This document shows positions 1 through 64,000 of a stretch of DNA of 64,000 bases, piece by piece. The notes beneath the pieces were generated by a model that was not told where the DNA came from, searched no databases, and saw only the letters and a list, made by a program, of their open reading frames with translations. Location of the stretch: IMG/VR virus record IMGVR_UViG_3300025120_000020; one strand, 5' to 3'. A program made the position numbers and the translations under genes. The stretch's first letter is position 1. The number at the start of each line of letters is the position of its first letter. Source of the stretch: a virus.

Positions 1-693
1 TAAAGTCTCAAAGGATAAATCAAAAATTGCCTTGTTGTCTAAAAGAGAAATGTCTTCAATGTCTTCCTCATCTTCACACAACTGCAAGTAATGCTTTCGC
101 TTCTGATCAAAATCGTCTCCCAAGAATAAAGGGAAGACTTCTACGGAATCATTTACCTTATCTTCATAATAAGAAAAGTTAAAGATAAACCATTCAATAA
201 GCTTCTGCTCTGCTTTTGCTTCTGCCGTCTGGTTGTATTGAATTCGATAAAACTCTTCGAACTCCGCTACAGTTCTTTGTGTTTCAGCAAATGTTGCTTT
301 TGCTTCTTCAAGTTTTTTTTCCTGCTCTTCATCAAGGTCTTTCTGGCCTTCGTAAAATTCAATAATCTTGGCAGCTTCCATATTTTCAACAAAAGCTTTA
401 TTGATTATCTCATTACTCAACTTAGAAGAAGAACCTCCTGAGTCGCCAATTTTATTGTTAAGCAGGAATCTGGTTAAATATCCAGCGTTGATAAAATCAT
501 TATACTGCTGACCATAAAAGAACTCTGCATTTTCAATCTCAGCAAAAGAAGGTTTAGCGAACACAACCCTATTAGAGATAGTTTTAGTTTTTATTTTCGA
601 GGTTTCTACGATCTCCCCTTTAGCGTTCTCTTTCTCTACCGAAACCTTTTGCTTGACTTTTCTTTTAATTGGGAATGAATACAGCTCTTTCAT
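1..693 (-). CDS. Putative tail assembly chaperone (3' end runs off the window)
   Basis: Open frame read manually from ATG at 693 (MKELYSFPIKRKVKQK...). Acidic and helical, lies just downstream of the tail tube gene. Function from position only. Confidence 0.45.
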   Translation of the reverse strand, partial: MKELYSFPIKRKVKQKVSVEKENAKGEIVETSKIKTKTISNRVVFAKPSFAEIENAEFFYGQQYNDFINAGYLTRFLLNNKIGDSGGSSSKLSNEIINKAFVENMEAAKIIEFYEGQKDLDEEQEKKLEEAKATFAETQRTVAEFEEFYRIQYNQTAEAKAEQKLIEWFIFNFSYYEDKVNDSVEVFPLFLGDDFDQKRKHYLQLCEDEEDIEDISLLDNKAIFDLSFETL

Positions 694-743
694 AAACTTT
701 TTACGAAATATTATCGTAAAAAAAACAAATATATCAACAAATA

Positions 744-1115
744 CTAAAAAATATATTCGATCTCAATAGTGGAATCTCCATGTTTTTCAAACTCAATGTG
801 GTCAAAGCCAGTTGAACCAGAAACATTATTTGCGATTAGAGCATCATCAATAAAATAAGAATAAGTGTCATTTCTCTTCATGTGAACTGAAATATCAAAT
901 GAATTATTAGGAGAATAACCCCCAACAAACCTACCTGATTGATCAAAAATATACCCCACGCTTCCAGAAAAAACAAACCCACTATTCAGTAACCCATCTC
1001 CTCCAGCATTGCCAGTCCCAGCAGCTACAGAGAATCCAGAAAAAGTATCATCAATAGAAATAGTTAAATTTGTAATTGATTCTTCATAACCATCGACTTG
1101 TTGGTAAACCTTCAT
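744..1115 (-). CDS. Hypothetical virion-associated protein
   Basis: 123-aa Gly/Ser beta-rich ORF in the structural operon, preceded by the GTGTAA late motif. Confidence 0.5.
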   Translation of the reverse strand: MKVYQQVDGYEESITNLTISIDDTFSGFSVAAGTGNAGGDGLLNSGFVFSGSVGYIFDQSGRFVGGYSPNNSFDISVHMKRNDTYSYFIDDALIANNVSGSTGFDHIEFEKHGDSTIEIEYIF

Positions 1116-1131
1116 TCTCTATATATTACAC

Positions 1132-1165
1132 AAAAAAACAGCCCCACCTTTCGGTGAGGCTGTTT
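1132..1165 (-). terminator. Intrinsic terminator after the tail tube gene (possibly bidirectional)
   Basis: AAACAGCCCCACC-TTTC-GGTGAGGCTGTTT hairpin with an A7 tract (U tract on the minus strand). Confidence 0.75.
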
Positions 1166-1181
1166 GTATTTTTAAAATAGA

Positions 1182-2393
1182 TTAACTAATTGGTTGAGCA
1201 GTCAACTTGTTATTTGTTCCACTTACAACAGTAAAGGCTGGAACATCAGCCTGTGGGAAGAAGAACAGCCCTTGGTCAGTGGTAGAAGCACCACCGATTT
1301 GAGCAGAGAAAGTGAGATCAACAGTTTCGTTATCATCAAGTCCTTGCGAGAATGACTGACTATCAAGAACAGCTCCACTAAGAACATACTCTACTGCGGC
1401 TGCGCCATCGTTTGTAATGTTCAATGTGATGTTAGTCTTATTATTCTCAGCAGTTCCAGTCAAAGCATACTCAAGTGCGCCTGAAGCAAAGTCCCTAGTA
1501 AGAGTATTGACGCTCATAGTAACGTCAATTGGGAATTCAAGGAGTTTGGCATAAGCCAACTCATTTCCAAGAGCCTCAATAACTTCACGAGCTAATGGAA
1601 GCTCAACAGAAGCACTTTGAATAGGTAAAGCACTAAAGGTAGGTCCACCAATTTTCGAAACTCCATCAGTCCCATCATTGAAAGTAATAGTTACATCTTG
1701 AGGACGAAGAACCAATGGAAGATTGTCAGCATCAGAACTTGGAGCAGGAAGTTTAACAATCCCAGTGTGAGTTCTTTCTCCTTCCAAGTCTAGCGATGGG
1801 TTAAGCAGACCAGAATTAATTCCAGTATAGAAAACCACATTAGAAGCTTGCATTTCAATATCAGCCCGTGGGATCTCTCCAACACTGAAGTTTGCACTGT
1901 AGCTGGAAAGGAAACAGTTTCCGAATCCAACAACATCGTGGTTATCTTCATTTGTTATCATTGTTGCCTCCGTTTCATTAAAAGCATCTTCTCCCTCTGC
2001 AACTGTTAGTAGGAAAATATTGCGCTCTTTAAGAATAGGATCTTCTGTCAATTGTCCAGAACACATTTGACCCTTAACTGATGCCGTTGATTTCTGGAAA
2101 CCAAGAGCCAATTCATTTTCTCCATCCCCCAAGAAGTATCCGAAACTTAAAGTTGGATTCACTTCAGTAAGGTTAACGGTTCCGATTCGTGCTAATTGAC
2201 CAAATTCTCTGACATCTTGACGCGCTCCAGCGAGATCCATTTCGAATGAAAAGGTATCAACACGATGCAGGTGATGACCTGTTACCATGCTATTGCCAGT
2301 TAAAGGAGTTCCTGCTTCGGGATATGCGCCCCATCCAGTAGGAGTTACATAGACCGCCTTGTTTTGTGAAATTACTCTTGTTCTTGTAGCCAT
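1182..2393 (-). CDS. Major tail tube protein (siphovirus-like)
   Basis: 403 aa, acidic and beta-rich, downstream of neck genes and followed by a terminator. No sheath gene nearby. Confidence 0.65.
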   Translation of the reverse strand: MATRTRVISQNKAVYVTPTGWGAYPEAGTPLTGNSMVTGHHLHRVDTFSFEMDLAGARQDVREFGQLARIGTVNLTEVNPTLSFGYFLGDGENELALGFQKSTASVKGQMCSGQLTEDPILKERNIFLLTVAEGEDAFNETEATMITNEDNHDVVGFGNCFLSSYSANFSVGEIPRADIEMQASNVVFYTGINSGLLNPSLDLEGERTHTGIVKLPAPSSDADNLPLVLRPQDVTITFNDGTDGVSKIGGPTFSALPIQSASVELPLAREVIEALGNELAYAKLLEFPIDVTMSVNTLTRDFASGALEYALTGTAENNKTNITLNITNDGAAAVEYVLSGAVLDSQSFSQGLDDNETVDLTFSAQIGGASTTDQGLFFFPQADVPAFTVVSGTNNKLTAQPIS

Positions 2394-2428
2394 ATTTATA
2401 TAAAAAGGTTTACCTTAAATACACTGAT

Positions 2429-3307
2429 TTAAGACCTTGGGAAACGATAGGTTGATAAATCAAAGTCTAAGAATGCTATAGAGAAGTCTTTATTCAGTTT
2501 TTCTCGCAAAGCCTCAGAAACAACTTTTGAAGCTGTAACGCTATCAATATAAGAACATAGAGGGCTAGTCCCTTGATTTCCTACAATGCCAGTATAAGTA
2601 TAAGGAAAATCTTTTACAGAGTAAGAATAAGCATATGGGAACTCCTCATAAGGAATGTGAGTTACTTTTTCTCTTACGGTATCTCTAAGCCTAGAAATAA
2701 CAGAATCTAAAATATAAGAATCTTTAGTTAAAATCATGACACGAACCCTACTTTGAGTGTTTTCCTCCCCACCAAATGCGAACTCTTCATTCTCAGAAGA
2801 AGCTAGAGAAACAAAACAAGCTGGAAGGAAATAAGCCCCTTTGTCTATAATTCCTGTTTCATTATAAAAGTAAGGCGAATCTTGCCCATTCTCTAAAAAA
2901 TCAGAATAGACCAAAAACTCTACATCATCATCGTGAGAGATGTAAGTATTTACTTCTTTTACAGAATAAGTCCCAGATATATTTAATCCAGTTCCAGAAG
3001 CTTCAGGAAATAAAAGTCTTCCATTTTCGTAATCAGTATGAACCCCTCCATTTGCACTAGAATCTCCAGTGACAAGACCCCCGCTCACCATAAACCCAGA
3101 GTTTACAACATCGATATCATAATCAGCGACAAGTTGACGATACTCTCCCTGATAACCAACCATATCAGCAGGAATATCATCAAAATCTACATAGCGAAAA
3201 TTATTGTCTAATCCAGTTATATAAGCTTTAGTGTCAGTCTTTAACAAGCGGTTTTCTAACCACAAGTAAAAACTGGACAATAAATTCTGATCAAATTGAG
3301 CTTTCAT
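2429..3307 (-). CDS. Putative tail terminator/neck protein
   Basis: Position between head-completion genes and the tail tube. Confidence 0.5.
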   Translation of the reverse strand: MKAQFDQNLLSSFYLWLENRLLKTDTKAYITGLDNNFRYVDFDDIPADMVGYQGEYRQLVADYDIDVVNSGFMVSGGLVTGDSSANGGVHTDYENGRLLFPEASGTGLNISGTYSVKEVNTYISHDDDVEFLVYSDFLENGQDSPYFYNETGIIDKGAYFLPACFVSLASSENEEFAFGGEENTQSRVRVMILTKDSYILDSVISRLRDTVREKVTHIPYEEFPYAYSYSVKDFPYTYTGIVGNQGTSPLCSYIDSVTASKVVSEALREKLNKDFSIAFLDFDLSTYRFPRS

Positions 3308-3927
3308 TTTATGATGTTTTTGTAAAACTTATCTACAAGTTTGGAGATATAGGGTTGGGTTTTGAAGTTAGTGGATCTTAAATTCTTTAAGACTTGTATC
3401 CCCGTCCCAGCTCTGGACTGATTCAAACCCCCTGCTTTATATAAGAAAGATCCTAAGTTCGAAATTCCCTTTTCTATACCGTCTGCCCAGCTAGATCCAC
3501 TAGCCCAAGGTATTTGAGACACGCTAAAAAGTTCGTCTTTAGAAGGGGGGTTTGTGATAGATATTTTAAATCTACCATTAGATATTGCCCGAACTGTAAC
3601 TACAAGTTTTTGTTTTAATATTTTTTCAATTCCTGCTGTTGGGTCAGACCCCTTATCAAAACCAATAAAAGAAAAAAGGTTTCCATAACCACCTAAAGTG
3701 CCAGAGCTATTTGAGGCATTTGGCCCAGCTTTAATTTCTTTCGTAACAGAATGATTAAAAAAATCTTTAATTAAAGTTTTTTGTGCATCTTCAATAATAG
3801 GAACAACATATTTTCTTATTTCTCGCCCAGTAACTTTACCATTGTTGCCAGCAGTCACCTGCCTGAGAAGTGCGGCTTTGTTTATTGTTACTTTAAACCG
3901 AGTTGCTGATATAAATGCTTTAGCCAT
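3304..3927 (-). CDS. Putative tail completion/neck protein
   Basis: Basic 207-aa protein in the head-tail joining block. C-terminal 'FKTQPYISK' resembles the HK97 gp10-like ending. Confidence 0.45.
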   Translation of the reverse strand: MAKAFISATRFKVTINKAALLRQVTAGNNGKVTGREIRKYVVPIIEDAQKTLIKDFFNHSVTKEIKAGPNASNSSGTLGGYGNLFSFIGFDKGSDPTAGIEKILKQKLVVTVRAISNGRFKISITNPPSKDELFSVSQIPWASGSSWADGIEKGISNLGSFLYKAGGLNQSRAGTGIQVLKNLRSTNFKTQPYISKLVDKFYKNIIK

Positions 3928-4376
3928 TAGTTTTCTCGTTTAAGGGACACAGTATAGTATTGAGTCGAGAATGGTCCCACATTTTTAGCATCAGTATCTA
4001 CAGTAAATAAAGCATCATCAATTTCAATCCTCGTAGAATCCTTTACCTTATCGTAACCATCTGAATCAACTTTGATTCTCACCTTACCATGAGAAGCAGT
4101 TAAATTAAATTGCGCTCCACCATCCACTACAGACTCACCCTGATTTGGCGCGTAGCTGACTCTAGCTTGCACTGTGTGCTTAACTAGCGTAGTTTGCGAA
4201 CTCAACCTAGAGTCGTCCTTAGCCCTACCATACAGTGGATTATAGTTCAAATTAGCGGGTCTTGTAGTCACCCTCTTCTCAATATAGACATAAATATCTC
4301 TAGCAAAAGTATCGTGAACTTCGCTTAACGCACTTTGGATTGCTGACTTTTGAGTAGATGTAAGTAATGAAGCCAT
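3927..4376 (-). CDS. Putative head closure (stopper) protein
   Basis: 149 aa, beta-rich, in the canonical position after the adaptor. Confidence 0.5.
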   Translation of the reverse strand: MASLLTSTQKSAIQSALSEVHDTFARDIYVYIEKRVTTRPANLNYNPLYGRAKDDSRLSSQTTLVKHTVQARVSYAPNQGESVVDGGAQFNLTASHGKVRIKVDSDGYDKVKDSTRIEIDDALFTVDTDAKNVGPFSTQYYTVSLKREN

Positions 4377-4897
4377 TAGAATGATCTGTAAGAGCTTGTA
4401 GATTGGTATGCGTCAATATTGTCAACAGGATCAATTCCATCTCGGCCAAACACCTGCAAGGGAGAAGACTTATATTGATTATAGCGGCCAACTAAGTCAT
4501 TTAAACGATCAGAAGTATCAACCTTCAAGTCTCTGTATGTTTTCGCGACAGAGTTTTTGTTTTGTCTTTGAATGGTTGTATCGCCCTCTTTTAGAGTAAT
4601 CCAATCCGTATCTCCTCCATAAGTGAACCCACGCAGAGAGTCTCTAGAAGCTTTCTCATAATAGTGGATCTCATAAAGGGTCGAGAAAATATTTTCTTCA
4701 ATTGGCAATAAACCTGATCCAGTAGCAATTTCTATAGCCCCCGTATTATTAACATAAAATTCTTCATTAGTAAGACCGTTAAGCTCGCCAATGTTAGCCT
4801 CAAGCCAACCAGAAATATAAGACACGGGAAATCTTACAGTGTCATCTGGAAACTCGTAATTTACTATTTTTGTTGCTAGTGAGCCAAGATCATTCAT
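4376..4897 (-). CDS. Putative head-tail adaptor
   Basis: 173 aa, first of the translationally coupled neck genes downstream of the capsid gene. Confidence 0.5.
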   Translation of the reverse strand: MNDLGSLATKIVNYEFPDDTVRFPVSYISGWLEANIGELNGLTNEEFYVNNTGAIEIATGSGLLPIEENIFSTLYEIHYYEKASRDSLRGFTYGGDTDWITLKEGDTTIQRQNKNSVAKTYRDLKVDTSDRLNDLVGRYNQYKSSPLQVFGRDGIDPVDNIDAYQSTSSYRSF

Positions 4898-4934
4898 TAA
4901 ATAACCTTACAGTAAAACCAGTCTTTAGGGAATT

Positions 4935-5318
4935 CTATAGCTCAAACAGCTTTTTTACTTCATCGTAATTTTCAGCCTTTGGATCAACAACAGGTTGTGC
5001 TTGTCCCGCTACTGTTACGTTATTTTGTTGAACATAAATATCAAAGGACTTTAGTAAATTCTTCTTTAATACTGATGGAGTGTCAATAGAGGAAGCTGGT
5101 AGACCAACCCTTTGAGCAAGAGTCGTCATTTCTCCGACAGACATGCTACCCAGATTACTAGAAAAAACATTCTTGTTATTTGTGCCATATGGATTAACAT
5201 CCTTAATCCCCAAAAGATCTTCTAATTCCTTTGTTTTTTGAATCTTCTCTTCTCGCTCAGAACGCTCTTTACCATCAATAACGTTAAACTCTTCTAAAAA
5301 TTCTTTCTTATTCTCCAT
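4935..5318 (-). CDS. Hypothetical protein
   Basis: 127-aa ORF after the capsid terminator, with its own GTGTAA motif. Confidence 0.55.
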   Translation of the reverse strand: MENKKEFLEEFNVIDGKERSEREEKIQKTKELEDLLGIKDVNPYGTNNKNVFSSNLGSMSVGEMTTLAQRVGLPASSIDTPSVLKKNLLKSFDIYVQQNNVTVAGQAQPVVDPKAENYDEVKKLFEL

Positions 5319-5350
5319 ACCTTATCATAATAGATTACACTAAAAAAATC

Positions 5351-5384
5351 AAAAAAAAAAGAGCCGCCCCGTAGGGCGACTCTT
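5351..5384 (-). terminator. Intrinsic terminator after the major capsid gene
   Basis: AAGAGCCGCCC-CGTA-GGGCGACTCTT hairpin with an A10 tract. Confidence 0.8.
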
Positions 5385-5402
5385 AAATTTAGGAAACCTC
5401 GA

Positions 5403-6506
5403 TTAGAGAACGATTCCGACAAGAGCGCGGTCGTCGATACAAACGCGACCCTCTTCGACTTTACCGTAGTAACCAATCTTGTTCTGACGAACGGAGAACT
5501 GGTCATCAACGAGAACGTTGAGTTCACCAGTAGAGCCTTCATCAAGAACGACAGGACGGAGTAGAGCGTCACGAGAACGATCAACACCGATAAGGATCTG
5601 TTCGGAAGCTTCAGTGAAGCTCACGCCACCCTTAACAGCATCAAAGATCTTGTTGAAACGCTGTCCTTTACCCATTTCAAGAACTTCGACGATATTGATA
5701 CCGTAGAAGCTTGGGAGTCCAGCACCACTGTAAAGCTGAGAGCGAAGCTCTGCTGGAGCAGCGATGCTAGTCTTAAGAGCTGAAGTCATAGGAGCAGCAG
5801 CAGTGTTAATAGGATTGTATGCCATAGCACGAATATCTTCAACAACTTCAGGAGAAACGAGGAGATCCGTAACACCAGCCTTAGAACCACCAACAGGCGT
5901 TCCACCGACAAACGAGCTATTCACACGCTTAGAGAGTGTGATAAGCTTGTTCAAGTCATCAAGAACAAGGCTAGTTCCAGCAGCAGCAGTGATATGATCA
6001 CCAGCAGCAGCAGTTAAGCTATCTCCAGCAACAAGAGCGGAAGCGAGCACGTTAAATGCAGTGCGCTCCTGCTTAAGCATAATTTCCTGAGCCATACGAG
6101 TGAAGGTCTTGGAAACAACGTCAACGCGAGCCTTCTTAGCATACTTACGGTCGAAAGCGAGTGCGCTGTCAAGAGTGTAAGTGCTAAACTTCAGCTCGTT
6201 GTGAGCTGGAAAGACTTGGTTGTAAGGGAGTCCACCAGCAACTTGCTGGGAGTAAACCTGCACATAATCTTCATCAGTAATGTCGTGGAAGAGATCAAGA
6301 GGAAGGGAAGGATTGTCATCAGACTGATAGGTCAGAGTGGTGAAAAGATTTCCAACGGTCACGGCATTGTTGATAACTTCACTGACCACAGGTCCGAGAA
6401 GTTCTGCAACAGCTGCCTGAGCCTCGTAAGCCTCTTCACGATTATTCGAACCCATTGCGCGAACAAGGGCTAACTGATCTTCAGTTTTTTTAATAGTAAT
6501 TTTCAT
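5403..6506 (-). CDS. Major capsid protein (HK97 fold)
   Basis: 367 aa, order portal-protease-decoration-capsid, strongly biased codons, HK97-like C-terminal P-domain pattern (KIGYYGKVEEGRVCID), terminator follows. Confidence 0.85.
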   Translation of the reverse strand: MKITIKKTEDQLALVRAMGSNNREEAYEAQAAVAELLGPVVSEVINNAVTVGNLFTTLTYQSDDNPSLPLDLFHDITDEDYVQVYSQQVAGGLPYNQVFPAHNELKFSTYTLDSALAFDRKYAKKARVDVVSKTFTRMAQEIMLKQERTAFNVLASALVAGDSLTAAAGDHITAAAGTSLVLDDLNKLITLSKRVNSSFVGGTPVGGSKAGVTDLLVSPEVVEDIRAMAYNPINTAAAPMTSALKTSIAAPAELRSQLYSGAGLPSFYGINIVEVLEMGKGQRFNKIFDAVKGGVSFTEASEQILIGVDRSRDALLRPVVLDEGSTGELNVLVDDQFSVRQNKIGYYGKVEEGRVCIDDRALVGIVL

Positions 6507-6521
6507 AATCTGTGAGTAAAA

Positions 6522-7100
6522 TTAGAAGTTAATGTTAACAATTGCGTATCCTCCTGCGTGGGTATCACCAGCAGGACGAGATCCAGTAGCAAGGACTTTA
6601 CCGACAACAGTGTCAGCGGCAACAGCAGTAGCAAGCGTTCCACCAGCACGAAGTCCAAGCTCGACATTAGGAGCAGGGATAAGTGAGCCAGAGAAAGCTC
6701 CTTCCATAAAGGTAAATACACCCTTAGTAGCTACAGGGACAGATTCTCCAGAGAGAACGCACTGAAGCTCTTCTTTCTTCTGGGGGTAAAAGCGCAGCTT
6801 CTCTCCATTCTCATCGGTGTCGCGAACGTCACGGACGATAATTCCAAGAGCAGCATCACCAGAACCAGCCGTTGCCACCCTCAGAGGGTTAACAGCAAGA
6901 GGAGAATAAGCATTTCCTTGAGTAGTAAGGAAAGCAGATCCACCGTCTACGAGATCTATAAGATCATCGTTGAGATTGGCGGCAGAAACCTTTACAATGG
7001 TTCCAGCCCCGACATCAGTGCCTTCGTAAGCAAACATGTTGATAACATCGTTATCATCATATTGACGGTAGGGCAATATTTTAGTAATTTCACTAGCCAT
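6522..7100 (-). CDS. Capsid decoration/cement protein
   Basis: 192 aa, Gly/Ala/Val-rich, immediately upstream of the capsid gene. Confidence 0.65.
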   Translation of the reverse strand: MASEITKILPYRQYDDNDVINMFAYEGTDVGAGTIVKVSAANLNDDLIDLVDGGSAFLTTQGNAYSPLAVNPLRVATAGSGDAALGIIVRDVRDTDENGEKLRFYPQKKEELQCVLSGESVPVATKGVFTFMEGAFSGSLIPAPNVELGLRAGGTLATAVAADTVVGKVLATGSRPAGDTHAGGYAIVNINF

Positions 7101-7140
7101 AATATAATTTAGTTAGATTTTTTTTTAGTTAGATTTTTTT

Positions 7141-8664
7141 TTATTTTGTAACTTCTACAGAGAAGTTTTCTTTCAGCTTTGCAACCAAAGAAATTTGTTC
7201 GGAGGCTTCTGCGTTGTTGTTAGGAATGGGAGCGGCCTCGACCTCTTCAACTTCCAACTCATCTTCGCTAGCCTCAACTTCTTCTTGCTGCTCAGGAGTC
7301 TCTTCTGCCATCTTAGAAGCAATAGCCTCTTCGATTTTGGTTTTGACTGCCTCTTCTTGAGCTGCAATGGCCTCTTTGGTCTTGCTTGCAAAAAGAATAG
7401 AAAGTTTTTCTTTGAAGGTATCGAAAGCCTCATCAGAAGCTTCAACAACCTTCAACTCATCTACGACCAACTTAAGCTCTGCTTCAGTAAGTTCGTATGT
7501 GGAGTCGATAAAGTTCATACGAGAGTTAAATAACTCAACAGCAGCTTGAGCTTCAACCTCAGATTTGAGAGCGGAGAGTTCTGTCTGAACAGCATCAAAA
7601 GAAGCTTTCATTTCAGTCAGATCTGCTTCTGCTTTCTCACGAGCTTCGGCTTCAAGTTGAACTTTAGATTTCCAGTTTTCGGAATGCTCAGTAAGAGCAT
7701 CACGCATAATCTCACCAACAGAGCTGGCTTGATCGTCCTTCTTGACTACAGAAGCTACGCTTTCGGCAACTTGTGTCATTAATGTTTCGAATTGTTCCTT
7801 ATCCATATCAAAAATATCGAATTTGTTGTTTGTTACAGTGTTTTTTCCATTTAGGGAATTTTTAATAATATTATTATCTTCTTTTGCTAAAGAATTATCA
7901 ACAGGCTTTTTGTTTTTCTGTGGGTCTGATGTATAAACCCCTTTAACTCTAGCAGCAGGTTTATATGTTAGTGCAGCTCCTAAAGGATAAGTTTCACCAT
8001 GTATCAATCGGTGAACTGGTGTGCCATTTTCATCTACGCCTTTTCCACCAAAACCCTTTACATACTGCTTAAGCTCCTCTTTCTTTGAACCTTCGGCAAC
8101 TTCACATTCGTCCAATCTATTAGATCCATAGACGACCTTATAGTTCTTAAATGCAAGCTCCCAGCTAGTAGCAATACTCTGATATTCTTCATTCTCTTCT
8201 TTAGCGGCTGTTTCGATAGCTTCCGCTAACTCTGGAAAAATATTCTTATAAATTAAACCAGCAGCGTTGATATAAAATGGCTCTTCTTTGTTAGCATATG
8301 ATTCAATAGCATTATCTTTAAAATCATATTCCTCCATAGAGAAAGAAGCATTGATCATGTGGCCTACGATCTTATGCTTCTTGTGTTCAATGTTAATGGG
8401 CTTATTTATAAATCTTTTTACGGCTGCTACTGCTGTTTCAGAATCTATGCCATCACCGTTTTTATTAAATTCGTTGACGAGGGCTAAATTAAATACAACA
8501 GGCAATACATCTACATTTGCAGATGGGTCAAAGTCGTCTGGCAATAAAGATTTAGCAGCTTCTGCGATAGATCCCTCTGATACTCCAAACTTTTCGTAGT
8601 CAGCTTCTTTGAGAGCCTTAATGCTACAATCAAAGCTACTTACCTCAAAATCTTTTAAATCCAT
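7141..8664 (-). CDS. Prohead protease-scaffold fusion
   Basis: N-terminal NKNGD...KPINIEH...VGH...SWEL protease-like pattern. C-terminal acidic coiled coil begins at an internal Met (MDKEQFE, 7806). Confidence 0.75.
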   Translation of the reverse strand: MDLKDFEVSSFDCSIKALKEADYEKFGVSEGSIAEAAKSLLPDDFDPSANVDVLPVVFNLALVNEFNKNGDGIDSETAVAAVKRFINKPINIEHKKHKIVGHMINASFSMEEYDFKDNAIESYANKEEPFYINAAGLIYKNIFPELAEAIETAAKEENEEYQSIATSWELAFKNYKVVYGSNRLDECEVAEGSKKEELKQYVKGFGGKGVDENGTPVHRLIHGETYPLGAALTYKPAARVKGVYTSDPQKNKKPVDNSLAKEDNNIIKNSLNGKNTVTNNKFDIFDMDKEQFETLMTQVAESVASVVKKDDQASSVGEIMRDALTEHSENWKSKVQLEAEAREKAEADLTEMKASFDAVQTELSALKSEVEAQAAVELFNSRMNFIDSTYELTEAELKLVVDELKVVEASDEAFDTFKEKLSILFASKTKEAIAAQEEAVKTKIEEAIASKMAEETPEQQEEVEASEDELEVEEVEAAPIPNNNAEASEQISLVAKLKENFSVEVTK

Positions 8665-8678
8665 AAAATGTTATACAC

Positions 8679-10640
8679 CTAAATTTTAGTTGAGTGATGC
8701 AAAATCGCAGCAGACATGTCATCGAGCTGATGTTTAGCGCCTACATCCAACACATCTGGATCAACATTTAATTCAGAAAGATTATCTAAATTTTCCACAA
8801 CACTTGATAAAGTCTCATCCCATTCATCTACTGACTTAGAAACAATAATTGACTCACAAGCGCGAGAAACTAAATCTTTTTTATCATCATCAAGTTCATC
8901 CAAGCCAAACTTAAGAGCAAAGTCACGATAAGCTCTAAGTTCAAATTCGCTAACCATTTGGGTAGCTTCAACAATATGTTTCTTTGAAAAGCTTGAGTTA
9001 GAGACTCCAATAGGACGACCACCAGAAGGCGCAATAGGGGCCACTTCTGGTTTAGCGTCTGGAACAGAATCTTCTTCGTTTTGGTAAAGGTTAATGCTGT
9101 TTACAAGTGGCATGTAATAACCTTCTTCCCTCTGCTCTTTGAACTTATCTTGTGCATCTCCCATATCTTCAGATTTTGGAAAGATTCCAGTGTTGATAAC
9201 TTCCATGCCTTGCTGAGGAGTAAGAACTCCAAGCTCCATCATGCGAGTAGCAAGCTTAGTCATGTCCGAATTATTAAGAGTATCAGTCTTAACAAAATTA
9301 ACCTCTGGCCAAGAACGCATTCCCGCATCTTTACAAATACGGCGTATCTCTGGTTGTAAGAAATCACGGATAAATTGGCTACGAGACTCTTCAAGGCGCT
9401 GAATGAATATCTTCATCTTTAGCTGCCCATCTGCATATTTGTTGTCTCCAAGGAGAACATTCTGAAGCCCCTCTTGAATGTCGCGGTTTAAAATCTCATA
9501 CTTTTCAGGGCCAATTACTTTACGAAGATCGGGAATAACAAAATCAGCTTTTGTGGTATAATCAGATACAAGAACACGCCCAACACTTTGATTCTTGAAG
9601 ATGTTTTGCATTGCAGCTAATGCTTTGTGATTAACTCCACCCTTGTCTGGCTCTGCACCCATAGTAACCAACAAAACAACATTCTCAATAGAACGAGAAA
9701 TGGCTTGGTCAATTTTCTTAAGCTCTAGTTTCTTATTGATGTCATCGAGGACAGAGAAAGCGTATGGAACAGAAAGTGGCTCATAGTCTTGCTTTTTAGC
9801 AAATACAACATGTAGTAGTTCTGAAGCTAATTTAATATACAAACGCTCAGTGGTAGTAGCGGTGTTGTTTTGAATTCTTACCTGAACATCTTCTGGCAAA
9901 GAATTATACATCTCAATCTCATGCTCTGTTTTAGGCTCTTTAAGTCTAGATATTTCATATGGAGTAAGGACTTTGAAATACTGAAAGTCATTAAAAGAAA
10001 TAGAACCTTTTGTAGCGATATCAGTTGGGTTTATGATCAAATACTTGATTGGAATGGGAACGCTCTTAGTAGCACCATAGGTTTCCAAGATCTTTCCAGT
10101 ATCAGCAGTTTTGATCTTACCATCAACACGATACATGAAAACATTGCCTGAACGATAGTATTCGCGGAAGTATTGTGACTTGATGTCATGAATTTTAATT
10201 CTTTTAAACCAAGCTTTTACAAAGTTTCTAGCTTTAGCAGATCCCCCTTCTAAAAATAACTCAGAGTCAGCGAAATCAGATAGCATGTCAATAGTGCTTC
10301 TGAAGGCAGGGACATTAAAGTAAGCTTTTTGACATAACTGGATTGCATCACGGACATTTACGGAGTCACGAGAGTAATCAAAAGGGAGTAGCCCATCGTC
10401 AATATTCTTGAACCTATTTTTAGTATAGCTTTGAGTAATGCTGTTAGTTCTTGAACTTGAGCGATTTGTTGGGTCAGAAAGACGAGACGCAGTAGTTTCA
10501 TATAAAGATTCTCCGACCAGCTCTGGAGAAAACTCCTCTGCTAAAGACTGATTGGTTATATCCTCTAAATTATGATTGAGAGTGTTGCTTTTGAACTTAT
10601 TCCAATATTCAGACCGTTTTGTATACTTACGCTTTGCCAT
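8679..10640 (-). CDS. Portal protein
   Basis: 653 aa between terminase and protease, with 'FREYYRSGNVF' portal-like segment and C-terminal GGRP. Confidence 0.8.
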   Translation of the reverse strand: MAKRKYTKRSEYWNKFKSNTLNHNLEDITNQSLAEEFSPELVGESLYETTASRLSDPTNRSSSRTNSITQSYTKNRFKNIDDGLLPFDYSRDSVNVRDAIQLCQKAYFNVPAFRSTIDMLSDFADSELFLEGGSAKARNFVKAWFKRIKIHDIKSQYFREYYRSGNVFMYRVDGKIKTADTGKILETYGATKSVPIPIKYLIINPTDIATKGSISFNDFQYFKVLTPYEISRLKEPKTEHEIEMYNSLPEDVQVRIQNNTATTTERLYIKLASELLHVVFAKKQDYEPLSVPYAFSVLDDINKKLELKKIDQAISRSIENVVLLVTMGAEPDKGGVNHKALAAMQNIFKNQSVGRVLVSDYTTKADFVIPDLRKVIGPEKYEILNRDIQEGLQNVLLGDNKYADGQLKMKIFIQRLEESRSQFIRDFLQPEIRRICKDAGMRSWPEVNFVKTDTLNNSDMTKLATRMMELGVLTPQQGMEVINTGIFPKSEDMGDAQDKFKEQREEGYYMPLVNSINLYQNEEDSVPDAKPEVAPIAPSGGRPIGVSNSSFSKKHIVEATQMVSEFELRAYRDFALKFGLDELDDDKKDLVSRACESIIVSKSVDEWDETLSSVVENLDNLSELNVDPDVLDVGAKHQLDDMSAAILHHSTKI

Positions 10641-10686
10641 GCTAACAATTGTTACACTAAAGTTATAAAAGTTACTTTACAACTTT

Positions 10687-12579
10687 TCAAATAGTAAACG
10701 GTATAAATGTAGACTCAGGTTTTTTCTCAGGAGTTACATTAAGAGAATCAAAATAAACTTTGGCGAACCAATTCCCTAGAATCAAAGCAGAATAAGAGTC
10801 TTTTCGTGCTCTATTCGGCCCCTTCTGTCTTCGGATGTTTTGGGGCAAGTTAAACGACTGTGAACCTTGGGGGTTGGTAGTAACCTCAATGTTAGCACAT
10901 TCTGACTTTGTAAGTTCAATGTTAGTTTTCTGTTGGTCAATAAGATCAATCATTTTTGCTCCTTTAGAAGTGGCTGTAATTTTATTATCCCACTTTATCT
11001 CATCAATTGGTAAATTACCTTTTCTTTGTCGGTCGAAGTGGTCGTCCACCGCTCTGGAGCCAAACAGTATTCTTTTATGGTCTATCGCTGCTTGCAACAT
11101 TTCATTACCACTTCTAATCCAATTGACTGTAGGTTTTCTTAAGACACAATATTTTCTCTCCTTTTGGTTATATTGGCTCTTAAATTGTGTGATGTCACTA
11201 TGCCATTGATCAGGTTTTTCTAAATCGACTTCAATCACTCCAATATTCACACTAGCCTTTTTAAACAACTCACTCTCATTACAAGAGTTGATGAACTGAA
11301 CTCCTCCATTGTAGTCACCGCATATACCCACGATATTAAAGTATTGAATAAGATACAGAAAATACCTCATATGCTCTTTTAAGGATACTCCAGCCACTGC
11401 GTAGCTATGAACAAGGCAAATCTTCTGTTCGTCCCCCAGAACCTTAAATACATGCATTGCGAAGTGGTCAGCGCTTGTGTTACCAGCCCAGTTGGGGTCA
11501 AAAGCAAGAATATATTCGTCACTTGGGTTTCCAATTACTTCAACAGCAGGAAACTCTCCATCAGCAATAGTGCAAGCTGCCATTTTAGATAATCTGAAAT
11601 AACCATCACTCTCATCTACAAATTGTGCGCCGAACTCTCGTTTAAACTGCATCTCAGACATAGTGGCCTTCGCCTGTTTAAGCAGGTTCTGATCGTAAAG
11701 TCTTGTCGGAGCACAGTCGTAACTTAATTGCATAATTAATCTATATGCATCATCAGCCGCTTGTTCTTCATCATCATTATCTCTGTCGAACTCTCCGAAG
11801 ATAAGACCCTCATACTTTTTGTAGAGTTTATACATATATTCGAATTTGAATGACGGAGATGAAAGTATTATCAACTTGTTATTTGGCCATACATACCTAT
11901 CATTCTCTTTCAGCTCGCCCTTGTCGATAAGGCGGGATTCTAGTTTATGTAGTTCCTCCCTTTCAATAGGATTCTCTACAACTCCAAGGAATGGTATGAT
12001 AACTTCATTGAATATCTTTTCTGGTATTGTTAAGAACTCATCTAACACTATCCTATTAAATCGAAATCCACGAAGTCGTTCTCCGTTAGCTAATGGCAAA
12101 GCTATTGCGCGACTATTATTAATTTTCAAAGTCCACTGGTCAGTTCCTTTTGTTATTTTAACTCCACATTCTTTTGCGAGCTTTGCCTCTGGCTTACAAA
12201 GGATATCTTCCATCTTCTGGAAGATTTGTTTTGACTGCCTAAAGCTACCTGCAATAACACCTATATTTGCATTAGGGTTTAACAAACATTCAAGTAACAC
12301 ATAAATGGCTGTAGAGAAAGTCTTAGACATACCACGGGAGAATACGAACATTGAATAGTCCGATACCATCATCCCTTTGATGGCCATAGCCTGAAATGGG
12401 AATAACTTTACCCCCAAAAATAATTCGGAGGTAAATGCAATATTAGCTCTTAAAAACTTATATAATAAATACTTAGCTTCCTCGTCAGGCAAGTCGCCAT
12501 CAAGTGTTTTTAAATATGTATTAAGCTCGTTCGCGGAATAATCATTTCGATACCGCTGTTTTCCTTTCTGCCATGCCAT
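10687..12579 (-). CDS. terL: Terminase large subunit (#1)
   Basis: Q-motif LFPFQ, Walker A SRGMSKT, LRGFR, Walker B IVLDE, coupling motif LSSP, nuclease LAFDP and KDSYSA. Confidence 0.9.
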   Translation of the reverse strand: MAWQKGKQRYRNDYSANELNTYLKTLDGDLPDEEAKYLLYKFLRANIAFTSELFLGVKLFPFQAMAIKGMMVSDYSMFVFSRGMSKTFSTAIYVLLECLLNPNANIGVIAGSFRQSKQIFQKMEDILCKPEAKLAKECGVKITKGTDQWTLKINNSRAIALPLANGERLRGFRFNRIVLDEFLTIPEKIFNEVIIPFLGVVENPIEREELHKLESRLIDKGELKENDRYVWPNNKLIILSSPSFKFEYMYKLYKKYEGLIFGEFDRDNDDEEQAADDAYRLIMQLSYDCAPTRLYDQNLLKQAKATMSEMQFKREFGAQFVDESDGYFRLSKMAACTIADGEFPAVEVIGNPSDEYILAFDPNWAGNTSADHFAMHVFKVLGDEQKICLVHSYAVAGVSLKEHMRYFLYLIQYFNIVGICGDYNGGVQFINSCNESELFKKASVNIGVIEVDLEKPDQWHSDITQFKSQYNQKERKYCVLRKPTVNWIRSGNEMLQAAIDHKRILFGSRAVDDHFDRQRKGNLPIDEIKWDNKITATSKGAKMIDLIDQQKTNIELTKSECANIEVTTNPQGSQSFNLPQNIRRQKGPNRARKDSYSALILGNWFAKVYFDSLNVTPEKKPESTFIPFTI

Positions 12580-13495
12580 GAACTTTTTTCTCTAAATGAT
12601 ATTGAACGTCAACGTGCCATAGACGTTGCCCGTGATGTAGTATCTTGGGGATAATCTTCTTCGCCCCCGCTCTTGAGTAAGCAAAAACAAACTGTATGTT
12701 TTCTGGGTAGTCTATCATCAGACTACGAACATTGTGCCACAAGTAACCTAAATTCGATTTGAACTTTGATACTTTGTTTTCTTCCTCGATTTTTTTAATA
12801 GACGACTCGACAACAATGAACATGTAAGAATTAAACTGGACACAACGATCCATTTCGCGCCTGAATCTTTTAATATCTTTTCCGAAAGTTTGTCTAAAAT
12901 CATCTTGAGCTTTTCTATCTACAAAGGTTTTTGAGTAGTATTCTCCAGCAGCAGTATAATCACCGAAGTCTAACTTGTTCTTTACACTATTATCGAAGTT
13001 AAGGGGCTTTTGTTCTCTAGTATCCACGAATATCTGCATGTCTTTACTTTCTTGCTCCCAGAAGTTTTTAGGTAAATTCTTAGTAAACCAAGATTTTATT
13101 CCCAAGTCCTCAGAGAACTCAGAGTAAGACCTCCACATTTTGCGGTAGTAATCTATATTAGGCATTTGAGCCAGCATGTAATATAAGTCTGGTGGAGTAA
13201 ACTTTACATCCTTATTTTTAAATCTTTCGCGAGTGTAATTGATTAAGTGATTTTTTGCTTTGATAGGAGAGGTTGTCTTTAACCAAGATAAATAATTATC
13301 TACATTGTTAAAGTCTTCTGAAAAATATTGGTCGTAGTTTTTGAATTGTAGTAATTCGTTTGTGTAAAGATCTCGTTTGCCATAGTATTCCACATAATAT
13401 TCCCCAATGGAAGTGCTATGAGCTTTAAGGTGGGCGTGAAAGCTTCTACGATTATCGAAGGACTTACCACATACTCTGCAAACAAATTCACTCAT
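12542..13495 (-). CDS. C2H2 zinc finger plus ERCC4/XPF-type nuclease
   Basis: CRVC...HLKAH zinc finger; VDTREQ, LDFGDY and VDRKAQDD match the ERCC4 GDxnERKxxxD pattern. Confidence 0.75.
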   Translation of the reverse strand: MSEFVCRVCGKSFDNRRSFHAHLKAHSTSIGEYYVEYYGKRDLYTNELLQFKNYDQYFSEDFNNVDNYLSWLKTTSPIKAKNHLINYTRERFKNKDVKFTPPDLYYMLAQMPNIDYYRKMWRSYSEFSEDLGIKSWFTKNLPKNFWEQESKDMQIFVDTREQKPLNFDNSVKNKLDFGDYTAAGEYYSKTFVDRKAQDDFRQTFGKDIKRFRREMDRCVQFNSYMFIVVESSIKKIEEENKVSKFKSNLGYLWHNVRSLMIDYPENIQFVFAYSRAGAKKIIPKILHHGQRLWHVDVQYHLEKKVHGMAERKTAVSK

Positions 13496-14550
13496 AACAA
13501 CTCTTTTTTAGATATACCAAGCACTCGTGCTTTATAGTCATCCATATTCTCTAGTCTATCAGCCTCTTCTTCAATTAATTTGTTTTGAAGTTCAGCCATC
13601 ATGATCATACGGTCTCTTTCTTCACGATCTTGAAATGCTTCTACCAGAGCAAAGATAGATCCATTTTCTTCACCTTTAGCTTTCAGTCTTGCGGTTCTAG
13701 ATCCATTCAAGTCTTTCGTTAGGGATTCGATGCGCTTCTCGCACTGGTTAAGCTCTTCGCTGGTGGCCTTGATAATCTCCGTCAGACGCATTGTGATGTC
13801 CCTTTCGTTGTCTTGGTCGTCTAGTAGTGCATTAAGCTTGTCAATACGCATCTGGATGTGTTTCTGGCGCACGTAGTTAGCACATACGGTCACATATAGA
13901 TTCAATTCGTCGTTAGTGAGGTCAGGCTTGTCCCAAATAGCACGGACGAACTCACTTTCGAATAAATTTCTGTCAGCTAGAGTTGAATACTGATTAATAA
14001 AATGATTGAAGCGAGGGCTTTTAAAATAAAGAATTAATTGCTCTACTAGTTTCTTTTGTTTTGTTTGGAGGGTTAGTTCTTCTAGGGTAGCTCCACAGAA
14101 GTTGTTTATCTTAACAATTGCTCTGTTTATAGACTTGGGAGGAGTCCACTTCTCTTTTGTAACAATTTCGTTATCGTCTACAATCTCTGGCCGATAAGTT
14201 TTTAAGAAATCGACAATAACCCTGTGCTTCATGCTCAAGGGTTGAACGTCACGGTCTTTGAAGGTGAGTCGGGCAATTTCTAGTGCATTCATCCCAACTT
14301 CAATATTGTCAGTCATCAAGAACTCTTTTTGTTCCCTATTTAGATGAACCTGCTCTACTTTCGGGGCAAGTGATGTATTTGCTTTTTTGTCTTGTCCAGC
14401 TAAGAACTTCCTCACTGCACGGCCCTGTTTCGATCTCCCATCAATATCCTCGTCATTGAATACTTTGCGGGTAATAAACATCAAATCGGGGTTTGTTTTA
14501 AACAATTTAAGAATTTCCTCTTTCTGCTCTTCTGTTAAATCATATATCAT
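13492..14550 (-). CDS. Hypothetical coiled-coil protein (terminase small subunit candidate)
   Basis: 352 aa, helical, two genes upstream of TerL. Confidence 0.4.
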   Translation of the reverse strand: MIYDLTEEQKEEILKLFKTNPDLMFITRKVFNDEDIDGRSKQGRAVRKFLAGQDKKANTSLAPKVEQVHLNREQKEFLMTDNIEVGMNALEIARLTFKDRDVQPLSMKHRVIVDFLKTYRPEIVDDNEIVTKEKWTPPKSINRAIVKINNFCGATLEELTLQTKQKKLVEQLILYFKSPRFNHFINQYSTLADRNLFESEFVRAIWDKPDLTNDELNLYVTVCANYVRQKHIQMRIDKLNALLDDQDNERDITMRLTEIIKATSEELNQCEKRIESLTKDLNGSRTARLKAKGEENGSIFALVEAFQDREERDRMIMMAELQNKLIEEEADRLENMDDYKARVLGISKKELL

Positions 14551-15227
14551 TATATATCCTCCTCTTTTACTAACTTAGCTGCTATATTGTAAAACTTCTT
14601 CTTCAGGTTGTTTATTTGTTTGTATCTAGGTGTCTTTCTTCTACTTGTATCTCGCTTGAACCCAAACTTCTTAGCAACCTCTGCTTCATCTACGTGATCT
14701 ATAAACAAAAGCTTATATATCTCTTTATGCTTGTCGTTTAACTCAGCCATAACCAAAAGATGTATCTTGGACGTTTTCTTATCATAGTCCAATTCATCTT
14801 CATTTATTCTATCTTTAACCGATATTAAAGCATCTAAAGAGACTGGCATCTTTAAATGAAACGCGCTTTGTTTTTTATTCTTCCATTTAGCGAAGTCCCC
14901 ACACTCTTCGTCCTGCTCCTTGCTTTTAGTAAAGCTACACTCATCTCCACCTAAATAAAAAGAACACCGCAAACACGGTTTAGCGAAGTTCCCATAATGA
15001 TTCCTTATCAGATTCTTTATCTGATTACTAATCAACATAGAAGCCCAAGGCTTAAATGCTCTCTTCTGATCCCACAAATGCCACTTTTTATAGATATGAG
15101 TGCGGATTATTTGAGATACATCATCATAATCCAACCAAGCTATGGAATTAAGTTGCCACTTGGTTCTATACCTACTTAAAAGTTCTTCTATCTCTGGAAT
15201 AAGGTCTTCATACCTTTTATCCATCAA
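14550..15227 (-). CDS. Phage sigma-70/ECF-like factor with a Cys-rich insertion
   Basis: Region-2-like YDDVSQ...FKPWASMLISNQIKNLIR and region-4 HTH EAEVAKKFG; CxxC...C...C lies between them. Confidence 0.7.
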   Translation of the reverse strand: MMDKRYEDLIPEIEELLSRYRTKWQLNSIAWLDYDDVSQIIRTHIYKKWHLWDQKRAFKPWASMLISNQIKNLIRNHYGNFAKPCLRCSFYLGGDECSFTKSKEQDEECGDFAKWKNKKQSAFHLKMPVSLDALISVKDRINEDELDYDKKTSKIHLLVMAELNDKHKEIYKLLFIDHVDEAEVAKKFGFKRDTSRRKTPRYKQINNLKKKFYNIAAKLVKEEDI

Positions 15228-15591
15228 TGTCTTGAATTCTAGATGAAGCGCAATCAGCTTGGCTCTGTTTAATCATAGCGTCACCCTCGGGCAAATTTGC
15301 TGCTGGCCTAGAAGTCCTACTCCTATTGGCATCTTCAGGAGTGGCAGATTTCCAGAGATCAGTTAATGTAGTGTTCTGCGAGCTAGCTTCTGCTACAATG
15401 TCTCTCTTCATTTTTTTCAAATCAAAGGAACGAGGACTCTCTTCCTCATAATCAATTTCAGCAACAGCTTCTCGTCGAGCTGGCGCGGGTGCTGCCGCTC
15501 CAATCGACGAACCACACGCCGAACAAAACTTGGGTTTGGTCACCTCATACACGTTTTTTTGACCGCAGGATGAACAGAAAACTTTATTCAT
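15217..15591 (-). CDS. Zinc-ribbon protein
   Basis: FCSSCG...KFCSACG. Confidence 0.65.
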   Translation of the reverse strand: MNKVFCSSCGQKNVYEVTKPKFCSACGSSIGAAAPAPARREAVAEIDYEEESPRSFDLKKMKRDIVAEASSQNTTLTDLWKSATPEDANRSRTSRPAANLPEGDAMIKQSQADCASSRIQDIDG

Positions 15592-15599
15592 ATGAAATT

Positions 15600-16274
15600 T
15601 TATTGATTTGGGGCTAATAATTCAATTTTTTCTACAAGATATGTAATAATTTTATCTCTTATCACATCTTCCTTACTAAACTCTACACTATGCACCCCTT
15701 TTTTGGAACTTTGCTCGTCTTTAAACAAATTAGCCAACTTAGTAAACCCACTACTCCTAATGTCACTCTGCAAACTATCCCCACACACAAATAACCTACT
15801 GCCACGACCAATCCTTGTAAGCACAGTAGTCAACTCTCTCACACTCATATTCTGAGCCTCATCCACAATCACAATCTTATCCCGCCAAGTGCATCCGCGC
15901 AAAAAGTTAATCGGCTCCGCTTCTAATACTCTTTTGTTTTTTAACTGGTCTTTCTCTGGCTTGTTCAATAACTCGTCAATCTTATCAAGTAACGGAGCCA
16001 TATATGGCCCAAACTTATCATCCATATCACCTTTCAGAAAACCTATCCCCCTATCCGCACTCTCCACAACACTACGCAAATACAATATTTTTAAGTTTTT
16101 GTCGTTATTATACAAATCTAAGGCACTATAAACAGAAAGAAATGTCTTAGCCGTTCCTGCTGGCCCACCCAGAAATACAATCCGAGTATTGTTGTCTGAC
16201 ATTATGTCATAGAATTCTTTTTGTTTTTTTGTTAATTCAATATGACCCAATAACAAGCTGCTGTCTTTTATCAT
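15600..16274 (-). CDS. phoH: PhoH-family ATPase
   Basis: GPAGTAKT, GFLKGD, FLRGCT, IVDEAQN, LTRIG, GDSLQSD. Confidence 0.93.
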   Translation of the reverse strand: MIKDSSLLLGHIELTKKQKEFYDIMSDNNTRIVFLGGPAGTAKTFLSVYSALDLYNNDKNLKILYLRSVVESADRGIGFLKGDMDDKFGPYMAPLLDKIDELLNKPEKDQLKNKRVLEAEPINFLRGCTWRDKIVIVDEAQNMSVRELTTVLTRIGRGSRLFVCGDSLQSDIRSSGFTKLANLFKDEQSSKKGVHSVEFSKEDVIRDKIITYLVEKIELLAPNQ

Positions 16275-16499
16275 TTCTTTTTATTTATTACACGGGTTTA
16301 GCTTTTGTTTTGTTTTATTCTGTGGCGCACCGCCACTTTTAATATGAAAAATAACTTCTTTATAGTGTTCACCACCCCCCGCGCTGTATGCGTCAAGCAC
16401 AAAAGTCAAAAAGTTTCAGAAAACCCCTCCCCTAAAAAAAAATACATTTATATGCAGAAAAAGCTTTTTGTTTACCCTGATCTGTGATAAAATACACGC

Positions 16500-16775
16500 A
16501 TGGCAACGATATACTTCTCAGGAGGAAAAGCGAAACACGCAAACGAAATCAAGAGTTTCGTCATCATCTCGAAAACCGCTGAAGGCAAAGAGGTTGTTTG
16601 GGGCGAGACCACAAACACTAAAACAGTTGAGAAATTGAGAAGTGGTCAACACTGGGCTTTCCCCGAAGGGAAGTTCGTTCGCGTCGAGGAGTTTGAGAAC
16701 GCAAAGGCTTCTTGGGCTTCCAAGCATGGAGAAAGGCTGGAACTTCTTTATGGTCGCAACTCCCGACCCCGTTAA
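16500..16775 (+). CDS. Hypothetical early protein (leaderless)
   Basis: First gene after the strand switch, with TAAAAT 6 nt before the ATG. Confidence 0.6.
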   Translation: MATIYFSGGKAKHANEIKSFVIISKTAEGKEVVWGETTNTKTVEKLRSGQHWAFPEGKFVRVEEFENAKASWASKHGERLELLYGRNSRPR

Positions 16776-16804
16776 AAAAAGTTTTCTTTTTATACGAAAA
16801 GAGC

Positions 16805-16833
16805 TTGCACCAATCAGAAAAATAAAGTAGAAT
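16805..16833 (+). promoter_or_regulatory. Sigma70-type promoter, leaderless transcript
   Basis: TTGCAC-17 nt-TAGAAT, then 6 nt, then ATG at 16840. Confidence 0.75.
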
Positions 16834-16839
16834 TCACAC

Positions 16840-17031
16840 ATGACCGCAACCGAAGAAGCACTAGCAGCAATGGCAAAAGCAGAAGCAGGATGGGACAAAT
16901 TAGCAGAGGAGACCGTTGAGGTTTCTGGCCAGTTCCAGAAAGAATGCCAAGAGTTCCGAAAAGAGCAAAGGGAATGGTTCCTTGAAAATGTGCCTGACCA
17001 GCCGAAGCAAGACCCTAGATTCCTAGCCTAA
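16840..17031 (+). CDS. Hypothetical protein, paralog of 19298-19450
   Basis: Shared AM.KAE..WDK.....EVSGQFQKECQE. Confidence 0.7.
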   Translation: MTATEEALAAMAKAEAGWDKLAEETVEVSGQFQKECQEFRKEQREWFLENVPDQPKQDPRFLA

Positions 17032-17058
17032 AAAATAACAAGTAAGAAAACTACCATT

Positions 17059-17283
17059 ATGAATCTCCACAATTTCAAATATCAGTCCCCAATGGGGAAA
17101 GCAATCTTGATTCTCACCTATCCCATTCTCTTCCCTCATCACATTGGGGAGTTGATGCGTGAGCGAAAGTTGAAGCGAATTATCCGCAAGGGCATCGCGG
17201 ATGCATGCAAAGAGCCGCAGGGCGTGACTGCGGAAATCGTCAACGAAGCCTCGTGCGAACTCCGCATGATTTACGGCAAGTAA
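17059..17283 (+). CDS. Hypothetical protein
   Basis: 74-aa ORF directly upstream of the mini-tmRNA. Confidence 0.55.
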   Translation: MNLHNFKYQSPMGKAILILTYPILFPHHIGELMRERKLKRIIRKGIADACKEPQGVTAEIVNEASCELRMIYGK

Positions 17284-17289
17284 AAAGTT

Positions 17290-17355
17290 GGGTGGCCAAT
17301 GGTTTCGACGGGACGCGAGTCTCGGATGGGGGTTCGATCCCCCCGCCATCCACCA
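17290..17355 (+). ncRNA. ssrA-like: Mini-tmRNA: tRNA-like domain only, no mRNA/tag domain
   Basis: Acceptor GGGTGGC/GCCATCC with G3-U70, A73 and encoded CCA; stemless D-loop with GGTTTCGAC; helix CGGGAC-GCGA-GTCTCG; GAT; T-arm GGGGG-TTCGATC-CCCCC. Confidence 0.85.
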
Positions 17356-17403
17356 AAAAAAATACTTGACACGTTGAGTTTTTATGTTATAAAAAAAATC
17401 GCT

Positions 17404-17480
17404 CTAACTAACTGAGTATCAACGAGTTACGGGGAAGCGCCCCGCCCCCGCCCGTAACTGACTGAGTATCAACGACTTAC
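17404..17480 (-). repeat. 77-bp bipartite palindromic element E1 (GC box C-rich on +)
   Basis: CTAACTAACTGAGTATCAACGAGTTAC / GGGGAAGCGCCCCGCCCCCGCCC / GTAACTGACTGAGTATCAACGACTTAC (27/23/27). Confidence 0.95.
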
Positions 17481-17596
17481 GAAGGTTTTTTCTATATCAA
17501 AACAAGCCATCGTGTCAAGCCCTTTTAAATAAAAAAAAGATTAAATATATGCAGAAAAAGCTTTTCTTTTGTGAGATTCTCCTGTATACTATGCCC

Positions 17597-17842
17597 ATGT
17601 CCGACACTACTACATCACCAACGTTCCGCACCTACAAGACCAAGCATCTGATTCTCTCGGTCTACCGCACGGGAATGACTTACTTGCACATCTCTGTAAA
17701 AAATAGCCAGTGGAGTCGCTATAAGTTCCAAGCTATCACCCGCGAGCAAGCAGCTAAAGCCCTCCTTGATATCCGCGCAGCCAAACGCGCAGCCAAGAGA
17801 GTAGAGGCCGAAGCCCTTGTTTCTGTCGCTTCTTACCTCTAA
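17597..17842 (+). CDS. Hypothetical early protein
   Basis: Start reassigned to MSDTTTS, 6 nt after TATACT. Confidence 0.6.
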   Translation: MSDTTTSPTFRTYKTKHLILSVYRTGMTYLHISVKNSQWSRYKFQAITREQAAKALLDIRAAKRAAKRVEAEALVSVASYL

Positions 17843-17898
17843 AAAAGATCAAAATAATCCTTGCACCAACCCCAAATCTAGACTATAATTCTCTCGTT

Positions 17899-18234
17899 AT
17901 GAAAAACACCACTACCACTACCACCACCCGCTTCGATCACGCCCTCTATGGACTCAGTGACGAAGACCTCAAGACTAAGCTCACCAATCGCGTGGTGACT
18001 TACTTCAACAGCGACGAATCCTCTGTCAAAAATGACGGCGTTCGTCAGTTCGTGATCAAGTCAATCGACTACACTGGTCACGCCAAAGGATCGGGTCGTC
18101 GCTACATCCAAGGCGAGGTTCAAGACCTCGACGATGGAGGCAAGACCAAGTTCCGCACTCTGCACGTTGCAGGGATCGAAAAGGTGAAAGGTCGCGTGGC
18201 GACCGCTTACCAGCTAGCCAAATCAGTTTTCTAA
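17899..18234 (+). CDS. Hypothetical protein (SH3/WYL-like?), paralog of 18879-19097
   Basis: TTGCAC-17-TATAAT promoter at 17861-17889; C-terminal FRTLHVAGIEK versus FRTLYFSRIEK. Confidence 0.65.
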   Translation: MKNTTTTTTTRFDHALYGLSDEDLKTKLTNRVVTYFNSDESSVKNDGVRQFVIKSIDYTGHAKGSGRRYIQGEVQDLDDGGKTKFRTLHVAGIEKVKGRVATAYQLAKSVF

Positions 18235-18248
18235 TGGTGTGTGTGTCT

Positions 18249-18286
18249 ACCCGTCAGTCTCTTCGGAGGCTGGCGGGTTTTTTTTT
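18249..18286 (+). terminator. Intrinsic terminator
   Basis: ACCCGTCAGTCTC-TTCG-GAGGCTGGCGGGT followed by a T tract. Confidence 0.85.
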
Positions 18287-18341
18287 GATTTATATGCAAA
18301 AAGATCTTGCGCGTGATTCTTTTTTCGAGTATACTATCGGC

Positions 18342-18569
18342 ATGGCAACAGTAACACAAAACCACTTAGCAGACTTAGCATATCAAGCAGGACTCCGAGG
18401 TCATGAGAGTATCACCTGCCCCCGTTCATACCTTGGCTGGGTAATCCCAGAAATGTTCGAAGATGGAGCGATGGCCTTCGGGATCTGGAGGCACTTCTGG
18501 GCAGAGGGTGAGCGGGTCGAGAGGGAAGCTTGCGCTCGCGATTACGATGACAGTCGATTGGATTACTAA
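18342..18569 (+). CDS. Hypothetical early protein (leaderless)
   Basis: TTGCGC-17-TATACT, 6 nt, then ATG (MATVTQNH); terminator follows. Confidence 0.65.
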   Translation: MATVTQNHLADLAYQAGLRGHESITCPRSYLGWVIPEMFEDGAMAFGIWRHFWAEGERVEREACARDYDDSRLDY

Positions 18570-18584
18570 TCCGCACCACACAAG

Positions 18585-18609
18585 GCTCCCGAAAGGGAGC
18601 TTTTTTTTT
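18585..18609 (+). terminator. Intrinsic terminator
   Basis: GCTCCC-GAAA-GGGAGC followed by T9. Confidence 0.9.
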
Positions 18610-18668
18610 GAATTAAATTAATCTTTTGTGTTGACATCCGCGAGAAAACAGTTAATAAAAAAATCCTC

Positions 18669-18745
18669 CTAACTCACTGAGTATCAAGGAGTTGCGGGCG
18701 GGGGCGGGGCCGTGGCCCCTAACTCGTTGAGTATCAAGGACTTAC
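18669..18745 (+). repeat. 77-bp element E2 (G-rich on +)
   Basis: CTAACTCACTGAGTATCAAGGAGTTGC / GGGCGGGGGCGGGGCCGTGGCCC / CTAACTCGTTGAGTATCAAGGACTTAC. Confidence 0.95.
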
Positions 18746-18878
18746 AACGTTTTTTTCTTTATAGTAAACAAGGAGAGAGTCAAGCCTAAAAATAAAAATA
18801 AATGCTGTCTGACAGATTAAAAAAAGATTAAAATACATGCAGAAAAACCTTTTAATCTCTGAGTTTTTAGAGTAAAAT

Positions 18879-19097
18879 ATGCACATGACCAACCAAGACA
18901 ACATCACCCGCCTGATCAAGAAGCAGTTTGTTTACACCACTTCTAACAATGGAAATCTTCGCATGTATCAACTTCGCGGGGTTGAGCATTCCACCAAGGA
19001 CTTCGCAGTTTGTAAAGTGGTTGACGTAAGTCACGACAGCAAGACGGGCGACGAGGAAATTTTCAGAACTCTCTACTTCTCACGCATAGAAAAATAA
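18879..19097 (+). CDS. Hypothetical protein, paralog of 17899-18234
   Basis: Shared C-terminal motif; the real start is probably the ATG at 18885, 6 nt after TAAAAT. Confidence 0.6.
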   Translation: MHMTNQDNITRLIKKQFVYTTSNNGNLRMYQLRGVEHSTKDFAVCKVVDVSHDSKTGDEEIFRTLYFSRIEK

Positions 19098-19163
19098 TTA
19101 AAAAAACATTTAAAAAGGGCTTGCGCCCATCCCCCAAATCCTTTATACTCCCCCCAGTAAGAA

Positions 19164-19277
19164 AGCTCTATAGTTTAAAAAGTAAAACATTCTCCACGGC
19201 CTCTCCAATCATAAGCCACCGCAACCCAAATGGTTCGGGCGAGAAAGACAAAGGTGCAATTCCTTTTAGAGCAACCA
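19164..19277 (+). ncRNA. tRNA-like RNA with a 46-nt expanded anticodon loop
   Basis: Acceptor (A)GCTCTA/TAGAGC(A)-A-CCA; D-arm GTTT/AAAC; stem TTCTC/GAGAA; T-arm AAAGG-TGCAATT-CCTTT; own promoter TTGCGC-17-TATACT at 19121-19149. Confidence 0.75.
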
Positions 19278-19297
19278 ATTTTCCAGACACAAACACT

Positions 19298-19450
19298 ATG
19301 AACTTATCAAAAGAATCACAGGAAGCAATAGAAGCAATGAAGAAGGCCGAAGAGAATTGGGACAAGATGGTTGCTAGAGCTTCCGAGGTCTCAGGTCAAT
19401 TCCAGAAAGAGTGCCAAGAGTTGAAAGTTGAATTGGAGGAATTAAAATAG
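19298..19450 (+). CDS. Hypothetical protein, paralog of 16840-17031
   Basis: MNLSKESQEAIEAMKKAEENWDK...; the ORF-track 5' extension overlaps the tRNA-like RNA and is unlikely. Confidence 0.65.
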   Translation: MNLSKESQEAIEAMKKAEENWDKMVARASEVSGQFQKECQELKVELEELK

Positions 19451-19454
19451 AGTC

Positions 19455-19652
19455 ATGAAAGAAGAAAAAAATCCACTCCTCGCGAGTGCTGAAACCGCTT
19501 TAGCTTTTGAAGAAGCAATGAAAGAATACATCGCGGAGCTTGAGGTTGATGGTGTAGTTAGTTACAGCCACTTTACTTTGCGCCGTTTACATAATCGTTT
19601 TGGCAGGGAAGCTGTCCAAGGATGGCTGAATAATCACTTTGATAATAAATAA
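19455..19652 (+). CDS. Hypothetical protein
   Basis: 65-aa ORF in a tight operon. Confidence 0.5.
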   Translation: MKEEKNPLLASAETALAFEEAMKEYIAELEVDGVVSYSHFTLRRLHNRFGREAVQGWLNNHFDNK

Positions 19653-19653
19653 A

Positions 19654-20379
19654 ATGAAAAAACTCCTAATCATCACACTGCTTGCTGTATCAGTTTACTT
19701 CTTTCAGGAGGCTGGCAAAGTGGCCAATAAAGAAAAACAAGTAAAGGTTACCCCGACGACTGTCGAGATTCAGAAGCAAGCCGCGCCTGAGATTGTTAAA
19801 ACATGGCAAGCACCCGTGCTTGTTAAGCCAAAGCGTTTTTACAAGAGAGACAAGAAAGAAGATCTAGTTCCTGTTCTTGTTAGACCTAAAAAATCCTACA
19901 GGGTCGAAGAGGTTAAAAAAGAAATCAAAAAAGAAATCTCTGCTTGGGATAAAATGTTTTCTAAAGTAAAACACTACGAGAGTTTTAAGTCTAAAGCGTA
20001 TCGTTGCAGTGGTGGAGTCATGACTATCGGCTATGGCCATACCAAAAATGTTAGATGGGGCGACACTATCACAGAATCAGAAGCAGTGAAACTGTTAGAA
20101 GAAGAATTACTTGTTGCTAAAAATCATGTGATGAGAATTGTAAAAGTTCCATTGACCGAAAATCAATTGGCATCACTCACAAGTTTTACTTTTAACTGTG
20201 GTCAAGGTTCACTAAGCAAATTGGTCTGTGAAAAAAAGAATAGACTCAATAATGGAAACTATAAAAGCGTTGAGGTGGTCATGCCTCAATATAGAATGGC
20301 AGCGGGGAAAATCCGAAAAGGTTTGGAGCTTCGGAGAAAATGGGAAGTTTCTTTGTGGCGTGATAAAAATTCACTATAA
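19654..20379 (+). CDS. GH24 phage lysozyme with an N-terminal signal/anchor
   Basis: HYESFKSKAYRCSGGVMTIGYGHT (E-x8-C-x5-T triad), LTSFTFNCG, GLELRRKWE; MKKLLIITLLAVSVYFF leader. Confidence 0.9.
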   Translation: MKKLLIITLLAVSVYFFQEAGKVANKEKQVKVTPTTVEIQKQAAPEIVKTWQAPVLVKPKRFYKRDKKEDLVPVLVRPKKSYRVEEVKKEIKKEISAWDKMFSKVKHYESFKSKAYRCSGGVMTIGYGHTKNVRWGDTITESEAVKLLEEELLVAKNHVMRIVKVPLTENQLASLTSFTFNCGQGSLSKLVCEKKNRLNNGNYKSVEVVMPQYRMAAGKIRKGLELRRKWEVSLWRDKNSL

Positions 20380-20392
20380 TAAAAAAAACTCT

Positions 20393-20469
20393 GTAAGTCG
20401 TTGAACGTCAAGGAGTTACGAGCGGGGGCGGGGCCAATGGCCCTAACTCGTTGAGCATCAGTGACTTAG
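20393..20469 (+). repeat. 77-bp element E3 (G-rich on +)
   Basis: GTAAGTCGTTGAACGTCAAGGAGTTAC / GAGCGGGGGCGGGGCCAATGGCC / CTAACTCGTTGAGCATCAGTGACTTAG. Confidence 0.95.
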
Positions 20470-20487
20470 AAGGTTTTTTAATTTTAG

Positions 20488-20542
20488 GCTTCTCTGTAAC
20501 TCACTGAGCTTCTCTGTAACTCACTGAGTATCAGTTGGTTAT
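20488..20542. repeat. 20-bp tandem duplication plus a solitary third palindrome
   Basis: GCTTCTCTGTAACTCACTGA twice (20488-20527), continuing as GTAACTCACTGAGTATCAGTTGGTTAT (20516-20542). Confidence 0.85.
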
Positions 20543-20648
20543 AACGCAATATATCTGGCCCTATATATTTGACTTATTTGTTGTTAACCTTAATGACCTT
20601 TGTGCTTTTTTCTCTTGACGAAAAGAAACTATAATGTAGAATTCACTT

Positions 20649-20855
20649 ATGCCTAAATCAACTGAATCCGTCCGTATCGAAGTTAGAAACCAAGATCAGG
20701 CTATCATGCTTGAATATGCTTTACGTCTCGTTCATCAACACCTAGCCGAAAGGATGGGGGATGTCCAAGATGATAAGTTTGAAAGCTTCGTTGATAACGT
20801 AAAGTGGACACGCAAGCACGTTGCTGCATTAAACGAAAAGTTTGCTCTTAGTTAA
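20649..20855 (+). CDS. Hypothetical early protein (leaderless)
   Basis: TTGACG-16-TAGAAT, 6 nt, then ATG; hairpin and T tract at about 20875-20915. Confidence 0.65.
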   Translation: MPKSTESVRIEVRNQDQAIMLEYALRLVHQHLAERMGDVQDDKFESFVDNVKWTRKHVAALNEKFALS

Positions 20856-20960
20856 TCGCAAGGTTGGCTATCCAAACCTCTCCTACTTTTCTAGACAGTG
20901 GGAGGGGTTTTTTTTCTTTTTTAATTTGACGCTTGGTCAATTTTCCCCCATACTCCCGAC

Positions 20961-21197
20961 ATGACAGTTCAAAATCCTATTGCTGATAGTCTCGCCCCGA
21001 TGAATGAAACAGACTTACGCGACATGCTCGATGATGGACCTCGCGCTGGCAACTTTAACCCCACGCCCGAAGTAGTGGGAGAGTTGCTCGCGCAGATCCA
21101 AAACGATATGGGTGATCGTAACCCCGAATGGTCTTCTGATGATGGCCTCTCACCCGCAGACGCGCAAGCTCTTCAAAATCACCTCGACGGAGAATAA
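20961..21197 (+). CDS. Small acidic hypothetical protein (leaderless)
   Basis: TTGACG-17-CATACT, 6 nt, then ATG; very Asp/Glu-rich. Confidence 0.65.
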   Translation: MTVQNPIADSLAPMNETDLRDMLDDGPRAGNFNPTPEVVGELLAQIQNDMGDRNPEWSSDDGLSPADAQALQNHLDGE

Positions 21198-21206
21198 AAA
21201 ATCGTT

Positions 21207-21283
21207 TTAACTCCTTGAACGTCAAGGAGTTGCGGCAAAGCCCCCCGCCCCGCCCCGTAAGTCGTTGATAATCAGTGACTTAC
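21207..21283 (-). repeat. 77-bp element E4 (C-rich on +)
   Basis: TTAACTCCTTGAACGTCAAGGAGTTGC / GGCAAAGCCCCCCGCCCCGCCCC / GTAAGTCGTTGATAATCAGTGACTTAC. Confidence 0.95.
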
Positions 21284-21473
21284 GGGGTTTTTCTCTTTAT
21301 CATAAAGCTGGGGGGGATGTCAAGCTTATTTGTTAAAATATTTGGCATTGTTAGCGCAAAAAAAATCACTTTTAATGCAAAAAAGGTATTGCGCTTCACA
21401 AAAAAATGGTTTAGACTCTCACCAGTTCAGAGGCAGTTCTCTGACAGTTAACCAACTAGAAACTACTACTACT

Positions 21474-22271
21474 ATGAAAAACCTAATCTACTCCTCCAAC
21501 AAAGTCAGCTATGATCAACTCAAAGAAGTTGAAAAGCCTGATCCTATGGGTTCGCGTCACTTCCCAATTGACCATCACGAGTTGGTCGATATCGCCAAGC
21601 GCGAACTGGAACACAGTGGCTTTGACATTGTGCAGGAAGAACACGGTCTCGCTGAGAAAGGCATGAATTGCTTTTCTGGTTTTGCCATTCGCAAGTCAGA
21701 CTTTGATAATACTGACCGCGAGCTTGTCTTTGGTCTTCGGAACTCCCACAATCAAAAGTTTGCTAGTTCTGTAGCGGTTGGTTCCTCAATGCTTGTTTGC
21801 GAGAATCTTTGCTTTTCCTCTGACATTACCCTGTCACGGAAGCACACCCGCAACATTTTTCAGGATCTCCCACTAGTTATGGCCGAAGCCATTGGTTCCA
21901 TCCAAAAGACTTGGGACAATGAAGGCAAGCGAATTGAGACTTACAAGAACACCGAGGCTGATGAGATCGAGGTAATCAACAAGCTTCTCAAGGCTGGTTT
22001 GATCAAGCCCACCAAGATTGAAAAATTCTTGGATCTTGTTCAGAATGGTGGCGTTGATGTTGACGGCACAAAGGGAGCTTTCCACGAGCATCGCGGGACA
22101 CTCTGGAATATCTTCAATGCTGTCACAGAATCCTACAAGGATTTGACTGCCAACAATGTCATGCACCTACCACGCATGACAATGCAAACCCAAGGTATTC
22201 TCGACAGGGTTGCAAACCCTTCCTTGATTACTGCGGAAGATCGCAATTCCGCACTCGTTTTATCTGCCTAG
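21474..22271 (+). CDS. DUF932-family protein
   Basis: HFPIDH...GLRNSHN...LVCENL...RKHT...TLWNIFNAVTE pattern. Confidence 0.75.
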   Translation: MKNLIYSSNKVSYDQLKEVEKPDPMGSRHFPIDHHELVDIAKRELEHSGFDIVQEEHGLAEKGMNCFSGFAIRKSDFDNTDRELVFGLRNSHNQKFASSVAVGSSMLVCENLCFSSDITLSRKHTRNIFQDLPLVMAEAIGSIQKTWDNEGKRIETYKNTEADEIEVINKLLKAGLIKPTKIEKFLDLVQNGGVDVDGTKGAFHEHRGTLWNIFNAVTESYKDLTANNVMHLPRMTMQTQGILDRVANPSLITAEDRNSALVLSA

Positions 22272-22305
22272 CCTATAACGCCCCCCGAAAGGGGGGCTTC
22301 TTATC

Positions 22306-22419
22306 ATGAAAGAACAGGACAGAACTTTTTTTGAGAATGTGGTTTTTACTTGCATGTTCATTTTGTCAGGTATAATATCTCTTGTCGGCGTTGTGCATCT
22401 TTTTAAAATGGCGTTTTAA
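22306..22419 (+). CDS. 37-aa single-TM membrane peptide
   Basis: Read manually as MKEQDRTFFENVVFTCMFILSG...; resembles 56908-57024. Confidence 0.55.
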   Translation: MKEQDRTFFENVVFTCMFILSGIISLVGVVHLFKMAF

Positions 22420-22499
22420 TTTTCATCGTGGTCGATAGCGTAACCTCGTCCCCTCTGCATGGGGGGCGGGGTTTTTCTTTTCTAATAATAAAAAACGCT

Positions 22500-22576
22500 G
22501 TAAGTCGTTGAGTATCAATGAGTTACGGGCGGGGGCGGGGCCGCGCCCCGTAAGTCGCTATCGTTCAGTGGCTTAT
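22500..22576 (+). repeat. 77-bp element E5 (G-rich on +)
   Basis: GTAAGTCGTTGAGTATCAATGAGTTAC / GGGCGGGGGCGGGGCCGCGCCCC / GTAAGTCGCTATCGTTCAGTGGCTTAT. Confidence 0.95.
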
Positions 22577-22649
22577 GAAGATTTTTTTAAATTAAAAAAA
22601 CATTAAAAAGGCTTGTTTTGAAATCAAATTCTGTCAGAATACTCTCGTT

Positions 22650-23346
22650 ATGGAACAAGAGATACCAACAATCAGATTGACAGGACATTTCAATAAAACC
22701 TTCAGTGTTAAAAAGGAGGAGAAGGCTTACAAGGGCTTAGAATATTCCATTGAATGGGATTTTGATAAGAAGAAAACCCGCATCCCGATTTCGACACACG
22801 GTGCGATTGAACTATCAGAAGTGTTTGATAAGCTAGGCTTCACACAAATTCACCGCGAAAGCTAAAACCATGACAATAGAAGTAGAAAGAAAAGAAGTTT
22901 ACGGTAATACTCTGACTTATGTGAAAAAAGAATCTGTCAGGAATTCCATAAAGAAACTAACAGGAAGAAAAACTTTAACCGACTACGACGTTGAAGCTCT
23001 TAAAGAGTTGGGATTTGTCTTGGTCATTGAACAAGTAACAGAAAGAATTTAAATTATGATTAAAGAACACACAATGCCATGCATCCACATGAATGGATCG
23101 GGAGAGACCAGCCTACGCAGACAATACAACGAATTGTTTGAAGCTGTAAGCGAGGCGCAAATTAAACTGCTTTTTGATACAGACTTCCATCAAAGGGATT
23201 ACTACCCTCTTGGGGATGAAGCTTGGGATAAAGCTTATCAAGAAAGAGAAGAGGTTAAGAAGGCAATGAATACAGTCTATCAATATGCGAAGCAGCATAT
23301 GCACTTCCTTGAATATGGAAAGGAGCCATTGCCAGATGAGCATTAA
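22650..23346 (+). CDS. Cassette of three small hypothetical genes (22650-22865, 22870-23052, 23056-23346)
   Basis: Tightly spaced ORFs between E5 and E6 behind one promoter. Confidence 0.55.
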
Positions 23347-23359
23347 ATAAAAATATCTC

Positions 23360-23436
23360 CTAAGTCATTGAATATCAGTGGCTTAGGGGCAAGCCCCCCG
23401 CCGCGCCCCGTAACTCCTTATCAATCAGTGAGTTAC
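23360..23436 (-). repeat. 77-bp element E6 (C-rich on +)
   Basis: CTAAGTCATTGAATATCAGTGGCTTAG / GGGCAAGCCCCCCGCCGCGCCCC / GTAACTCCTTATCAATCAGTGAGTTAC. Confidence 0.95.
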
Positions 23437-23548
23437 GAGGTTTTTTTCTATATACGAAAAAACTAATAGTGCAAGCTCAAAATAAAATAATAAAAAACAT
23501 TAAAAAAGCCTTGTCTCGCAGGAAAAATCCTGTCAGAATACTCTCGTT

Positions 23549-23899
23549 ATGGGATTAGATCAATACGCAGAACGAAGGGATTCAAATGGAGAAGATTGCG
23601 AAATCACCAATTGGAGAAAGCACAACGCCTTGCAAGGTTGGATGGAAAACCTCTGGACTCTCAAAACTGGGAAGCCAGCAGATGAATTAAACTGCCATGA
23701 AGTCGAATTGACTGCCGAGGATTTAGAAAGTCTGTGGGCAGTGGTTGAGGCTGGAAAGTTGCCGGAAACTGTGGGTTTCTTTTACGGTGCTGACAGTAGT
23801 CAGGATGAGTGGAGAAAAGAGAAGGATCTTAAATTTATCAAGGAGGCTCTTGAGGCGATTGATGAAGGGGACAAAGTTTTTTATTCTTGCTGGTGGTAA
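23549..23899 (+). CDS. Conserved phage hypothetical protein (MGLDQY...WRKHN type)
   Basis: MGLDQYA, WRKHNALQGWM, LPETVGFFYG, VFYSCWW. Confidence 0.7.
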   Translation: MGLDQYAERRDSNGEDCEITNWRKHNALQGWMENLWTLKTGKPADELNCHEVELTAEDLESLWAVVEAGKLPETVGFFYGADSSQDEWRKEKDLKFIKEALEAIDEGDKVFYSCWW

Positions 23900-23923
23900 A
23901 TCTTTAATCAAAAATAAAACACA

Positions 23924-24628
23924 ATGAAATTACTTAATTCAGGCAACGCCAAAACCCTCAAGGGTGAAAAGGTTGGGTTCCGCACATTCGGACTCCATCT
24001 TTCCCCTGCTACCAAATCAGGATTCAACGTCTGCCAATGGGCAAGCGCGGGATGTCGTGCAGCTTGTTTAGATACAGCGGGGCGCGGTTGTATGTCCAAC
24101 GTGCAAAATTCTAGAATCGCTAAAACGCGAAGGTTCTTTAAAGATAACTTGGGTTTTATGTCGGATCTTCGAATTGAAATCGGCAAGGCTATCAAAAGCG
24201 CAGCGAGAAAAAGCCTCACCCCTTGTTTCCGTCTCAATCTTACAAGCGATATTCCTTGGGAGAACATGAAGAAGGGGAGCAAGACAAGTGTGATCGAAGA
24301 ATTCCCAGAGGTTAATTTTTATGATTATACCAAGGGCTTCCCTAGAATGATGGCTTGGCTTCATGGTAAGATGCCCGACAACTACCACCTGACCTTTTCC
24401 CGCAGTGAAGAGACTAGCGATGACAGAATAAAAAAGATTCTTTCGCTAGGCGGGAACGTTGCGATTGTTTTCCGCGCTTCGCTTCCTAAAACTTATCTTG
24501 GTTTTACTGTCGTCGATGGTGATGAGAACGATCTCCGCTTCAAAGATGAAAAGGGCGTGATCGTTGGATTGGTCGAGAAAGGTCTTGCAAAAAAAGACGA
24601 AACTGGTTTTGTAGTGGAGCCAAAATGA
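23924..24628 (+). CDS. GP88-family phage protein (radical-SAM-like Cys motif)
   Basis: NVCQWASAGCRAACL, FRLNLTSDI, FYDYTK, YHLTFS, DGDENDLRF. Confidence 0.8.
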   Translation: MKLLNSGNAKTLKGEKVGFRTFGLHLSPATKSGFNVCQWASAGCRAACLDTAGRGCMSNVQNSRIAKTRRFFKDNLGFMSDLRIEIGKAIKSAARKSLTPCFRLNLTSDIPWENMKKGSKTSVIEEFPEVNFYDYTKGFPRMMAWLHGKMPDNYHLTFSRSEETSDDRIKKILSLGGNVAIVFRASLPKTYLGFTVVDGDENDLRFKDEKGVIVGLVEKGLAKKDETGFVVEPK

Positions 24629-24715
24629 CAAGCGGAGAATCAGACACCTTGATCATTTTAATCATGGCGATTATCGCTATAATATTCAGGAAAAGAAATT
24701 AAGAAAAATAAAAAC

Positions 24716-24898
24716 ATGGAACCAATAAAACCAGACTTCTCAGAAGCAAACAAGTTCGCCGTCTTAAATAGAGGGTTTAGAGATGAATTCGACAAAGCCT
24801 ATAAAAATTTTTGGAAGCGTAGGAACATGGAAACCCCTGATCTTGGTTGGTTCGGGGATAGGAAAAAGAGAAAAGAAGAAATGAAATCTGCTAAATAA
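24716..24898 (+). CDS. Hypothetical protein
   Basis: 60-aa ORF ending just before E7. Confidence 0.5.
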   Translation: MEPIKPDFSEANKFAVLNRGFRDEFDKAYKNFWKRRNMETPDLGWFGDRKKRKEEMKSAK

Positions 24899-24907
24899 AA
24901 AACCCTC

Positions 24908-24984
24908 GTAACTCGTTGACTATCAACGGGTTACGGGCGGGGGCGGGGCCACTCGCCGTAACTCCTTACTAATCAGTGACTTAG
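24908..24984 (+). repeat. 77-bp element E7 (G-rich on +)
   Basis: GTAACTCGTTGACTATCAACGGGTTAC / GGGCGGGGGCGGGGCCACTCGCC / GTAACTCCTTACTAATCAGTGACTTAG. Confidence 0.95.
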
Positions 24985-25049
24985 AGCGGAAATTTTTAAT
25001 TAATTTAAATTTGACGATCCTCCCGCTTCATGGTATGTTTCCCTCAGAC

Positions 25050-26151
25050 ATGAAAAAACAAGTAAGCACAAAGAGACTCCTAGAAGCTCTACTTCAAACC
25101 TACATGGATACCAATGACCTAAAGAACATTTACAACGGCGACGGAAGCGAGCTAATGACGGTTGATGAAGCTGTAAAGTTCGTCGATGGGTTGAAAGAGG
25201 AGGCTAGTCCTGAGCAGGTTGCATTTGAATCTCAACTGGACACTATGATAGAAGAGTTTAGGACGGTCTTCCCTCCTTCTATAGGCGAAGCCGAACGTGG
25301 GGCGGGTCAAGGCACTTGGTTTGACCTTATGCACAGCATCTGGAACAAGCACGTTCAAGTTGAGTTGATGGAAAGATACAGCAATCTATAATACTATGAA
25401 GCAAGAAGAACAAACCTCTTCAACACGGATGCGGGGCTGGTTATATGATGTCAACATTTTAGAGATGGCTAGAATAGCTTGCGCCTCAATACCAGAAGAC
25501 CTTTGTGAGCAGATGGATTTATCTGATGAGTGGTTCATCGAGATTAGAGACTACATACAAAACGAACTAAATGGATACCATGATGCACGAACGAATTAAA
25601 AAACTAAAAAAAGAAGCTCCAGAGGAGATCCCACTGTTTCTAAAAGCGGGGGGGATCTTCAACACGATTGACGGATTGTCGATCACTGGAGACAAACAAA
25701 AGCTGGAACAAATAGAAAAGATTTTGGATTTTACCCCTTCAACAAAAGATGGTCGCGACTTGAGATCTGTAATGATCTTGAGGGCAGAGGCTAAATCTGA
25801 AGAGGGAATGTTTGGAAATGGCACATTCTTAATCGATTAAAAAAATAAAAACAAATGACAATAACAAACAAAGAACTACTGGGGTTCGCGAAAACGCAAA
25901 ACTCAAACGCCAAACTGCACCTTGATTGTAGTATCACTTGACTGGCAGCACAAGCAGCTACTCAGTTGAGTGGTAAAGAACACAGAATGGTGGGGTGGAA
26001 CCAATTTGACGATTTTACAGAAGACCTCACATATACAAAAGTGTCTCCTGAATACGCTGAATGGTCTGAAGGGGTTAACAACCACAACATGGAAAATAAT
26101 ACCTATATCACATTCCAAGACGCTATCGAAGCTCTAGAATCTTTTGATTAA
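25050..26151 (+). CDS. Cassette of small hypothetical genes (about 25050-25391, 25396-25599, 25571-25840, and one ending at 26151)
   Basis: Consecutive short ORFs between E7 and E8. Confidence 0.5.
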
Positions 26152-26165
26152 AAAATAAAATCTTC

Positions 26166-26242
26166 GTAACTCGTTGACCGCCAGCGAGTTACGGAGGGGG
26201 GCGGGGCCGACCCGCCTAACTCCTTACTACTCAATGGGTTAC
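26166..26242 (+). repeat. 77-bp element E8 (G-rich on +), with a solitary degenerate palindrome at 26263-26289
   Basis: GTAACTCGTTGACCGCCAGCGAGTTAC / GGAGGGGGGCGGGGCCGACCCGC / CTAACTCCTTACTACTCAATGGGTTAC. Confidence 0.95.
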
Positions 26243-26538
26243 AGCGTTTTTTTTGATTATCTCTAACTCACTGATAATTAGTTTGTTGTGTAATCGGGTT
26301 TTGTTTATTTGTTGCCTACTGAAAAAACGGGCATCTGGAATGTTTTTGCTTGCCTTAGTTCTATATACTGTTATATTACATACATGAAAGACGAGGATCT
26401 TGCCGCCCTTATTGATAATATTGTATTTATTTGCTGTCTTATATTTATCTTTATTGTTGCTTGTTGTGGGCTTGATAAATTAATTGATTTATTTGCAGGT
26501 TAATCTCTTTCATGTATTGTATTGGTTCTCATAGTGCG

Positions 26539-26573
26539 AACGACCCGTCTCCTTTGTTGGGGACGGGTCGTTT
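26539..26573 (+). terminator. Hairpin terminator closing the early region
   Basis: AACGACCCGTCTCC-TTTGTT-GGGGACGGGTCGTT. Confidence 0.7.
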
Positions 26574-27370
26574 ATTTGCGCTTATTTCGCCTAAAATCCT
26601 ACAACCTTGGGTGCTAGATTACTCTGCTATAAAAGACACAAGTATAAGCAGTGAAATAGTAATTAAAATAAATGGCTCAAAATAATACACACCCTTTATT
26701 TGCGGAAAAATCGTTTAACCTTGGAGCAGGAATTACCTTTATCATTATTTGACTTAATGTCTCCAAACTTGCGCCCTTTATTAATGCCAAAAATTTGTTG
26801 TAATTTGCTTGTTTGCTCTGGATCGAGGTTCACATCGAATTTGTTTTTGTTGCTATCTTGCTTCATTGTATATATTGGTATATGCTTATTTGGCTTTTCT
26901 GGGAAAAGTGGGGACTTTTGCTGCTGCTTGTAAGCTAGCTTTTATTTGGTTTTATTTGCTTAAAGTGGGCAAAGACGCGCTTTATTTGGTTTTTTTTAGA
27001 AAAACTGGCGTTTGCTTTGTGTTTGACTAGGGCTAAATATTACTAATTATAAAAAAATATTATAGGCGGGGCTTATTTTATAAAATTTTATTCAATCAGG
27101 AGCTGTTTGGGCTGCTTTTGTTTGCTTTTGTTGGCTATTCGGGGGCAAAAGTTAGCTGAATTACCATTATTTATTATTTAGAGCAACAGCCACTATCCTA
27201 TTATCCATTACTACATCCATTAATATCTGATTAAACCCTTATTCTATCTTGTTTTCTTATTGTATCTCTATTATGTATTACTCTATGTATTACCTTGAAA
27301 GATACTGTATAAAAAGGAATAAAAACTAAGGTATAAATAAAAAGAATAAATTATGGTAATTTATTATAAA

Positions 27371-28048
27371 TTATACTCTGGCAGGAGTCTCAATTACATT
27401 CTTATAAGCAAGATCATATAGCTTTAGCCCCAAATCTTTTCCCCAGATAGTAAACAAAGACTCTTCTAGCATTTTATTATACCTCAATGCGGCTTCTTCT
27501 TCTGTTTCAAGATTTTTTGATAAACTAAAAGCTTTCCCGCTTTGATCTATTGTATTCTTTGTATCTATCCTAGCTTTAAATTTTCCCCTATCACTTGTTA
27601 CCCCTTTATGTGGACTAAAGCCTTCTCTTTTCGGGCCTCTCTTTAAATTATTCTCTAATTGAGTAACAATCATTAGATTACTGTGATGATTATTGCTTGG
27701 GTCGCCATCAATATGATCAGGACATACTTGATTACAAATGAAAGTAAATTCTGTTGGGGTCTTTAAAATATGTCTGTCTCTGCCTACTAGTAAACCATAG
27801 TAAGATACTAAGGGAGATTTAGGTAAAAGATCATGGAATGTTTCTGCTATTAACGCATGAACTCCCATAGGTGTCATTTTAGAATTTAAATAAGGGCATA
27901 CATTTACATATCTACTAAATGACCTTGAGTTGGCCTTTAAAACCTTATCATTCTTCCTAACACTATGAACTTGTGAGGTGTTAAAATCTATTTCATAATC
28001 AGGATAAGTAACACCCTGATAAATAATTGGCCTTCTAAGTGAATTCAT
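27371..28048 (-). CDS. HNH endonuclease with an AP2-like C-terminal domain
   Basis: VHALIAETF, PDHIDGDPSNNHHSNL; HKGV...KFKARI...EEEAALRYN. Confidence 0.8.
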   Translation of the reverse strand: MNSLRRPIIYQGVTYPDYEIDFNTSQVHSVRKNDKVLKANSRSFSRYVNVCPYLNSKMTPMGVHALIAETFHDLLPKSPLVSYYGLLVGRDRHILKTPTEFTFICNQVCPDHIDGDPSNNHHSNLMIVTQLENNLKRGPKREGFSPHKGVTSDRGKFKARIDTKNTIDQSGKAFSLSKNLETEEEAALRYNKMLEESLFTIWGKDLGLKLYDLAYKNVIETPARV

Positions 28049-28051
28049 TGG

Positions 28052-28582
28052 TTATTCTGTATCTTTCAATCTGCTTATGTGCATATTATACATGTTTGCA
28101 TGAACTGTAAAGCCATTAGACGGATCTACATCTCCTTTTTTCCAGAATTTAGCCTTCTCAAAATATTCTTTTTTAGGCATAAAGCCACATAACCATATAG
28201 ATTCTACCCCGTGATAAGTAGCACTACGCCCTTTGCCCCGCTTCTCCTTAAATGTAATAGAAATAAATGCGTAAGTATCTGCCTTTTGATGCTTGCTAGT
28301 CTCAGCTATAGATACTTCATAAGAAGGTCTTGGGTCAACAGTTCTTCTTTTGGTCTTGACATCTATTTTTAAATCATTTTTTATTAGATCATAGTTGTAT
28401 TTCTCGTTACCTTCGTCACAAGAAACATTATTGCACTGCAAATCTTCAGCTAAAGCTATCTCAGCCAAGTATCCAGCCAAGTTACCACCTCCCGAAGTGA
28501 TAGAATTATTTATAGAACCTAGATTTTTTGCCTTTTTAACAGCCTCATCTATCATTGACTGATTAAATTTTAATTTTCTCAT
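28052..28582 (-). CDS. PD-(D/E)XK-like nuclease/hypothetical protein
   Basis: GYLAE...YDL...IDVKT. Confidence 0.55.
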   Translation of the reverse strand: MRKLKFNQSMIDEAVKKAKNLGSINNSITSGGGNLAGYLAEIALAEDLQCNNVSCDEGNEKYNYDLIKNDLKIDVKTKRRTVDPRPSYEVSIAETSKHQKADTYAFISITFKEKRGKGRSATYHGVESIWLCGFMPKKEYFEKAKFWKKGDVDPSNGFTVHANMYNMHISRLKDTE

Positions 28583-28585
28583 TGG

Positions 28586-29155
28586 TTACCTTTTAACCTG
28601 CTCCAAAAACTTATAATCATCTTCGTAAAAAGACTTTATAAAATCAATTTGGCTTTCAGTTGGGATGGGTTTTTCTGCACCAACGGCCTGTAAGTTTTCT
28701 AATTTTATTGGCTTGCCAAATAGTTCAATCAAGAATTCACAAACAGAGGGCATTTCATCCATGAAGAAAATTTTATCATGGTAGCTGGGATCGTGACCTA
28801 TAAAATCAACCTGTGGTCGAAAATGATGATGCATATTCTTGTTAAATCTATAGTATTTATCGTAAAATTTATCAATAAACTCATCAAGTCCTATAAAATA
28901 ATTAATGTCATAATGACGGCAAATTCTATTTGTATAGGATGATATAAACCTATCTACAGGGTCTCTTACTATGCAAAATTTTATATCTGCGTTCTTCTTC
29001 TCTTTGAATGGAAGCGTCCGACTACGATTATGAATCTTGTCTTCGTAATCAATAGTGCCTTTAATGCCCTTATGGATCATTACTTTGGTAGAAGTGCATG
29101 CACACTTTGGAGTTGGGCAATATTGTATTATTTTATTTTTTGCTTTAAAAACCAT
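28586..29155 (-). CDS. Sulfotransferase family 2 protein
   Basis: 5'-PSB PKCACTS; 3'-PB VRDPVDRFISSY; HFRPQ. Confidence 0.85.
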   Translation of the reverse strand: MVFKAKNKIIQYCPTPKCACTSTKVMIHKGIKGTIDYEDKIHNRSRTLPFKEKKNADIKFCIVRDPVDRFISSYTNRICRHYDINYFIGLDEFIDKFYDKYYRFNKNMHHHFRPQVDFIGHDPSYHDKIFFMDEMPSVCEFLIELFGKPIKLENLQAVGAEKPIPTESQIDFIKSFYEDDYKFLEQVKR

Positions 29156-29167
29156 TATCTTACATGT

Positions 29168-29824
29168 TTATTCTGGCATAATTGGGTCGGGGGGCCATAT
29201 AGCTTCTCCTGATTCATCTATAACAATAAATCCTTGATTTACTTTAAGTTCATTCCCAGTAATTTCAATTTTTCTTAGTAAATATCCGACTTCTGCATCT
29301 TCATAAATAAAATAATTGTCTCTAACTCCATAACCTGCTAAATATGAAGCGGATTTTTTAGACAAAAAATATGCTGGCCCCTCACAATACTCCCCTTCTG
29401 GCACATCAACCCTAGTATGATTTAGTTCTTCATTTTCGCATTTACCAAAATGCCAATCATCAGCACCCGCAGTTATCATCCGACCAGAATAATCATATTC
29501 TAAAGCTTCACAAACAAGTTTATTAAAATTACCAAAAAAAGAGACATCGTCATCTGTTTTTAATATTAGGTCGAACTCTTTGTTTTCAACCACCCATTTA
29601 ATAGCCATCAAGGTTTTTATAGGTAGACTTTCATAATTGTCTGGGCAAGGCAAGTAAACTATGTCATCCTTAACTAGAGGAGAAGACAGTTCAGGATCTC
29701 CCATAAAATACATATAGTCTCCTAGCATAGTAGTGTCTTGCGACAACATTTTGTGCCTATATTTCTCACAAGCTAAAATTATTGTGAATAGTCTAGTAGC
29801 TTTTTTATACAATTGTTCCCCCAT
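29168..29824 (-). CDS. GT31-like (Galactosyl_T) glycosyltransferase
   Basis: DNYESLPIKT, LKTDDD, YCEGPAYFLS, YEDAEVG. Confidence 0.8.
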   Translation of the reverse strand: MGEQLYKKATRLFTIILACEKYRHKMLSQDTTMLGDYMYFMGDPELSSPLVKDDIVYLPCPDNYESLPIKTLMAIKWVVENKEFDLILKTDDDVSFFGNFNKLVCEALEYDYSGRMITAGADDWHFGKCENEELNHTRVDVPEGEYCEGPAYFLSKKSASYLAGYGVRDNYFIYEDAEVGYLLRKIEITGNELKVNQGFIVIDESGEAIWPPDPIMPE

Positions 29825-29854
29825 ATTATCAAAATAACTAAAATACTTTAATTA

Positions 29855-30844
29855 TTAACCCTGTGAACTAGACTCAGCACTTGTCTTCCAAGGTGGCTTA
29901 GAGCTTGACTCAGAGCTGCTCGTCTCCGCGCTGGTCTCCGCGCTGGTCTCCGCGCTGGTCTCCGCACTGGTTTCCGCACTGGTTTCAGGGTTTTTCTTAA
30001 ACCAACGAGGTCGTAACTTACGAAGTGCAGCGATGAATCGAGCCATAAGTTTTTTAGCATCGAAGACTATATACGTTGAAAAATCCGCTTCAGTAACTGT
30101 ATAGTTGGTTGATACACCTGCCCGTGTGTCAGCGGTCACAATCATGGCGTTGATATCTGAAATATACTCTGCCACGGGAGTCCCACCTCCTGCCCCGCCC
30201 CATGTCCAGACAGTCACAAGTAAAGGTTTACCTTTGAATATTAAAAATGCAGGATTCCCGCTATCACCTTTGATCTTACTCTCATGAAAAATAAGTCTTT
30301 TAGGGTTTGTGGGTGTCTGCATCCTACCTCCAGAGCGCCAATCAATGATGAGGGCTTTCTCTTCTTGATCAAGACCAAGGCAAGCTATCTTACTGAAGTT
30401 ATCTAAATACTCGCTGTAATTGCTGGGCATTACAGAGCAAGGCTTTATTGTAGAGGGGAGGTCACTGTCTAAAGTGTAGATTGTTAAGTCTGGAGTGTAG
30501 TTTCTACATTCGGGATGTCGAGCCTTTCCCGTCACGGTGCGGTCATGCACTGCCCCGTTTTTCTCTACAAACCTAACCACTGTCCCTACAGAATACTCGT
30601 AGTGTGCTGCACCTATAATGTGCCTTGGGGTCACTAGTGTCCCCGCTTTCTTATGATCACCACTACTATTCCAAGGTGATAAACAGGTAATATCTAAGCC
30701 TCCACACCATAGATTGGGATTCCTGACATAAGAGGAGCTTGCATGATCTTGAGAGGCGAACACTTTACCGTTAGCCTCCATAGTCATAGACTCATCTAAA
30801 AGGTCATCAATTTGTTTGGAGCAATGAAGAGTGATAGGTTTCAT
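29855..30844 (-). CDS. Trypsin-like serine protease with an (ETSA)n tail
   Basis: GTLVTPRHIIGAAH, PDL, GDSGNP. Confidence 0.75.
   Translation of the reverse strand: MKPITLHCSKQIDDLLDESMTMEANGKVFASQDHASSSYVRNPNLWCGGLDITCLSPWNSSGDHKKAGTLVTPRHIIGAAHYEYSVGTVVRFVEKNGAVHDRTVTGKARHPECRNYTPDLTIYTLDSDLPSTIKPCSVMPSNYSEYLDNFSKIACLGLDQEEKALIIDWRSGGRMQTPTNPKRLIFHESKIKGDSGNPAFLIFKGKPLLVTVWTWGGAGGGTPVAEYISDINAMIVTADTRAGVSTNYTVTEADFSTYIVFDAKKLMARFIAALRKLRPRWFKKNPETSAETSAETSAETSAETSAETSSSESSSKPPWKTSAESSSQG
29916..29987. repeat. In-frame 12-bp tandem repeat (about 6 units, ETSA)
   Basis: GTCTCCGCGCTG-type units. Confidence 0.9.
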
Positions 30845-30885
30845 AATTTATTATATCTTTGTATTTAAATTTATCTAATTAAAAA

Positions 30886-30961
30886 TGGTGCGCTCGGTGA
30901 GATTTGAACTCACGGCCAAGGGTTTATGAGACCCCTGCTCTAACCACTGAGCTACAAGCGC
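30886..30961 (-). tRNA. tRNA with CAT anticodon (Ile2-like; Met not excluded)
   Basis: GCGCTTGTAGCTCAGTGGTTAGAGCAGGGGTCTCATAAACCCT...GCGCACCA; full cloverleaf with encoded CCA. Confidence 0.9.
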
Positions 30962-30965
30962 ATTT

Positions 30966-31544
30966 TTATTCTCCGAATTTATAATTAAAAGCCTCAATGT
31001 CTCGTGCATATAGCTCTGCAATCACCTGCTTTGCTTCGTCATTGTAATATTCGGTATAGTGTTTATGTTTGGATTTGTTTTTGTGCGGAAGTTCCTGTCT
31101 TGTAATTCTAATTTTATCACAAATAATATTAAAGTCTTCTTGTAAGTTTTCTACTTTGCCTATGAAATTACAACCTTTCGTGAAATCATACTGTGATCCA
31201 TACTTTGAAAAAAATCTGTCTTTTATAATAAATTCACTACTAATACCACCTGTAAAAAAATCTATAAAATCAAAAGTAGGGCCACCTTTTTTTTTACTTC
31301 GCTTATTCCAATATTCTACTATTGAAACCGCTCTATCAAATGGATTTCTTACGAATGCGAACTTAAAGAATGTATTAAAAATATTTTCATTTAAAATTTG
31401 TTTCCGATGCCATAAAGGAACATGGTTCCAATCGTAGTCCCATTCTTCACATAGTCTATCGCATTTAGGCAGCTTATCAAGAATGCTTGTTGATGCTGTT
31501 TTAGCGACTCTTGCAAATATAAATTTATGCTCGTAATTAATCAT
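30966..31544 (-). CDS. Sulfotransferase family 2 protein
   Basis: AKTASTS, VRNPFDRAVS, IGKVENLQEDF. Confidence 0.88.
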   Translation of the reverse strand: MINYEHKFIFARVAKTASTSILDKLPKCDRLCEEWDYDWNHVPLWHRKQILNENIFNTFFKFAFVRNPFDRAVSIVEYWNKRSKKKGGPTFDFIDFFTGGISSEFIIKDRFFSKYGSQYDFTKGCNFIGKVENLQEDFNIICDKIRITRQELPHKNKSKHKHYTEYYNDEAKQVIAELYARDIEAFNYKFGE

Positions 31545-31546
31545 AG

Positions 31547-32134
31547 TTAATGTCCGAATTCATAATCGAAAGCCTCAATATCGTCAAAATACCTATCTGT
31601 AACTAGATTTTTATTTTCATCAGTATACCACTCAGTATAATGTTCATGATTTGTCTTATTTTCATGTGGTAATTTCTTGGACTCAAAGCCTAGCTTTTGG
31701 CAAATTAAATTAAAATCTTCTTGCAAGTTCTCAAACCTGCCTATAAAATCTATATTCTTATTAAGAAAACAAAATTGCGGTTTACAGTGAATACGAGATT
31801 TATTAGATTCTAAAAAAGATTTAAAGGTAAACTTATAACCAAGCCTCTTGTAATAAAAATAAGAAGACATAATCCTATCCCAAGGGTTCCTGACGAAAGT
31901 AAATGAAAAGTATTCTTCTTGCTTTTCTAAGGGGAAATCATTTAATGACATGTGTTGCTTGTGCCGAAAGCCAATACTAAATTCAGATTTAACTTTCATT
32001 GGCAGCGCCGACAGAGGATATTTACTCGTCCAATCATGACTTACTCCATAATTAGATAAAATAAATCTCTCTATTGAAGTTCCTCCACATTTAGGTATAT
32101 GCACGAATATAAATTTATCTCTATCACTAATCAT
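31547..32134 (-). CDS. Sulfotransferase family 2 protein
   Basis: HIPKCGGTS, VRNPWDRIMSSY, IGRFENLQEDF. Confidence 0.9.
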   Translation of the reverse strand: MISDRDKFIFVHIPKCGGTSIERFILSNYGVSHDWTSKYPLSALPMKVKSEFSIGFRHKQHMSLNDFPLEKQEEYFSFTFVRNPWDRIMSSYFYYKRLGYKFTFKSFLESNKSRIHCKPQFCFLNKNIDFIGRFENLQEDFNLICQKLGFESKKLPHENKTNHEHYTEWYTDENKNLVTDRYFDDIEAFDYEFGH

Positions 32135-32326
32135 TAAATATAAATTCTTTTTACCAATGTCTAATTGTATTTGCGATAATGAAACCGCAAGTTGTAATAT
32201 GTATTAACCACCAAAAAGTTCTAATGGCTGCTGCGATATCTGCTTCTTTCCCATCGCCTGAGATTTTTTGGCCCATTGTCCTAGCCCATATTCTCCAAAT
32301 TTTTTTTTATTCATAACTTACCCAAA

Positions 32327-32530
32327 TTAATGACCTTCAATAAGATTATTAATCGTTTCAACTACTTCATTATGATGAGCGATAGTCTCTACTTTCTTTT
32401 CGATTTCTACGCCCAGATCAGGATGTTCTCCGATAGCTACTTGATTATTCAAATAGGTTTCTAGATCTGCTCTGGCGATATCTCCAAGAGCTTCGTGCTT
32501 TTTCTTAATTGCTTTTAAATGTGCATTCAT
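32327..32530 (-). CDS. Conserved small phage protein
   Basis: MNAHLKAIKK...VAIGEHPD; the ORF-track 5' extension overlaps tRNA-Glu. Confidence 0.6.
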   Translation of the reverse strand: MNAHLKAIKKKHEALGDIARADLETYLNNQVAIGEHPDLGVEIEKKVETIAHHNEVVETINNLIEGH

Positions 32531-32559
32531 ATTATTTTTTATTAGTATTTTTTTAAAGT

Positions 32560-32634
32560 TGGTAACCCGTAGGGGGATCGAACCCCTATTGCCAGAATGA
32601 AAATCTGGAGTCCTAACCATTAGACGAACGGGTC
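32560..32634 (-). tRNA. tRNA-Glu(TTC)
   Basis: GACCCGTTCGTCTAATGGTTAGGACTCCAGATTTTCATTCTGG...GGGTTACCA. Confidence 0.93.
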
Positions 32635-32639
32635 TTAAG

Positions 32640-32725
32640 TGGTAGCTCTGGAGGGGATCGAACCCTCACGATCTAGGATCAACGGATTTTAAATCCGCAG
32701 CGTCTACCAATTCCGCCACAGAGCC
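32640..32725 (-). tRNA. tRNA-Leu(TAA)
   Basis: GGCTCTGTGGCGGAATTGGTAGACGCTGCGGATTTAAAATCCG, long variable arm, CCA end. Confidence 0.93.
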
Positions 32726-32730
32726 TAAAT

Positions 32731-33150
32731 TTACTTGGCCGATACTACAATATATTCGTGATTGTCTTGATAGCTATGAGCATAAGTAACACAATCCTTG
32801 AAGTCTCCATGATAATCAATAAAGGAAGCATCGACCACAAAAAACTTACCATCTGGAAGAGAATATTTTTCTGCACCCTTTGCTAAGTGAGTCGAAGAGA
32901 TCCTCCATCTATCCCCCTCTCTCTTAACCAAACTTTTAAAACGCTTCATTTCAGAAGGATGATCGTCCTCATTGAAATGCCCAAGCATCTTCTCCAGTTG
33001 AAATTTAGTGAGAGATACACAAGCCTCAACTTTTTCTGGATAAACAATCTTTTCTTGAGTGATTGTTTTGACTTCAGGACTCCTAAAGCAACTCCAAGTT
33101 GCGAGCGCCCAAAGCGGTAGTGATGTAGCTAAGAATAATTTTGTTCTCAT
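32731..33150 (-). CDS. Hypothetical protein with an N-terminal signal/lipoprotein-like segment
   Basis: MRTKLFLATSLPLWALATWSC. Confidence 0.5.
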   Translation of the reverse strand: MRTKLFLATSLPLWALATWSCFRSPEVKTITQEKIVYPEKVEACVSLTKFQLEKMLGHFNEDDHPSEMKRFKSLVKREGDRWRISSTHLAKGAEKYSLPDGKFFVVDASFIDYHGDFKDCVTYAHSYQDNHEYIVVSAK

Positions 33151-33412
33151 TTTTTAATAATCAGTAAGGTCTTCTTCTTCTTCGTTAATCGTAATTGTTC
33201 TTGCGATTGTCTTTTCAGCGTAGCCCATAGCAACAAGCATTGGGAAAATAGCCTGTGTCATAAAGTCGGGTAGAGTCATGTCATCCATAGGATGCTCAAT
33301 CGAAACAATTGGGTTTAATAAAGTGGGATCGCCTTTTTGAAGATATTCCTCAATTTGCTTCTCGTTTGTTGGAGTATATGTTACTTTCATTTGTTTCTTT
33401 GATTTCAGGACT

Positions 33413-33661
33413 CTAAGATACAAGCTCGTCATTGTCAAGCTCTTTTGATAAAAAACATGGAGTAGAGTCACCCATCCACGCTCCTATTTGATTATAATAA
33501 AAAAACTCTTCTGCCTCGGATCTGTTCATGTCTTGGGATTTCAGTTTGCAAAGAACTTTTTCTTTGTCATAACAGAGAATCGGTTCTTGGCCAGCTCTTT
33601 CTACTACCCCGACAATACAGTCATCGTAGCCGTCCATTTTTATTAAATTTTTATCCATCAT
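33413..33661 (-). CDS. Conserved phage hypothetical protein, homolog of 57014-57295
   Basis: MDGYDDCIVGVVER...CYDKE...AEE.F.YNQIGA.MG.STPCF in both. Confidence 0.75.
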   Translation of the reverse strand: MMDKNLIKMDGYDDCIVGVVERAGQEPILCYDKEKVLCKLKSQDMNRSEAEEFFYYNQIGAWMGDSTPCFLSKELDNDELVS

Positions 33662-33666
33662 ATTAT

Positions 33667-33742
33667 TGGTGGTGCAGTGAGATTTGAACTCACACATTGA
33701 CACTCTTTGTATCGAGCCGTCTCTACATTGGACTATGCACCC
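33667..33742 (-). pseudogene. Degenerate tRNA-like element
   Basis: Acceptor GGTGCA/TGCACC-A-CCA and T-arm GTGAG-TTCAAAT-CTCAC are intact; D and anticodon arms are aberrant (8-nt loop GATACAAA). Confidence 0.6.
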
Positions 33743-34523
33743 TCTTCTATTGATTAAAACAATTAATGAGTAATATTAGCATACCAATCAGTGCGACAAA
33801 CAACCACATTGCTTCAGCATTCATTTATCCATTTCCCTCATTTGGGAATACTTCTTTCTCCGATCCGTCTTGGAACATAGCTAGCACCCTACCTTTGCAT
33901 TGAATCGCATTTTGCTTTGCCATATCCAAGCAATTGATTGAGGGGTTCACCTTCTCAAGGTCAGTTGAATACCCGCCCATCCAATCACCCTTACGACTGT
34001 AAACATTGTATGTTTTGATTTCAGACATTATGCTTCAAGCTTGATGTCAATCTTCGAAACCTCTTCTGTAGGAGCTTCGCTGCTAGCGATTACTGCACTA
34101 GGGGTAGAGTCAACCACAATGTTCAATTTCTCCAGCCAAACCCTTGATACGGGGATTGTCTGCTTTCGACCGAACAAGTCATTCAGTTGCTCTAGGTTGA
34201 TGTTCACAAATGATGTGCCACCTTTGGGTCTTCCACGTTTTGCCATAATATTAGTTGGTTTGTTTTTTTTGTTTAGGAGATTAGTATCCGCACTTCGAAA
34301 CGACTGCACTGGCTTCTCTGGAGAGAACCTCAAGAGTATCGTCATAGTCAATCACCTCTGCCTCTTTGAGAGCTTTTTCCAAGCCACCAATGAGTTCCCA
34401 AAGGTTTTCTGCTTCGATCTTGTTGCCGTTGACTTCGATGTCGATCTTAGAAAAGTCAAACTCTAGTTCGTCGTTCATGGTCGTATAATAGTAGGTTTCG
34501 GTTCTGGGTCAAGTTTTATTTCA

Positions 34524-35456
34524 TTAAATTGTTTGAGCAAGTGCCATGCCCTGTCTGGTGAGTTTTCTCTTGACATCTATCTCTAGCAAGTTCTTTCTGA
34601 CCAGAATCTGCTCGTAGTCTCTCTGGATAGCTTGCTTCTGGTAACCAGTCACAGAGCAGAGTCCATTGAGTGTCATTGCTCCCCTGTCCCTCAGAGTCTT
34701 TACGATCTGAATCTCAGAGTTTGATAAGCCCATTGGATTGACCCCCATAGCCTTACAGAACTCAGACCAGACGGTCTTTGTGAAGATTTTAAGCTTGGTA
34801 GCGGAGGCATACGTCTGAGCGTCCTGAGCCTTGACTACAGCATCTCTTGGGTTGCCCCTCAACACAGAAACGATCTCTTTCTTTGTCTCAGGGTCGATTT
34901 GAACTTTTTCTTCCAGATTAGACTCAAAGATTTTGTAAAGCTCCTCTCCAGAATAATCTTCAAAAGAAATATCTCTAAGTCGATCTCTCAGTGGCTCACA
35001 AAGCTTTTCTTGATTTGTTGTTGCCATGCAAAGTGAAAGCTTCGAAAAGTCAAAAGTGAACGTTCCCTCTTCCGTAGTAACAGTTCGAACTGGATTCTTG
35101 TCCACGTTCAGTGCTGTCAAGAAAATTTCCTGCAAGTCCTTGGGGATGTTATGTCCCTCATCAATAAAAAGAAAAGCGCTATGCTCAACCCACAATGGGT
35201 AAACCTGCTCAAAGAACGCACGAGCGTTTCTGATTGTCTTGCCGTTAATCTCAAGCATTGGAGGACGAGTGCCATCTGGACGCTCAAGAGCCTCGCGGAA
35301 CTTACGAGCAAAGAAGGTTTTACCTCCACCCTTCTGGGTAGTGAGGTTAATAAACGGCAAACGGTTTGTCGCCTTATAAGAGTCAATGAATACACTCAAA
35401 GTGCGCTTGACTGATTCTTGTCCAATGGCTCCTTCGAATATCTTGTTGATTTCCAT
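34524..35456 (-). CDS. ruvB: RuvB-like AAA+ ATPase (Holliday junction branch migration)
   Basis: IGQESVK, GGGKT, FIDEGH, ATT...PLRDR, RGNPRDA, C-terminal winged helix ending RKLT. Confidence 0.8.
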   Translation of the reverse strand: MEINKIFEGAIGQESVKRTLSVFIDSYKATNRLPFINLTTQKGGGKTFFARKFREALERPDGTRPPMLEINGKTIRNARAFFEQVYPLWVEHSAFLFIDEGHNIPKDLQEIFLTALNVDKNPVRTVTTEEGTFTFDFSKLSLCMATTNQEKLCEPLRDRLRDISFEDYSGEELYKIFESNLEEKVQIDPETKKEIVSVLRGNPRDAVVKAQDAQTYASATKLKIFTKTVWSEFCKAMGVNPMGLSNSEIQIVKTLRDRGAMTLNGLCSVTGYQKQAIQRDYEQILVRKNLLEIDVKRKLTRQGMALAQTI

Positions 35457-35508
35457 GTCCGAAGAATAACAGTATTCTCGGGTAGATCAACACTTTTTTG
35501 ATTAAAAA

Positions 35509-35802
35509 TTACTTTTTTCTTAACCCACTGTTATTCAATGCCCAAGGGATCACTAAATTCTCAACACACCTTACATAAGCCTCTTCGTCGTTCAATTCCA
35601 TGAAGGCTATGCCTGTCATCTCAAAAATCATGTGCGTTACTTCGTGAACCAAGGTCCACCAGTGCTGCTCTGGATCTTTTAGGCATTTTTTATTCAATTT
35701 AATTACCTTATCATCCATCAAACATTCTCCCCAATCTTCCATTTCCTCGTAAATAATTTTTATTTTTTTATCTAAAACCTCGACGGAAGAAAGCTTTTTC
35801 AT
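35509..35802 (-). CDS. Small HExxH metallopeptidase-like protein, homolog of 47412-47708
   Basis: TLVHEVTH...EEAYVRCVE. Confidence 0.65.
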   Translation of the reverse strand: MKKLSSVEVLDKKIKIIYEEMEDWGECLMDDKVIKLNKKCLKDPEQHWWTLVHEVTHMIFEMTGIAFMELNDEEAYVRCVENLVIPWALNNSGLRKK

Positions 35803-36111
35803 CTTAAATAATTACACTTTGATCTTGACTAAGCGGATAAAACATTGAGAATATTTTTAATGACCTCAGAAGAGAAATTAAAAATATTAGATCAAGCTAG
35901 GGCAAAAATGAGCGAATTAAAAGAAGCTCAAGCTAATCTCTATGCAGAAACCAGAGAAAAATTAGGATTAACCGAGAGGTATGATCGTAATCTCTGGGAC
36001 TTTCTTGTGGTTGGATTACAATTTCCTAGACGCGAGCTTGAAGTAGCCTTGCACACAAATGAAGGAAAAGATGCTTGACTTCAATTTTTAAGTGTTTAAA
36101 TTGGCCCAGAC

Positions 36112-36609
36112 ATGAATATATTCTGTTTAGACGAAGACCCCGAAATTGCTGCTCGCCAGCATTGCGACAAACATTGTGTCAAGATGATTCTTGAATGCAA
36201 TCAACTTCTCTGCACGACATTCTGGATGCAGGATCTTGAAGCCCCATACAAGAAGACTCATTACAATCATCCCTCTGCAATCTGGGCTAGAGAGTCCCGT
36301 GGTAACTTTGAGTGGCTTGTTCAGCATGCAGCAGCTTTACTTCACGAATATACTAGAAGGTATGGCAAGCGTCACAAAAGCACAGATACTTTTATTTGGA
36401 TTCTGGAGAACAAACATCGCTTACACTTCGATGAGCAAGAGCAAACAGAATTTGCTGTAGCAATTGCTCAAGACCAGAGATGCAGACAGCTACCAAACTT
36501 CGAAACTCTTTCTGTTGTGGAAAAGTATCGTGAGTATTACAATCATGATAAATCCTATATGGCTAAATGGCAACACAGCGAAACACCAAAGTGGTATACC
36601 GTAAAATAA
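36112..36609 (+). CDS. Pyrimidine-dimer DNA glycosylase (DenV/Pyr_excise-like)
   Basis: MNIFCLD...DKHCVKMILE, HYNHPSAIWAR, YREYY. Confidence 0.8.
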   Translation: MNIFCLDEDPEIAARQHCDKHCVKMILECNQLLCTTFWMQDLEAPYKKTHYNHPSAIWARESRGNFEWLVQHAAALLHEYTRRYGKRHKSTDTFIWILENKHRLHFDEQEQTEFAVAIAQDQRCRQLPNFETLSVVEKYREYYNHDKSYMAKWQHSETPKWYTVK

Positions 36610-36948
36610 AAAAAATAATATTTGGACCCACATTTTTTTCTTTAGTTATTGGATATGCTATTGGAATTTGGGTTTCAGTCCTATTAATATTAATAAAAGA
36701 ATACTTTAATTTATGAGACAAGCATTTCAAAACTTAGTTCTGATCATTTCATCAATTATAATTGGAGCAACTCTTGGGGTTGTAGTCGGATTGATTTGTT
36801 GGTTTAGATTCCCATTTCAAATCTATACTCAAGCAAAAATCAATTTAGCTGAAAATAGAATCCGCAAAGCAAGAGAACAACTAAAAGAATACGGCAAAGA
36901 AGATATTTGGGAGAAACACCTACAAAGAATGGAAGAAAAAAAAGAATT

Positions 36949-37290
36949 ATGACAACTGAAGAACTATTAAAACTGCACAAAGATACCTGCGACACTTGCA
37001 GGGATATTATGAAGCAAAAAAATAACGATTATACTGGAGGGAAAACTTCAAAAGACCCCTTCGCTAATTTTAACGCTGCATCTGTTCTGGGTATTGATCC
37101 AGTGCAAGGCTTACTACTTAGAGTAATCGATAAGATTCAAAGGATTAGGTCTTTTACAAATGACAAGGAGTTGAAGGTATCAAATGAGAGTGTCGAAGAT
37201 GCTTGCGATGATATTGTTAATTATGCAATTTTAGCAAAGGCAATGCTTATGGAACAAAGAAGTCGTATAAGCTACCCAGAAATTGAGTAA
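36949..37290 (+). CDS. Nucleotide-modification-associated/DUF1599-like helical protein
   Basis: KNNDY...DPFANF...DKIQRI...ESVEDACDDIVNY. Confidence 0.65.
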   Translation: MTTEELLKLHKDTCDTCRDIMKQKNNDYTGGKTSKDPFANFNAASVLGIDPVQGLLLRVIDKIQRIRSFTNDKELKVSNESVEDACDDIVNYAILAKAMLMEQRSRISYPEIE

Positions 37291-37316
37291 AAACGATTAA
37301 AAATTCACCACTTATA

Positions 37317-37345
37317 AACCCACTCCTACGGGAGTGGGTTTTTTT
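37317..37345 (+). terminator. Intrinsic terminator
   Basis: AACCCACTCC-TACG-GGAGTGGGTT followed by a T tract. Confidence 0.85.
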
Positions 37346-37359
37346 GTGTAACATAAGAT

Positions 37360-39024
37360 ATGCCTTCTGCAACGAGAGTTCACTCCCATGAGAGCCAAGT
37401 CTACATTGATAGCACTTTGATTAGAGGCGTTCAATCTTTCAGCTATGAGAATCCCAAAAATGTTCAAGAGCTAAGAAAACTTGGGTCTTACAAACAAGAA
37501 GATTATATTTTAACAGCAGATCAACCCATTGATACATCTATAGATTTTATCGTCAATGATCATATTTTAGGCAGAGCTGGCAACTATTTGAAATTTTTAA
37601 GTTCAGATGAGTCTACATTAAAGTTAAAGGACGCTACTGCTGAAACCACTTTCAGTAAAGCCAACTTAACCAACTTCTCTTTTGATTGCAGTATCGGAGA
37701 TTTTGTTCGTGGGAACTATGGATTCCAGTGTGATTCTTTGTCTGTAAGCTCTTCTGAAGAATTAGAAGATTCTGATTTAGATTCAAGCAAGTTTAATGTC
37801 TTTCGCCCACAAGATATAACTCTAACTACAACTTTGGCCGAAGGAAAAAACTCTACAGACTTTCCTATTCAATCTGTTTCGCTATCTGTAGGAATAGAAA
37901 GAAGAGCTACTATCAGAGTCGGAGAACGAGGAGCAAAAAGAAGATATCCCGTGTTACCAGCCCAAGGATCTTTAGAAATATCTATAATTAAAAATAATGT
38001 TGAGGAAACTTTAAATCTATCAAACCTAGTAACTGAGAAAGGAAACTTTACATTTTTAATAACTGAAACAGTATTGGGGACAGCTTCCACCACACCAAAT
38101 TTAAAATTAGTCGTTCACAATTGTTTTTTAAATTCTGTGAGTCACTCTCATGATTTAGATGGTAATGCAACATTGAATTTTTCTTATTCGTTCCCGATTG
38201 CAAATGATTCCGTAGAGTATCATTTCCCCGACGATGACGCAGAGGCTTACATCACTGCAATTGAGGGGGATGGAGTGAGTGTTTCGGACGCTCAGAAAAC
38301 TGCAATTAAAACATTTTACACAACTGCCAAGAGTGGTGGCTGGTATTCTAGCTTGAAACGTCTATATCTCCCTATCTGGGGAGCCGCTGCGCCAAACGCT
38401 CGATGCCTTGTTAGTTCTACAAGCGGGACGTTTGAGGGTTCGTTTACTTTCGCTGCTGGATACTCTCACCCAGACGCTGCAAGCAACGCCAACCGTTTTA
38501 ATACTGGATACAAACTTCTTGATGACCTCACGACTGAGAACGCTTGTCTCATGGCCCTTGCTTATGATTCTACCTCTCCACATGACAGAGCTATTAACGC
38601 CGCCAACAAAACCATCATCGGTGCTGGCGCAGTCACTGCGAACAGTGTCCGAATTAATACAGTGAGTAGTTCTCTGCTGCCCCAAGCATGTTGGCTGGGC
38701 GTAAACGAGTCTACTCTTCCCACCTTTGGTTCTCACGGAGTTCTGCTATCCAACCGCAAAGACGGAGACACAACCCTCAGTCGCCGCACTGGTTCGGCCT
38801 ACGACGAGGATTCAACGACAGGCACGTTGACTGGAACGTATAACAACACGTTCCCAATCGTCGGATTCGGGTCCGCCGCGTCCTCGACAGGGTCTGCTGC
38901 CCAATCCACAGATTCTAACGCTGGTGCGTTCGGAATTAGTGAGGGGTTAAATGCGACTAACCGCAATGCTTACACGCTCGCTATTAAAACCCTCTGGGAA
39001 GCTTGTTCAGGACTAACTTTATGA
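37360..39024 (+). CDS. Tail-tube paralog fused to a receptor-binding-like C-terminal domain
   Basis: Residues about 1-290 align by eye with 1182-2393 (RPQDITL/RPQDVTI, PIQSVS/PIQSAS, LDGNATLNFS/LDDNETVDLTFS); C-terminus is S/T/G-rich. Confidence 0.65.
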   Translation: MPSATRVHSHESQVYIDSTLIRGVQSFSYENPKNVQELRKLGSYKQEDYILTADQPIDTSIDFIVNDHILGRAGNYLKFLSSDESTLKLKDATAETTFSKANLTNFSFDCSIGDFVRGNYGFQCDSLSVSSSEELEDSDLDSSKFNVFRPQDITLTTTLAEGKNSTDFPIQSVSLSVGIERRATIRVGERGAKRRYPVLPAQGSLEISIIKNNVEETLNLSNLVTEKGNFTFLITETVLGTASTTPNLKLVVHNCFLNSVSHSHDLDGNATLNFSYSFPIANDSVEYHFPDDDAEAYITAIEGDGVSVSDAQKTAIKTFYTTAKSGGWYSSLKRLYLPIWGAAAPNARCLVSSTSGTFEGSFTFAAGYSHPDAASNANRFNTGYKLLDDLTTENACLMALAYDSTSPHDRAINAANKTIIGAGAVTANSVRINTVSSSLLPQACWLGVNESTLPTFGSHGVLLSNRKDGDTTLSRRTGSAYDEDSTTGTLTGTYNNTFPIVGFGSAASSTGSAAQSTDSNAGAFGISEGLNATNRNAYTLAIKTLWEACSGLTL

Positions 39025-39329
39025 TAGGATTTATTACAGATAAACAAACCGCAGCTACCGTCATGGATGGAATTCGCCAAGCTCAAACGAGTCGTGGGCA
39101 ACATTATTATTGGACTACTGGCTCCGCACTGATTTACTCGGGTAATCATGCTGGAAAGACATTTATCCAAGCGAGTGACTTTCTTTTGGATACTCCGCTA
39201 CGCAATGGCCTTACTCCCCGCGATTTTCCTGAGTTTGACGAGTTGGTTGCAATTCTTGGTGGATTGGATGCCAGAGTTGAAATTGACCCTAAAGTTTTAG
39301 ATGACCCAGACCTCGATGACAAAGCTTAA
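39021..39329 (+). CDS. Small acidic protein after a fibre-like gene (chaperone candidate)
   Basis: ATGA overlap; similar size and position to 42287-42649. Confidence 0.45.
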   Translation: MIGFITDKQTAATVMDGIRQAQTSRGQHYYWTTGSALIYSGNHAGKTFIQASDFLLDTPLRNGLTPRDFPEFDELVAILGGLDARVEIDPKVLDDPDLDDKA

Positions 39330-39408
39330 AAGTCTTGCTTTCCGTTCACCACCTCCTTATTTGGCAAAATTCTGTTTAAACTTGGGGCTTTTTTGTGTAT
39401 ATTAAAAT

Positions 39409-39936
39409 ATGCCATTACCAACACCCAACAACGGAGAAAGTAGAAATAAATTTGTTAGTCGCTGTATTTTAGACCTCTCAGACAAAGAAGAATTTCAAGA
39501 TGGTAAGCAAAGAGCTGCTGTTTGTTACTCTCAATTTGAGAAGGCTGAAAGCAAGGCATCTATAGTGATTAGCGATCCATTAAATGAAGAGGATAGTATT
39601 TTATTTTTCTCCAAGGCATCCCCTGATGTAAAAAAACATTACTTCAAGACAAAAGAAGAAGCAATGAAGGATGCTAAGAAGTTAGGTCTTAAAGGCATCC
39701 ACCCTCACAAAACAAAAGACGGTAAGACTTTATATATGGCTGGGCCAGATCATGAAACGTTCATGAAACGTCATGACGAGATCCTAAAAGAAAAAGAAAA
39801 ATCTGACAGTAGCCTGTGGGAAAATATCAAAAAGAAGAAGGATCGAATCAAGAGCGGCTCTGGTGAGAAAATGAGGAAGAAAGGCGAAAAAGGAGCGCCC
39901 ACCCCAGATCAAATCAAAAAAGCTAAAGGAGAATAA
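39409..39936 (+). CDS. Basic late protein (MPLP-type N-terminus)
   Basis: MPLPTP...FVSRC...QRAAVC; C-terminus matches 46411-46578; GTGTAT late motif upstream. Confidence 0.65.
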   Translation: MPLPTPNNGESRNKFVSRCILDLSDKEEFQDGKQRAAVCYSQFEKAESKASIVISDPLNEEDSILFFSKASPDVKKHYFKTKEEAMKDAKKLGLKGIHPHKTKDGKTLYMAGPDHETFMKRHDEILKEKEKSDSSLWENIKKKKDRIKSGSGEKMRKKGEKGAPTPDQIKKAKGE

Positions 39937-39939
39937 GAA

Positions 39940-41307
39940 ATGCCACGATTAACTCAATCAAAAATACATTCAGACTTTTCTACTGCATCAGCAACTTGGA
40001 GTGAATATAGAGCGCAAGTTATTGCTTTTTACGATAACCATCCTCATAGAGAACTAAATGACCACATTACCAGAGAATTTAATAAAAAGATCAGAGACTT
40101 AGGCCAACCTGAATCTCTTTATATTTCTCCTTATAATGCTGGATTACGCTATATTGGAGATGGGATCTTTACTGTTGATCCTTTGTCTTTTAACCCTTAT
40201 TTCTACATAGATGCTGCTTCGTCAATGTTGGGTGTGCTGGAGAGTCCGTCACTTGACCTCAATCCAGCAGTATCATCTACTTTAGATATCATCACGGCTA
40301 CCAGAGCGGGAACCGCAACGTATACTGATGCCAGTGGTAACATTCAAACAGCCTCTCCGAACACAGTTCGTGTGGATCATGTTGGTGGAGTGCCTATGAT
40401 TCTGGTTGAGCCAGCAGCGACGAACTTGGTCACCAACACTGACTTCTCTGACTGGATTCGAGCAAGCTCTACAACGCTTATTGATGGTTCAGGTTACGCT
40501 GGGCAACCGTCAAAAATATTTACCGCTTCGGCTGGCACACACAGAACTTTTCGCACTCCTGCTTTTGCGACCACCGCTGGGACGACTTACACAGGCAGTT
40601 TTTGGATAAGACGAGTATCAGGAACTGGAGACATTCAACTTTATCATCAATACTCCGCTCAAGGTAACCTCACCAACATTACCAGCGACATTAGTGGAGA
40701 GTGGACTAGAGTAGAAAAAACCTTTACAGGCAACGCAAGTAGCGGTGATGTTTGGTTTGGAATTTGGATTAATGTGCAAGGCGACGCTGTAGAGATCGCA
40801 ATGCCTCAAGTCGAAACAGGCACTGTCGCCACATCCTTTATCCCCACATCAGGAAGCGCGGTGACGCGAGCGGCTGATGATCTTGTGATTGATGGTAGTG
40901 ACTTTGCGAACTTCTATAACCAAACAGAAGGAACGGTGTATGTTGAAACGGTAGGTAGAGAAGTAGACTTTAACTACATCTATTCAATAAGTGATGGAAG
41001 TAGTTCAAACCGAATTCTGGCTATACACGCTGCATTTAATCATTTGTATGTTCAAACTTCTGGAGTTCTTCAAGGCGCACCAGATGCTGGAACCTTTACA
41101 GCAGGAACATTGTGTAGATACGCAGCATCGTTTAAAGAAAATGATCTTAGCGTTACAATAGATGGGGGTAATGTAGTGACTGATACAAGCGCGACTCTGC
41201 CCACCGTGAACAAACTAAACATTGGATCTAGGGAAAATGGAAATGAACAACTCAACGGCCACATCAAACGCCTCATCTACTGGCCTCATCACTCAGACAA
41301 TATTTAA
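39940..41307 (+). CDS. Tail fibre/receptor-binding protein (CBM-like plus LamG-like)
   Basis: TRAGTATY, ILVEPAATNL, QVETGTVATSFIPT...VTRAAD, LNGHIKRLIYWP. Confidence 0.75.
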   Translation: MPRLTQSKIHSDFSTASATWSEYRAQVIAFYDNHPHRELNDHITREFNKKIRDLGQPESLYISPYNAGLRYIGDGIFTVDPLSFNPYFYIDAASSMLGVLESPSLDLNPAVSSTLDIITATRAGTATYTDASGNIQTASPNTVRVDHVGGVPMILVEPAATNLVTNTDFSDWIRASSTTLIDGSGYAGQPSKIFTASAGTHRTFRTPAFATTAGTTYTGSFWIRRVSGTGDIQLYHQYSAQGNLTNITSDISGEWTRVEKTFTGNASSGDVWFGIWINVQGDAVEIAMPQVETGTVATSFIPTSGSAVTRAADDLVIDGSDFANFYNQTEGTVYVETVGREVDFNYIYSISDGSSSNRILAIHAAFNHLYVQTSGVLQGAPDAGTFTAGTLCRYAASFKENDLSVTIDGGNVVTDTSATLPTVNKLNIGSRENGNEQLNGHIKRLIYWPHHSDNI

Positions 41308-41310
41308 ACA

Positions 41311-42285
41311 ATGGCACTCAATTTACAAACACTGACCAGCCCAACGACATCTAGTGATGTTATAGCGGATATCGAAAACCCCGCCGATTCATCTGATCTC
41401 GTAGTGACTCTAAAGAATCTTGCTACTGGAAACGGAGCAACGACTAATGCAACCCAAACGGTATCAGCGGCTCAAGGAACAGCGGTTCAGGGTGACACTT
41501 CTTACCTTGTCATGGACTTGGTAGACGATGAGTATGAGTTCACAACGGATTCAGCGGTCAACGGAACCATCGTCGTGGCAACACTTGAGGGAACCTACAG
41601 CGCAAACATCTCCCTTGATGCTTCTACGCAATACGACCTGCAAGCGCGTGGTGTGGCATCTTCAGCGAACGTGGGATTCTTGAAGAACCCTGTGGGTTAT
41701 CTCGTCTCCTCGTCGCCACTTAGTGAAAGTGAGGTCACTCAGATGGAGAACTACTTTGTTGATAAAGGGGCAGCAGCGAGGAGTGCATTTGGGAGTGTTA
41801 CGAACTTCAATTCCGCATGGAAAGACTGCTCCTCAATCACATCATTCCCTGCGATCAACGCGCCATCAGTAACGGACTTCTATCGAGCATGGCGCCAATG
41901 CTCCTCTCTCACATCCTTTCCGCTGATTAATCCCGAATCGGCACTGCGCTTCCGTGAAACATGGTATGGCTGCACATCCCTCACCACGTTCCCTGCTAAC
42001 TTCTTTGATGATTGGTCTCCCTCATCGCTATATACCAAAACGTTCGATAACGCATGGTATAACTGTACATCCCTCACCGCTCAGTCCGTAGAAAACATCC
42101 TTGCCTCCATCGACACCAGCGGAGTCTACGGAACAAACACAGGGGCAAGCGGAGGCACTCAGCTATCAGACATCACAATCGACATCGACTACGATGGGAC
42201 CACGTTGTCATCCGCTACCTCCACGGCAATCACCAGTCTCAAATCTAAAAATTGGGCCATCTCAATTAACTCAGTAATCCAGTAA
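41311..42285 (+). CDS. Virion protein with BspA/DUF285-like leucine-rich repeats
   Basis: Repeated F..AW..CSSLTSFP units. Confidence 0.7.
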   Translation: MALNLQTLTSPTTSSDVIADIENPADSSDLVVTLKNLATGNGATTNATQTVSAAQGTAVQGDTSYLVMDLVDDEYEFTTDSAVNGTIVVATLEGTYSANISLDASTQYDLQARGVASSANVGFLKNPVGYLVSSSPLSESEVTQMENYFVDKGAAARSAFGSVTNFNSAWKDCSSITSFPAINAPSVTDFYRAWRQCSSLTSFPLINPESALRFRETWYGCTSLTTFPANFFDDWSPSSLYTKTFDNAWYNCTSLTAQSVENILASIDTSGVYGTNTGASGGTQLSDITIDIDYDGTTLSSATSTAITSLKSKNWAISINSVIQ

Positions 42286-42286
42286 C

Positions 42287-42649
42287 ATGCCCGAAGAAGA
42301 CTACAGCGACGAACCACTAACCGAACTGGAACAGAATCAGTTGGACACCGGATGGTTATTTTTCCTTGCCTTACCGGAAGCCTACCCCGCCCTCTCTGGC
42401 TACGTTGACGAGAGCAGAGGTTATCCCATCGGCGGTGCTAAAGCCTCCACCCTGCGAGGTCTACCACCAGCCGAGTATCTCCAAGTGGCTAACGACGAAA
42501 GTGGTCGGCTAATGCTACGTCTTGAGACGTGGAGAGTGACCTCTGATGACCTCTCTGCCCTGTCATCATACATCGACGCAGGAGACGTTTCGATTGTAAC
42601 GGAGTTGGAATGGCTGTCTCTGAAACCTGAATCAGAAAACGAGATTTAG
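42287..42649 (+). CDS. Small acidic hypothetical protein
   Basis: Follows the fibre-like gene. Confidence 0.5.
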   Translation: MPEEDYSDEPLTELEQNQLDTGWLFFLALPEAYPALSGYVDESRGYPIGGAKASTLRGLPPAEYLQVANDESGRLMLRLETWRVTSDDLSALSSYIDAGDVSIVTELEWLSLKPESENEI

Positions 42650-42652
42650 GAC

Positions 42653-42907
42653 ATGCCAAAACCACGAAGAAATCCACTGGAAAAAGAGAGGTTCCTTGAG
42701 GGAAACCGCCAGCGCTGGGCGATACTTCTTATTCTTTGCGCTGCTGGAGTCCTTGTTGCAAATGTTTACGAGTCATCTATTGACCCTGAGCCATTTCTTA
42801 CCTTTCTCACCATGATTGGATGCGTGTTCCTGCTTGGGATGTCCGCTGACTCCATCATGAAAATCAAAAACTCTCCACCGCCCCCTCCAGAGGGAGACTC
42901 AAAGTGA
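42653..42907 (+). CDS. Putative holin (2 TM)
   Basis: Two hydrophobic helices, directly upstream of the endolysin. Confidence 0.6.
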   Translation: MPKPRRNPLEKERFLEGNRQRWAILLILCAAGVLVANVYESSIDPEPFLTFLTMIGCVFLLGMSADSIMKIKNSPPPPPEGDSK

Positions 42908-42910
42908 TCA

Positions 42911-43486
42911 ATGAACAAGACCCAGATCAAAGCATTACAAACTCATGTGGGGACGGAAGCTGATGGATTCTGGGGCCCTAATTCGATTGCCGCAACTAAG
43001 AGCCACCTTAGATCCCTGATGCCAAAGGATAACCCTTGGCCATCCTCCTCCCAGTCATCTCTTCGTAGCTTCTACGGCACTCCAAGCACTGAGGCTTTCA
43101 CCAACCCTGACATTGTTCGGGTAGACGCTCCAGAGTGGCTTAGGCTCTACGATACCGACAAGCCTGTAACTGCAATCTCATGTCACAAGAAGGTCTCTAA
43201 GTCACTCCTCCGGGCTCTCAATGCTGCTTACAAGCATCACCCAGATTTCGTTCGGAGATACTTTGGTTGCCACGTTGGCCGAACCATGCGAGGAGGATCA
43301 AGCCCCTCTACCCACGCTTACGGGGCCGCAATCGATCTTTCTGCCTCAACCAACACTAACCGCTCACACTGGCCACTTCGATCCAACATGCCTATCGAGG
43401 TAATGGAGGAGTTTGCAAAGGAAGGCTGGTTGCCCGCTGGGGCCTTCTGGTCTCGCGACGCAATGCATTTTCAAGCTACCAGATAA
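42911..43486 (+). CDS. M15-family peptidase endolysin
   Basis: ADGFWGPNS peptidoglycan-binding-like start; R..RGG...STHAYGAAIDL; DAMHFQ. Confidence 0.85.
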   Translation: MNKTQIKALQTHVGTEADGFWGPNSIAATKSHLRSLMPKDNPWPSSSQSSLRSFYGTPSTEAFTNPDIVRVDAPEWLRLYDTDKPVTAISCHKKVSKSLLRALNAAYKHHPDFVRRYFGCHVGRTMRGGSSPSTHAYGAAIDLSASTNTNRSHWPLRSNMPIEVMEEFAKEGWLPAGAFWSRDAMHFQATR

Positions 43487-43495
43487 AATTAGAAA

Positions 43496-44170
43496 ATGGA
43501 TATTGAAGGTCATACTATGATCGTGGCTCTTGGAGGCGTCGCATCCGCTCTTCTTTCGGTATGGTCTCTTACCAGCAAAGGAAGAGATTCATGGGGTTCA
43601 TGGTGGGAGAGACGCCAAAAGAAGAAGCAAATGCCAGAGTTGATCTGCTGCATAAAAAAAGAGCTGGGGATAATCTTAAAGCGGCAAAAGGTGATTTCTG
43701 AACGCCAGAAAGGATTCGAAAAGGAGCTGACGACCAACGGGGGATCTTCTTTGAAAGATGAGGTTCGCCTTCTGGTTAGCGAGCGCATGATGGAGCTGCA
43801 AGAAGCCCCATACCCAGCGTTCCGAACTAACACAAATGGGGAAAACATTTTCGTCAACCGAGCCTATGAAACGTTGGTCGCTGCTAATGATGACGCATTG
43901 ATTGGGCTCGGTTGGCGTCAATTTTCTGCGAACACGATAGAGTCCGATAGCTACTTCAAGAGGTGGAAAGAAATATCTGCCACGAAATCGCACTTTGCTG
44001 GGACTCTTTCATTCAAAAATACGAGCGGGCAGTATCGAGGTCAGTGGTTTGTCCGAATTGTCCCCCTCGGACCTAATAAGACTCACGACCAAGTTTGGGG
44101 AGGGCGACTGCATCCCGAAGATGATGTTGCAAAAAAAATCTCAGAGGGATATGGTTGGGATCGATCATGA
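43496..44170 (+). CDS. Membrane-anchored coiled-coil plus PAS-like domain protein
   Basis: N-terminal TM, NGGSSLKD, then AFRTNTNGENIFVNRAY...LIGLGW (PAS signature). Confidence 0.65.
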   Translation: MDIEGHTMIVALGGVASALLSVWSLTSKGRDSWGSWWERRQKKKQMPELICCIKKELGIILKRQKVISERQKGFEKELTTNGGSSLKDEVRLLVSERMMELQEAPYPAFRTNTNGENIFVNRAYETLVAANDDALIGLGWRQFSANTIESDSYFKRWKEISATKSHFAGTLSFKNTSGQYRGQWFVRIVPLGPNKTHDQVWGGRLHPEDDVAKKISEGYGWDRS

Positions 44171-46032
44171 GCACAGCGACATCAAATGAACTAAAGATTA
44201 ACATTTCTGACGAGGAGGCTGACGAGCTTCTACGAGCCGCTTGCAAGAATGACGAGGGAGCTTGGTCAGAGTCATTTGGAAAGATTCTCTACAAGAACGG
44301 AGACATCAAGCTGCTTGATCTCAACTACTTGCAGGAGCAGGTCGTAGAGTCCATCATTTGGTGCCGACAAAACGGATACCCCTGTCGGATCATCATCCTC
44401 AAGCCCCGACAAAAAGGCTCATCTACTATCACGACCGCTTGCCTCTACCACATGTTGCAACGCAGGCAGGCAAACGGACTGATTATTGGCGGAGAGTTTA
44501 GCCAGACTGACAACCTCTGGAAGATAACCCGCCGCTATTCTGACTACGACAAGATGCGATGGGGTCAGAAGCCACCACGCATAACCAACGAGCGAGGGCA
44601 CTTCGATAACGGATCTACGCTGGAAAAGGAAACAGCGCAGGACTCAGAAGCTGGGCGATCCGGAACCTTCCACTTCCTTCTTGCAACTGAGATCGGTCGC
44701 TGGAAAGACACCCCGGCCCGTAACAGTGCCGAGATTCTTACCGGTGTTCTGGCTTGTATGCCTGACTTGCCAGACACTGTTGCAGTTTTGGAATCTACTG
44801 CTCAGGGTCCATCCGGGGTGTTTTATGACCGATGGAACGACGCGGACGACTGGGAGCATGTTCGCGCCACCAAGTCTGGAGAGTGGAAGGGTCGATGGAT
44901 TCGCGTGTTCGCCCCGTGGTATGCCTTCCAAGACTCCTGTGACAACCTCAGCCCATACGAGCAAGAAGAGGTCAGGAGGAGCCTCACGCCTACTGAGCGG
45001 GACCTGATGTCCAACTACAGCACCAGAGGTTCGGATGGTCGCTCCTATGAGATTACCGTGGGGCATATCTCATGGAGACGGAAGATTCTGGAGGCCGAGT
45101 GCGACGGAGACGAAACCAAGTTTGACCGAGAGTTCCCAACAACTTCTCAGCATGCCTTCCGGGCGTCGGCTCGCACCCGCTTCGACCGAGATGGGCTCGA
45201 CTGGCAGCGGAGACACGCGACCGCTCAGGAATGCAAGTATGGCTTATTAGAGCTGAGCCAAAGCGGAAAATCAGTTAGCTGGCGCCAAACCTCCGATGAG
45301 GAGTGCATTTTCAACATTTACGAGAAGCCTCGCGAGGGATATTACTATCTAATCAGCGCCGACCTCATGACGGGTCAGAGTCAGGTTGGAGGTAAGGACC
45401 CCGATTGCCATTCTGTTCTGGTTTGGAGAAAAGGCTTCTTTGACCGGGATCGCGGATGGACCCCTCCAGCAATGGTTGCAAGAATTAAGCCCGAATGCCG
45501 ATGGGACATTGATATTCTTTCCGAATGGACATGGCGTCTTGCACATTACTACGGAAAGTGCCTACTGGTCTCTGAAATCAACTGCGACCGTGGGTTTGTC
45601 GAGCTGATTCGATCTAAGGGTGACATTCCACTCTACCAGAGAGAGATTTTCAATCATGTAAATCAGAAGAGGTCGAAAGCATTTGGATGGCACACCAGCT
45701 CATCTACGAGATTGCAGATTGAGGAGACCCTCGCAAGAAATATTCGCTCATATAATGAGGATGGCGGCGGCGTTCATCTTAACTGTCTGAGCATCATTAG
45801 TGAGTGCGAGACGTTTTGCGTAAACAATAAAGGCCGGGCTGAAGCGCTGAGGGGCTCTCATGATGATGATGTTCTCTCGAGCGGCATAGGATTGTGTGTT
45901 ATTGAGCAAGCAACTCGCTACCGGAACCGATACGAGGACATTCCGATCCCCCGCGATCTCCGGAAAGCCGAAAGTAAGTTGCAACGAAAGCACCGGGGGA
46001 CGGGAATCTTGCAACGCAAGGGCTTCTTTTAG
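44167..46032 (+). CDS. terL: Terminase large subunit (#2)
   Basis: LNYLQ, IILKPRQKGSST, GRSGT, LLATE, LESTAQG, FDREFP, ISAD, EIN, HDDDV. Confidence 0.85.
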   Translation: MSTATSNELKINISDEEADELLRAACKNDEGAWSESFGKILYKNGDIKLLDLNYLQEQVVESIIWCRQNGYPCRIIILKPRQKGSSTITTACLYHMLQRRQANGLIIGGEFSQTDNLWKITRRYSDYDKMRWGQKPPRITNERGHFDNGSTLEKETAQDSEAGRSGTFHFLLATEIGRWKDTPARNSAEILTGVLACMPDLPDTVAVLESTAQGPSGVFYDRWNDADDWEHVRATKSGEWKGRWIRVFAPWYAFQDSCDNLSPYEQEEVRRSLTPTERDLMSNYSTRGSDGRSYEITVGHISWRRKILEAECDGDETKFDREFPTTSQHAFRASARTRFDRDGLDWQRRHATAQECKYGLLELSQSGKSVSWRQTSDEECIFNIYEKPREGYYYLISADLMTGQSQVGGKDPDCHSVLVWRKGFFDRDRGWTPPAMVARIKPECRWDIDILSEWTWRLAHYYGKCLLVSEINCDRGFVELIRSKGDIPLYQREIFNHVNQKRSKAFGWHTSSSTRLQIEETLARNIRSYNEDGGGVHLNCLSIISECETFCVNNKGRAEALRGSHDDDVLSSGIGLCVIEQATRYRNRYEDIPIPRDLRKAESKLQRKHRGTGILQRKGFF

Positions 46033-46078
46033 AAACTGTAGGCTTGCAATTGCAACAATTTTAGCTTATTGACCAGTC

Positions 46079-46414
46079 ATGACTTATGGTAAAAGCAAGG
46101 CTCTTGCGGAAAAAACAACAGGAAGCTCAAAGGCGGCAAGCCGGATAGCGAGCAAATCCGCGCCTTCACAGCGCCCAACAGCAGATCCGGGGATGAAGAA
46201 GATGGAGAAGTCTGCCGGGGCTCCCGAGCTTACCATTAAGACCCGGAAGTATGTCAAGAAAGGGATGATTAGTGGCAAGCCTGCTTCTGAATACAATAAG
46301 AGCAGCAAAGAACAAAAAGGGGCTGCGGACAAGAGATCCTCAGACAAAATGTCTGGAAAGTCAGTCCCCGTAAAAAAAGCCACAAAAAAGCCTTACAACT
46401 TTAACGCAAGATGA
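46079..46414 (+). CDS. Small Lys-rich protein with AASRI motif
   Basis: SKAASRIASK; very basic. Confidence 0.6.
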   Translation: MTYGKSKALAEKTTGSSKAASRIASKSAPSQRPTADPGMKKMEKSAGAPELTIKTRKYVKKGMISGKPASEYNKSSKEQKGAADKRSSDKMSGKSVPVKKATKKPYNFNAR

Positions 46415-46578
46415 AAAAAGGACTATACGCAAATATTCATGCAAAGCGGAAGCGAATCAAAGCCGGTTCCGGGGAAAAAATGAGAAAACCCGGCAGTAAA
46501 GGCTCTCCCTCGGACAAAGAATTTAAGGACTCTGCCAAGACGGCGAGAAAAATTCCTGTCAAAAAGGCCATGTATTAG
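46411..46578 (+). CDS. Small basic protein (GLYANIHAKRKRI type)
   Basis: Read manually; homologous to the C-terminus of 39409-39936. Confidence 0.7.
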   Translation: MKKGLYANIHAKRKRIKAGSGEKMRKPGSKGSPSDKEFKDSAKTARKIPVKKAMY

Positions 46579-46587
46579 CCCACCCTT

Positions 46588-46764
46588 ATGCAAGAAGGAT
46601 ACAAAAGAGCGGCAAGCCGCATTAGCAAGAAGAAGGGATCGGGCGATTTCAAGCCTCATTGGATGTATGATCCAAAAACGGGAGCAAGAGAAAGGGCCAA
46701 AAAGCCTGAGGACCATGAGAGATTGAGCGCCTTAGGGTGGGGTCACAAGCCTCCAAAAAAGTAA
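46588..46764 (+). CDS. Small basic protein with KRAASRI motif
   Basis: Read manually as MQEGYKRAASRISKKKGSGDFKPHWMYDP. Confidence 0.6.
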   Translation: MQEGYKRAASRISKKKGSGDFKPHWMYDPKTGARERAKKPEDHERLSALGWGHKPPKK

Positions 46765-46769
46765 TTGAA

Positions 46770-47114
46770 ATGAGCGAAGGATCAAAAAGAGCGGCAAGCC
46801 GTATTAGCGAGGGCCGTGATCCAAAGCTGAAGCAAGCCGGGGTAAGTGGCTACAACAAGGCGAAGAGAACTCCCGGCCACCCCAAAAAGAGTCATGTCGT
46901 TGTAGCTAAAGAAGGGGGCCAGACGAAGCTCATCAGGTTTGGTCAGCAGGGGGTAAAGACTAATCAAACAGCGGGACAAAGAGAGGCATTCAAGTCTCGT
47001 CACGCTAAGAACATCAAGAGAGGAAAAATGTCTGCGGCATACTGGGCTGACAAGGTGAAGTGGAGTAGCTCTAAAACCAAGTCTCCCTCTAAGAAGTGGA
47101 AGAAAGGATCATAA
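46770..47114 (+). CDS. Basic phage protein with KRAASRI motif
   Basis: MSEGSKRAASRISE...KLIRFGQQG...FKSRH...SAAYWADKVKW. Confidence 0.7.
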   Translation: MSEGSKRAASRISEGRDPKLKQAGVSGYNKAKRTPGHPKKSHVVVAKEGGQTKLIRFGQQGVKTNQTAGQREAFKSRHAKNIKRGKMSAAYWADKVKWSSSKTKSPSKKWKKGS

Positions 47115-47116
47115 GT

Positions 47117-47401
47117 ATGCCAGCAAAAGGACAATACAGCGCTAACGCAAGCGCCGATTCAGTAAGGCAGCGAGGATACAATTCTCGGCCAGAGCAAAAA
47201 AAGAGACGCGCTCAGAGGAATGCCGCGCACCGTGCCGCCGTCCGAATTCATGGCAAAGATGCGTTGCAAGGTAAGGAGGTTGACCATCCGGGTAGCTCAA
47301 AAAATGGATCTCTTAACAACGCCCGAACTCGGATCATATCCAAAAAGAAAAATCGACAGCTTGGAGGAGCTAAGTCTCACACAGGAAACTCAAGAAAGTA
47401 G
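47117..47401 (+). CDS. Small HNH-like protein
   Basis: GKEVDH...GSLNN...NR. Confidence 0.6.
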   Translation: MPAKGQYSANASADSVRQRGYNSRPEQKKRRAQRNAAHRAAVRIHGKDALQGKEVDHPGSSKNGSLNNARTRIISKKKNRQLGGAKSHTGNSRK

Positions 47402-47411
47402 CGGTAATAAG

Positions 47412-47708
47412 ATGCAGTCTATCAATTCAGTGATGATCGCGGGGCATCGAGTTAAAATAGCTGAGGTGCAAATGGAAGACTGCTACGGAGAATACTCACA
47501 TGAACGACGCACTATTAAACTATCCAGCAAGCTACTGGCTAAGGACTACCTTCCCACCCTTCGGCATGAAATGCTCCATGCCTCATTTCATCTCTCTGGA
47601 ATCTCTTTTCTTGATACTTTCCAAGAAGAAGCCTGCGTCCGGTGCGTAGATGAGATTTTTTTCCCCGCATATGAACGACTCTTAAAACGACTCAACCATC
47701 AACCCTAA
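47412..47708 (+). CDS. Small HExxH metallopeptidase-like protein
   Basis: TLRHEMLH...EEACVRCVD. Confidence 0.65.
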   Translation: MQSINSVMIAGHRVKIAEVQMEDCYGEYSHERRTIKLSSKLLAKDYLPTLRHEMLHASFHLSGISFLDTFQEEACVRCVDEIFFPAYERLLKRLNHQP

Positions 47709-47713
47709 TAATT

Positions 47714-48613
47714 ATGACGTTCACTCATGAAAAACACGGCAAAGCCCTAAGGACAAAGTCTGTTCTTAAAAACGTAGGAGACAGTCAAGATTTCCTACTC
47801 CTCTTCGACGTTCACTGGGATAACCCAAAGTCAGATCACGAACTCCTGAAACGCCATCTCAAAGAAGCTAAGGAGCGAGACGCTAAGATATTATTTGGAG
47901 GTGATCTGTTCTGTGTTATGCAGGGACGATACGATCCTCGCCGATCTCGATCAGGAATTCGGCCAGAGCATGACACAACCCATTATCTCGATGCAGTTAT
48001 TGATACCGCAGTTGAGTTCTTTGCTCCTTATGCCGAGCAGATTATTTTTATTGGCCACGGCAACCACGAAGCCTCGGTTTCTAAGAACAACGAAACATCA
48101 GTGATTGATCGATTTGCGGAAGGCATTCGCCAACAAGGGGGTTCTCCTGTTGTGGGAGGAATTGGTTGTTGGTGGCTTTTTGGGACTTGCAACGCTAATG
48201 GAACCCGAAGGCACATGACCCCTGCGTTTTTCCACCACGGGTCTGGAGGAGGTGGTCCAGTGACGAAAGGCGTGATCCAGACAAACCGAAGAGCGGTATA
48301 TCTTCCAGATGCTAAGTTTATATTCACGGGTCACATTCACGAAAAGTGGCAGGTCTCTATGCCTCGGGACAGGATTAACACCAATACTGGTGAGTATTAT
48401 TTAGATGAGCAGATGCACGTTTGCGTTCCCACATACAAGCAGGAGTATGCTCCAGAGACCACTCAGTTCCACGACATTCTCGGGAGACCACCTAAACCGT
48501 TAGGAGGCGTTTGGTTCACCCAAACTTATATGGGCAGGAAGAAGACTGCTGCTACCGCACATCAACAAAACGGGGGCGTAATGATCAAGAACGAAATCAG
48601 GTTTACTGATTAG
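47714..48613 (+). CDS. Calcineurin-like metallophosphoesterase
   Basis: DVHWD, GGDLF, GNHE, HHG, GHIH. Confidence 0.88.
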   Translation: MTFTHEKHGKALRTKSVLKNVGDSQDFLLLFDVHWDNPKSDHELLKRHLKEAKERDAKILFGGDLFCVMQGRYDPRRSRSGIRPEHDTTHYLDAVIDTAVEFFAPYAEQIIFIGHGNHEASVSKNNETSVIDRFAEGIRQQGGSPVVGGIGCWWLFGTCNANGTRRHMTPAFFHHGSGGGGPVTKGVIQTNRRAVYLPDAKFIFTGHIHEKWQVSMPRDRINTNTGEYYLDEQMHVCVPTYKQEYAPETTQFHDILGRPPKPLGGVWFTQTYMGRKKTAATAHQQNGGVMIKNEIRFTD

Positions 48614-48648
48614 TGATGTGTATCCAATTGCATCCAATGTAATCTGAA

Positions 48649-48685
48649 CAAAAAAACCCCCGTCTCCGTTAAGAGCCGGGGGTTT
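48649..48685. terminator. Terminator between convergent modules
   Basis: A7 tract, then CCCCCGTCTC...GAGCCGGGGG-TTT hairpin. Confidence 0.6.
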
Positions 48686-48891
48686 CCAATCACTATGTTA
48701 TGTTTTGCTAAGAAATATTTGGGTCTCTGAGGCTGCTGCGGCTTGGTTCTCGACATCAAGTCGCTCAAGCAGACGCAGCAAGACAGGTCGAAACATGAGA
48801 AAAACCAGCCCCTGCCTCAGAGGAGCTAAACCATGAGGACTGAAGGAGAGCGAGGCAAGGTAAATATCACCTTTTGTTGCTCGGCTTCACC

Positions 48892-49287
48892 TTAGGACTT
48901 TGGGGCTTCCCAGATTTCGATGATCGTTTCTTCGGCGTCAAAAGACCGGACACGTTGCGGCACAAGGACGACTTCAAGATGCTCGGGGGAATCGTCTTTG
49001 CAAAGTCCGCACTCTTGAACGAGCGCGTCCAGATAGTGCTTTGCTGCGGCTCCCAATCCGTCGTAGTCTCGGGATCGGACGGTTCGGACGGTAACGATTG
49101 CAACAAAGCGGCTCGCTGCTGGTTCCTCACTTTGTGGTCGAGGCCGATGTTTCGGTTCCTCTTGATTGCATTTAGCGTCGGGCCGACTTGTGGTATTCGG
49201 ACATGAGCTATCTTTTTTGTGCCACTGTCCGTCAGAGCCTTCTTCAAAACCTGCGCTACGAAGCTGTTCTTCATTGAATTTTGGCAT
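48892..49287 (-). CDS. RusA-like Holliday junction resolvase
   Basis: RDYDGL...KHYLDAL...GLCKDD. Confidence 0.65.
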   Translation of the reverse strand: MPKFNEEQLRSAGFEEGSDGQWHKKDSSCPNTTSRPDAKCNQEEPKHRPRPQSEEPAASRFVAIVTVRTVRSRDYDGLGAAAKHYLDALVQECGLCKDDSPEHLEVVLVPQRVRSFDAEETIIEIWEAPKS

Positions 49288-49292
49288 TGGGG

Positions 49293-49760
49293 TTAGAATT
49301 CATCGTCTCGCCAATCAAACAGGACCAGAGCTTGGCGGTCAAAGATATAGTTTTTTGGCTGAGAATTTTCCTCCCCACCCGCCATGCTACTGACCGGACG
49401 TAAACGAACTCCGATTGCATCGTATTCGCCTCCCGGTTCAATTTCAATCACTTCACCGACTCGACCGTAGTGGGTTGGGTCACAGTAAGTCGAGCCACTC
49501 AAAACGCGAATTCGATCACCAACTTGCAATCCGTCTTTTTTATTAGCTGGTGACGCAGCAGGAACGAGCGGGATACGCATGAACATCCCCTCTTTTTCAT
49601 TGGGGGTCTCCCCGAATACAGACGGATTCCCTCCGTCTCGCAGCTCTTTAGCCATGTTGCCCAGTTCGAAACATTCCCTCGGGCTATATGCTCTGATGCA
49701 TAAAGTTGCCAAATCTCCAAAGTCTTTTGACTCGGATGGCTTCTCAATTGTGACTTTCAT
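49293..49760 (-). CDS. Hypothetical protein with a KOW/SH3-like C-terminus
   Basis: LQVGDRIRV...GRVGEVIEI. Confidence 0.45.
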   Translation of the reverse strand: MKVTIEKPSESKDFGDLATLCIRAYSPRECFELGNMAKELRDGGNPSVFGETPNEKEGMFMRIPLVPAASPANKKDGLQVGDRIRVLSGSTYCDPTHYGRVGEVIEIEPGGEYDAIGVRLRPVSSMAGGEENSQPKNYIFDRQALVLFDWRDDEF

Positions 49761-50185
49761 GTTTTCTGTTTTTTGGGGTTTATTTTTTGCTTTACTCGCT
49801 CGCGCTTGGAGTTGAACAAAGGAACGAGCGAGCGCCATTTGCCCTTTGTTTTGTGTATGTAGCCTTTTTTCGTGAGCGACTTAATGCAATTCACGGCTGA
49901 GTTGTTTGATTTCCAACCCATGTATTCCATTAGCTCTCCAGAAGTCGGAGATTGTCCGGTTTGCAGATAAAAACTAACGATGAAATCAAGAGATAAGGAT
50001 TGCAACTTAGTTAATCCGGACAGGAGGTCTTCTGGAACCTCCCGTGCGTTTCTGAGAACGTAATTCCTCAAGGTCTCGTCAGCGTCCCGTAATGTATCAG
50101 ACGCTTGCCTCCTCTGCTTTAGAAGGAATGCAATCACCGGATCAACTTGTAGCTCTTCGGGAACTTGGAACCATTCGTTTTTCAT
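49757..50185 (-). CDS. LexA-type winged-helix DNA-binding protein (no peptidase domain)
   Basis: LTKLQ...SPTSGELMEYMGWKSNNSAVNCIKSLTKKGYI. Confidence 0.75.
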   Translation of the reverse strand: MKNEWFQVPEELQVDPVIAFLLKQRRQASDTLRDADETLRNYVLRNAREVPEDLLSGLTKLQSLSLDFIVSFYLQTGQSPTSGELMEYMGWKSNNSAVNCIKSLTKKGYIHKTKGKWRSLVPLFNSKRERVKQKINPKKQKT

Positions 50186-50357
50186 TCTGATCCACCTTCC
50201 TCGTCTACGCTACCAATCGCCATCGCGGAAAGCACCACGCATATTGAGGCAATAGCGCTTGTCCAAAGTGACCACCCCCTCTGGAGGGCCGCTCCAGAAA
50301 GAAAAAATAAGATTGCGCATATGAAAGATGCGATTAGTCCAAATTTTGTTTTTTTGC

Positions 50358-51680
50358 TCATATTTTAGGAACCTCCTTAAATGATGTAGTGTCGTTGAAA
50401 AACTCCAGATTTACCTCCCCTGTTCCACCGCTCCTATTCTTTGCGATGATCGCGGATGCCTCGCTCGCGCTCTTAGCTTGGTCGCGGTGAAGTAATATAA
50501 CAGCGTCTGCGTCCTGTTCCAAATCTCCGGACTCCTTGAGTGACTCAAGGTTCGGCTTCGGAAGCTCGGTTGTTGCGCTTGCGGATGCGTATGCGTTACC
50601 CGTCCTCTTGAGCTGAGCCAGAGCTATCACGGGCACATCCAGCTCTTTGCTCAGGGCCTTGAGGGCTCCGGACACTTCTCCTACTTCCTCCCTCTTCGAC
50701 ATGCGGCTCTTGGGCTCGACGCCTCGGACGAGTTGAATGTAGTCCACAATAATGCACTTCACCCCATCCTTAGACACAGCTCGGCGGGCTCGGGATCTCA
50801 GAAGCTCGACGTTGATTCGGTCGGTGTCGTCAATCCAGAGAGGCCAGCTTTTCATAGCCTTCAACCCCTTTCGGATCGCTTCTAAATCCCTTTTGACCAA
50901 AGCGCCTTGCAGCGAGGTAGTCGGGTTTACCCCGCAATGAGTTGCAAGAAGTCGTTGCTGCAACTGGGTTTTTGACATTTCGCAGGAGAAAAACATGCAT
51001 CCCACACCCTGCGAGACAAGGTCCACAGCAAGCTGGCCAGCGAATCCGGTCTTCCCCACGCCGGGACGCGCTCCGACGAGGTAGAGCTTCGATCCTTGCA
51101 ACCCGTCGAGAAACTTTTCGATCTGAAAATACCCAAAAGGCATCCCTTTGATTGCTCCGGGGTTTTGCACCCGCCACTGGATCTCATGTATAAGTTCATG
51201 AAGCTCTCCAACATGCGACACGCCGCCAGATGTAAGGTGACCTTGCAGGTGGAGCCTCGCTTGGCTCGTAGCAACCTCAAGCGACTCGATGGGGATGATC
51301 GCCTTATCAGCCCCTTCGGTAGCCTTGGAGAAGGCATCTGCACTTGCCGAAGCAATTTCTCGCCTCGCTGCGGTGTCCCTAAGGACATCCATAACACTAT
51401 CAGGTGCGCTTCCCGGTATTGCCCCGGCTAACTTATCAAACAGACCTCGCAACTCATCAGATGAGCCGTGAAGGCGCAAGGACTCGCTGGTAAGAGGCTT
51501 CCCTGCTGCCGCAAGGTCATAGATAGCCTCGCATAACTCCTTCCGCTCCCCAGTCAGAGTGTCGGTTACCGAGTGATGCTCGGCCAGCAACTTCGGGTCG
51601 TTGCAACCGTGGCTGATCCAAGACTCTTCGGCGATTAGATCATAGAGAGACTCACGGGCCTTTCTCCTATCGTCGCTCAC
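50358..51680 (-). CDS. dnaB: Replicative helicase, DnaB family
   Basis: GARPGVGKT, FSCEM, IVDYIQL, LAQL, LKESGDLEQDAD, IAKNRSG. Confidence 0.93.
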   Translation of the reverse strand: MSDDRRKARESLYDLIAEESWISHGCNDPKLLAEHHSVTDTLTGERKELCEAIYDLAAAGKPLTSESLRLHGSSDELRGLFDKLAGAIPGSAPDSVMDVLRDTAARREIASASADAFSKATEGADKAIIPIESLEVATSQARLHLQGHLTSGGVSHVGELHELIHEIQWRVQNPGAIKGMPFGYFQIEKFLDGLQGSKLYLVGARPGVGKTGFAGQLAVDLVSQGVGCMFFSCEMSKTQLQQRLLATHCGVNPTTSLQGALVKRDLEAIRKGLKAMKSWPLWIDDTDRINVELLRSRARRAVSKDGVKCIIVDYIQLVRGVEPKSRMSKREEVGEVSGALKALSKELDVPVIALAQLKRTGNAYASASATTELPKPNLESLKESGDLEQDADAVILLHRDQAKSASEASAIIAKNRSGGTGEVNLEFFNDTTSFKEVPKI

Positions 51681-52714
51681 TTGGGATGGTATCCTTTCAC
51701 TGCCGAGGTTTTCATCACCCGTTCACGCGCCGTCTGAGTCAAGCCGTCTCCGCGAGGTATTTGATCCGTTGGCAAAGCCGTCATGCGGTTCCGGTCCACC
51801 AGAGCCGCCTCAATGTTGTAAATCCACTGAGAGACATCTTTCCTGTCGAGACTAAGATTTCCGTAGAAAGCACCAATGTCATTAGTCCCCTCGGCCTCAC
51901 GCTGCAATCGGTAGTAGGCAATCAGACGCTCTTGCAACTGAGCGACGCCCTCATTGCGAGATCGCTCCATTCCAAAGTGGTCTTGAAGCTCCTTCATGCA
52001 TGCCACAAACTTTGATCGAGACCAGACATCAGGCTTCTCGCTAACCGCCACAAGCATTGCATCTCGGGAGTTGTTGAATTTGATCTTGTCCTCAATGTCA
52101 TCTGGCTGAGCAAATAGCGCGGCCTCGGAGAGATAAGTCGGCGGGATAGGTAGTTGCCGAATCGGGGCGGGTATGCGTTGCACCACCACAGGCCACCTTG
52201 CAAGAGTCTTCAGCTTCCACTTGACCCCATTGCTGCGATCAAGAAGTCCAAGCTCTTCAATGGCTTCCTCAATCGTCATGTCTGTCACAGCGCGAGCCAT
52301 GTAGTCGAGTATCAACTCTCCAATCCAAAGAAGAATCTCCTTGTTCTGTCGATATTGAGCCTCGTAAAGCCAAGCAAGATTCCCGCAAACCTCTTTAAGT
52401 TTGCTCTTAGTCATATCGGGATGCAACGAAAGTTGCCCTGTCTCGGGGTCGATTTCGGCCTTCTCGGAGGCTTGGGACACATACCCGTTCATCTGCTCGA
52501 AAAACTCTTTGAGCCACTTCGGGCGAGACTGGGTCAACGTGGACCTCATTTGCGCAACTGAGTGCGCTTTGTCGAGGTCTATGATCGAATCTTCATCGTC
52601 TTGGTGTTTGTCGGTGTAGAGCTTCCCCTTCCGCAAATCAAATGCAAGCGGCTGCTCTTCTGGAGCGTTAGCCAGTCTGAAATACTTATCATCGTCTTTT
52701 GGTTCTGAGTTCAT
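51677..52714 (-). CDS. Hypothetical protein
   Basis: 345-aa ORF coupled to dnaB. Confidence 0.6.
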   Translation of the reverse strand: MNSEPKDDDKYFRLANAPEEQPLAFDLRKGKLYTDKHQDDEDSIIDLDKAHSVAQMRSTLTQSRPKWLKEFFEQMNGYVSQASEKAEIDPETGQLSLHPDMTKSKLKEVCGNLAWLYEAQYRQNKEILLWIGELILDYMARAVTDMTIEEAIEELGLLDRSNGVKWKLKTLARWPVVVQRIPAPIRQLPIPPTYLSEAALFAQPDDIEDKIKFNNSRDAMLVAVSEKPDVWSRSKFVACMKELQDHFGMERSRNEGVAQLQERLIAYYRLQREAEGTNDIGAFYGNLSLDRKDVSQWIYNIEAALVDRNRMTALPTDQIPRGDGLTQTARERVMKTSAVKGYHPK

Positions 52715-52724
52715 GGATACTTAA

Positions 52725-53771
52725 TTAGCTCTGGTTATAATCGGCAACAAGTTCCATCACGGATTCTTGCCAAGCCTTTTGGCCGCTTACGAACAACTTC
52801 TCAACATTAGTTCCTTCTTTGAGATATTTGTTCTTTGTCTCGTCATAGAGGTCATTAGCCGCTTGTCGCAATTCTTTCTCCTTATCCAGCCTCGGAGTGA
52901 CGAGGTTGATCAAAAGTTGGTCGTAGGCTTTGTCCCATAGTCCTCTCTCGTCCATTGTCGCGTCAAGCTGGTCAAGCTTGGCCTTGGCCTTTTCTTTCAA
53001 GTCATTCTCTTCATCCATCTTGTGTCCAGTAATGCAACGGTCTATTATGACTGGGTCAGCATCGCTCATTTTGCGAGAGACGGCCTTAGCTGGAGCCTCT
53101 GCCCCTTTAGCTACGGGCTTTGGCGCTCCATGAAGGCTTGGTGCCAGCGTGTGAACGTGGTGCTTGGTGCTCATCCAAAGATTTGTCGCAATGGCGCGAA
53201 CACTCTCCGGATCTTCCCTAAGCAAAGGTCGGTCGTTAACAATCTCCTTAGACTTGTCGAGGCAGAGGCAGTATCCGTAGGCGACAAGCTGCAACTCCTT
53301 ATCGAACTGAGACAATCCAGAAGACTTCGCCTCGGTCGGCTCAGGCTTAGGCTTAGGCTCGGTCGGCTCGGGCTTGGGCTCGGGCTTGGGCTTGGGCTCC
53401 TGCTGCCCCTCTGGAGGGACTGCGCGAATGGTTGCCTCTGGGTAAACTTTCACAACGATGGAGTCGTATTCTTTTCCCTGCTGCTTCCATCGGTTGACCA
53501 ACAAGCCTCGGGTCTCGCCACTTTCGTTTCGACCAGCGGCCAGTTGCAACTCATGTCCCTCTACGTTGTCAAGGATGTGGAGGGGCTGCTTCATTAGCGT
53601 GACCATGAGCTTGTTCCCTTCGTCATCTACGATAAGGAGGCTTTGTCGGCTCTGCGACCACTTGAGGTCGTTTTCTGTCTGATCTGCGGGAGCATATTGC
53701 TTTTCGATTGTTCCTCGCACTCCCGCAATGGGGGTTTTGTCAGCGAGTTCTTTGATGGATTTGATGTTCAT
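52725..53771 (-). CDS. OB-fold-like protein with a Pro/Glu/Lys linker
   Basis: VRGTI...LLIVDDEG...L OB-like N-terminus; PKPEPKPEP repeat at about 53331-53400. Confidence 0.55.
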   Translation of the reverse strand: MNIKSIKELADKTPIAGVRGTIEKQYAPADQTENDLKWSQSRQSLLIVDDEGNKLMVTLMKQPLHILDNVEGHELQLAAGRNESGETRGLLVNRWKQQGKEYDSIVVKVYPEATIRAVPPEGQQEPKPKPEPKPEPTEPKPKPEPTEAKSSGLSQFDKELQLVAYGYCLCLDKSKEIVNDRPLLREDPESVRAIATNLWMSTKHHVHTLAPSLHGAPKPVAKGAEAPAKAVSRKMSDADPVIIDRCITGHKMDEENDLKEKAKAKLDQLDATMDERGLWDKAYDQLLINLVTPRLDKEKELRQAANDLYDETKNKYLKEGTNVEKLFVSGQKAWQESVMELVADYNQS

Positions 53772-53781
53772 GATGTTCTTT

Positions 53782-54762
53782 TTATTTCTCTTGTTTTGGA
53801 TTGTAGTTTTTTACCCAGCACCAAAGGGCCTGAGCGTGTATGAAGGCTTCCCATGCTTTTTGAAGGTCTTCCTTCTTGTGGATAACCAACTCAGCATCCC
53901 AGCGGTCATCCTTCCCAGCCTTCGCATGAGTGTTGACAAGGATGTTGGCCACTGGAGTATTGTTCGGGTCCATTGCAAAACCAAGCCCCGGTGTAGTAGG
54001 GACGGCATGCAGATAGGCTCCGAGTTGCAAAAGGTCTGTCTCATACACAAGCGGTTTCTTGGTGTCAGCGCCACGGCTCTTGATGTCAGCCATTGCGATA
54101 AGAGGTTTCCCTTTGCTCGCAAGTGCGCCGTAGCCAGCATTATTGAGTTTTTCTTGGATTAACGGTTTGCTGGTGTCAAGCCAGACAAATCCATCACATG
54201 TCCCCGCAAAGCCAATAGGGTGAGACACATAGAACTCGGAGAACTCTTCGTCGGTATACATTCCAGTAGGAAGAATGTCTTCGATCAGGTCCCTGAGTGG
54301 TATCGCAACATCTTCCAGCCTCCTCCCCTCGACAATCTCCCCCTCCTTGATCGAGTCTTTTGAGGTGACGCCTTTTAGGTAGTCGGCTCCAACTTCATGC
54401 AGACGAGAGCCAAGTCGAGCAGCGGATGCCGCATGTTCCTTAGAGTCCATTACGACCCTTTTCGCAAACTCGTCCTCGCTCTCGCCGTCGATCTTCGGAA
54501 GAGTAAGGGCCGCAAGTATAGCTTGGTTGACCTTGTAGGCTTCAAGGAAGTCTTTGTGTAAAATACCAAGGATGTTTGTGACGCTCGGAAACGCATTGAC
54601 CTTCCGCGCATCGCGCAGAGTCGTTTTGCGTGTCTCGCCGTTCTTCCCGCGCTTTCCAGCGTATGGGACAGTGTGGAAGGACTTGACGCCCTTCTCGGGG
54701 TCAACCAGATACCAGTGAGATGCGGTATCTGGTCGGACTATTTGGGTAGTGTTCTCTGACAT
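53782..54762 (-). CDS. PD-(D/E)XK exonuclease
   Basis: FPSVTNILG, GSRLH, FAGTCD, ADIKS, LQLGAY. Confidence 0.8.
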   Translation of the reverse strand: MSENTTQIVRPDTASHWYLVDPEKGVKSFHTVPYAGKRGKNGETRKTTLRDARKVNAFPSVTNILGILHKDFLEAYKVNQAILAALTLPKIDGESEDEFAKRVVMDSKEHAASAARLGSRLHEVGADYLKGVTSKDSIKEGEIVEGRRLEDVAIPLRDLIEDILPTGMYTDEEFSEFYVSHPIGFAGTCDGFVWLDTSKPLIQEKLNNAGYGALASKGKPLIAMADIKSRGADTKKPLVYETDLLQLGAYLHAVPTTPGLGFAMDPNNTPVANILVNTHAKAGKDDRWDAELVIHKKEDLQKAWEAFIHAQALWCWVKNYNPKQEK

Positions 54763-54888
54763 AAATATGATGTTCGGTAGTTCTTTTACTTAAACTTGCC
54801 CAGCAGCATAAAGGCGAAAGAAATCATCAGAACAGTCCATACGAGGGACATGATGGCTGAGTCGATCTCAAGCTTCATTATAGGCAGC

Positions 54889-55998
54889 TCAATCAAGGGT
54901 TGTATATTTGTTGGAACTTTCCATTCCGTCAACCTCTGATTTTGCATATTTAGCGAATCGCTCGCCCCACTTTAACCAGCAATCGCCAATGTCCATTCCG
55001 TCAGGAACTTTGCTTCCGATATTGTCAAAAGTTTCAACTCCGCTGGCATGAGCTATCACATGTTGTTGCATTTTTATGGTTGCTTCTCGGCCAGCAGTGT
55101 CGGCGTCATACCAAACTCCCACGTTGCGATAAGCAAGGTATCCGTGAGTAATGCGGGGCTCGGGTAAAACTTTGGAGCCCGGAACCCCAAGAGCCGGGAT
55201 TCCAAGTTGCAACATTGTGATGCAGTCTGATTCGCCTTCGACGACCATGATTTTTGGTCTCTCGCCGCCAATCTTTACCGCAGATACGAGCTGCTCTCCA
55301 AAGAGGTGTTGAGCACTCTTGCCCTCCCACCACATGGTCATTTTTGAAGAGCTTGCGTCAAACCTCAGCTTGCAAGCCTTGCCATAGGAATGGTTCTCGT
55401 AAAGCCATGCAATCGCGGGCTGGCGAAGCGCTGGGTGTTCAAGAACTCCAACCATTTTAGACTCAACAAGACACTTCATGAAATCCAAATCAATATTCTT
55501 AGATGAACAGAACTCGGTCAGGATATTGCCGCCCTTGTCGAGGTATTGCAGTGCTTGGTCGATCATTTGACCTTGCATCTCTTCGGTGTAGTGACCGAGC
55601 TTTTCTCGGAACGTATGACGCTCTTGCTTTTTCTGCTTGTCATTGTCTCGGCTGAACTGAGATCGAGGTGGAGGCGGGACGGATAATCCTGAGGGGATTT
55701 CTCCTGCTTGCAATCCAGCGAGTTTTCCGCACTCAACGATAGCGGTGTGCTTGTCGCAACCACTCAGCTCACCCCAGAGAGTGATCACATCGCCAGCGGC
55801 CCCGCACCCAAAACATTTGTAGAGTTTCCCATCCTTGCTAATAGATAAGGATGGGTTATTTTCTCCATGAATGGGGCAGAGAGCTTTGATGCTTCCGTCT
55901 GCCACCTCGTATCCGAAACGCCTAAGAACGCCCCACACAGTGATCCGCTCTTTTATCTCTTCAGTGTCGAAGTGATTTCGTTGCTTATGGTCATTCAT
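54889..55998 (-). CDS. DNA primase (CHC2 zinc finger plus TOPRIM)
   Basis: CPIHGENNPS...CFGCG; VVEGESD; YDADTAG. Confidence 0.88.
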   Translation of the reverse strand: MNDHKQRNHFDTEEIKERITVWGVLRRFGYEVADGSIKALCPIHGENNPSLSISKDGKLYKCFGCGAAGDVITLWGELSGCDKHTAIVECGKLAGLQAGEIPSGLSVPPPPRSQFSRDNDKQKKQERHTFREKLGHYTEEMQGQMIDQALQYLDKGGNILTEFCSSKNIDLDFMKCLVESKMVGVLEHPALRQPAIAWLYENHSYGKACKLRFDASSSKMTMWWEGKSAQHLFGEQLVSAVKIGGERPKIMVVEGESDCITMLQLGIPALGVPGSKVLPEPRITHGYLAYRNVGVWYDADTAGREATIKMQQHVIAHASGVETFDNIGSKVPDGMDIGDCWLKWGERFAKYAKSEVDGMESSNKYTTLD

Positions 55999-56333
55999 AG
56001 CAACGATCCTTGCTCAAGGACTGGCGAGGTTGATCCGAATTTCTTTGTTATAACGTGAATCTCCATCGCCCCCGCTCTCTTCGCCATGTGAGCGATACGA
56101 GAGCGGAGATCGGCGATTGAGTGTTGCACCTCATCAACGGTTGCGTAGTCAACGTGGCGATAGCCTTGCTGCGTGTTGCTTACCAACATGCAAGAACCAT
56201 TGGCGATTGCCCTTATTTTCGCTCCGTTGAACCCGGTGCCTTGTTCAAGCTCCTTGGATTTCATCCAATTGGAGCCGATGACCCGCTTGACGGTTGCAAC
56301 GTCTTCGGGTGTGAATGATGTATATTTAGCCAT
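55995..56333 (-). CDS. Winged-helix hypothetical protein
   Basis: HTH-like KSKELEQGTG...IRAI, GY. Confidence 0.45.
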   Translation of the reverse strand: MAKYTSFTPEDVATVKRVIGSNWMKSKELEQGTGFNGAKIRAIANGSCMLVSNTQQGYRHVDYATVDEVQHSIADLRSRIAHMAKRAGAMEIHVITKKFGSTSPVLEQGSLL

Positions 56334-56665
56334 AATGATGTTCGATTTGGGGTTATTAGCTTTTACGCTTAGCTGCCTTCTTAGCTACCTTCTTCTGGGT
56401 TGGTGCCTTGCGAGCCCGTTTAGACTTTGCTGTTACAGGTTCGCGTGACTCGTCAATATCAGGAGTTGAAGGATCGTCTGCAACATAGCGACCCTTTGAT
56501 CGGGCTCGGACAGTTGCACGGTTAGCTAACTCCTCTTGGAGGTCTTCCAAAACCTTGGGTATCCCTCGGAACCTAATCGGTGTTCGGGCGTTCTTTAAAA
56601 TTTCAGCTACTGCATCTTTGGCGTCTTCCAGTGTTAGTATTGGTTTTTTCATTTGGTTTTTTTCT

Positions 56666-56910
56666 TTAAGTGTTTCTGCCACTTTCAAGAAGCCCCCGTT
56701 CGGTGGCCTCAGTAGGGTTGTCATGAATCCATCTGTGACAGAGTGGATGGACCCAAAAGTATCTCAATAGGTTTTCGCTACGGCGCCCCTTCGGGTGATG
56801 GGGTTCCATTTCTTTCTTCATGCTTTTCTCCATGCAGCATTTGCAAACTTGCATTGGAGGGTCAGCTATTTTCATGGCTTTGTATTTTTCTCGTAGCGCC
56901 TGTTTTTTCA
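56666..56910 (-). CDS. Small HNH endonuclease
   Basis: CKCC...EPHH...GR..ENL...CHRWIH. Confidence 0.7.
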
Positions 56911-57013
56911 TCTTAGAAGGAACTGGATTATTTTGTAAAATCCCAAGCCTGAGACGAAGACAGTAAGCAGGACTGTGCATCCGAATACTACTGTCTCGAA
57001 AAGGTCTCGATCC

Positions 57014-57295
57014 TTATTTTTCATTTTGTTTATCTCTGAGGCTAATAAAACACGGTGTAGACTCCCCCATCCGCGCTCCGATCTGGTTATATTCGAACCA
57101 CTCCTCTGCATCAGCCTCGGACATTCCGCTATCCTTTGCTATCTGGAGTAGGACTAATTCTTTGTCGTAACATACGATGGGAGGTTGCCCAAATCTCTCG
57201 ACAACGCCGACGATGCAATCGTCGTAGCCGTCCATAAAAAGTAGGTCTCCAGCGTCAAATCCACCCAGCGTTGCATTCTTAGAAGGGGATGTCAT
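57014..57295 (-). CDS. Conserved phage hypothetical protein, homolog of 33413-33661
   Basis: Near-identical core motif. Confidence 0.75.
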   Translation of the reverse strand: MTSPSKNATLGGFDAGDLLFMDGYDDCIVGVVERFGQPPIVCYDKELVLLQIAKDSGMSEADAEEWFEYNQIGARMGESTPCFISLRDKQNEK

Positions 57296-57728
57296 CGTCG
57301 GTATCTGGTTCGGCGTTTTGAGTTTGCGATGGTTGCGATGGTTGCAAGGTATTCCCGCCGCCACCCGACTTAGGCTGTTCCCAATATTTGTAGAAGGAAT
57401 CCTTTACATCTACGAGTTCGGGCAAGCCGCTTTCTTTTCGGCCTCGGTTCGGATCAAACTTGAAGAAAACATCTCCAACATTCTCTCCCTGATTCTGACC
57501 GATGTCGCATTGCGCTCCGCAGTCGTTGCACTTGAGGTGGAAGTAGCTGTATTGCTTTCGATCCCCAGCGGCACGATGCATGAAGGATAAATTGCTCGAT
57601 CCGCAGTGCCCGCACTTCTGTGGGAATCCCGCGACCTTAGCGCAACCTTTGATTAGTTCCACCATATTTGAGCCGCCAACACTTATGGTGATGGCTTCTC
57701 CTATCTTTACGTTTGCTTGTAGTGACAT
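57279..57728 (-). CDS. SSB-like protein with a Zn ribbon and acidic DDIPF tail
   Basis: CGHC...CNDC; C-terminal TDDDIPF. Confidence 0.6.
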   Translation of the reverse strand: MSLQANVKIGEAITISVGGSNMVELIKGCAKVAGFPQKCGHCGSSNLSFMHRAAGDRKQYSYFHLKCNDCGAQCDIGQNQGENVGDVFFKFDPNRGRKESGLPELVDVKDSFYKYWEQPKSGGGGNTLQPSQPSQTQNAEPDTDDDIPF

Positions 57729-58243
57729 ACAATTTTTTTCTGTCGTTTGGTTAAAGCTCCCCGCGAGGGAGCAAGGCTATTTGATGTGATTCGCCCCTTG
57801 GTGTCAAGGTGTATTTTTATTGTAAGTCTGGGCTACCCCACCTCGTCAGGCTCGGCGGTGCAGTGACTGGTTACTATTCCATAGCGAGTCCTCTGTTGCA
57901 GTGAGTGAGAGAGTGAGCAGACGTAGGCCCCCTATAGTCCCCCAAAAGGGACTACAGGAGGCGGGAAGTTAATTGCACTTCGTTCGTTCGTTTCACTTGC
58001 CGTGCGACATAGCGTTATAGCGGGCCAGCCATGCGATCTTTCGTCTCGCTTTATACTCCCGCAACCCTGTCGCGTCCCCCCGCCCAATATGGGCGAGCTG
58101 ATAATTTCGTCCCGCCAGCGGGACTTACACCGGAGCGGGGGAAAGTCGGGCACCCTATTCGGAATGCCGGACCCTCGTTCGCAGCTATCACGGGCGGCTG
58201 CGATCCCGCCATGACAAATCAGTCACGGCGCCCCTCCCCAAAA

Positions 58244-58430
58244 AATATCCCCGTGTTGTAGGGTCGGGATTGGAAATCGCCGCAATGAAGTAAATCGGCA
58301 TTCCCAACCCCACAACACGGGGATATTGATTTAAGGTAACTCTTCATTGTTAGACTTCTCCGGTGCTGTTTCCAATCAGCTCGCTCCGGTTCGTTAAAAA
58401 CCCCTACCCCGAGACAGGGCAGGGGTCAAC
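58244..58430 (-). ncRNA. C4-like antisense RNA locus
   Basis: 26-bp stem (58244-58269/58302-58327) whose loop-proximal sequence is complementary to two upstream blocks (58342-58349, 58369-58377); TTGACC promoter-like sequence near 58425. Confidence 0.6.
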
Positions 58431-58445
58431 CCAAAGCGCCAGCTA

Positions 58446-59024
58446 TTATCTCCCTCCGGAGGGAGGAAGAGGATCATAGGCTCGTTCACTGCCAAGTTTG
58501 ATGTCGAGCCTGAGCGGGTCTCTCGGGTCAATATCAATGATCTCAGATTCGCCTGACCTCAGATAGCAAATTGCGTTCTTCCCGTCACGCAAGGCCACAC
58601 AAGTGACGGCTGCTGACTCGGAGAAAAAACGCTTCATGTTTGCAACTGCTGCCGGGTCTTTCGATACCGCGATGGCATCCATGCAATGGCCCATAACGAG
58701 CAATCTCCCTCCGGACACGGGGTGCGGCTGAAACGACCAAGCAACACCATTGCTGTCAGGTCTCTCTTCGACCAAGCCAAATAGGTAAAGGCAAGCGTAT
58801 TCCTTACAAAGGCGCGGGCGCTTTTTGTAAATCGCACACCCAGTCTCAGAGCAATGCTTGCAAGCATCTCCAGCGGGTTTTTCAGGAATGGTTGTTTCTC
58901 CATCGTCAATAGCAGGGGCAACACAGCACACGTTGCAATCTCCGCACTCATTGGGGAACTTTGAGAAGTAACGCTCTCCTCTATCTTCAAGCGCATTCGC
59001 AAGGAATTGATCAATCGTTTTCAT
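58446..59024 (-). CDS. YkgJ-family cysteine-cluster protein
   Basis: CGDCNVCC...CKHC...CAIYKKRPRLCKEYAC. Confidence 0.8.
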   Translation of the reverse strand: MKTIDQFLANALEDRGERYFSKFPNECGDCNVCCVAPAIDDGETTIPEKPAGDACKHCSETGCAIYKKRPRLCKEYACLYLFGLVEERPDSNGVAWSFQPHPVSGGRLLVMGHCMDAIAVSKDPAAVANMKRFFSESAAVTCVALRDGKNAICYLRSGESEIIDIDPRDPLRLDIKLGSERAYDPLPPSGGR

Positions 59025-59410
59025 TTTATATCGGTTTTGTAGGGGTGGAGGGATTGCGGATATTCAAACGGCGATGCCCCATCTGCTGTCAGGGCCACAG
59101 CTCGCTTGGTTGTTCCTTTCTTGTGCGGAGCAATATAGATCAGGCCACGCAAGGTTTGGAGTGAGTCAAACGCTTGCCAAAACGCTTGTCTTGTCGGGGG
59201 GCTGGCTGACCCGCGCTGCTTGTATAGCTTCACCACATCCTTGCGAACTTGGTTCGCGAAAACGTGCTCGCCCTTCTTACGGTGCGCTTCACGGTGGCGA
59301 ATCTCGCAAAGGATCAGGATTTGCAGCGGTGTCAGTTGCATTGCATAAAAGGTCGAAATGGTGCGACCGATTTGTTCAATGACTTCTCGGGATTGTTTGG
59401 ATAGGTTCAT
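59021..59410 (-). CDS. Winged-helix regulator-like protein
   Basis: LTPLQILIL...RGLI...VALTADG (MarR-like). Confidence 0.5.
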   Translation of the reverse strand: MNLSKQSREVIEQIGRTISTFYAMQLTPLQILILCEIRHREAHRKKGEHVFANQVRKDVVKLYKQRGSASPPTRQAFWQAFDSLQTLRGLIYIAPHKKGTTKRAVALTADGASPFEYPQSLHPYKTDIK

Positions 59411-59418
59411 GGTTGTTT

Positions 59419-61560
59419 TTATTTTTTGGGGATTTTCAGTAGTGCCACCAGTTCCTCAGGGCATTGGCGACGATACTTCCAAGCAAGGGCCGCTACGCGA
59501 CCCATCTCGAAATGATTTAGGTCTTGCATTCTCTTTCGCGCCAAGCGCCCGCCAAACTCGGAATCCATTTTGCTGAATCCCTCGTTGTTGCGGGCCATGG
59601 CAAGGTCTCCGTCAAGTATAGCAACCTTCTTCACGCATTGATGAGCACACATTAGCTCGCGAGGAGAAAGGCTCTCTCCGAATGCAATCGTTCGCATCCG
59701 CTTGTGCTGCCTCTCGGAGTCCTCAGCCTTGCGCTCTGACACGCTCTTGGTCGGCTCGGCTGGTCCCTTTGGCCCATAGTTGATGGTATTGGGGTCCAGC
59801 TCTTTTGTGTTCTCTCGGTCGGTTGCCTGTTCGATGACATCCATCTTGCGGGCGTTGGCTCGTATGATCTGAACGTCGATTGTCTGCTCCATTGCAAGGT
59901 ATTCAATCAGCACGGGCTGGGCTTGGCCGATGCGGTGTGCTCTGTCTTCAAATTGCGCATTGTTCGCGGGAACCCAATCGGGCTCGACGATGATAACATG
60001 CGGGGCAGCAGTCAGCGTCAGGCCAGTTCCAGCAGCAAGGATGTTGCCGATGAAGACACGGCAATTCTTGTCGCCTTGGAAGGATTGCACCGATTCATGT
60101 CGGCTGGTTGGGCTGGTGTCGCCCGTGACCACTACGGGCCCGTAGTCATTCAGGGAGTGTTGCAACTGCTTGATGACCTCCTTGTGATGGGCGCCGATGA
60201 TCACCTTTCCGCCGCTCTCGTCGAGGACGTTTTTGATGTGGTCGATTGCAAGGTCAACCTTTTTGAGGCCGATCAGCTTGCGGACCTTGCTTGTCTCGGT
60301 GAAGAGAGCGGTCTCGGCTGACCTTAGCGACTCGCCAGCAGATTGCATTGCCTCAGCATCGCCAGCCGACTTGGCTTCGGATACCTTTTGCTTCAGCTTA
60401 GCTACTGTTTGCTCGCTTGTCTTGAACTCCATAGTCAGCGCGTCGATCTCTCGGACGATCTCATGAGAGGCGGGGAGCGCTACGATCTTTCGGGTCTTTG
60501 GTGGGAGCTGGGTAAGGACATGCTTTTTGAGCCGCCTTACCATGCACGATCCTCGGACGAGCGTTTGCAACTCGTCGAGGTTTGAAGATCCGGTCGTGTC
60601 CCATCCGTTGCCAAATGGCACCCTGCGGGCATCGCAAAATCGGTTGGCATACTTAGTCCAATTCCCGAAATGCTCGGGAGCACAAAAACGCAACAGGTTC
60701 CAGAAATCGGCTGGCCTGTTGCTGACGGGCGTCCCACTCAGGAACAGGTATCGATCAGCAGGGATAGGCTCGCGAGGAGCATTCTTCTTTTTGCTGCGGG
60801 ACCGAGCGGGGAGGCCCAGTAATCCGATGCTCCGATTTGTGTCCTTGTTCTTGAGGTAGTGTGCCTCGTCAGCAATGACAACGTCCCATGCGCGAGAGCG
60901 TAGAGCCACTTGGGCTCCAGCCATGGCCATAAGGTCATAGCTGATTGCAACAACATCAGAGTGTTCGATGTCGCCAAAGTCAGCCTTGCTCAACACCGCC
61001 AGCTTGCGCTGCGATGACGGCGAGGCAAACTTGTCCCACTCGTCGAGCCAGTTCAGCCTGAGTGAGGCGGGGCAAACGACAAGGACCGACTGAGCTTGGG
61101 TCATGTTGCAAACTCCAATAGCTTGCAACGTCTTCCCGAGGCCCATGTCATCGGCAATGATGCATCGGGTCCGCTTGAGTGCGTACTGGATTCCCGCCGA
61201 CTGATATCCGTAAGGCTTTACACCTTGGGGGAATGAGGCAGAGAATCCATGGCTCGGTGCATCAGCTCGGGACTCCTGCAACAGGATCTCCGAGAAATTG
61301 GCCTTGTTGGTGCTGCTGGCAGGTATGAGCCAGCATGTAATGCCCCACACGCCGCTATCATCTTTGCCGCAAGAGAATCCTTGCTGCTTGAGTGCGTCCT
61401 TGTGGAGGTTCCAGTAGTCCCACCAGCCGTCAGGCATCGGGGAATAGAACAGGTGGCGTTGCCCCTGTCGGGTTGCAACCTCCCCTCGGTCCTCCCACTG
61501 GAGGGAGAACGAGGGAAGGGGAAGCGGCGTGTCCGCTCCGGTTGGAAGTGTAAGATTCAT
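59419..61560 (-). CDS. SNF2-family (SMARCAL1/HARP-like) helicase
   Basis: YQ, ADDMGLGKT, VCPASL, DEAH, SGTP, RRLK, GTGLTL, QFEDRAHRIGQ. Confidence 0.92.
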   Translation of the reverse strand: MNLTLPTGADTPLPLPSFSLQWEDRGEVATRQGQRHLFYSPMPDGWWDYWNLHKDALKQQGFSCGKDDSGVWGITCWLIPASSTNKANFSEILLQESRADAPSHGFSASFPQGVKPYGYQSAGIQYALKRTRCIIADDMGLGKTLQAIGVCNMTQAQSVLVVCPASLRLNWLDEWDKFASPSSQRKLAVLSKADFGDIEHSDVVAISYDLMAMAGAQVALRSRAWDVVIADEAHYLKNKDTNRSIGLLGLPARSRSKKKNAPREPIPADRYLFLSGTPVSNRPADFWNLLRFCAPEHFGNWTKYANRFCDARRVPFGNGWDTTGSSNLDELQTLVRGSCMVRRLKKHVLTQLPPKTRKIVALPASHEIVREIDALTMEFKTSEQTVAKLKQKVSEAKSAGDAEAMQSAGESLRSAETALFTETSKVRKLIGLKKVDLAIDHIKNVLDESGGKVIIGAHHKEVIKQLQHSLNDYGPVVVTGDTSPTSRHESVQSFQGDKNCRVFIGNILAAGTGLTLTAAPHVIIVEPDWVPANNAQFEDRAHRIGQAQPVLIEYLAMEQTIDVQIIRANARKMDVIEQATDRENTKELDPNTINYGPKGPAEPTKSVSERKAEDSERQHKRMRTIAFGESLSPRELMCAHQCVKKVAILDGDLAMARNNEGFSKMDSEFGGRLARKRMQDLNHFEMGRVAALAWKYRRQCPEELVALLKIPKK

Positions 61561-61571
61561 AGTTCTTAATT

Positions 61572-61871
61572 TTAGTATTCGTCTGGCAGGAGGATGGTTG
61601 TCACGCTGCGATCCCATTCGGTGATGAGCCAAATCTTTTCGCCCCCGACATGGTAGACCGACATGAGGCGCTGATTGTTGTCGATAGCATCTTCATTGAC
61701 CTTGCGGTCCTCCTCGCAAACGTCCCCCCAATCGCCAGAGAAGTGGCGAAAGATGAGTTCCTCTCCGAGTTTCGGTTTGTTTTGGAGTTGCAAGAGAGCG
61801 ATAGCGCCCTGCGTTGCAACAACGTCTTTGCTCTTGAATCTGATTTTGTTTTGTTTGACGTAGTAGGCCAT
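61572..61871 (-). CDS. Conserved plasmid/phage hypothetical protein
   Basis: VVATQG...RHFSGDWGDV...WLITEWDRSVTTILLPDEY. Confidence 0.7.
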   Translation of the reverse strand: MAYYVKQNKIRFKSKDVVATQGAIALLQLQNKPKLGEELIFRHFSGDWGDVCEEDRKVNEDAIDNNQRLMSVYHVGGEKIWLITEWDRSVTTILLPDEY

Positions 61872-62014
61872 AGTAGTAGTTGGTTTTAGTTGAGTTCGAA
61901 GATTGCTGAGATGATTCGGCGAACGAGCGTATCGATGCCGATTGCGTGGAGTGAATACACCGCTGCGAAAAACATCGTGGAAGCGATTAAGGTCTGGGTT
62001 TTGGTAATCATGTT

Positions 62015-62500
62015 TTATTTTGGGTTGGTTGTTGTCGGCCAGTGATACGGCCATTTTTTTGTCGTTGGATCGTAAGGTGTGGGCGGCTCGGTCCAGCCGT
62101 GTTGCCCGTAGTGCTCAGGGTCCTTCGCGAGGAGGCAAGAGCGATGTGATGCGTGAAGCTCGGGAGTCCCGAGCCATGGTGGCATGGTGGCAGGTTGTTG
62201 CCCGTTGGCGCTGAGGAACTCTTCGGCTCGTTCGCCCCAATAGGTCATCCATTTCGCACAGGTATGGTCGGACCATGGCCCCGTCTCGTTCCGGTTGCGT
62301 CGATCCATTTCGTCGGCGAGGGCCATGCCATAATCGCAGAGGGCGTGTAGGTGCCCTTGCCACATCTTTGAGGCCGGATGGTTTGGCCAGCCTCCCTTGA
62401 ATAGGGTAAGCGTCTCACGGTAGCATTGGTTGCCAAGGCGGGCATTGTCGAGCGCTCGGGCGCTGTCGCAGAAGTTTGCGTATGGTAGAAAGGTTTGCAT
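62015..62500 (-). CDS. MSMEG_6728-type pyrimidine-dimer glycosylase-like protein
   Basis: MQTFLPY...LDNARLGNQ...HPASKMW...PPWLG...HASHRSCLLAKD. Confidence 0.82.
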   Translation of the reverse strand: MQTFLPYANFCDSARALDNARLGNQCYRETLTLFKGGWPNHPASKMWQGHLHALCDYGMALADEMDRRNRNETGPWSDHTCAKWMTYWGERAEEFLSANGQQPATMPPWLGTPELHASHRSCLLAKDPEHYGQHGWTEPPTPYDPTTKKWPYHWPTTTNPK

Positions 62501-62779
62501 CAGATGGTGTATGCTCGGGCTCCGTCTGGGTTGTGCCGCCGCTTGCTATCATGGTCGGCTTCTAACGTGGCGAGGCGGTCGGCCTCGGTTGCTATCTCGT
62601 CGGCGCATTCATTGCATACGCCGTGCAGTTTTTCCTCGGCCTCGGTCAGAGGCTCAAGACATAGATGGCACCCGCATAGAGCAGGGCCTGGGGTTTGGTA
62701 TTTGGTTGCAATCATTGATGTTTGATGTTTGATGTTTTTGTTGCCGCAGGGATGCGGCATCATGATGTTCGATCCAAAA

Positions 62780-62811
62780 GGGCCGGAGGATGTTGCAATC
62801 TCTCCGGCCCT
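62780..62811 (-). terminator. Hairpin after the vWA gene
   Basis: AGGGCCGGAG...CTCCGGCCCT stem, with an A tract on its left side. Confidence 0.6.
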
Positions 62812-62826
62812 GATTGTTTAGGGGCA

Positions 62827-64000
62827 TCACCGCTTGGCGATGCTGAATCCCTTGCCCTTGGCCGTCTTGCGAAGGTCCCGCTCATCCTTGCGGATGATTG
62901 ACTCCAGCACGGCTGGCAGCTCGGTGGCGACATCGGTCACGTTGGCCACATGGTCATCGCCCAGCATCGCAGCAGCCTGACGCACTGCACCAGCGCTGAG
63001 CTGCATCCCGATGTAATAGACCTCGATGCCCTGCGACCAAGCCTTCTTGATCTCCTTCTCAGTCGTAGTCCATGAGCCGTTGGCTCCCGAGGCAAGGGGC
63101 TGGTCAGACACCTGAGCATCATCGTTGTGGAAGCTTCCATCTGAGAAGATGACTGCGATGCGGCGTTCCTCATTGCGGCTCTTGAGGACATTGAGGAGAG
63201 TTGCAATGCCAGCGCACACGTTGGTAGTGTTGCCCGTTGAGGTGGGTGCTGGGATGGTCCCGTTGGTCTCGTTCCAATCTCGCAGGGTGTAGGGGGACCC
63301 TGTGAAGCAGCCCCACCACTGAGCAATGCCCGACTTGCGGAAAGCGCTGCGGATGAGGTTGGACCCGATCCACTGACCGTGGAGGCGGTGGAAGATGGCC
63401 GCAATCTTTTGGGTCATCTCCTGCCCATCGTTAGCGACCGAGACCGCCACAACTCCGCTCTGTCTAACGAGCGACGAGTAGCCGCCGTAGGTCCCCGTCA
63501 ACTCAATCGTCACCCGAGCCCGCTTGGGGAGCTGCATGTCGGCGGTGCCATTGGAGTATTTGTTGAACCCAGCACTGTAGCCGAAGGCTCCCTCGATACT
63601 CGGGAATCGAATATTCGCTTCCATGTTTGCGACAGCCAGAGCGGGGACGGTGAAGCCCTTGGAGAGGCGGTCAGCCTTCCAGACCTCAAACCCATCCAGC
63701 TCCCGTGCAAGGAACTGGCCGACGGCTTCGGCTTGCTGGTGGAGCCCGTAGCGGCTGAAGGTCTTTTGCAGACCCTTGATGCTCTCCTCATCATTGATCC
63801 ATGAATCGTTCATCGATCCCGAGTAGTCGAGCACGGTTGCAACGGCGACTCGGCGATTGGTGCCTTGCAGCTTTTGGCTGAATACGAACTGCGAGTCCGA
63901 GGCAATGCGGGCCACATTACTGAGGTCCAGCTTGCCGTTCCGCTTGTGTTTTTTCACCCGAGTGCGGGCGATGGCTTGGAACGTCTTGCGTATCGATGAT
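62827..64000 (-). CDS. vWA (MIDAS) domain protein, CobT-like; 5' end outside the window
   Basis: GKLD, VLDYSGSM, T, VIFSDG, IGM. Confidence 0.78.
   Translation of the reverse strand, partial: SSIRKTFQAIARTRVKKHKRNGKLDLSNVARIASDSQFVFSQKLQGTNRRVAVATVLDYSGSMNDSWINDEESIKGLQKTFSRYGLHQQAEAVGQFLARELDGFEVWKADRLSKGFTVPALAVANMEANIRFPSIEGAFGYSAGFNKYSNGTADMQLPKRARVTIELTGTYGGYSSLVRQSGVVAVSVANDGQEMTQKIAAIFHRLHGQWIGSNLIRSAFRKSGIAQWWGCFTGSPYTLRDWNETNGTIPAPTSTGNTTNVCAGIATLLNVLKSRNEERRIAVIFSDGSFHNDDAQVSDQPLASGANGSWTTTEKEIKKAWSQGIEVYYIGMQLSAGAVRQAAAMLGDDHVANVTDVATELPAVLESIIRKDERDLRKTAKGKGFSIAKR

Follow-up and report, generated by a model that had tools for sequence, protein, structure and literature searches.

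Bacteria rescue stalled ribosomes mainly by trans-translation. Some phages carry genes of the tmRNA family; those of the cluster C mycobacteriophages (for example, Bxz1) and of Bacillus phage G are full-length and keep the tag frame, which is also kept in the phage-borne two-piece ssrA of Melnitz and the pelagimyophages (PMC4131195, PMC9004378). Where they have been studied, full-length phage tmRNAs are expressed early or at a high level (PMC7474061, PMC9004378). One phage RNA stands apart, as it is listed as ‘Mycobacterium phage DS6A (TLD only)’, TLD being the tRNA-like domain (PMC4131195; tmRNA Website tmID 11587). In the literature consulted, the phage tmRNAs described besides that of DS6A are full-length only. 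Crystal structures show the TLD bound to SmpB at a ratio of 1:1, and it is this domain of tmRNA that is crucial for SmpB binding (PMC3022190). According to the passages of PMC4131195 and PMC11915505 that cite Mao et al. (2009), a DS6A-like TLD strongly inhibited Escherichia coli tmRNA whether or not it was chargeable, and the passage in PMC4131195 offers titration of SmpB as a possible cause. Outside phages, tmRNAs that lack the coding sequence (CDS-less) occur in the mitochondria of jakobids and oomycetes (RF02544) and in the plastids of Mallomonadaceae, where they are ~65 bp in length (PMC11915505).

Here we describe a gene of 66 nt for a TLD-only tmRNA (mini-tmRNA) at 17290–17355 on the plus strand of IMGVR_UViG_3300025120_000020, a 64,000-nt stretch of DNA (hereafter, the window) that is phage DNA throughout. 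A reading of the sequence alone had proposed both the sequence and the layout of this element, and both are exact. The 5′ strand of a 7-bp acceptor stem (GGGUGGC, including G3 of the G3:U70 pair; 17290–17296) pairs with 17345–17351. It is followed by a stemless D-loop analogue (CAAUGGUUUCGA; 17297–17308), the GGxUUCGAC motif of which aligns to the Rfam consensus GGaUUCGAC and runs straight into helix 2a. This helix is a stub (CGGGAC/GUCUCG; 17309–17324) that is closed by GCGA (17315–17318) in both the Rfam alignment and the predicted fold, and it stands in for the entire mRNA and pseudoknot domain. A linker (GAU), which together with the preceding G forms the GGAY motif, leads into a canonical T arm (GGGGG-UUCGAUC-CCCCC; linker and arm, 17325–17344) that aligns to the consensus cGGACGcGGGUUCGAuUCCCgCC. 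The RNA ends with the acceptor 3′ strand (GCCAUCC), the discriminator A73 and an encoded CCA (17345–17355). As read from the sequence, the alanine identity set (7-bp acceptor stem, G3:U70, A73 and 3′ CCA) is present in full.

The Rfam tmRNA model (RF00023) aligns to the element across model positions 1–374 at 48.1 bits (E = 6e-16 in the 64-kb window), which is a marginal pass of the gathering score of 47 bits. The GGxUUCGAC, GGAY-linker and T-arm (GGUUCGAnnCC) consensus motifs are all aligned, and 312 interior model positions are deleted, with the 4-nt GCGA loop in their place. The match upholds the sequence-only reading of a complete, phage-encoded alanine-type TLD without the mRNA and tag domain. 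Some variants of the same family reach only 43.5 bits with RF00023; R1, a covariance model of our own, scores the window copy at 94.6 bits. The window has no second match to RF00023 and no match to the alpha, beta, cyano and mitochondrial tmRNA families. ARAGORN, which had been suggested as a further check, made no call and reported no tag. The minimum-free-energy fold has the same three helices (acceptor, helix 2a stub and T stem); however, the fold energy is ordinary for the base composition (z = −1.0), so that support for the element comes from homology and comparative data and not from thermodynamics.

The sequence-only reading had further indicated that no described phage equivalent was known, a claim that falls with the DS6A RNA (PMC4131195, PMC11915505). 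We located the latter at 28478–28560 of JN698994 (83 nt; 43.2 bits with RF00023 versus 48.1 bits for the window RNA). Both RNAs are phage-encoded and non-permuted, with a G3:U70 acceptor stem, a stemless D-loop, a helix 2a stub and a T arm, and neither has a tag frame or pseudoknots. The DS6A RNA has a longer helix 2 with an internal hairpin, does not encode its CCA, is GC-rich and adjoins DNA polymerase III in an actinobacterial phage of the temperate type, whereas the 66-nt window RNA has a 6-bp GNRA-capped stub and an encoded CCA and lies in a mosaic early cassette. There is no sequence similarity between the two outside the TLD core, and a blastn search of the 66 nt against cultured phages returned only short, insignificant T-arm matches and did not link the element to DS6A. 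The window RNA is a very compact new TLD-only tmRNA of the DS6A kind, a kind already published for one phage.

The window TLD aligns from end to end with the bacterial one-piece tmRNA (SsrA, RF00023), including the alanine identity and the motifs of the SmpB region. In contrast to SsrA, it has no resume codon, tag frame, stop codon, helix 5 or pseudoknots PK1–PK4 (312 of the 374 model positions) and therefore cannot carry out complete trans-translation. The mitochondrial CDS-less tmRNAs likewise consist of the TLD only, with no tag frame, and those of the Mallomonadaceae plastids are of the same size as the window RNA. Organellar forms, however, are vertical descendants of the organelle ssrA that have an imported SmpB, and most of the mitochondrial genes are permuted; the window RNA is an accessory phage gene that enters a cell in which a complete tmRNA is already present.

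Other identities were considered and rejected. The element is not a tRNA-Ala, as it has neither a D stem nor an anticodon arm, is passed over by ARAGORN and is matched better by the tmRNA model than by the tRNA model within clan CL00001. It is not a complete SsrA, because the two TLD halves are separated by no more than a 6-bp stem and its 4-nt loop, with no tag and no pseudoknots. A two-piece (permuted) tmRNA is contradicted by the standard 5′-to-3′ order and by the lack of a separate coding piece in the window or in four related contigs. An att-site fragment of ssrA would not explain the 5′ acceptor strand and D-loop, both of which are present, and has no matching bacterial 3′ end: a scan of 185,579 species representatives with the T arm and acceptor 3′ end of the element returned only tRNA-Ala, other tRNAs and chance matches. 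As no bacterial tmRNA in that set ends with this acceptor and T arm, the element was not captured recently.

Pattern scans of IMG/VR and marine metagenome contigs recovered 82 instances in 16 variants (some contigs being counted in both collections), all exactly 66 nt in length; so many copies of the same 66-nt gene are far beyond chance. The acceptor and T stems are invariant across all 16 variants. The first scan left both acceptor strands free yet returned only invariant acceptors, and the invariance held in a wider second scan that left the acceptor 5′ strand and three of the five T-stem pairs free. Changes are confined to D-loop positions 8 and 9, the hairpin, its loop, the U/C position of the linker and the last base of the T loop. 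Double-sided changes occur at three of the six hairpin pairs, compared with none in every slid control: G-C to A-U at 21/34, G·U to A-U or C-G at 22/33, and C-G to U-A or U·G at 25/30. The commonest variant (27 of the 82 instances) has a G·G mismatch at pair 22/33, which weighs against the functional explanation favoured below. The loop is of the GNRA type in 15 of the 16 variants (GCGA, GCAA or GAAA), the other being ACGA in a single contig. Between contigs the element is 95–100% identical, compared with 57–96% for the 240 nt of coding sequence upstream, and it occurs in at least three downstream contexts. Judged from this comparison of sequences, the mini-tmRNA is a real gene under purifying selection and not a decaying one. 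The constant length, the compensatory changes and the conserved loop thus sustain the earlier suggestion of selection rather than decay, and the search for covariation in viral metagenomes that had been proposed with it found compensatory changes in the hairpin.

The form extends well beyond this family. A structural pattern scan of IMG/VR yielded, among the matches listed, at least about 24 further distinct TLD-only RNAs of 62–84 nt in unrelated phage contigs, so the TLD-only form is widespread among phage contigs. In the shortest of them, a stable tetraloop (GCGA, UUCG, CUCG or UAAG) closes helix 2. In an alignment of 27 distinct class sequences that was fitted to the model, and that therefore leans towards it, 98.3% of cells pair compared with 47–56% for slid partners, and there are 110 double-sided changes compared with 12–21 in the slid controls. 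G1-C72 and G2-C71 are near-invariant, and acceptor positions 4–7 covary freely. The G3:U70 pair was left free in the search pattern and is present in 26 of the 27 sequences; A73, CCA, the D-loop TTCGAC and the motif of the T loop were prescribed by the pattern, and their constancy is not evidence. Because mini-tmRNAs are missed by ARAGORN and are borderline for Rfam, they are probably under-annotated. The window lineage contributes to the wider class a GNRA-capped form that is very small (66 nt), comes from an abundant group of marine phages and has clean comparative evidence of selection. One complete phage genome of 123.6 kb that is unrelated to the window (IMGVR_UViG_3300025362_000004, here G005) carries both an 82-nt mini-tmRNA (46486–46567; 65 bits) and a full-length tmRNA of 392 nt (77588–77979; 94 bits).

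Several class members have features of their own. G005 also contains many tRNA-like matches. A UAAA(A/G)CC-like motif lies within helix 2 of the mini-tmRNAs of ~80 nt in contigs L009, L021, L032, L050, L060, L070 and L090, and in-frame stop triplets occur in the 3′ strand of some RNAs of this size.

The phage of the window is marine and uncultured, and the mini-tmRNA belongs to its early region. The phage genome is ~135 kb, because a 67-kb relative is 49% complete (CheckV). The window encodes a terminase large subunit (TerL; 10687–12579, minus strand), PhoH, an endolysin and an ERCC4-type nuclease; the replication module, with a DnaB-type helicase, a primase and an SNF2 helicase, occupies the higher-GC part after ~42 kb. 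IMG/VR holds 203 contigs with a TerL that is 80–99% identical to that of the window, most of them marine by contig name. A megablast search of window positions 15000–20000 against the cultured-phage collection gave no match, and the best cultured-phage matches to TerL, in Bacillus phages, have ~25% identity.

Within the early region, the mini-tmRNA closes a short transcription unit of two ORFs at its 3′ end. A promoter-like site (TTGCAC-N17-TAGAAT; 16805–16833, plus strand), which we read from the sequence and which a consensus promoter scan did not list, is separated by 6 nt from the start codon at 16840 (ATG) and is the probable promoter of this unit. The first gene encodes 63 amino acids (16840–17031, plus strand) and is a paralogue of the ORF at 19298–19450. 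It is followed by an ORF of 74 amino acids (17059–17283, plus strand), the stop codon of which lies 6 nt before the mini-tmRNA; neither product belongs to a Pfam family. The 74-amino-acid ORF is the usual upstream neighbour of the mini-tmRNA but not an obligatory one, as it is replaced in contigs L073/L120 and L206. A second promoter-like site (TTGACA-N16-(TGt)TATAAA; 17366–17393, plus strand), also read from the sequence, has its TTGACA box beginning 10 nt past the CCA, and a scan of 17290–17400 found no terminator-like site between the mini-tmRNA and this next promoter-like site. In two places in the early region, −10-like hexamers (16488–16500 and 16828–16840) end exactly 6 nt before the ATG of an ORF, and no Shine–Dalgarno sequence is visible at either ORF; this spacing fits leaderless early mRNAs.

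Among relatives defined by TerL, the structural module (window positions 10000–16468) is conserved in all, and the early region past 16468 is a mosaic of small cassettes between repeats of ~100 bp. The mini-tmRNA cassette is present in the window and in L114, L120, L121 and L136, and absent from L124, L129, L147 and L151, which have enough flanking sequence and TerL proteins that are 90–93% identical. Its absence from such close relatives indicates that the gene is dispensable. It had been asked whether relatives carry a full-length ssrA at this site, or whether a separate coding piece lies elsewhere in the genome. Searches with ARAGORN and our own covariance model found neither a full-length tmRNA nor a second piece in 79 TerL-relative loci. 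In four related contigs of 36–67 kb the mini-tmRNA is the sole RF00023 match and no coding piece accompanies it, the sequence searched for a full tmRNA or coding piece, window included, covering all but ~25 kb (about a fifth) of the ~135-kb genome. A search for SmpB in nine phage contigs, namely these four and five from phages of the wider class (two of the five being at least 92% complete), found no gene for it. One of the relatives, L120 (IMGVR_UViG_3300025132_000087), also has a paralogous cassette at 231–700 with a homologue of the 74-amino-acid ORF (~70% nucleotide identity) and, in the slot occupied by the mini-tmRNA in the window, a hairpin and T-run terminator.

The function that we favour, to which we give an even chance of being correct, is that the mini-tmRNA competes with host tmRNA for SmpB and stalled ribosomes and thereby suppresses tagging. 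The gene would be transcribed early, as the last element of the short leaderless two-ORF unit, after which RNase P would cut the 5′ end and the tRNA 3′-end enzymes would trim the transcript to the encoded CCA. The RNA would then bind host SmpB. The host protein is the candidate partner because no SmpB was found in the DNA searched of this or other mini-tmRNA phages, and the mini-tmRNA depends on host SmpB if it uses SmpB at all. It would probably be charged with alanine by AlaRS and would then rival the full-length host tmRNA for SmpB, EF-Tu and non-stop ribosomes; as it lacks both a resume codon and a tag frame, it would on balance suppress ssrA tagging and trans-translation during infection. 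SmpB capture and inhibition of host tmRNA are proposed here by analogy with the published DS6A-type TLD. A mini-tmRNA would be a natural minimal ligand of SmpB, and a small, conserved phage RNA that plugs into trans-translation would amount to compact viral control of host protein quality control.

The conserved alanine identity pair sets this proposal against one in which the RNA helps the phage by working ribosomes, and provides a simple discriminator between models of a ‘sponge’ and of a charged participant. Sequestration of SmpB and rescue without a tag had both been put forward by the sequence-only reading, and they are still the leading two candidates. G3:U70 is near-universal in the class and needless for pure titration of SmpB, which points to a charged RNA that enters the ribosome and rescues it without a tag. 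In such a scheme, which we consider possible but on the whole unlikely, the alanine-charged mini-tmRNA with host SmpB and EF-Tu would enter a non-stop ribosome, accept the nascent chain and displace the broken mRNA; release would fall to host ArfB, ArfA–RF2 or peptidyl-tRNA hydrolase, or would follow further additions of alanine. In this way ribosomes would be returned to the phage, and the phage proteins would be spared the degradation tag. The persistence of G3:U70 in so divergent a class speaks for this scheme, as do the CDS-less tmRNAs that mitochondria retain together with SmpB and that also occur in some plastids, for which a helpful role is assumed (PMC11915505), and the mimicry of an aminoacyl-tRNA in the A site by an alanyl-TLD with SmpB (PMC3022190). 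The coexistence of mini and full-length tmRNAs in G005 suggests a distinct positive role and would be awkward for a pure inhibitor. However, the RNA alone, with neither a resume codon nor a stop codon, cannot terminate or release the ribosome; no gene for a release factor or hydrolase is seen beside the mini-tmRNA, the neighbours of which have no Pfam family; the constancy of A73 and CCA was imposed by the search pattern; and the only experiment cited in the relevant passage of PMC4131195 showed inhibition that was independent of chargeability. A more specific and rather improbable version is that mini-tmRNAs with host SmpB extend the chains on non-stop ribosomes by one or more untemplated alanines at the C terminus, early in infection. 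If true, this would explain both the retention of G3:U70 across dozens of divergent phage lineages and the paired full-length and mini forms of G005. The conserved pair suggests that charging matters and keeps the rescue and alanine-addition readings alive.

Two further explanations would place the RNA outside trans-translation. It could be a processing or stability element, with an RNase P site and a 3′ structure that end the upstream two-ORF mRNA; its position, 6 nt past a stop codon and last in a short unit that has no terminator of its own, suits this role, and so does the hairpin and terminator in the same slot of the paralogous L120 cassette. An acceptor and T-arm minihelix would nevertheless suffice for such a role, and the D-loop (GGUUUCGAC), GGAY and G3:U70 are invariant in the family. 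Class-wide, G3:U70 is again kept (the D-loop and T-loop motifs of the class were fixed by the pattern and carry no weight here). In the family, the sequence of the mini-tmRNA is retained while the gene upstream is swapped for different genes, and unrelated phages have mini-tmRNAs in a wide variety of contexts. We therefore regard a role in processing alone as improbable. That the element is a non-functional relic, whether a decayed captured ssrA, a derivative of tRNA-Ala or an att-site fragment of a tmRNA gene, is more improbable again: ssrA does often serve as a phage integration site, with fragments of the gene carried by the phage (PMC9004378), close relatives lack the element and its Rfam score is barely above the cut-off, but a relic would hardly retain a constant 66 nt, compensatory changes, a GNRA loop in 15 of 16 variants and a conservation above that of neighbouring coding sequence. 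Unlike an att fragment, the element has both the 5′ and 3′ TLD halves, precisely joined, and no tmRNA of a bacterial species representative ends with its acceptor and T arm; the tRNA model, for its part, is outscored by the tmRNA model within their clan. The constant length and the tmRNA-specific motifs, which do not vary, make both the processing-only role and the relic unlikely.

Small parts of the region 16300–18300 are contained in four marine RNA libraries, of a standard type from which a structured RNA of 66 nt would be lost. Contigs that touch 17328–17363 were rejected as transcripts of the mini-tmRNA because they run into an unrelated tRNA, the shared stretch being a foreign T arm. Other contigs from these libraries cover parts of the early ORFs at 17549–17842 and 17899–18234 with 0–2 differences, which fits transcription of these ORFs in the sea; carried-over DNA is also a possible source.

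The early region encodes a second tRNA-like RNA (19164–19277, plus strand), with 40.9 bits for the Rfam tRNA model. In place of an anticodon loop it has an insert of 45 nt; position 1:72 is a mismatch, the sequence of the T loop (UGCAAUU) departs from the canonical one, and the gene includes the CCA. Across at least 14 contigs in which the mini-tmRNA is also found, conservation of this second RNA is 85–99%, with a compensatory exchange in the D stem (GUUU/AAAC to GUCU/AGAC). Because one inner hairpin is exchanged for another between variants, the ‘CAU’ there is not a conserved anticodon. One of two paralogous orphan proteins lies beside each tRNA-like RNA (16840–17031 and 19298–19450, both on the plus strand), and the two share EVSGQFQKECQE. 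Pfam assigns no family to seven small ORFs of the early region, including three that adjoin the two tRNA-like RNAs. The repeats of ~100 bp that separate the early-gene cassettes (17391–17500, 18650–18760, 20380–20480, 21196–21300, 22480–22590 and 23345–23450) are partly palindromic, have 70–80% identity and occur in both orientations and in all relatives. The order of the cassettes between them varies from genome to genome, and the repeats may be recombination or termination modules.

Follow-up and report, generated by a model that had tools for sequence, protein, structure and literature searches.

The window, a stretch of 64,000 nucleotides from an uncultured marine phage, carries a block of small early genes on its plus strand (16300-27100), between a PhoH gene (15600-16274, minus strand) and an HNH gene (27371-28048, minus strand). 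Most genes of this block have their own promoter with its own -35 and -10 boxes, and their ATG lies 6 nt behind the -10 box. Between these genes sit eight 77-bp units, here e1 to e8, all recovered at the starts reported in a first-pass annotation of the sequence. Each consists of two 27-bp palindromes with centers 50 bp apart and a 23-bp GC-rich spacer (G+C ~85%) between them. Element e1 (17404-17480) has its palindromes at 17404-17430 and 17454-17480, a C-rich, inverted spacer, an A-run upstream and a T-run downstream, and its upstream neighbor is a mini-tmRNA gene. Element e2 (18669-18745) carries the G-rich spacer GGGCGGGGGCGGGGCC and is preceded by a terminator (18582-18603) and a promoter-like site, TTGACA-16-TAATAA. 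With a G-rich spacer as well, e3 (20393-20469) starts 13 nt past the stop of a lysozyme gene (19639-20379). The spacer of e4 (21207-21283) is inverted, and its second palindrome, extended by CCCCG/CGGGG, makes a 17-bp hairpin with T5 immediately after it. Two terminators (22280-22297 and 22442-22473) precede e5 (22500-22576), which has a G-rich spacer, while e6 (23360-23436), with an inverted spacer, starts 13 nt past a stop at 23346. Element e7 (24908-24984; G-rich spacer) starts 9 nt past a stop at 24898 and lies 26 nt ahead of the next -35 box (TTGACG, 25011), and e8 (26166-26242; G-rich spacer) is the final copy of the array. The second palindrome is decayed in e5 to e8. The asymmetric GC box runs one way in e2, e3, e5, e7 and e8 and the opposite way in e1, e4 and e6.

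The eight copies and their flanks align without gaps over 131 columns at a mean identity of 74%, so the 27/23/27 geometry is the same in every copy of the window. A repeat search of the window returned a single family of eight copies of 108 nt each. The repeat unit is about 108 bp long and includes a run of 5-8 A upstream and of 5-8 T downstream in 8/8 copies; the A and T tracts that had been described as bracketing the elements are present throughout, but belong to the repeat itself. Searching the whole window with the half-site TAASTNNNTNNNNNNCANNGNNTT at up to one mismatch yielded 33 matches, compared with 2.83 expected from shuffled sequences (0/100 shuffles reached 33). All but one of these fall within 17405-26240 (32 matches), the exception at 40422 being chance-like, which upholds the claim that the elements are confined to the array. 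A lone extra palindrome at 20516-20542, with 17 of its 24 arm positions matching the consensus, lies behind a 20-nt tandem duplication (20490-20529).

All eight copies are intergenic and, as had been annotated, they tend to follow a stop codon or a terminator: e3, e4, e6, e7 and e8 start 9-14 nt past a stop codon with no other terminator between, and ordinary hairpin-plus-T terminators lie upstream of e2 and of e5. The next promoter, which is not part of the repeat, lies about 26 to 170 bp beyond the element in the window and 34 to 99 bp beyond it in one relative (L011).

At least 22 contigs of related uncultured phages carry the palindrome too; it always falls within the block of small genes next to PhoH and terminase, and it is conserved across the whole phage family in several habitats. 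The array always adjoins a conserved block encoding a sigma-like protein, a zinc-ribbon protein and a 350-aa protein without assigned function. The unchanging geometry seen in the window does not extend to these relatives, in which the centers are spaced by 50 bp (78 cases), 51 bp (21), 58 bp (9), 48 bp (7) and also 42 bp, or in which palindromes stand in tandem 27 or 34 bp apart. Variable spacer length among homologues, along with a lack of specific protein binding, had been named beforehand as what would refute a structured binding site; spacer length does vary, which makes a single fixed three-dimensional geometry unlikely.

Statistics on 120 unique elements (480 arms) from about 22 contigs define a 12-3-12 layout with the half-site nTAASTCnnTGAK and a central "loop" restricted to K-W-M. 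Positions A3, A4 and T10 are essentially invariant in the 480 arms. At position 5, C or G is chosen independently in each arm (the same base in 0.57 of cases compared with 0.52 expected), placing C opposite C or G opposite G in about 45% of palindromes without covariation, and position 9 shows no compensation between arms; modest covariation, a sign of pairing, occurs at positions 8 and 11. The independent change of variable positions in the two arms favors protein read-out of duplex DNA over RNA stems. Palindromes are as similar between genomes (0.78) as within them (0.79), while spacers are more alike within genomes (0.74) than between them (0.55). Variation is also two-fold symmetric, with a GT>AC variant in the outer arms and G>C in the inner arms. 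Spacer orientation is independent of transcription direction, at 5 versus 3 in the window and 13 G-rich, 27 C-rich and 32 balanced spacers in relatives.

A search for the strict palindrome returned 26 stretches of bacterial assemblies, three of which are phage-like arrays. The 23 bacterial-type stretches all come from Bacteroidota, Fibrobacter, Verrucomicrobiota, Lentisphaerota or Akkermansia-like bins, and in them the palindrome is single. It lies amid four DnaA-box-like xGTTCCACx boxes upstream of an Akkermansia dnaA gene (L075), and it is conserved in three Akkermansia bins (L048, L049, L055) ahead of argS, next to two such boxes in inverted arrangement. Other copies lie between iterons and RPA-type plasmid rep genes (L065, L073) and between a tRNA or chromosomal gene and tyrosine-integrase genes (L035, L039, L053, L057), and four Fibrobacter bins have the palindrome ahead of a conserved operon. 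The Bacteroidota sites share the flank TTTTTAGGGCA and probably represent one mobile-element family rather than independent cases. One Akkermansia genome holds seven sites at up to one mismatch compared with none for a control pattern; against this, the exact palindrome occurs in only 4/121 Verrucomicrobiota genomes, and in 60 other Bacteroidota genomes matches at up to two mismatches were not above control. This sporadic distribution indicates that the palindrome is not a general site of these phyla, and the protein could belong to mobile elements or be lineage-specific.

Its recurrence at origins of replication and at the ends of mobile elements in some bacteria makes it probable that a DNA-bending protein docks on the palindrome. 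The first-pass annotation had noted a fit of the half-sites to the IHF consensus, and this fit holds in register. The E. coli consensus WATCAANNNNTTR is matched exactly by 7/16 window palindromes and occurs 15 times in the whole window compared with 4.4 expected. The family consensus TCAACGAGTTA agrees in register with the TCAA-N4-TTR (TTA) core of the IHF consensus, and the most conserved bases coincide. The IHF sites of Proteobacteria and their elements (lambda attP H sites, oriC, pSC101 and R6K origins, Mu Pe and the region upstream of lambda pL) share three contexts with the bacterial palindrome copies, namely the chromosomal origin or dnaA region, the iteron plasmid origin and the integrase att arm, and the phage elements likewise stand upstream of early promoters. 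An IHF site, however, is an asymmetric 13-mer known from Proteobacteria, whereas the present site is a perfect 12-3-12 palindrome found in FCB/PVC bacteria, with halves too far apart for one canonical dimer. By our reckoning from the published IHF-H' complex, the TCAA and TTGA boxes are 4 bp farther apart than a symmetric version of the E. coli IHF site would need, so that one IHF-like dimer could not read both halves. Spacings among relatives run from 42 to 58 bp, so that no single helical phasing is kept, which counts against the architectural reading. We know of no IHF consensus for FCB/PVC bacteria. Neither a complete relative nor the set of 62 small window proteins yielded an HU/IHF gene, which fits a factor supplied by the host; all five site-bearing bacterial genomes examined have 1-5 genes of the HU/IHF family, although nearly all bacteria have them.

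Of the readings proposed at the outset, a protein-bound architectural site is the one best backed by comparison, through the invariant bases, the independent arms, the two-fold symmetry and the bacterial origin- and att-type copies. From these sequence comparisons we favor, at a probability of roughly 0.45, an element that serves as a two-fold symmetric duplex recruiting a sequence-specific DNA-bending architectural protein, most likely an IHF/HU-like protein of the host, and that works as a cassette-boundary module. The protein would read the two 27-bp palindromes, held apart by a stiff GC spacer whose length is fixed within a genome. Placed directly behind the stop of one early cassette and ahead of the next promoter, the element would act as a boundary between independently transcribed cassettes. 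In the lineage of this phage the unit additionally includes the A-run and the T-run, through which the transcribed dyad could act as an intrinsic terminator in either direction. As a side effect, the identical arms at each boundary may offer homology patches for the loss, gain and exchange of cassettes. In a broader but doubtful version of this reading, an IHF-like architectural protein of FCB/PVC bacteria would bind the 27-bp palindrome with high affinity, and these bacteria would use the site at their dnaA/oriC regions, at plasmid origins and at the ends of integrative elements. Large lytic phages of a family spread worldwide would have assembled it into paired, GC-clamped boundary modules, which would fold every early cassette into a transcriptional domain of its own and double as joints for cassette exchange. 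If true, this would be a hitherto undescribed architectural-protein site of FCB/PVC bacteria.

The element could instead work mainly as RNA, its hairpins ending or attenuating transcription from either side and protecting the 3' end of the upstream mRNA, as in promoter-early stem-loops (PeSLs) or REP sequences, with arm conservation reflecting common descent and gene conversion. The A-run before and T-run after all eight window copies are consistent with such a role, but most relatives lack the T-run, and in L011 an A-run and then a promoter come after the element. Strong hairpins abut the U-run in e3, e4, e5 and e6 (z-scores -4.4 to -6.5); the folds of the eight copies nevertheless differ from one another, with e1 and e2 reaching a hairpin plus U-run arrangement only through a whole-element hairpin and e7 and e8 having a weak hairpin beside the U-run. 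Five copies lie 9-14 nt past a stop with no intervening terminator and in relatives the element is nearer the upstream stop in 36/54 co-directional junctions, yet ordinary terminators already stand a short way ahead of e2 and e5. Further support comes from the outer-arm variants, which keep G.U pairing possible in the 3' hairpin whichever strand is read (P1: AC 81, GT 42; P2: GT 94, AC 41), and from a slight enrichment of spacer stems of at least 5 bp (51% compared with 30% in shuffles). The C.C or G.G oppositions at position 5, with their lack of covariation, and three invariant positions that pairing alone does not need are difficult to reconcile with this role. Bacterial copies lie inside origins, and several lie between divergent genes and so cannot be terminators. 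In sum, we consider a mainly RNA-level function fairly unlikely.

A phage-encoded regulator of a family not yet known might also bind the elements as operators, a dimer or tetramer at all boundaries shutting off or insulating early transcription, comparable to the stoperators of mycobacteriophages or the TF1 sites of SPO1, and the bacterial copies would then mark related mobile elements with a homologous protein. These systems likewise place many copies of one protein-binding sequence in the short intergenic regions of a phage gene block, and the SPO1 binder, a member of the HU family, has its sites in the early region devoted to host takeover. Conservation of the palindrome across the whole phage family and its several habitats, its sporadic and mostly mobile-element-linked distribution in bacteria, and the constant vicinity of the block with the sigma-like, zinc-ribbon and 350-aa proteins agree with this explanation. 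However, the 62 small window proteins include no helix-turn-helix, HU/IHF or other known DNA-binding family, and there were no PHROG matches, though unknown folds are possible, and the chromosomal dnaA and argS sites of Akkermansia and the operon sites of four Fibrobacter bins are hard to ascribe to a mobile element. Cluster A mycobacteriophages, which are temperate, have 13-bp stoperators that are asymmetric, depend on orientation and are bound by a phage repressor, whereas here the sites are paired palindromes in a phage without integrase; TF1 is phage-encoded and prefers hydroxymethyluracil DNA, whereas no phage binder is known here. Operators of this kind therefore seem improbable.

The elements do mark units of gene-order change. 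Gene adjacency is kept across an element in 59/231 comparisons (26%), compared with 93/171 (54%) at junctions without one, and in the window the genes of families 3 and 10, adjacent in four relatives, are split by an inserted lysozyme cassette with elements at both sides. Strains otherwise about 95% alike differ in their spacers, and the homogenization of spacers within genomes suggests gene conversion among copies. All of this would fit a primarily recombinational role, in which the elements would be kept as conserved linkers through which co-infecting phages exchange early cassettes by homologous recombination, as has been shown for PeSLs. Lower adjacency is expected at any operon boundary too, however, and the best-supported indel between strains (18834-19161, four runs) ends in promoters rather than in elements. 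Among bridging contigs no junction lay inside an element and no mini-circles were seen; where joints do fall at elements, one side spans only 25-38 nt, and similarity among the copies accounts for them. For homologous exchange, a patch of 27 bp is short, and the palindromy, the invariant bases and the bacterial sites would be left unexplained, which makes recombination an improbable primary role. An integron-like array of attC-type sites with a site-specific recombinase, also raised in the first-pass annotation, has only the layout in its favor, with imperfect palindromes recurring at the 3' end of one small gene cassette after another, and is highly implausible: Phage_integrase (PF00589), Resolvase and Y1_Tnp (PF01797) had no match in three relatives (G001, complete at CheckV 100%; G002 and G003, 86-87% complete), no recombinase is visible among the window proteins, as had been noted, the arms are conserved in sequence whereas attC sites are conserved in structure with R''/L''-L'/R' boxes, GTTACGG does not fit the GTTRRRY core, the 3-bp center is too short for a tyrosine-recombinase overlap region, and most cassettes have their own promoters whereas integron cassettes are promoterless and read from one common promoter.

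The elements are of the PeSL/BIME kind, in a new form. PeSLs were described in the T4-type phages RB49 and phi1 (Arbiol et al. 2010, PMC2839356). In both, an intergenic cassette recurs through a hyperplastic region of small early genes, and here the elements are confined to the block beside PhoH in all relatives; in both, a stop in A/T-rich DNA is followed by a stem-loop with a G/C tract, then by A/T-rich upstream DNA and a sigma70-type promoter; and both are associated with gene gain, loss and exchange. A PeSL, however, is a compact promoter-plus-hairpin unit in which the promoter is what is conserved, whereas the conserved part here is a palindrome pair unrelated to the promoter boxes, with the promoter at a variable distance. 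The genes behind PeSLs have a Shine-Dalgarno sequence whereas the genes here are leaderless, PeSL recombination yields mini-circles whereas none were seen here, and the present palindrome also occurs at bacterial origin-type and att-type sites. REP and BIME sequences have a RAYT (Y1) transposase, a family without match (PF01797) in G001-G003, and BIME/RIP (REP-IHF-REP) units are chromosomal, whereas the present elements are phage-borne. The enterobacterial units are likewise dyad-symmetric, intergenic, 3'-proximal composites of about 100 bp that combine palindromes with an IHF site, and roles in termination, mRNA stability and DNA architecture have likewise been proposed for them. In RIP the GC-rich REPs flank a central IHF site; the phage elements have this arrangement inside-out, with IHF-like palindromes flanking a G+C-rich center.

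Gap-free alignment and a repeat search confirmed the eight elements of the first-pass annotation (e1-e8), which start at 17404, 18669, 20393, 21207, 22500, 23360, 24908 and 26166. Taken with 24-nt and 30-nt flanks, the copies aligned over 131 columns with a mean column identity of 74%, and the repeat search grouped all eight, at 108 nt each, into one family with distances of 814-1724 bp. In each unit a 23-bp spacer separates two 27-bp palindromes; the G-rich spacer box is reversed in e1, e4 and e6, and the second palindrome is decayed in e5-e8. The array is confined as described, with 32 of 33 degenerate half-site matches falling within 17405-26240 (2.83 expected for the whole window); a lone palindrome lies outside e1-e8 at 20516-20542. 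An exact 20-nt tandem duplication (TTCTCTGTAACTCACTGAG), which includes a palindrome half-site, occupies 20490-20529, apparently a trace of slippage in an arm of an element. The A and T tracts reported to bracket the elements are present but are not mere brackets, as an A-run (5-8) on the 5' side and a T-run (5-8) on the 3' side are parts of the repeat in all eight copies. Placement behind stop codons or terminators was also borne out: e3, e4, e6, e7 and e8 start 9-14 nt past a stop codon, ordinary terminators precede e2 and e5, and the upstream neighbour of e1 is a mini-tmRNA gene. This 66-nt tmRNA-like RNA (17290-17355, + strand; Rfam tmRNA 48.1 bits, gathering score 47) has the tRNA-like domain only, with a G3.U70 acceptor stem, a T arm and an encoded CCA, and is followed directly by a TTGACA-17-TATAAA promoter-like site and e1.

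The most likely of the readings weighed, to which we give a probability of roughly 0.45, is that the element is a cassette-boundary module. Such a module would recruit a DNA-bending architectural protein, probably supplied by the host, would also work as a two-way terminator in the window lineage, and would incidentally supply homology for exchanging cassettes. Across 120 unique elements (480 arms) among the matches listed, half-site bases A3, A4 and T10 show essentially no variation, and T2, T6 and A12 very little. Each arm has C or G at position 5 independently of the other arm, so that C.C or G.G stands there in ~45% of palindromes; compensation is absent at position 9, and the three central bases obey K-W-M. 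Palindrome similarity is 0.78 between and 0.79 within genomes, while the corresponding values for spacers are 0.55 and 0.74. The RNA folds predicted for the eight window copies are unlike one another, and most relatives are without the T-run; in L011 (a locus from a related phage contig) an A-run and the next promoter come after the element. All of these features argue for read-out of the duplex by a protein. They weigh against a purely RNA-level terminator or stabiliser, which is an unlikely alternative. Other observations are evidence for some RNA-level role: positions 8 and 11 covary modestly, outer-arm changes keep G.U compatibility in the hairpin beside each flank, the elements lie near upstream stop codons, and the A-run/T-run layout of the window lineage is a two-way terminator design. 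Spacers barely exceed composition-matched shuffles in hairpin potential (mean best stem 4.45 vs 4.03), and a strict promoter regular expression matched too few promoters family-wide to give element-to-promoter distances. It is less probable still that the elements are operators of a phage regulator.

The perfect consensus GTAACTCGTTGA-N3-TCAACGAGTTAC was found in at least 26 stretches from ~22 IMG/VR contigs, the longest of 148 kb, and the stretches listed hold at least 266 palindromes. Among the matches listed, pair spacing is 50 bp (at least 78 cases), 51 bp (at least 21), 58 bp (at least 9) or 48 bp (at least 7), with tandem palindromes 27 or 34 bp apart; one phage-like contig has a pair spacing of 42 bp. 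From these counts, spacing and spacer sequence are constant per genome and different among genomes, so the fixed geometry originally claimed holds within a genome but not between genomes. The conserved block that adjoins the array in the window does so in at least 10 loci, and a relative rated complete (147.7 kb) carries just seven elements, in two clusters.

For ORF families conserved among loci, adjacency was kept across an element in 59 of 231 comparisons versus 93 of 171 elsewhere, and where a junction was conserved its element was conserved too. Families 3 and 10, adjacent in four relatives, are split in the window by an element-flanked lysozyme cassette. The best-supported strain difference, present in contigs from four marine runs (four studies), replaces window 18834-19161 with 47 other nucleotides. 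The replaced stretch comprises a 72-aa gene and promoter; one end of it lies inside a promoter and the other where a tRNA-like gene starts, neither being in an element, and the change is a promoter-to-promoter cassette replacement. The tRNA-like gene (19164-19274, + strand) is a 111-nt tRNA match with a large insert (Rfam 40.9 bits, no ARAGORN call) and is preceded by its own promoter, TTGCGC-17-TATACT. Contigs of the four runs tend to stop at elements, and their spacer sequences vary between strains. Apparent rearrangements at element joints, with only 25-38 nt on one side, were attributed to copy similarity, and no cassette circles were seen in these contigs. The adjacency and cassette data therefore indicate that the elements delimit units of change, which sustains part of the shuffling claim; the promoter-bounded replacement and the joints explained by copy similarity give no support to an element-specific recombination mechanism. 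A primary role as recombination linkers is about as improbable as the operator reading, and an integron-like system is highly improbable, as tyrosine and serine recombinases, like Y1 transposase and HU/IHF genes, were not found in the relative rated complete or in two relatives that are 86-87% complete. The elements are not DnaA-type origins, since the window shows no excess of DnaA-box-like motifs (53 vs 72 expected); the consensus sequences of NtcA, FNR, CRP, Fur, LexA, Fis and parS sites misfit in spacing; and a role of the GC box as G-quadruplex or Chi was rejected because relatives carry other GC-rich spacers and both orientations are in use.

Bacterial genomes, one per species, were scanned with the pattern TAASTCGTTGA-N3-TCAACGASTTA (~0.3 chance matches expected), yielding at least 26 stretches. 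Three of those listed are phage-like arrays binned into metagenome-assembled genomes, and the remaining listed stretches each have one site and belong to Bacteroidota, Fibrobacter, Verrucomicrobiota (including Akkermansia) and Lentisphaerota, a restriction to FCB/PVC that holds among the matches listed. Origins, plasmid origins and att arms are textbook contexts of IHF, and the conserved palindrome bases are in register with the IHF motif TCAA-N4-TTR. In the Akkermansia locus L075 (1390-1646), four DnaA-box-like xGTTCCACx motifs lie within ~250 bp just upstream of dnaA with the palindrome central, making this a candidate oriC or dnaA control region with a putative architectural-protein site. 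A second Akkermansia site, kept in three bins, lies beside an inverted xGTTCCACx pair upstream of argS, and with up to 1 mismatch allowed, seven sites were counted in one Akkermansia genome (0 for the control pattern). Sites in a Verrucomicrobiales assembly lie between iterons and RPA-type rep genes, and four Fibrobacter bins retain a site upstream of a shared two-gene operon. Bacteroidota and Lentisphaerota sites adjoin tRNA genes, and those of Bacteroidota also adjoin tyrosine-integrase genes. In six Bacteroidota loci (L035, L039, L042, L051, L053 and L057) the palindrome is followed by a common T-rich flank with TTTTTAGGGCA at its end, adjoining the 3' end of a tRNA or a tyrosine-integrase gene; because this flank is common, the sites are probably the conserved end of one integrative-element family. 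Occurrence is sporadic, with a site in 4 of 121 Verrucomicrobiota genomes, and site matches in 60 other Bacteroidota genomes were not above control.

Primers were the sole literature matches to the arm sequence. Elements of this general kind are known from PeSLs, BIME/RIP elements and dispersed phage operators; new here are the GC-clamped pairing of the palindromes and the link to bacterial origin-type and att-type sites. If the boundary-module reading is true, it provides a concrete DNA motif for an architectural protein in groups (Akkermansia, Fibrobacter, marine Verrucomicrobiota and Bacteroidota) with poorly known origin, att-site and plasmid biology, and the motif could aid host prediction for the phage family and help find origins of replication, as well as the ends of mobile elements, in metagenome-assembled genomes. 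It would also mean that an abundant uncultured marine phage lineage arranges its host-takeover genes as insulated, swappable units. If a more ordinary reading is right, the 77-bp unit is still a compact, naturally occurring part and a candidate two-way transcriptional insulator.

The window is phage DNA, encoding terminase, sigma-like protein, PhoH, lysozyme, GP88, DUF932, HNH and RuvB-like ATPase, and was found in marine, seawater and viral metagenome runs from 14 studies, with no RNA run among the public runs listed. Megablast and blastn of the region gave no match to cultured relatives among 50,697 phage records, ten larger window proteins had no PHROG match, and the terminase is ~25% identical to those of Bacillus and Clostridium phages. 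Directly upstream of the large terminase gene, a place kept in relatives (family 13), lies a gene (12542-13495, - strand) with weak Pfam matches to a C2H2 zinc finger and an ERCC4-type nuclease domain. G+C content rises from 34-43% in 1-40000 to 46-58% in 40000-64000 of this single phage contig.

The array occupies the + strand small-gene block at 16.3-27 kb, whose transcription points away from the conserved - strand block (PhoH to terminase). Early-gene promoters are sigma70-type, and since the ATG lies 6 nt past the -10 box, the early genes are probably leaderless. In 16488-23551 (+ strand), the -10 forms TATACT, TAAAAT and AATACT are followed by ATG after exactly 6 nt, without a Shine-Dalgarno sequence; 10 of the 13 window matches to WAWAMT-N6-ATG fall inside the 8-kb early block, and six consecutive genes of L011 (680-2830, - strand) have the same geometry. 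A second repeated box, ATATGCAGAAAAAGCTT, occurs at 16446-16466, 17543-17563, 18288-18308, 18831-18851 and 26694-26714, upstream of some -10 boxes in the expected -35 place, and possibly indicates another class of promoter, whose reading may involve the phage sigma-like protein (14550-15227). ATGCAT boxes occur in similar places in L011.
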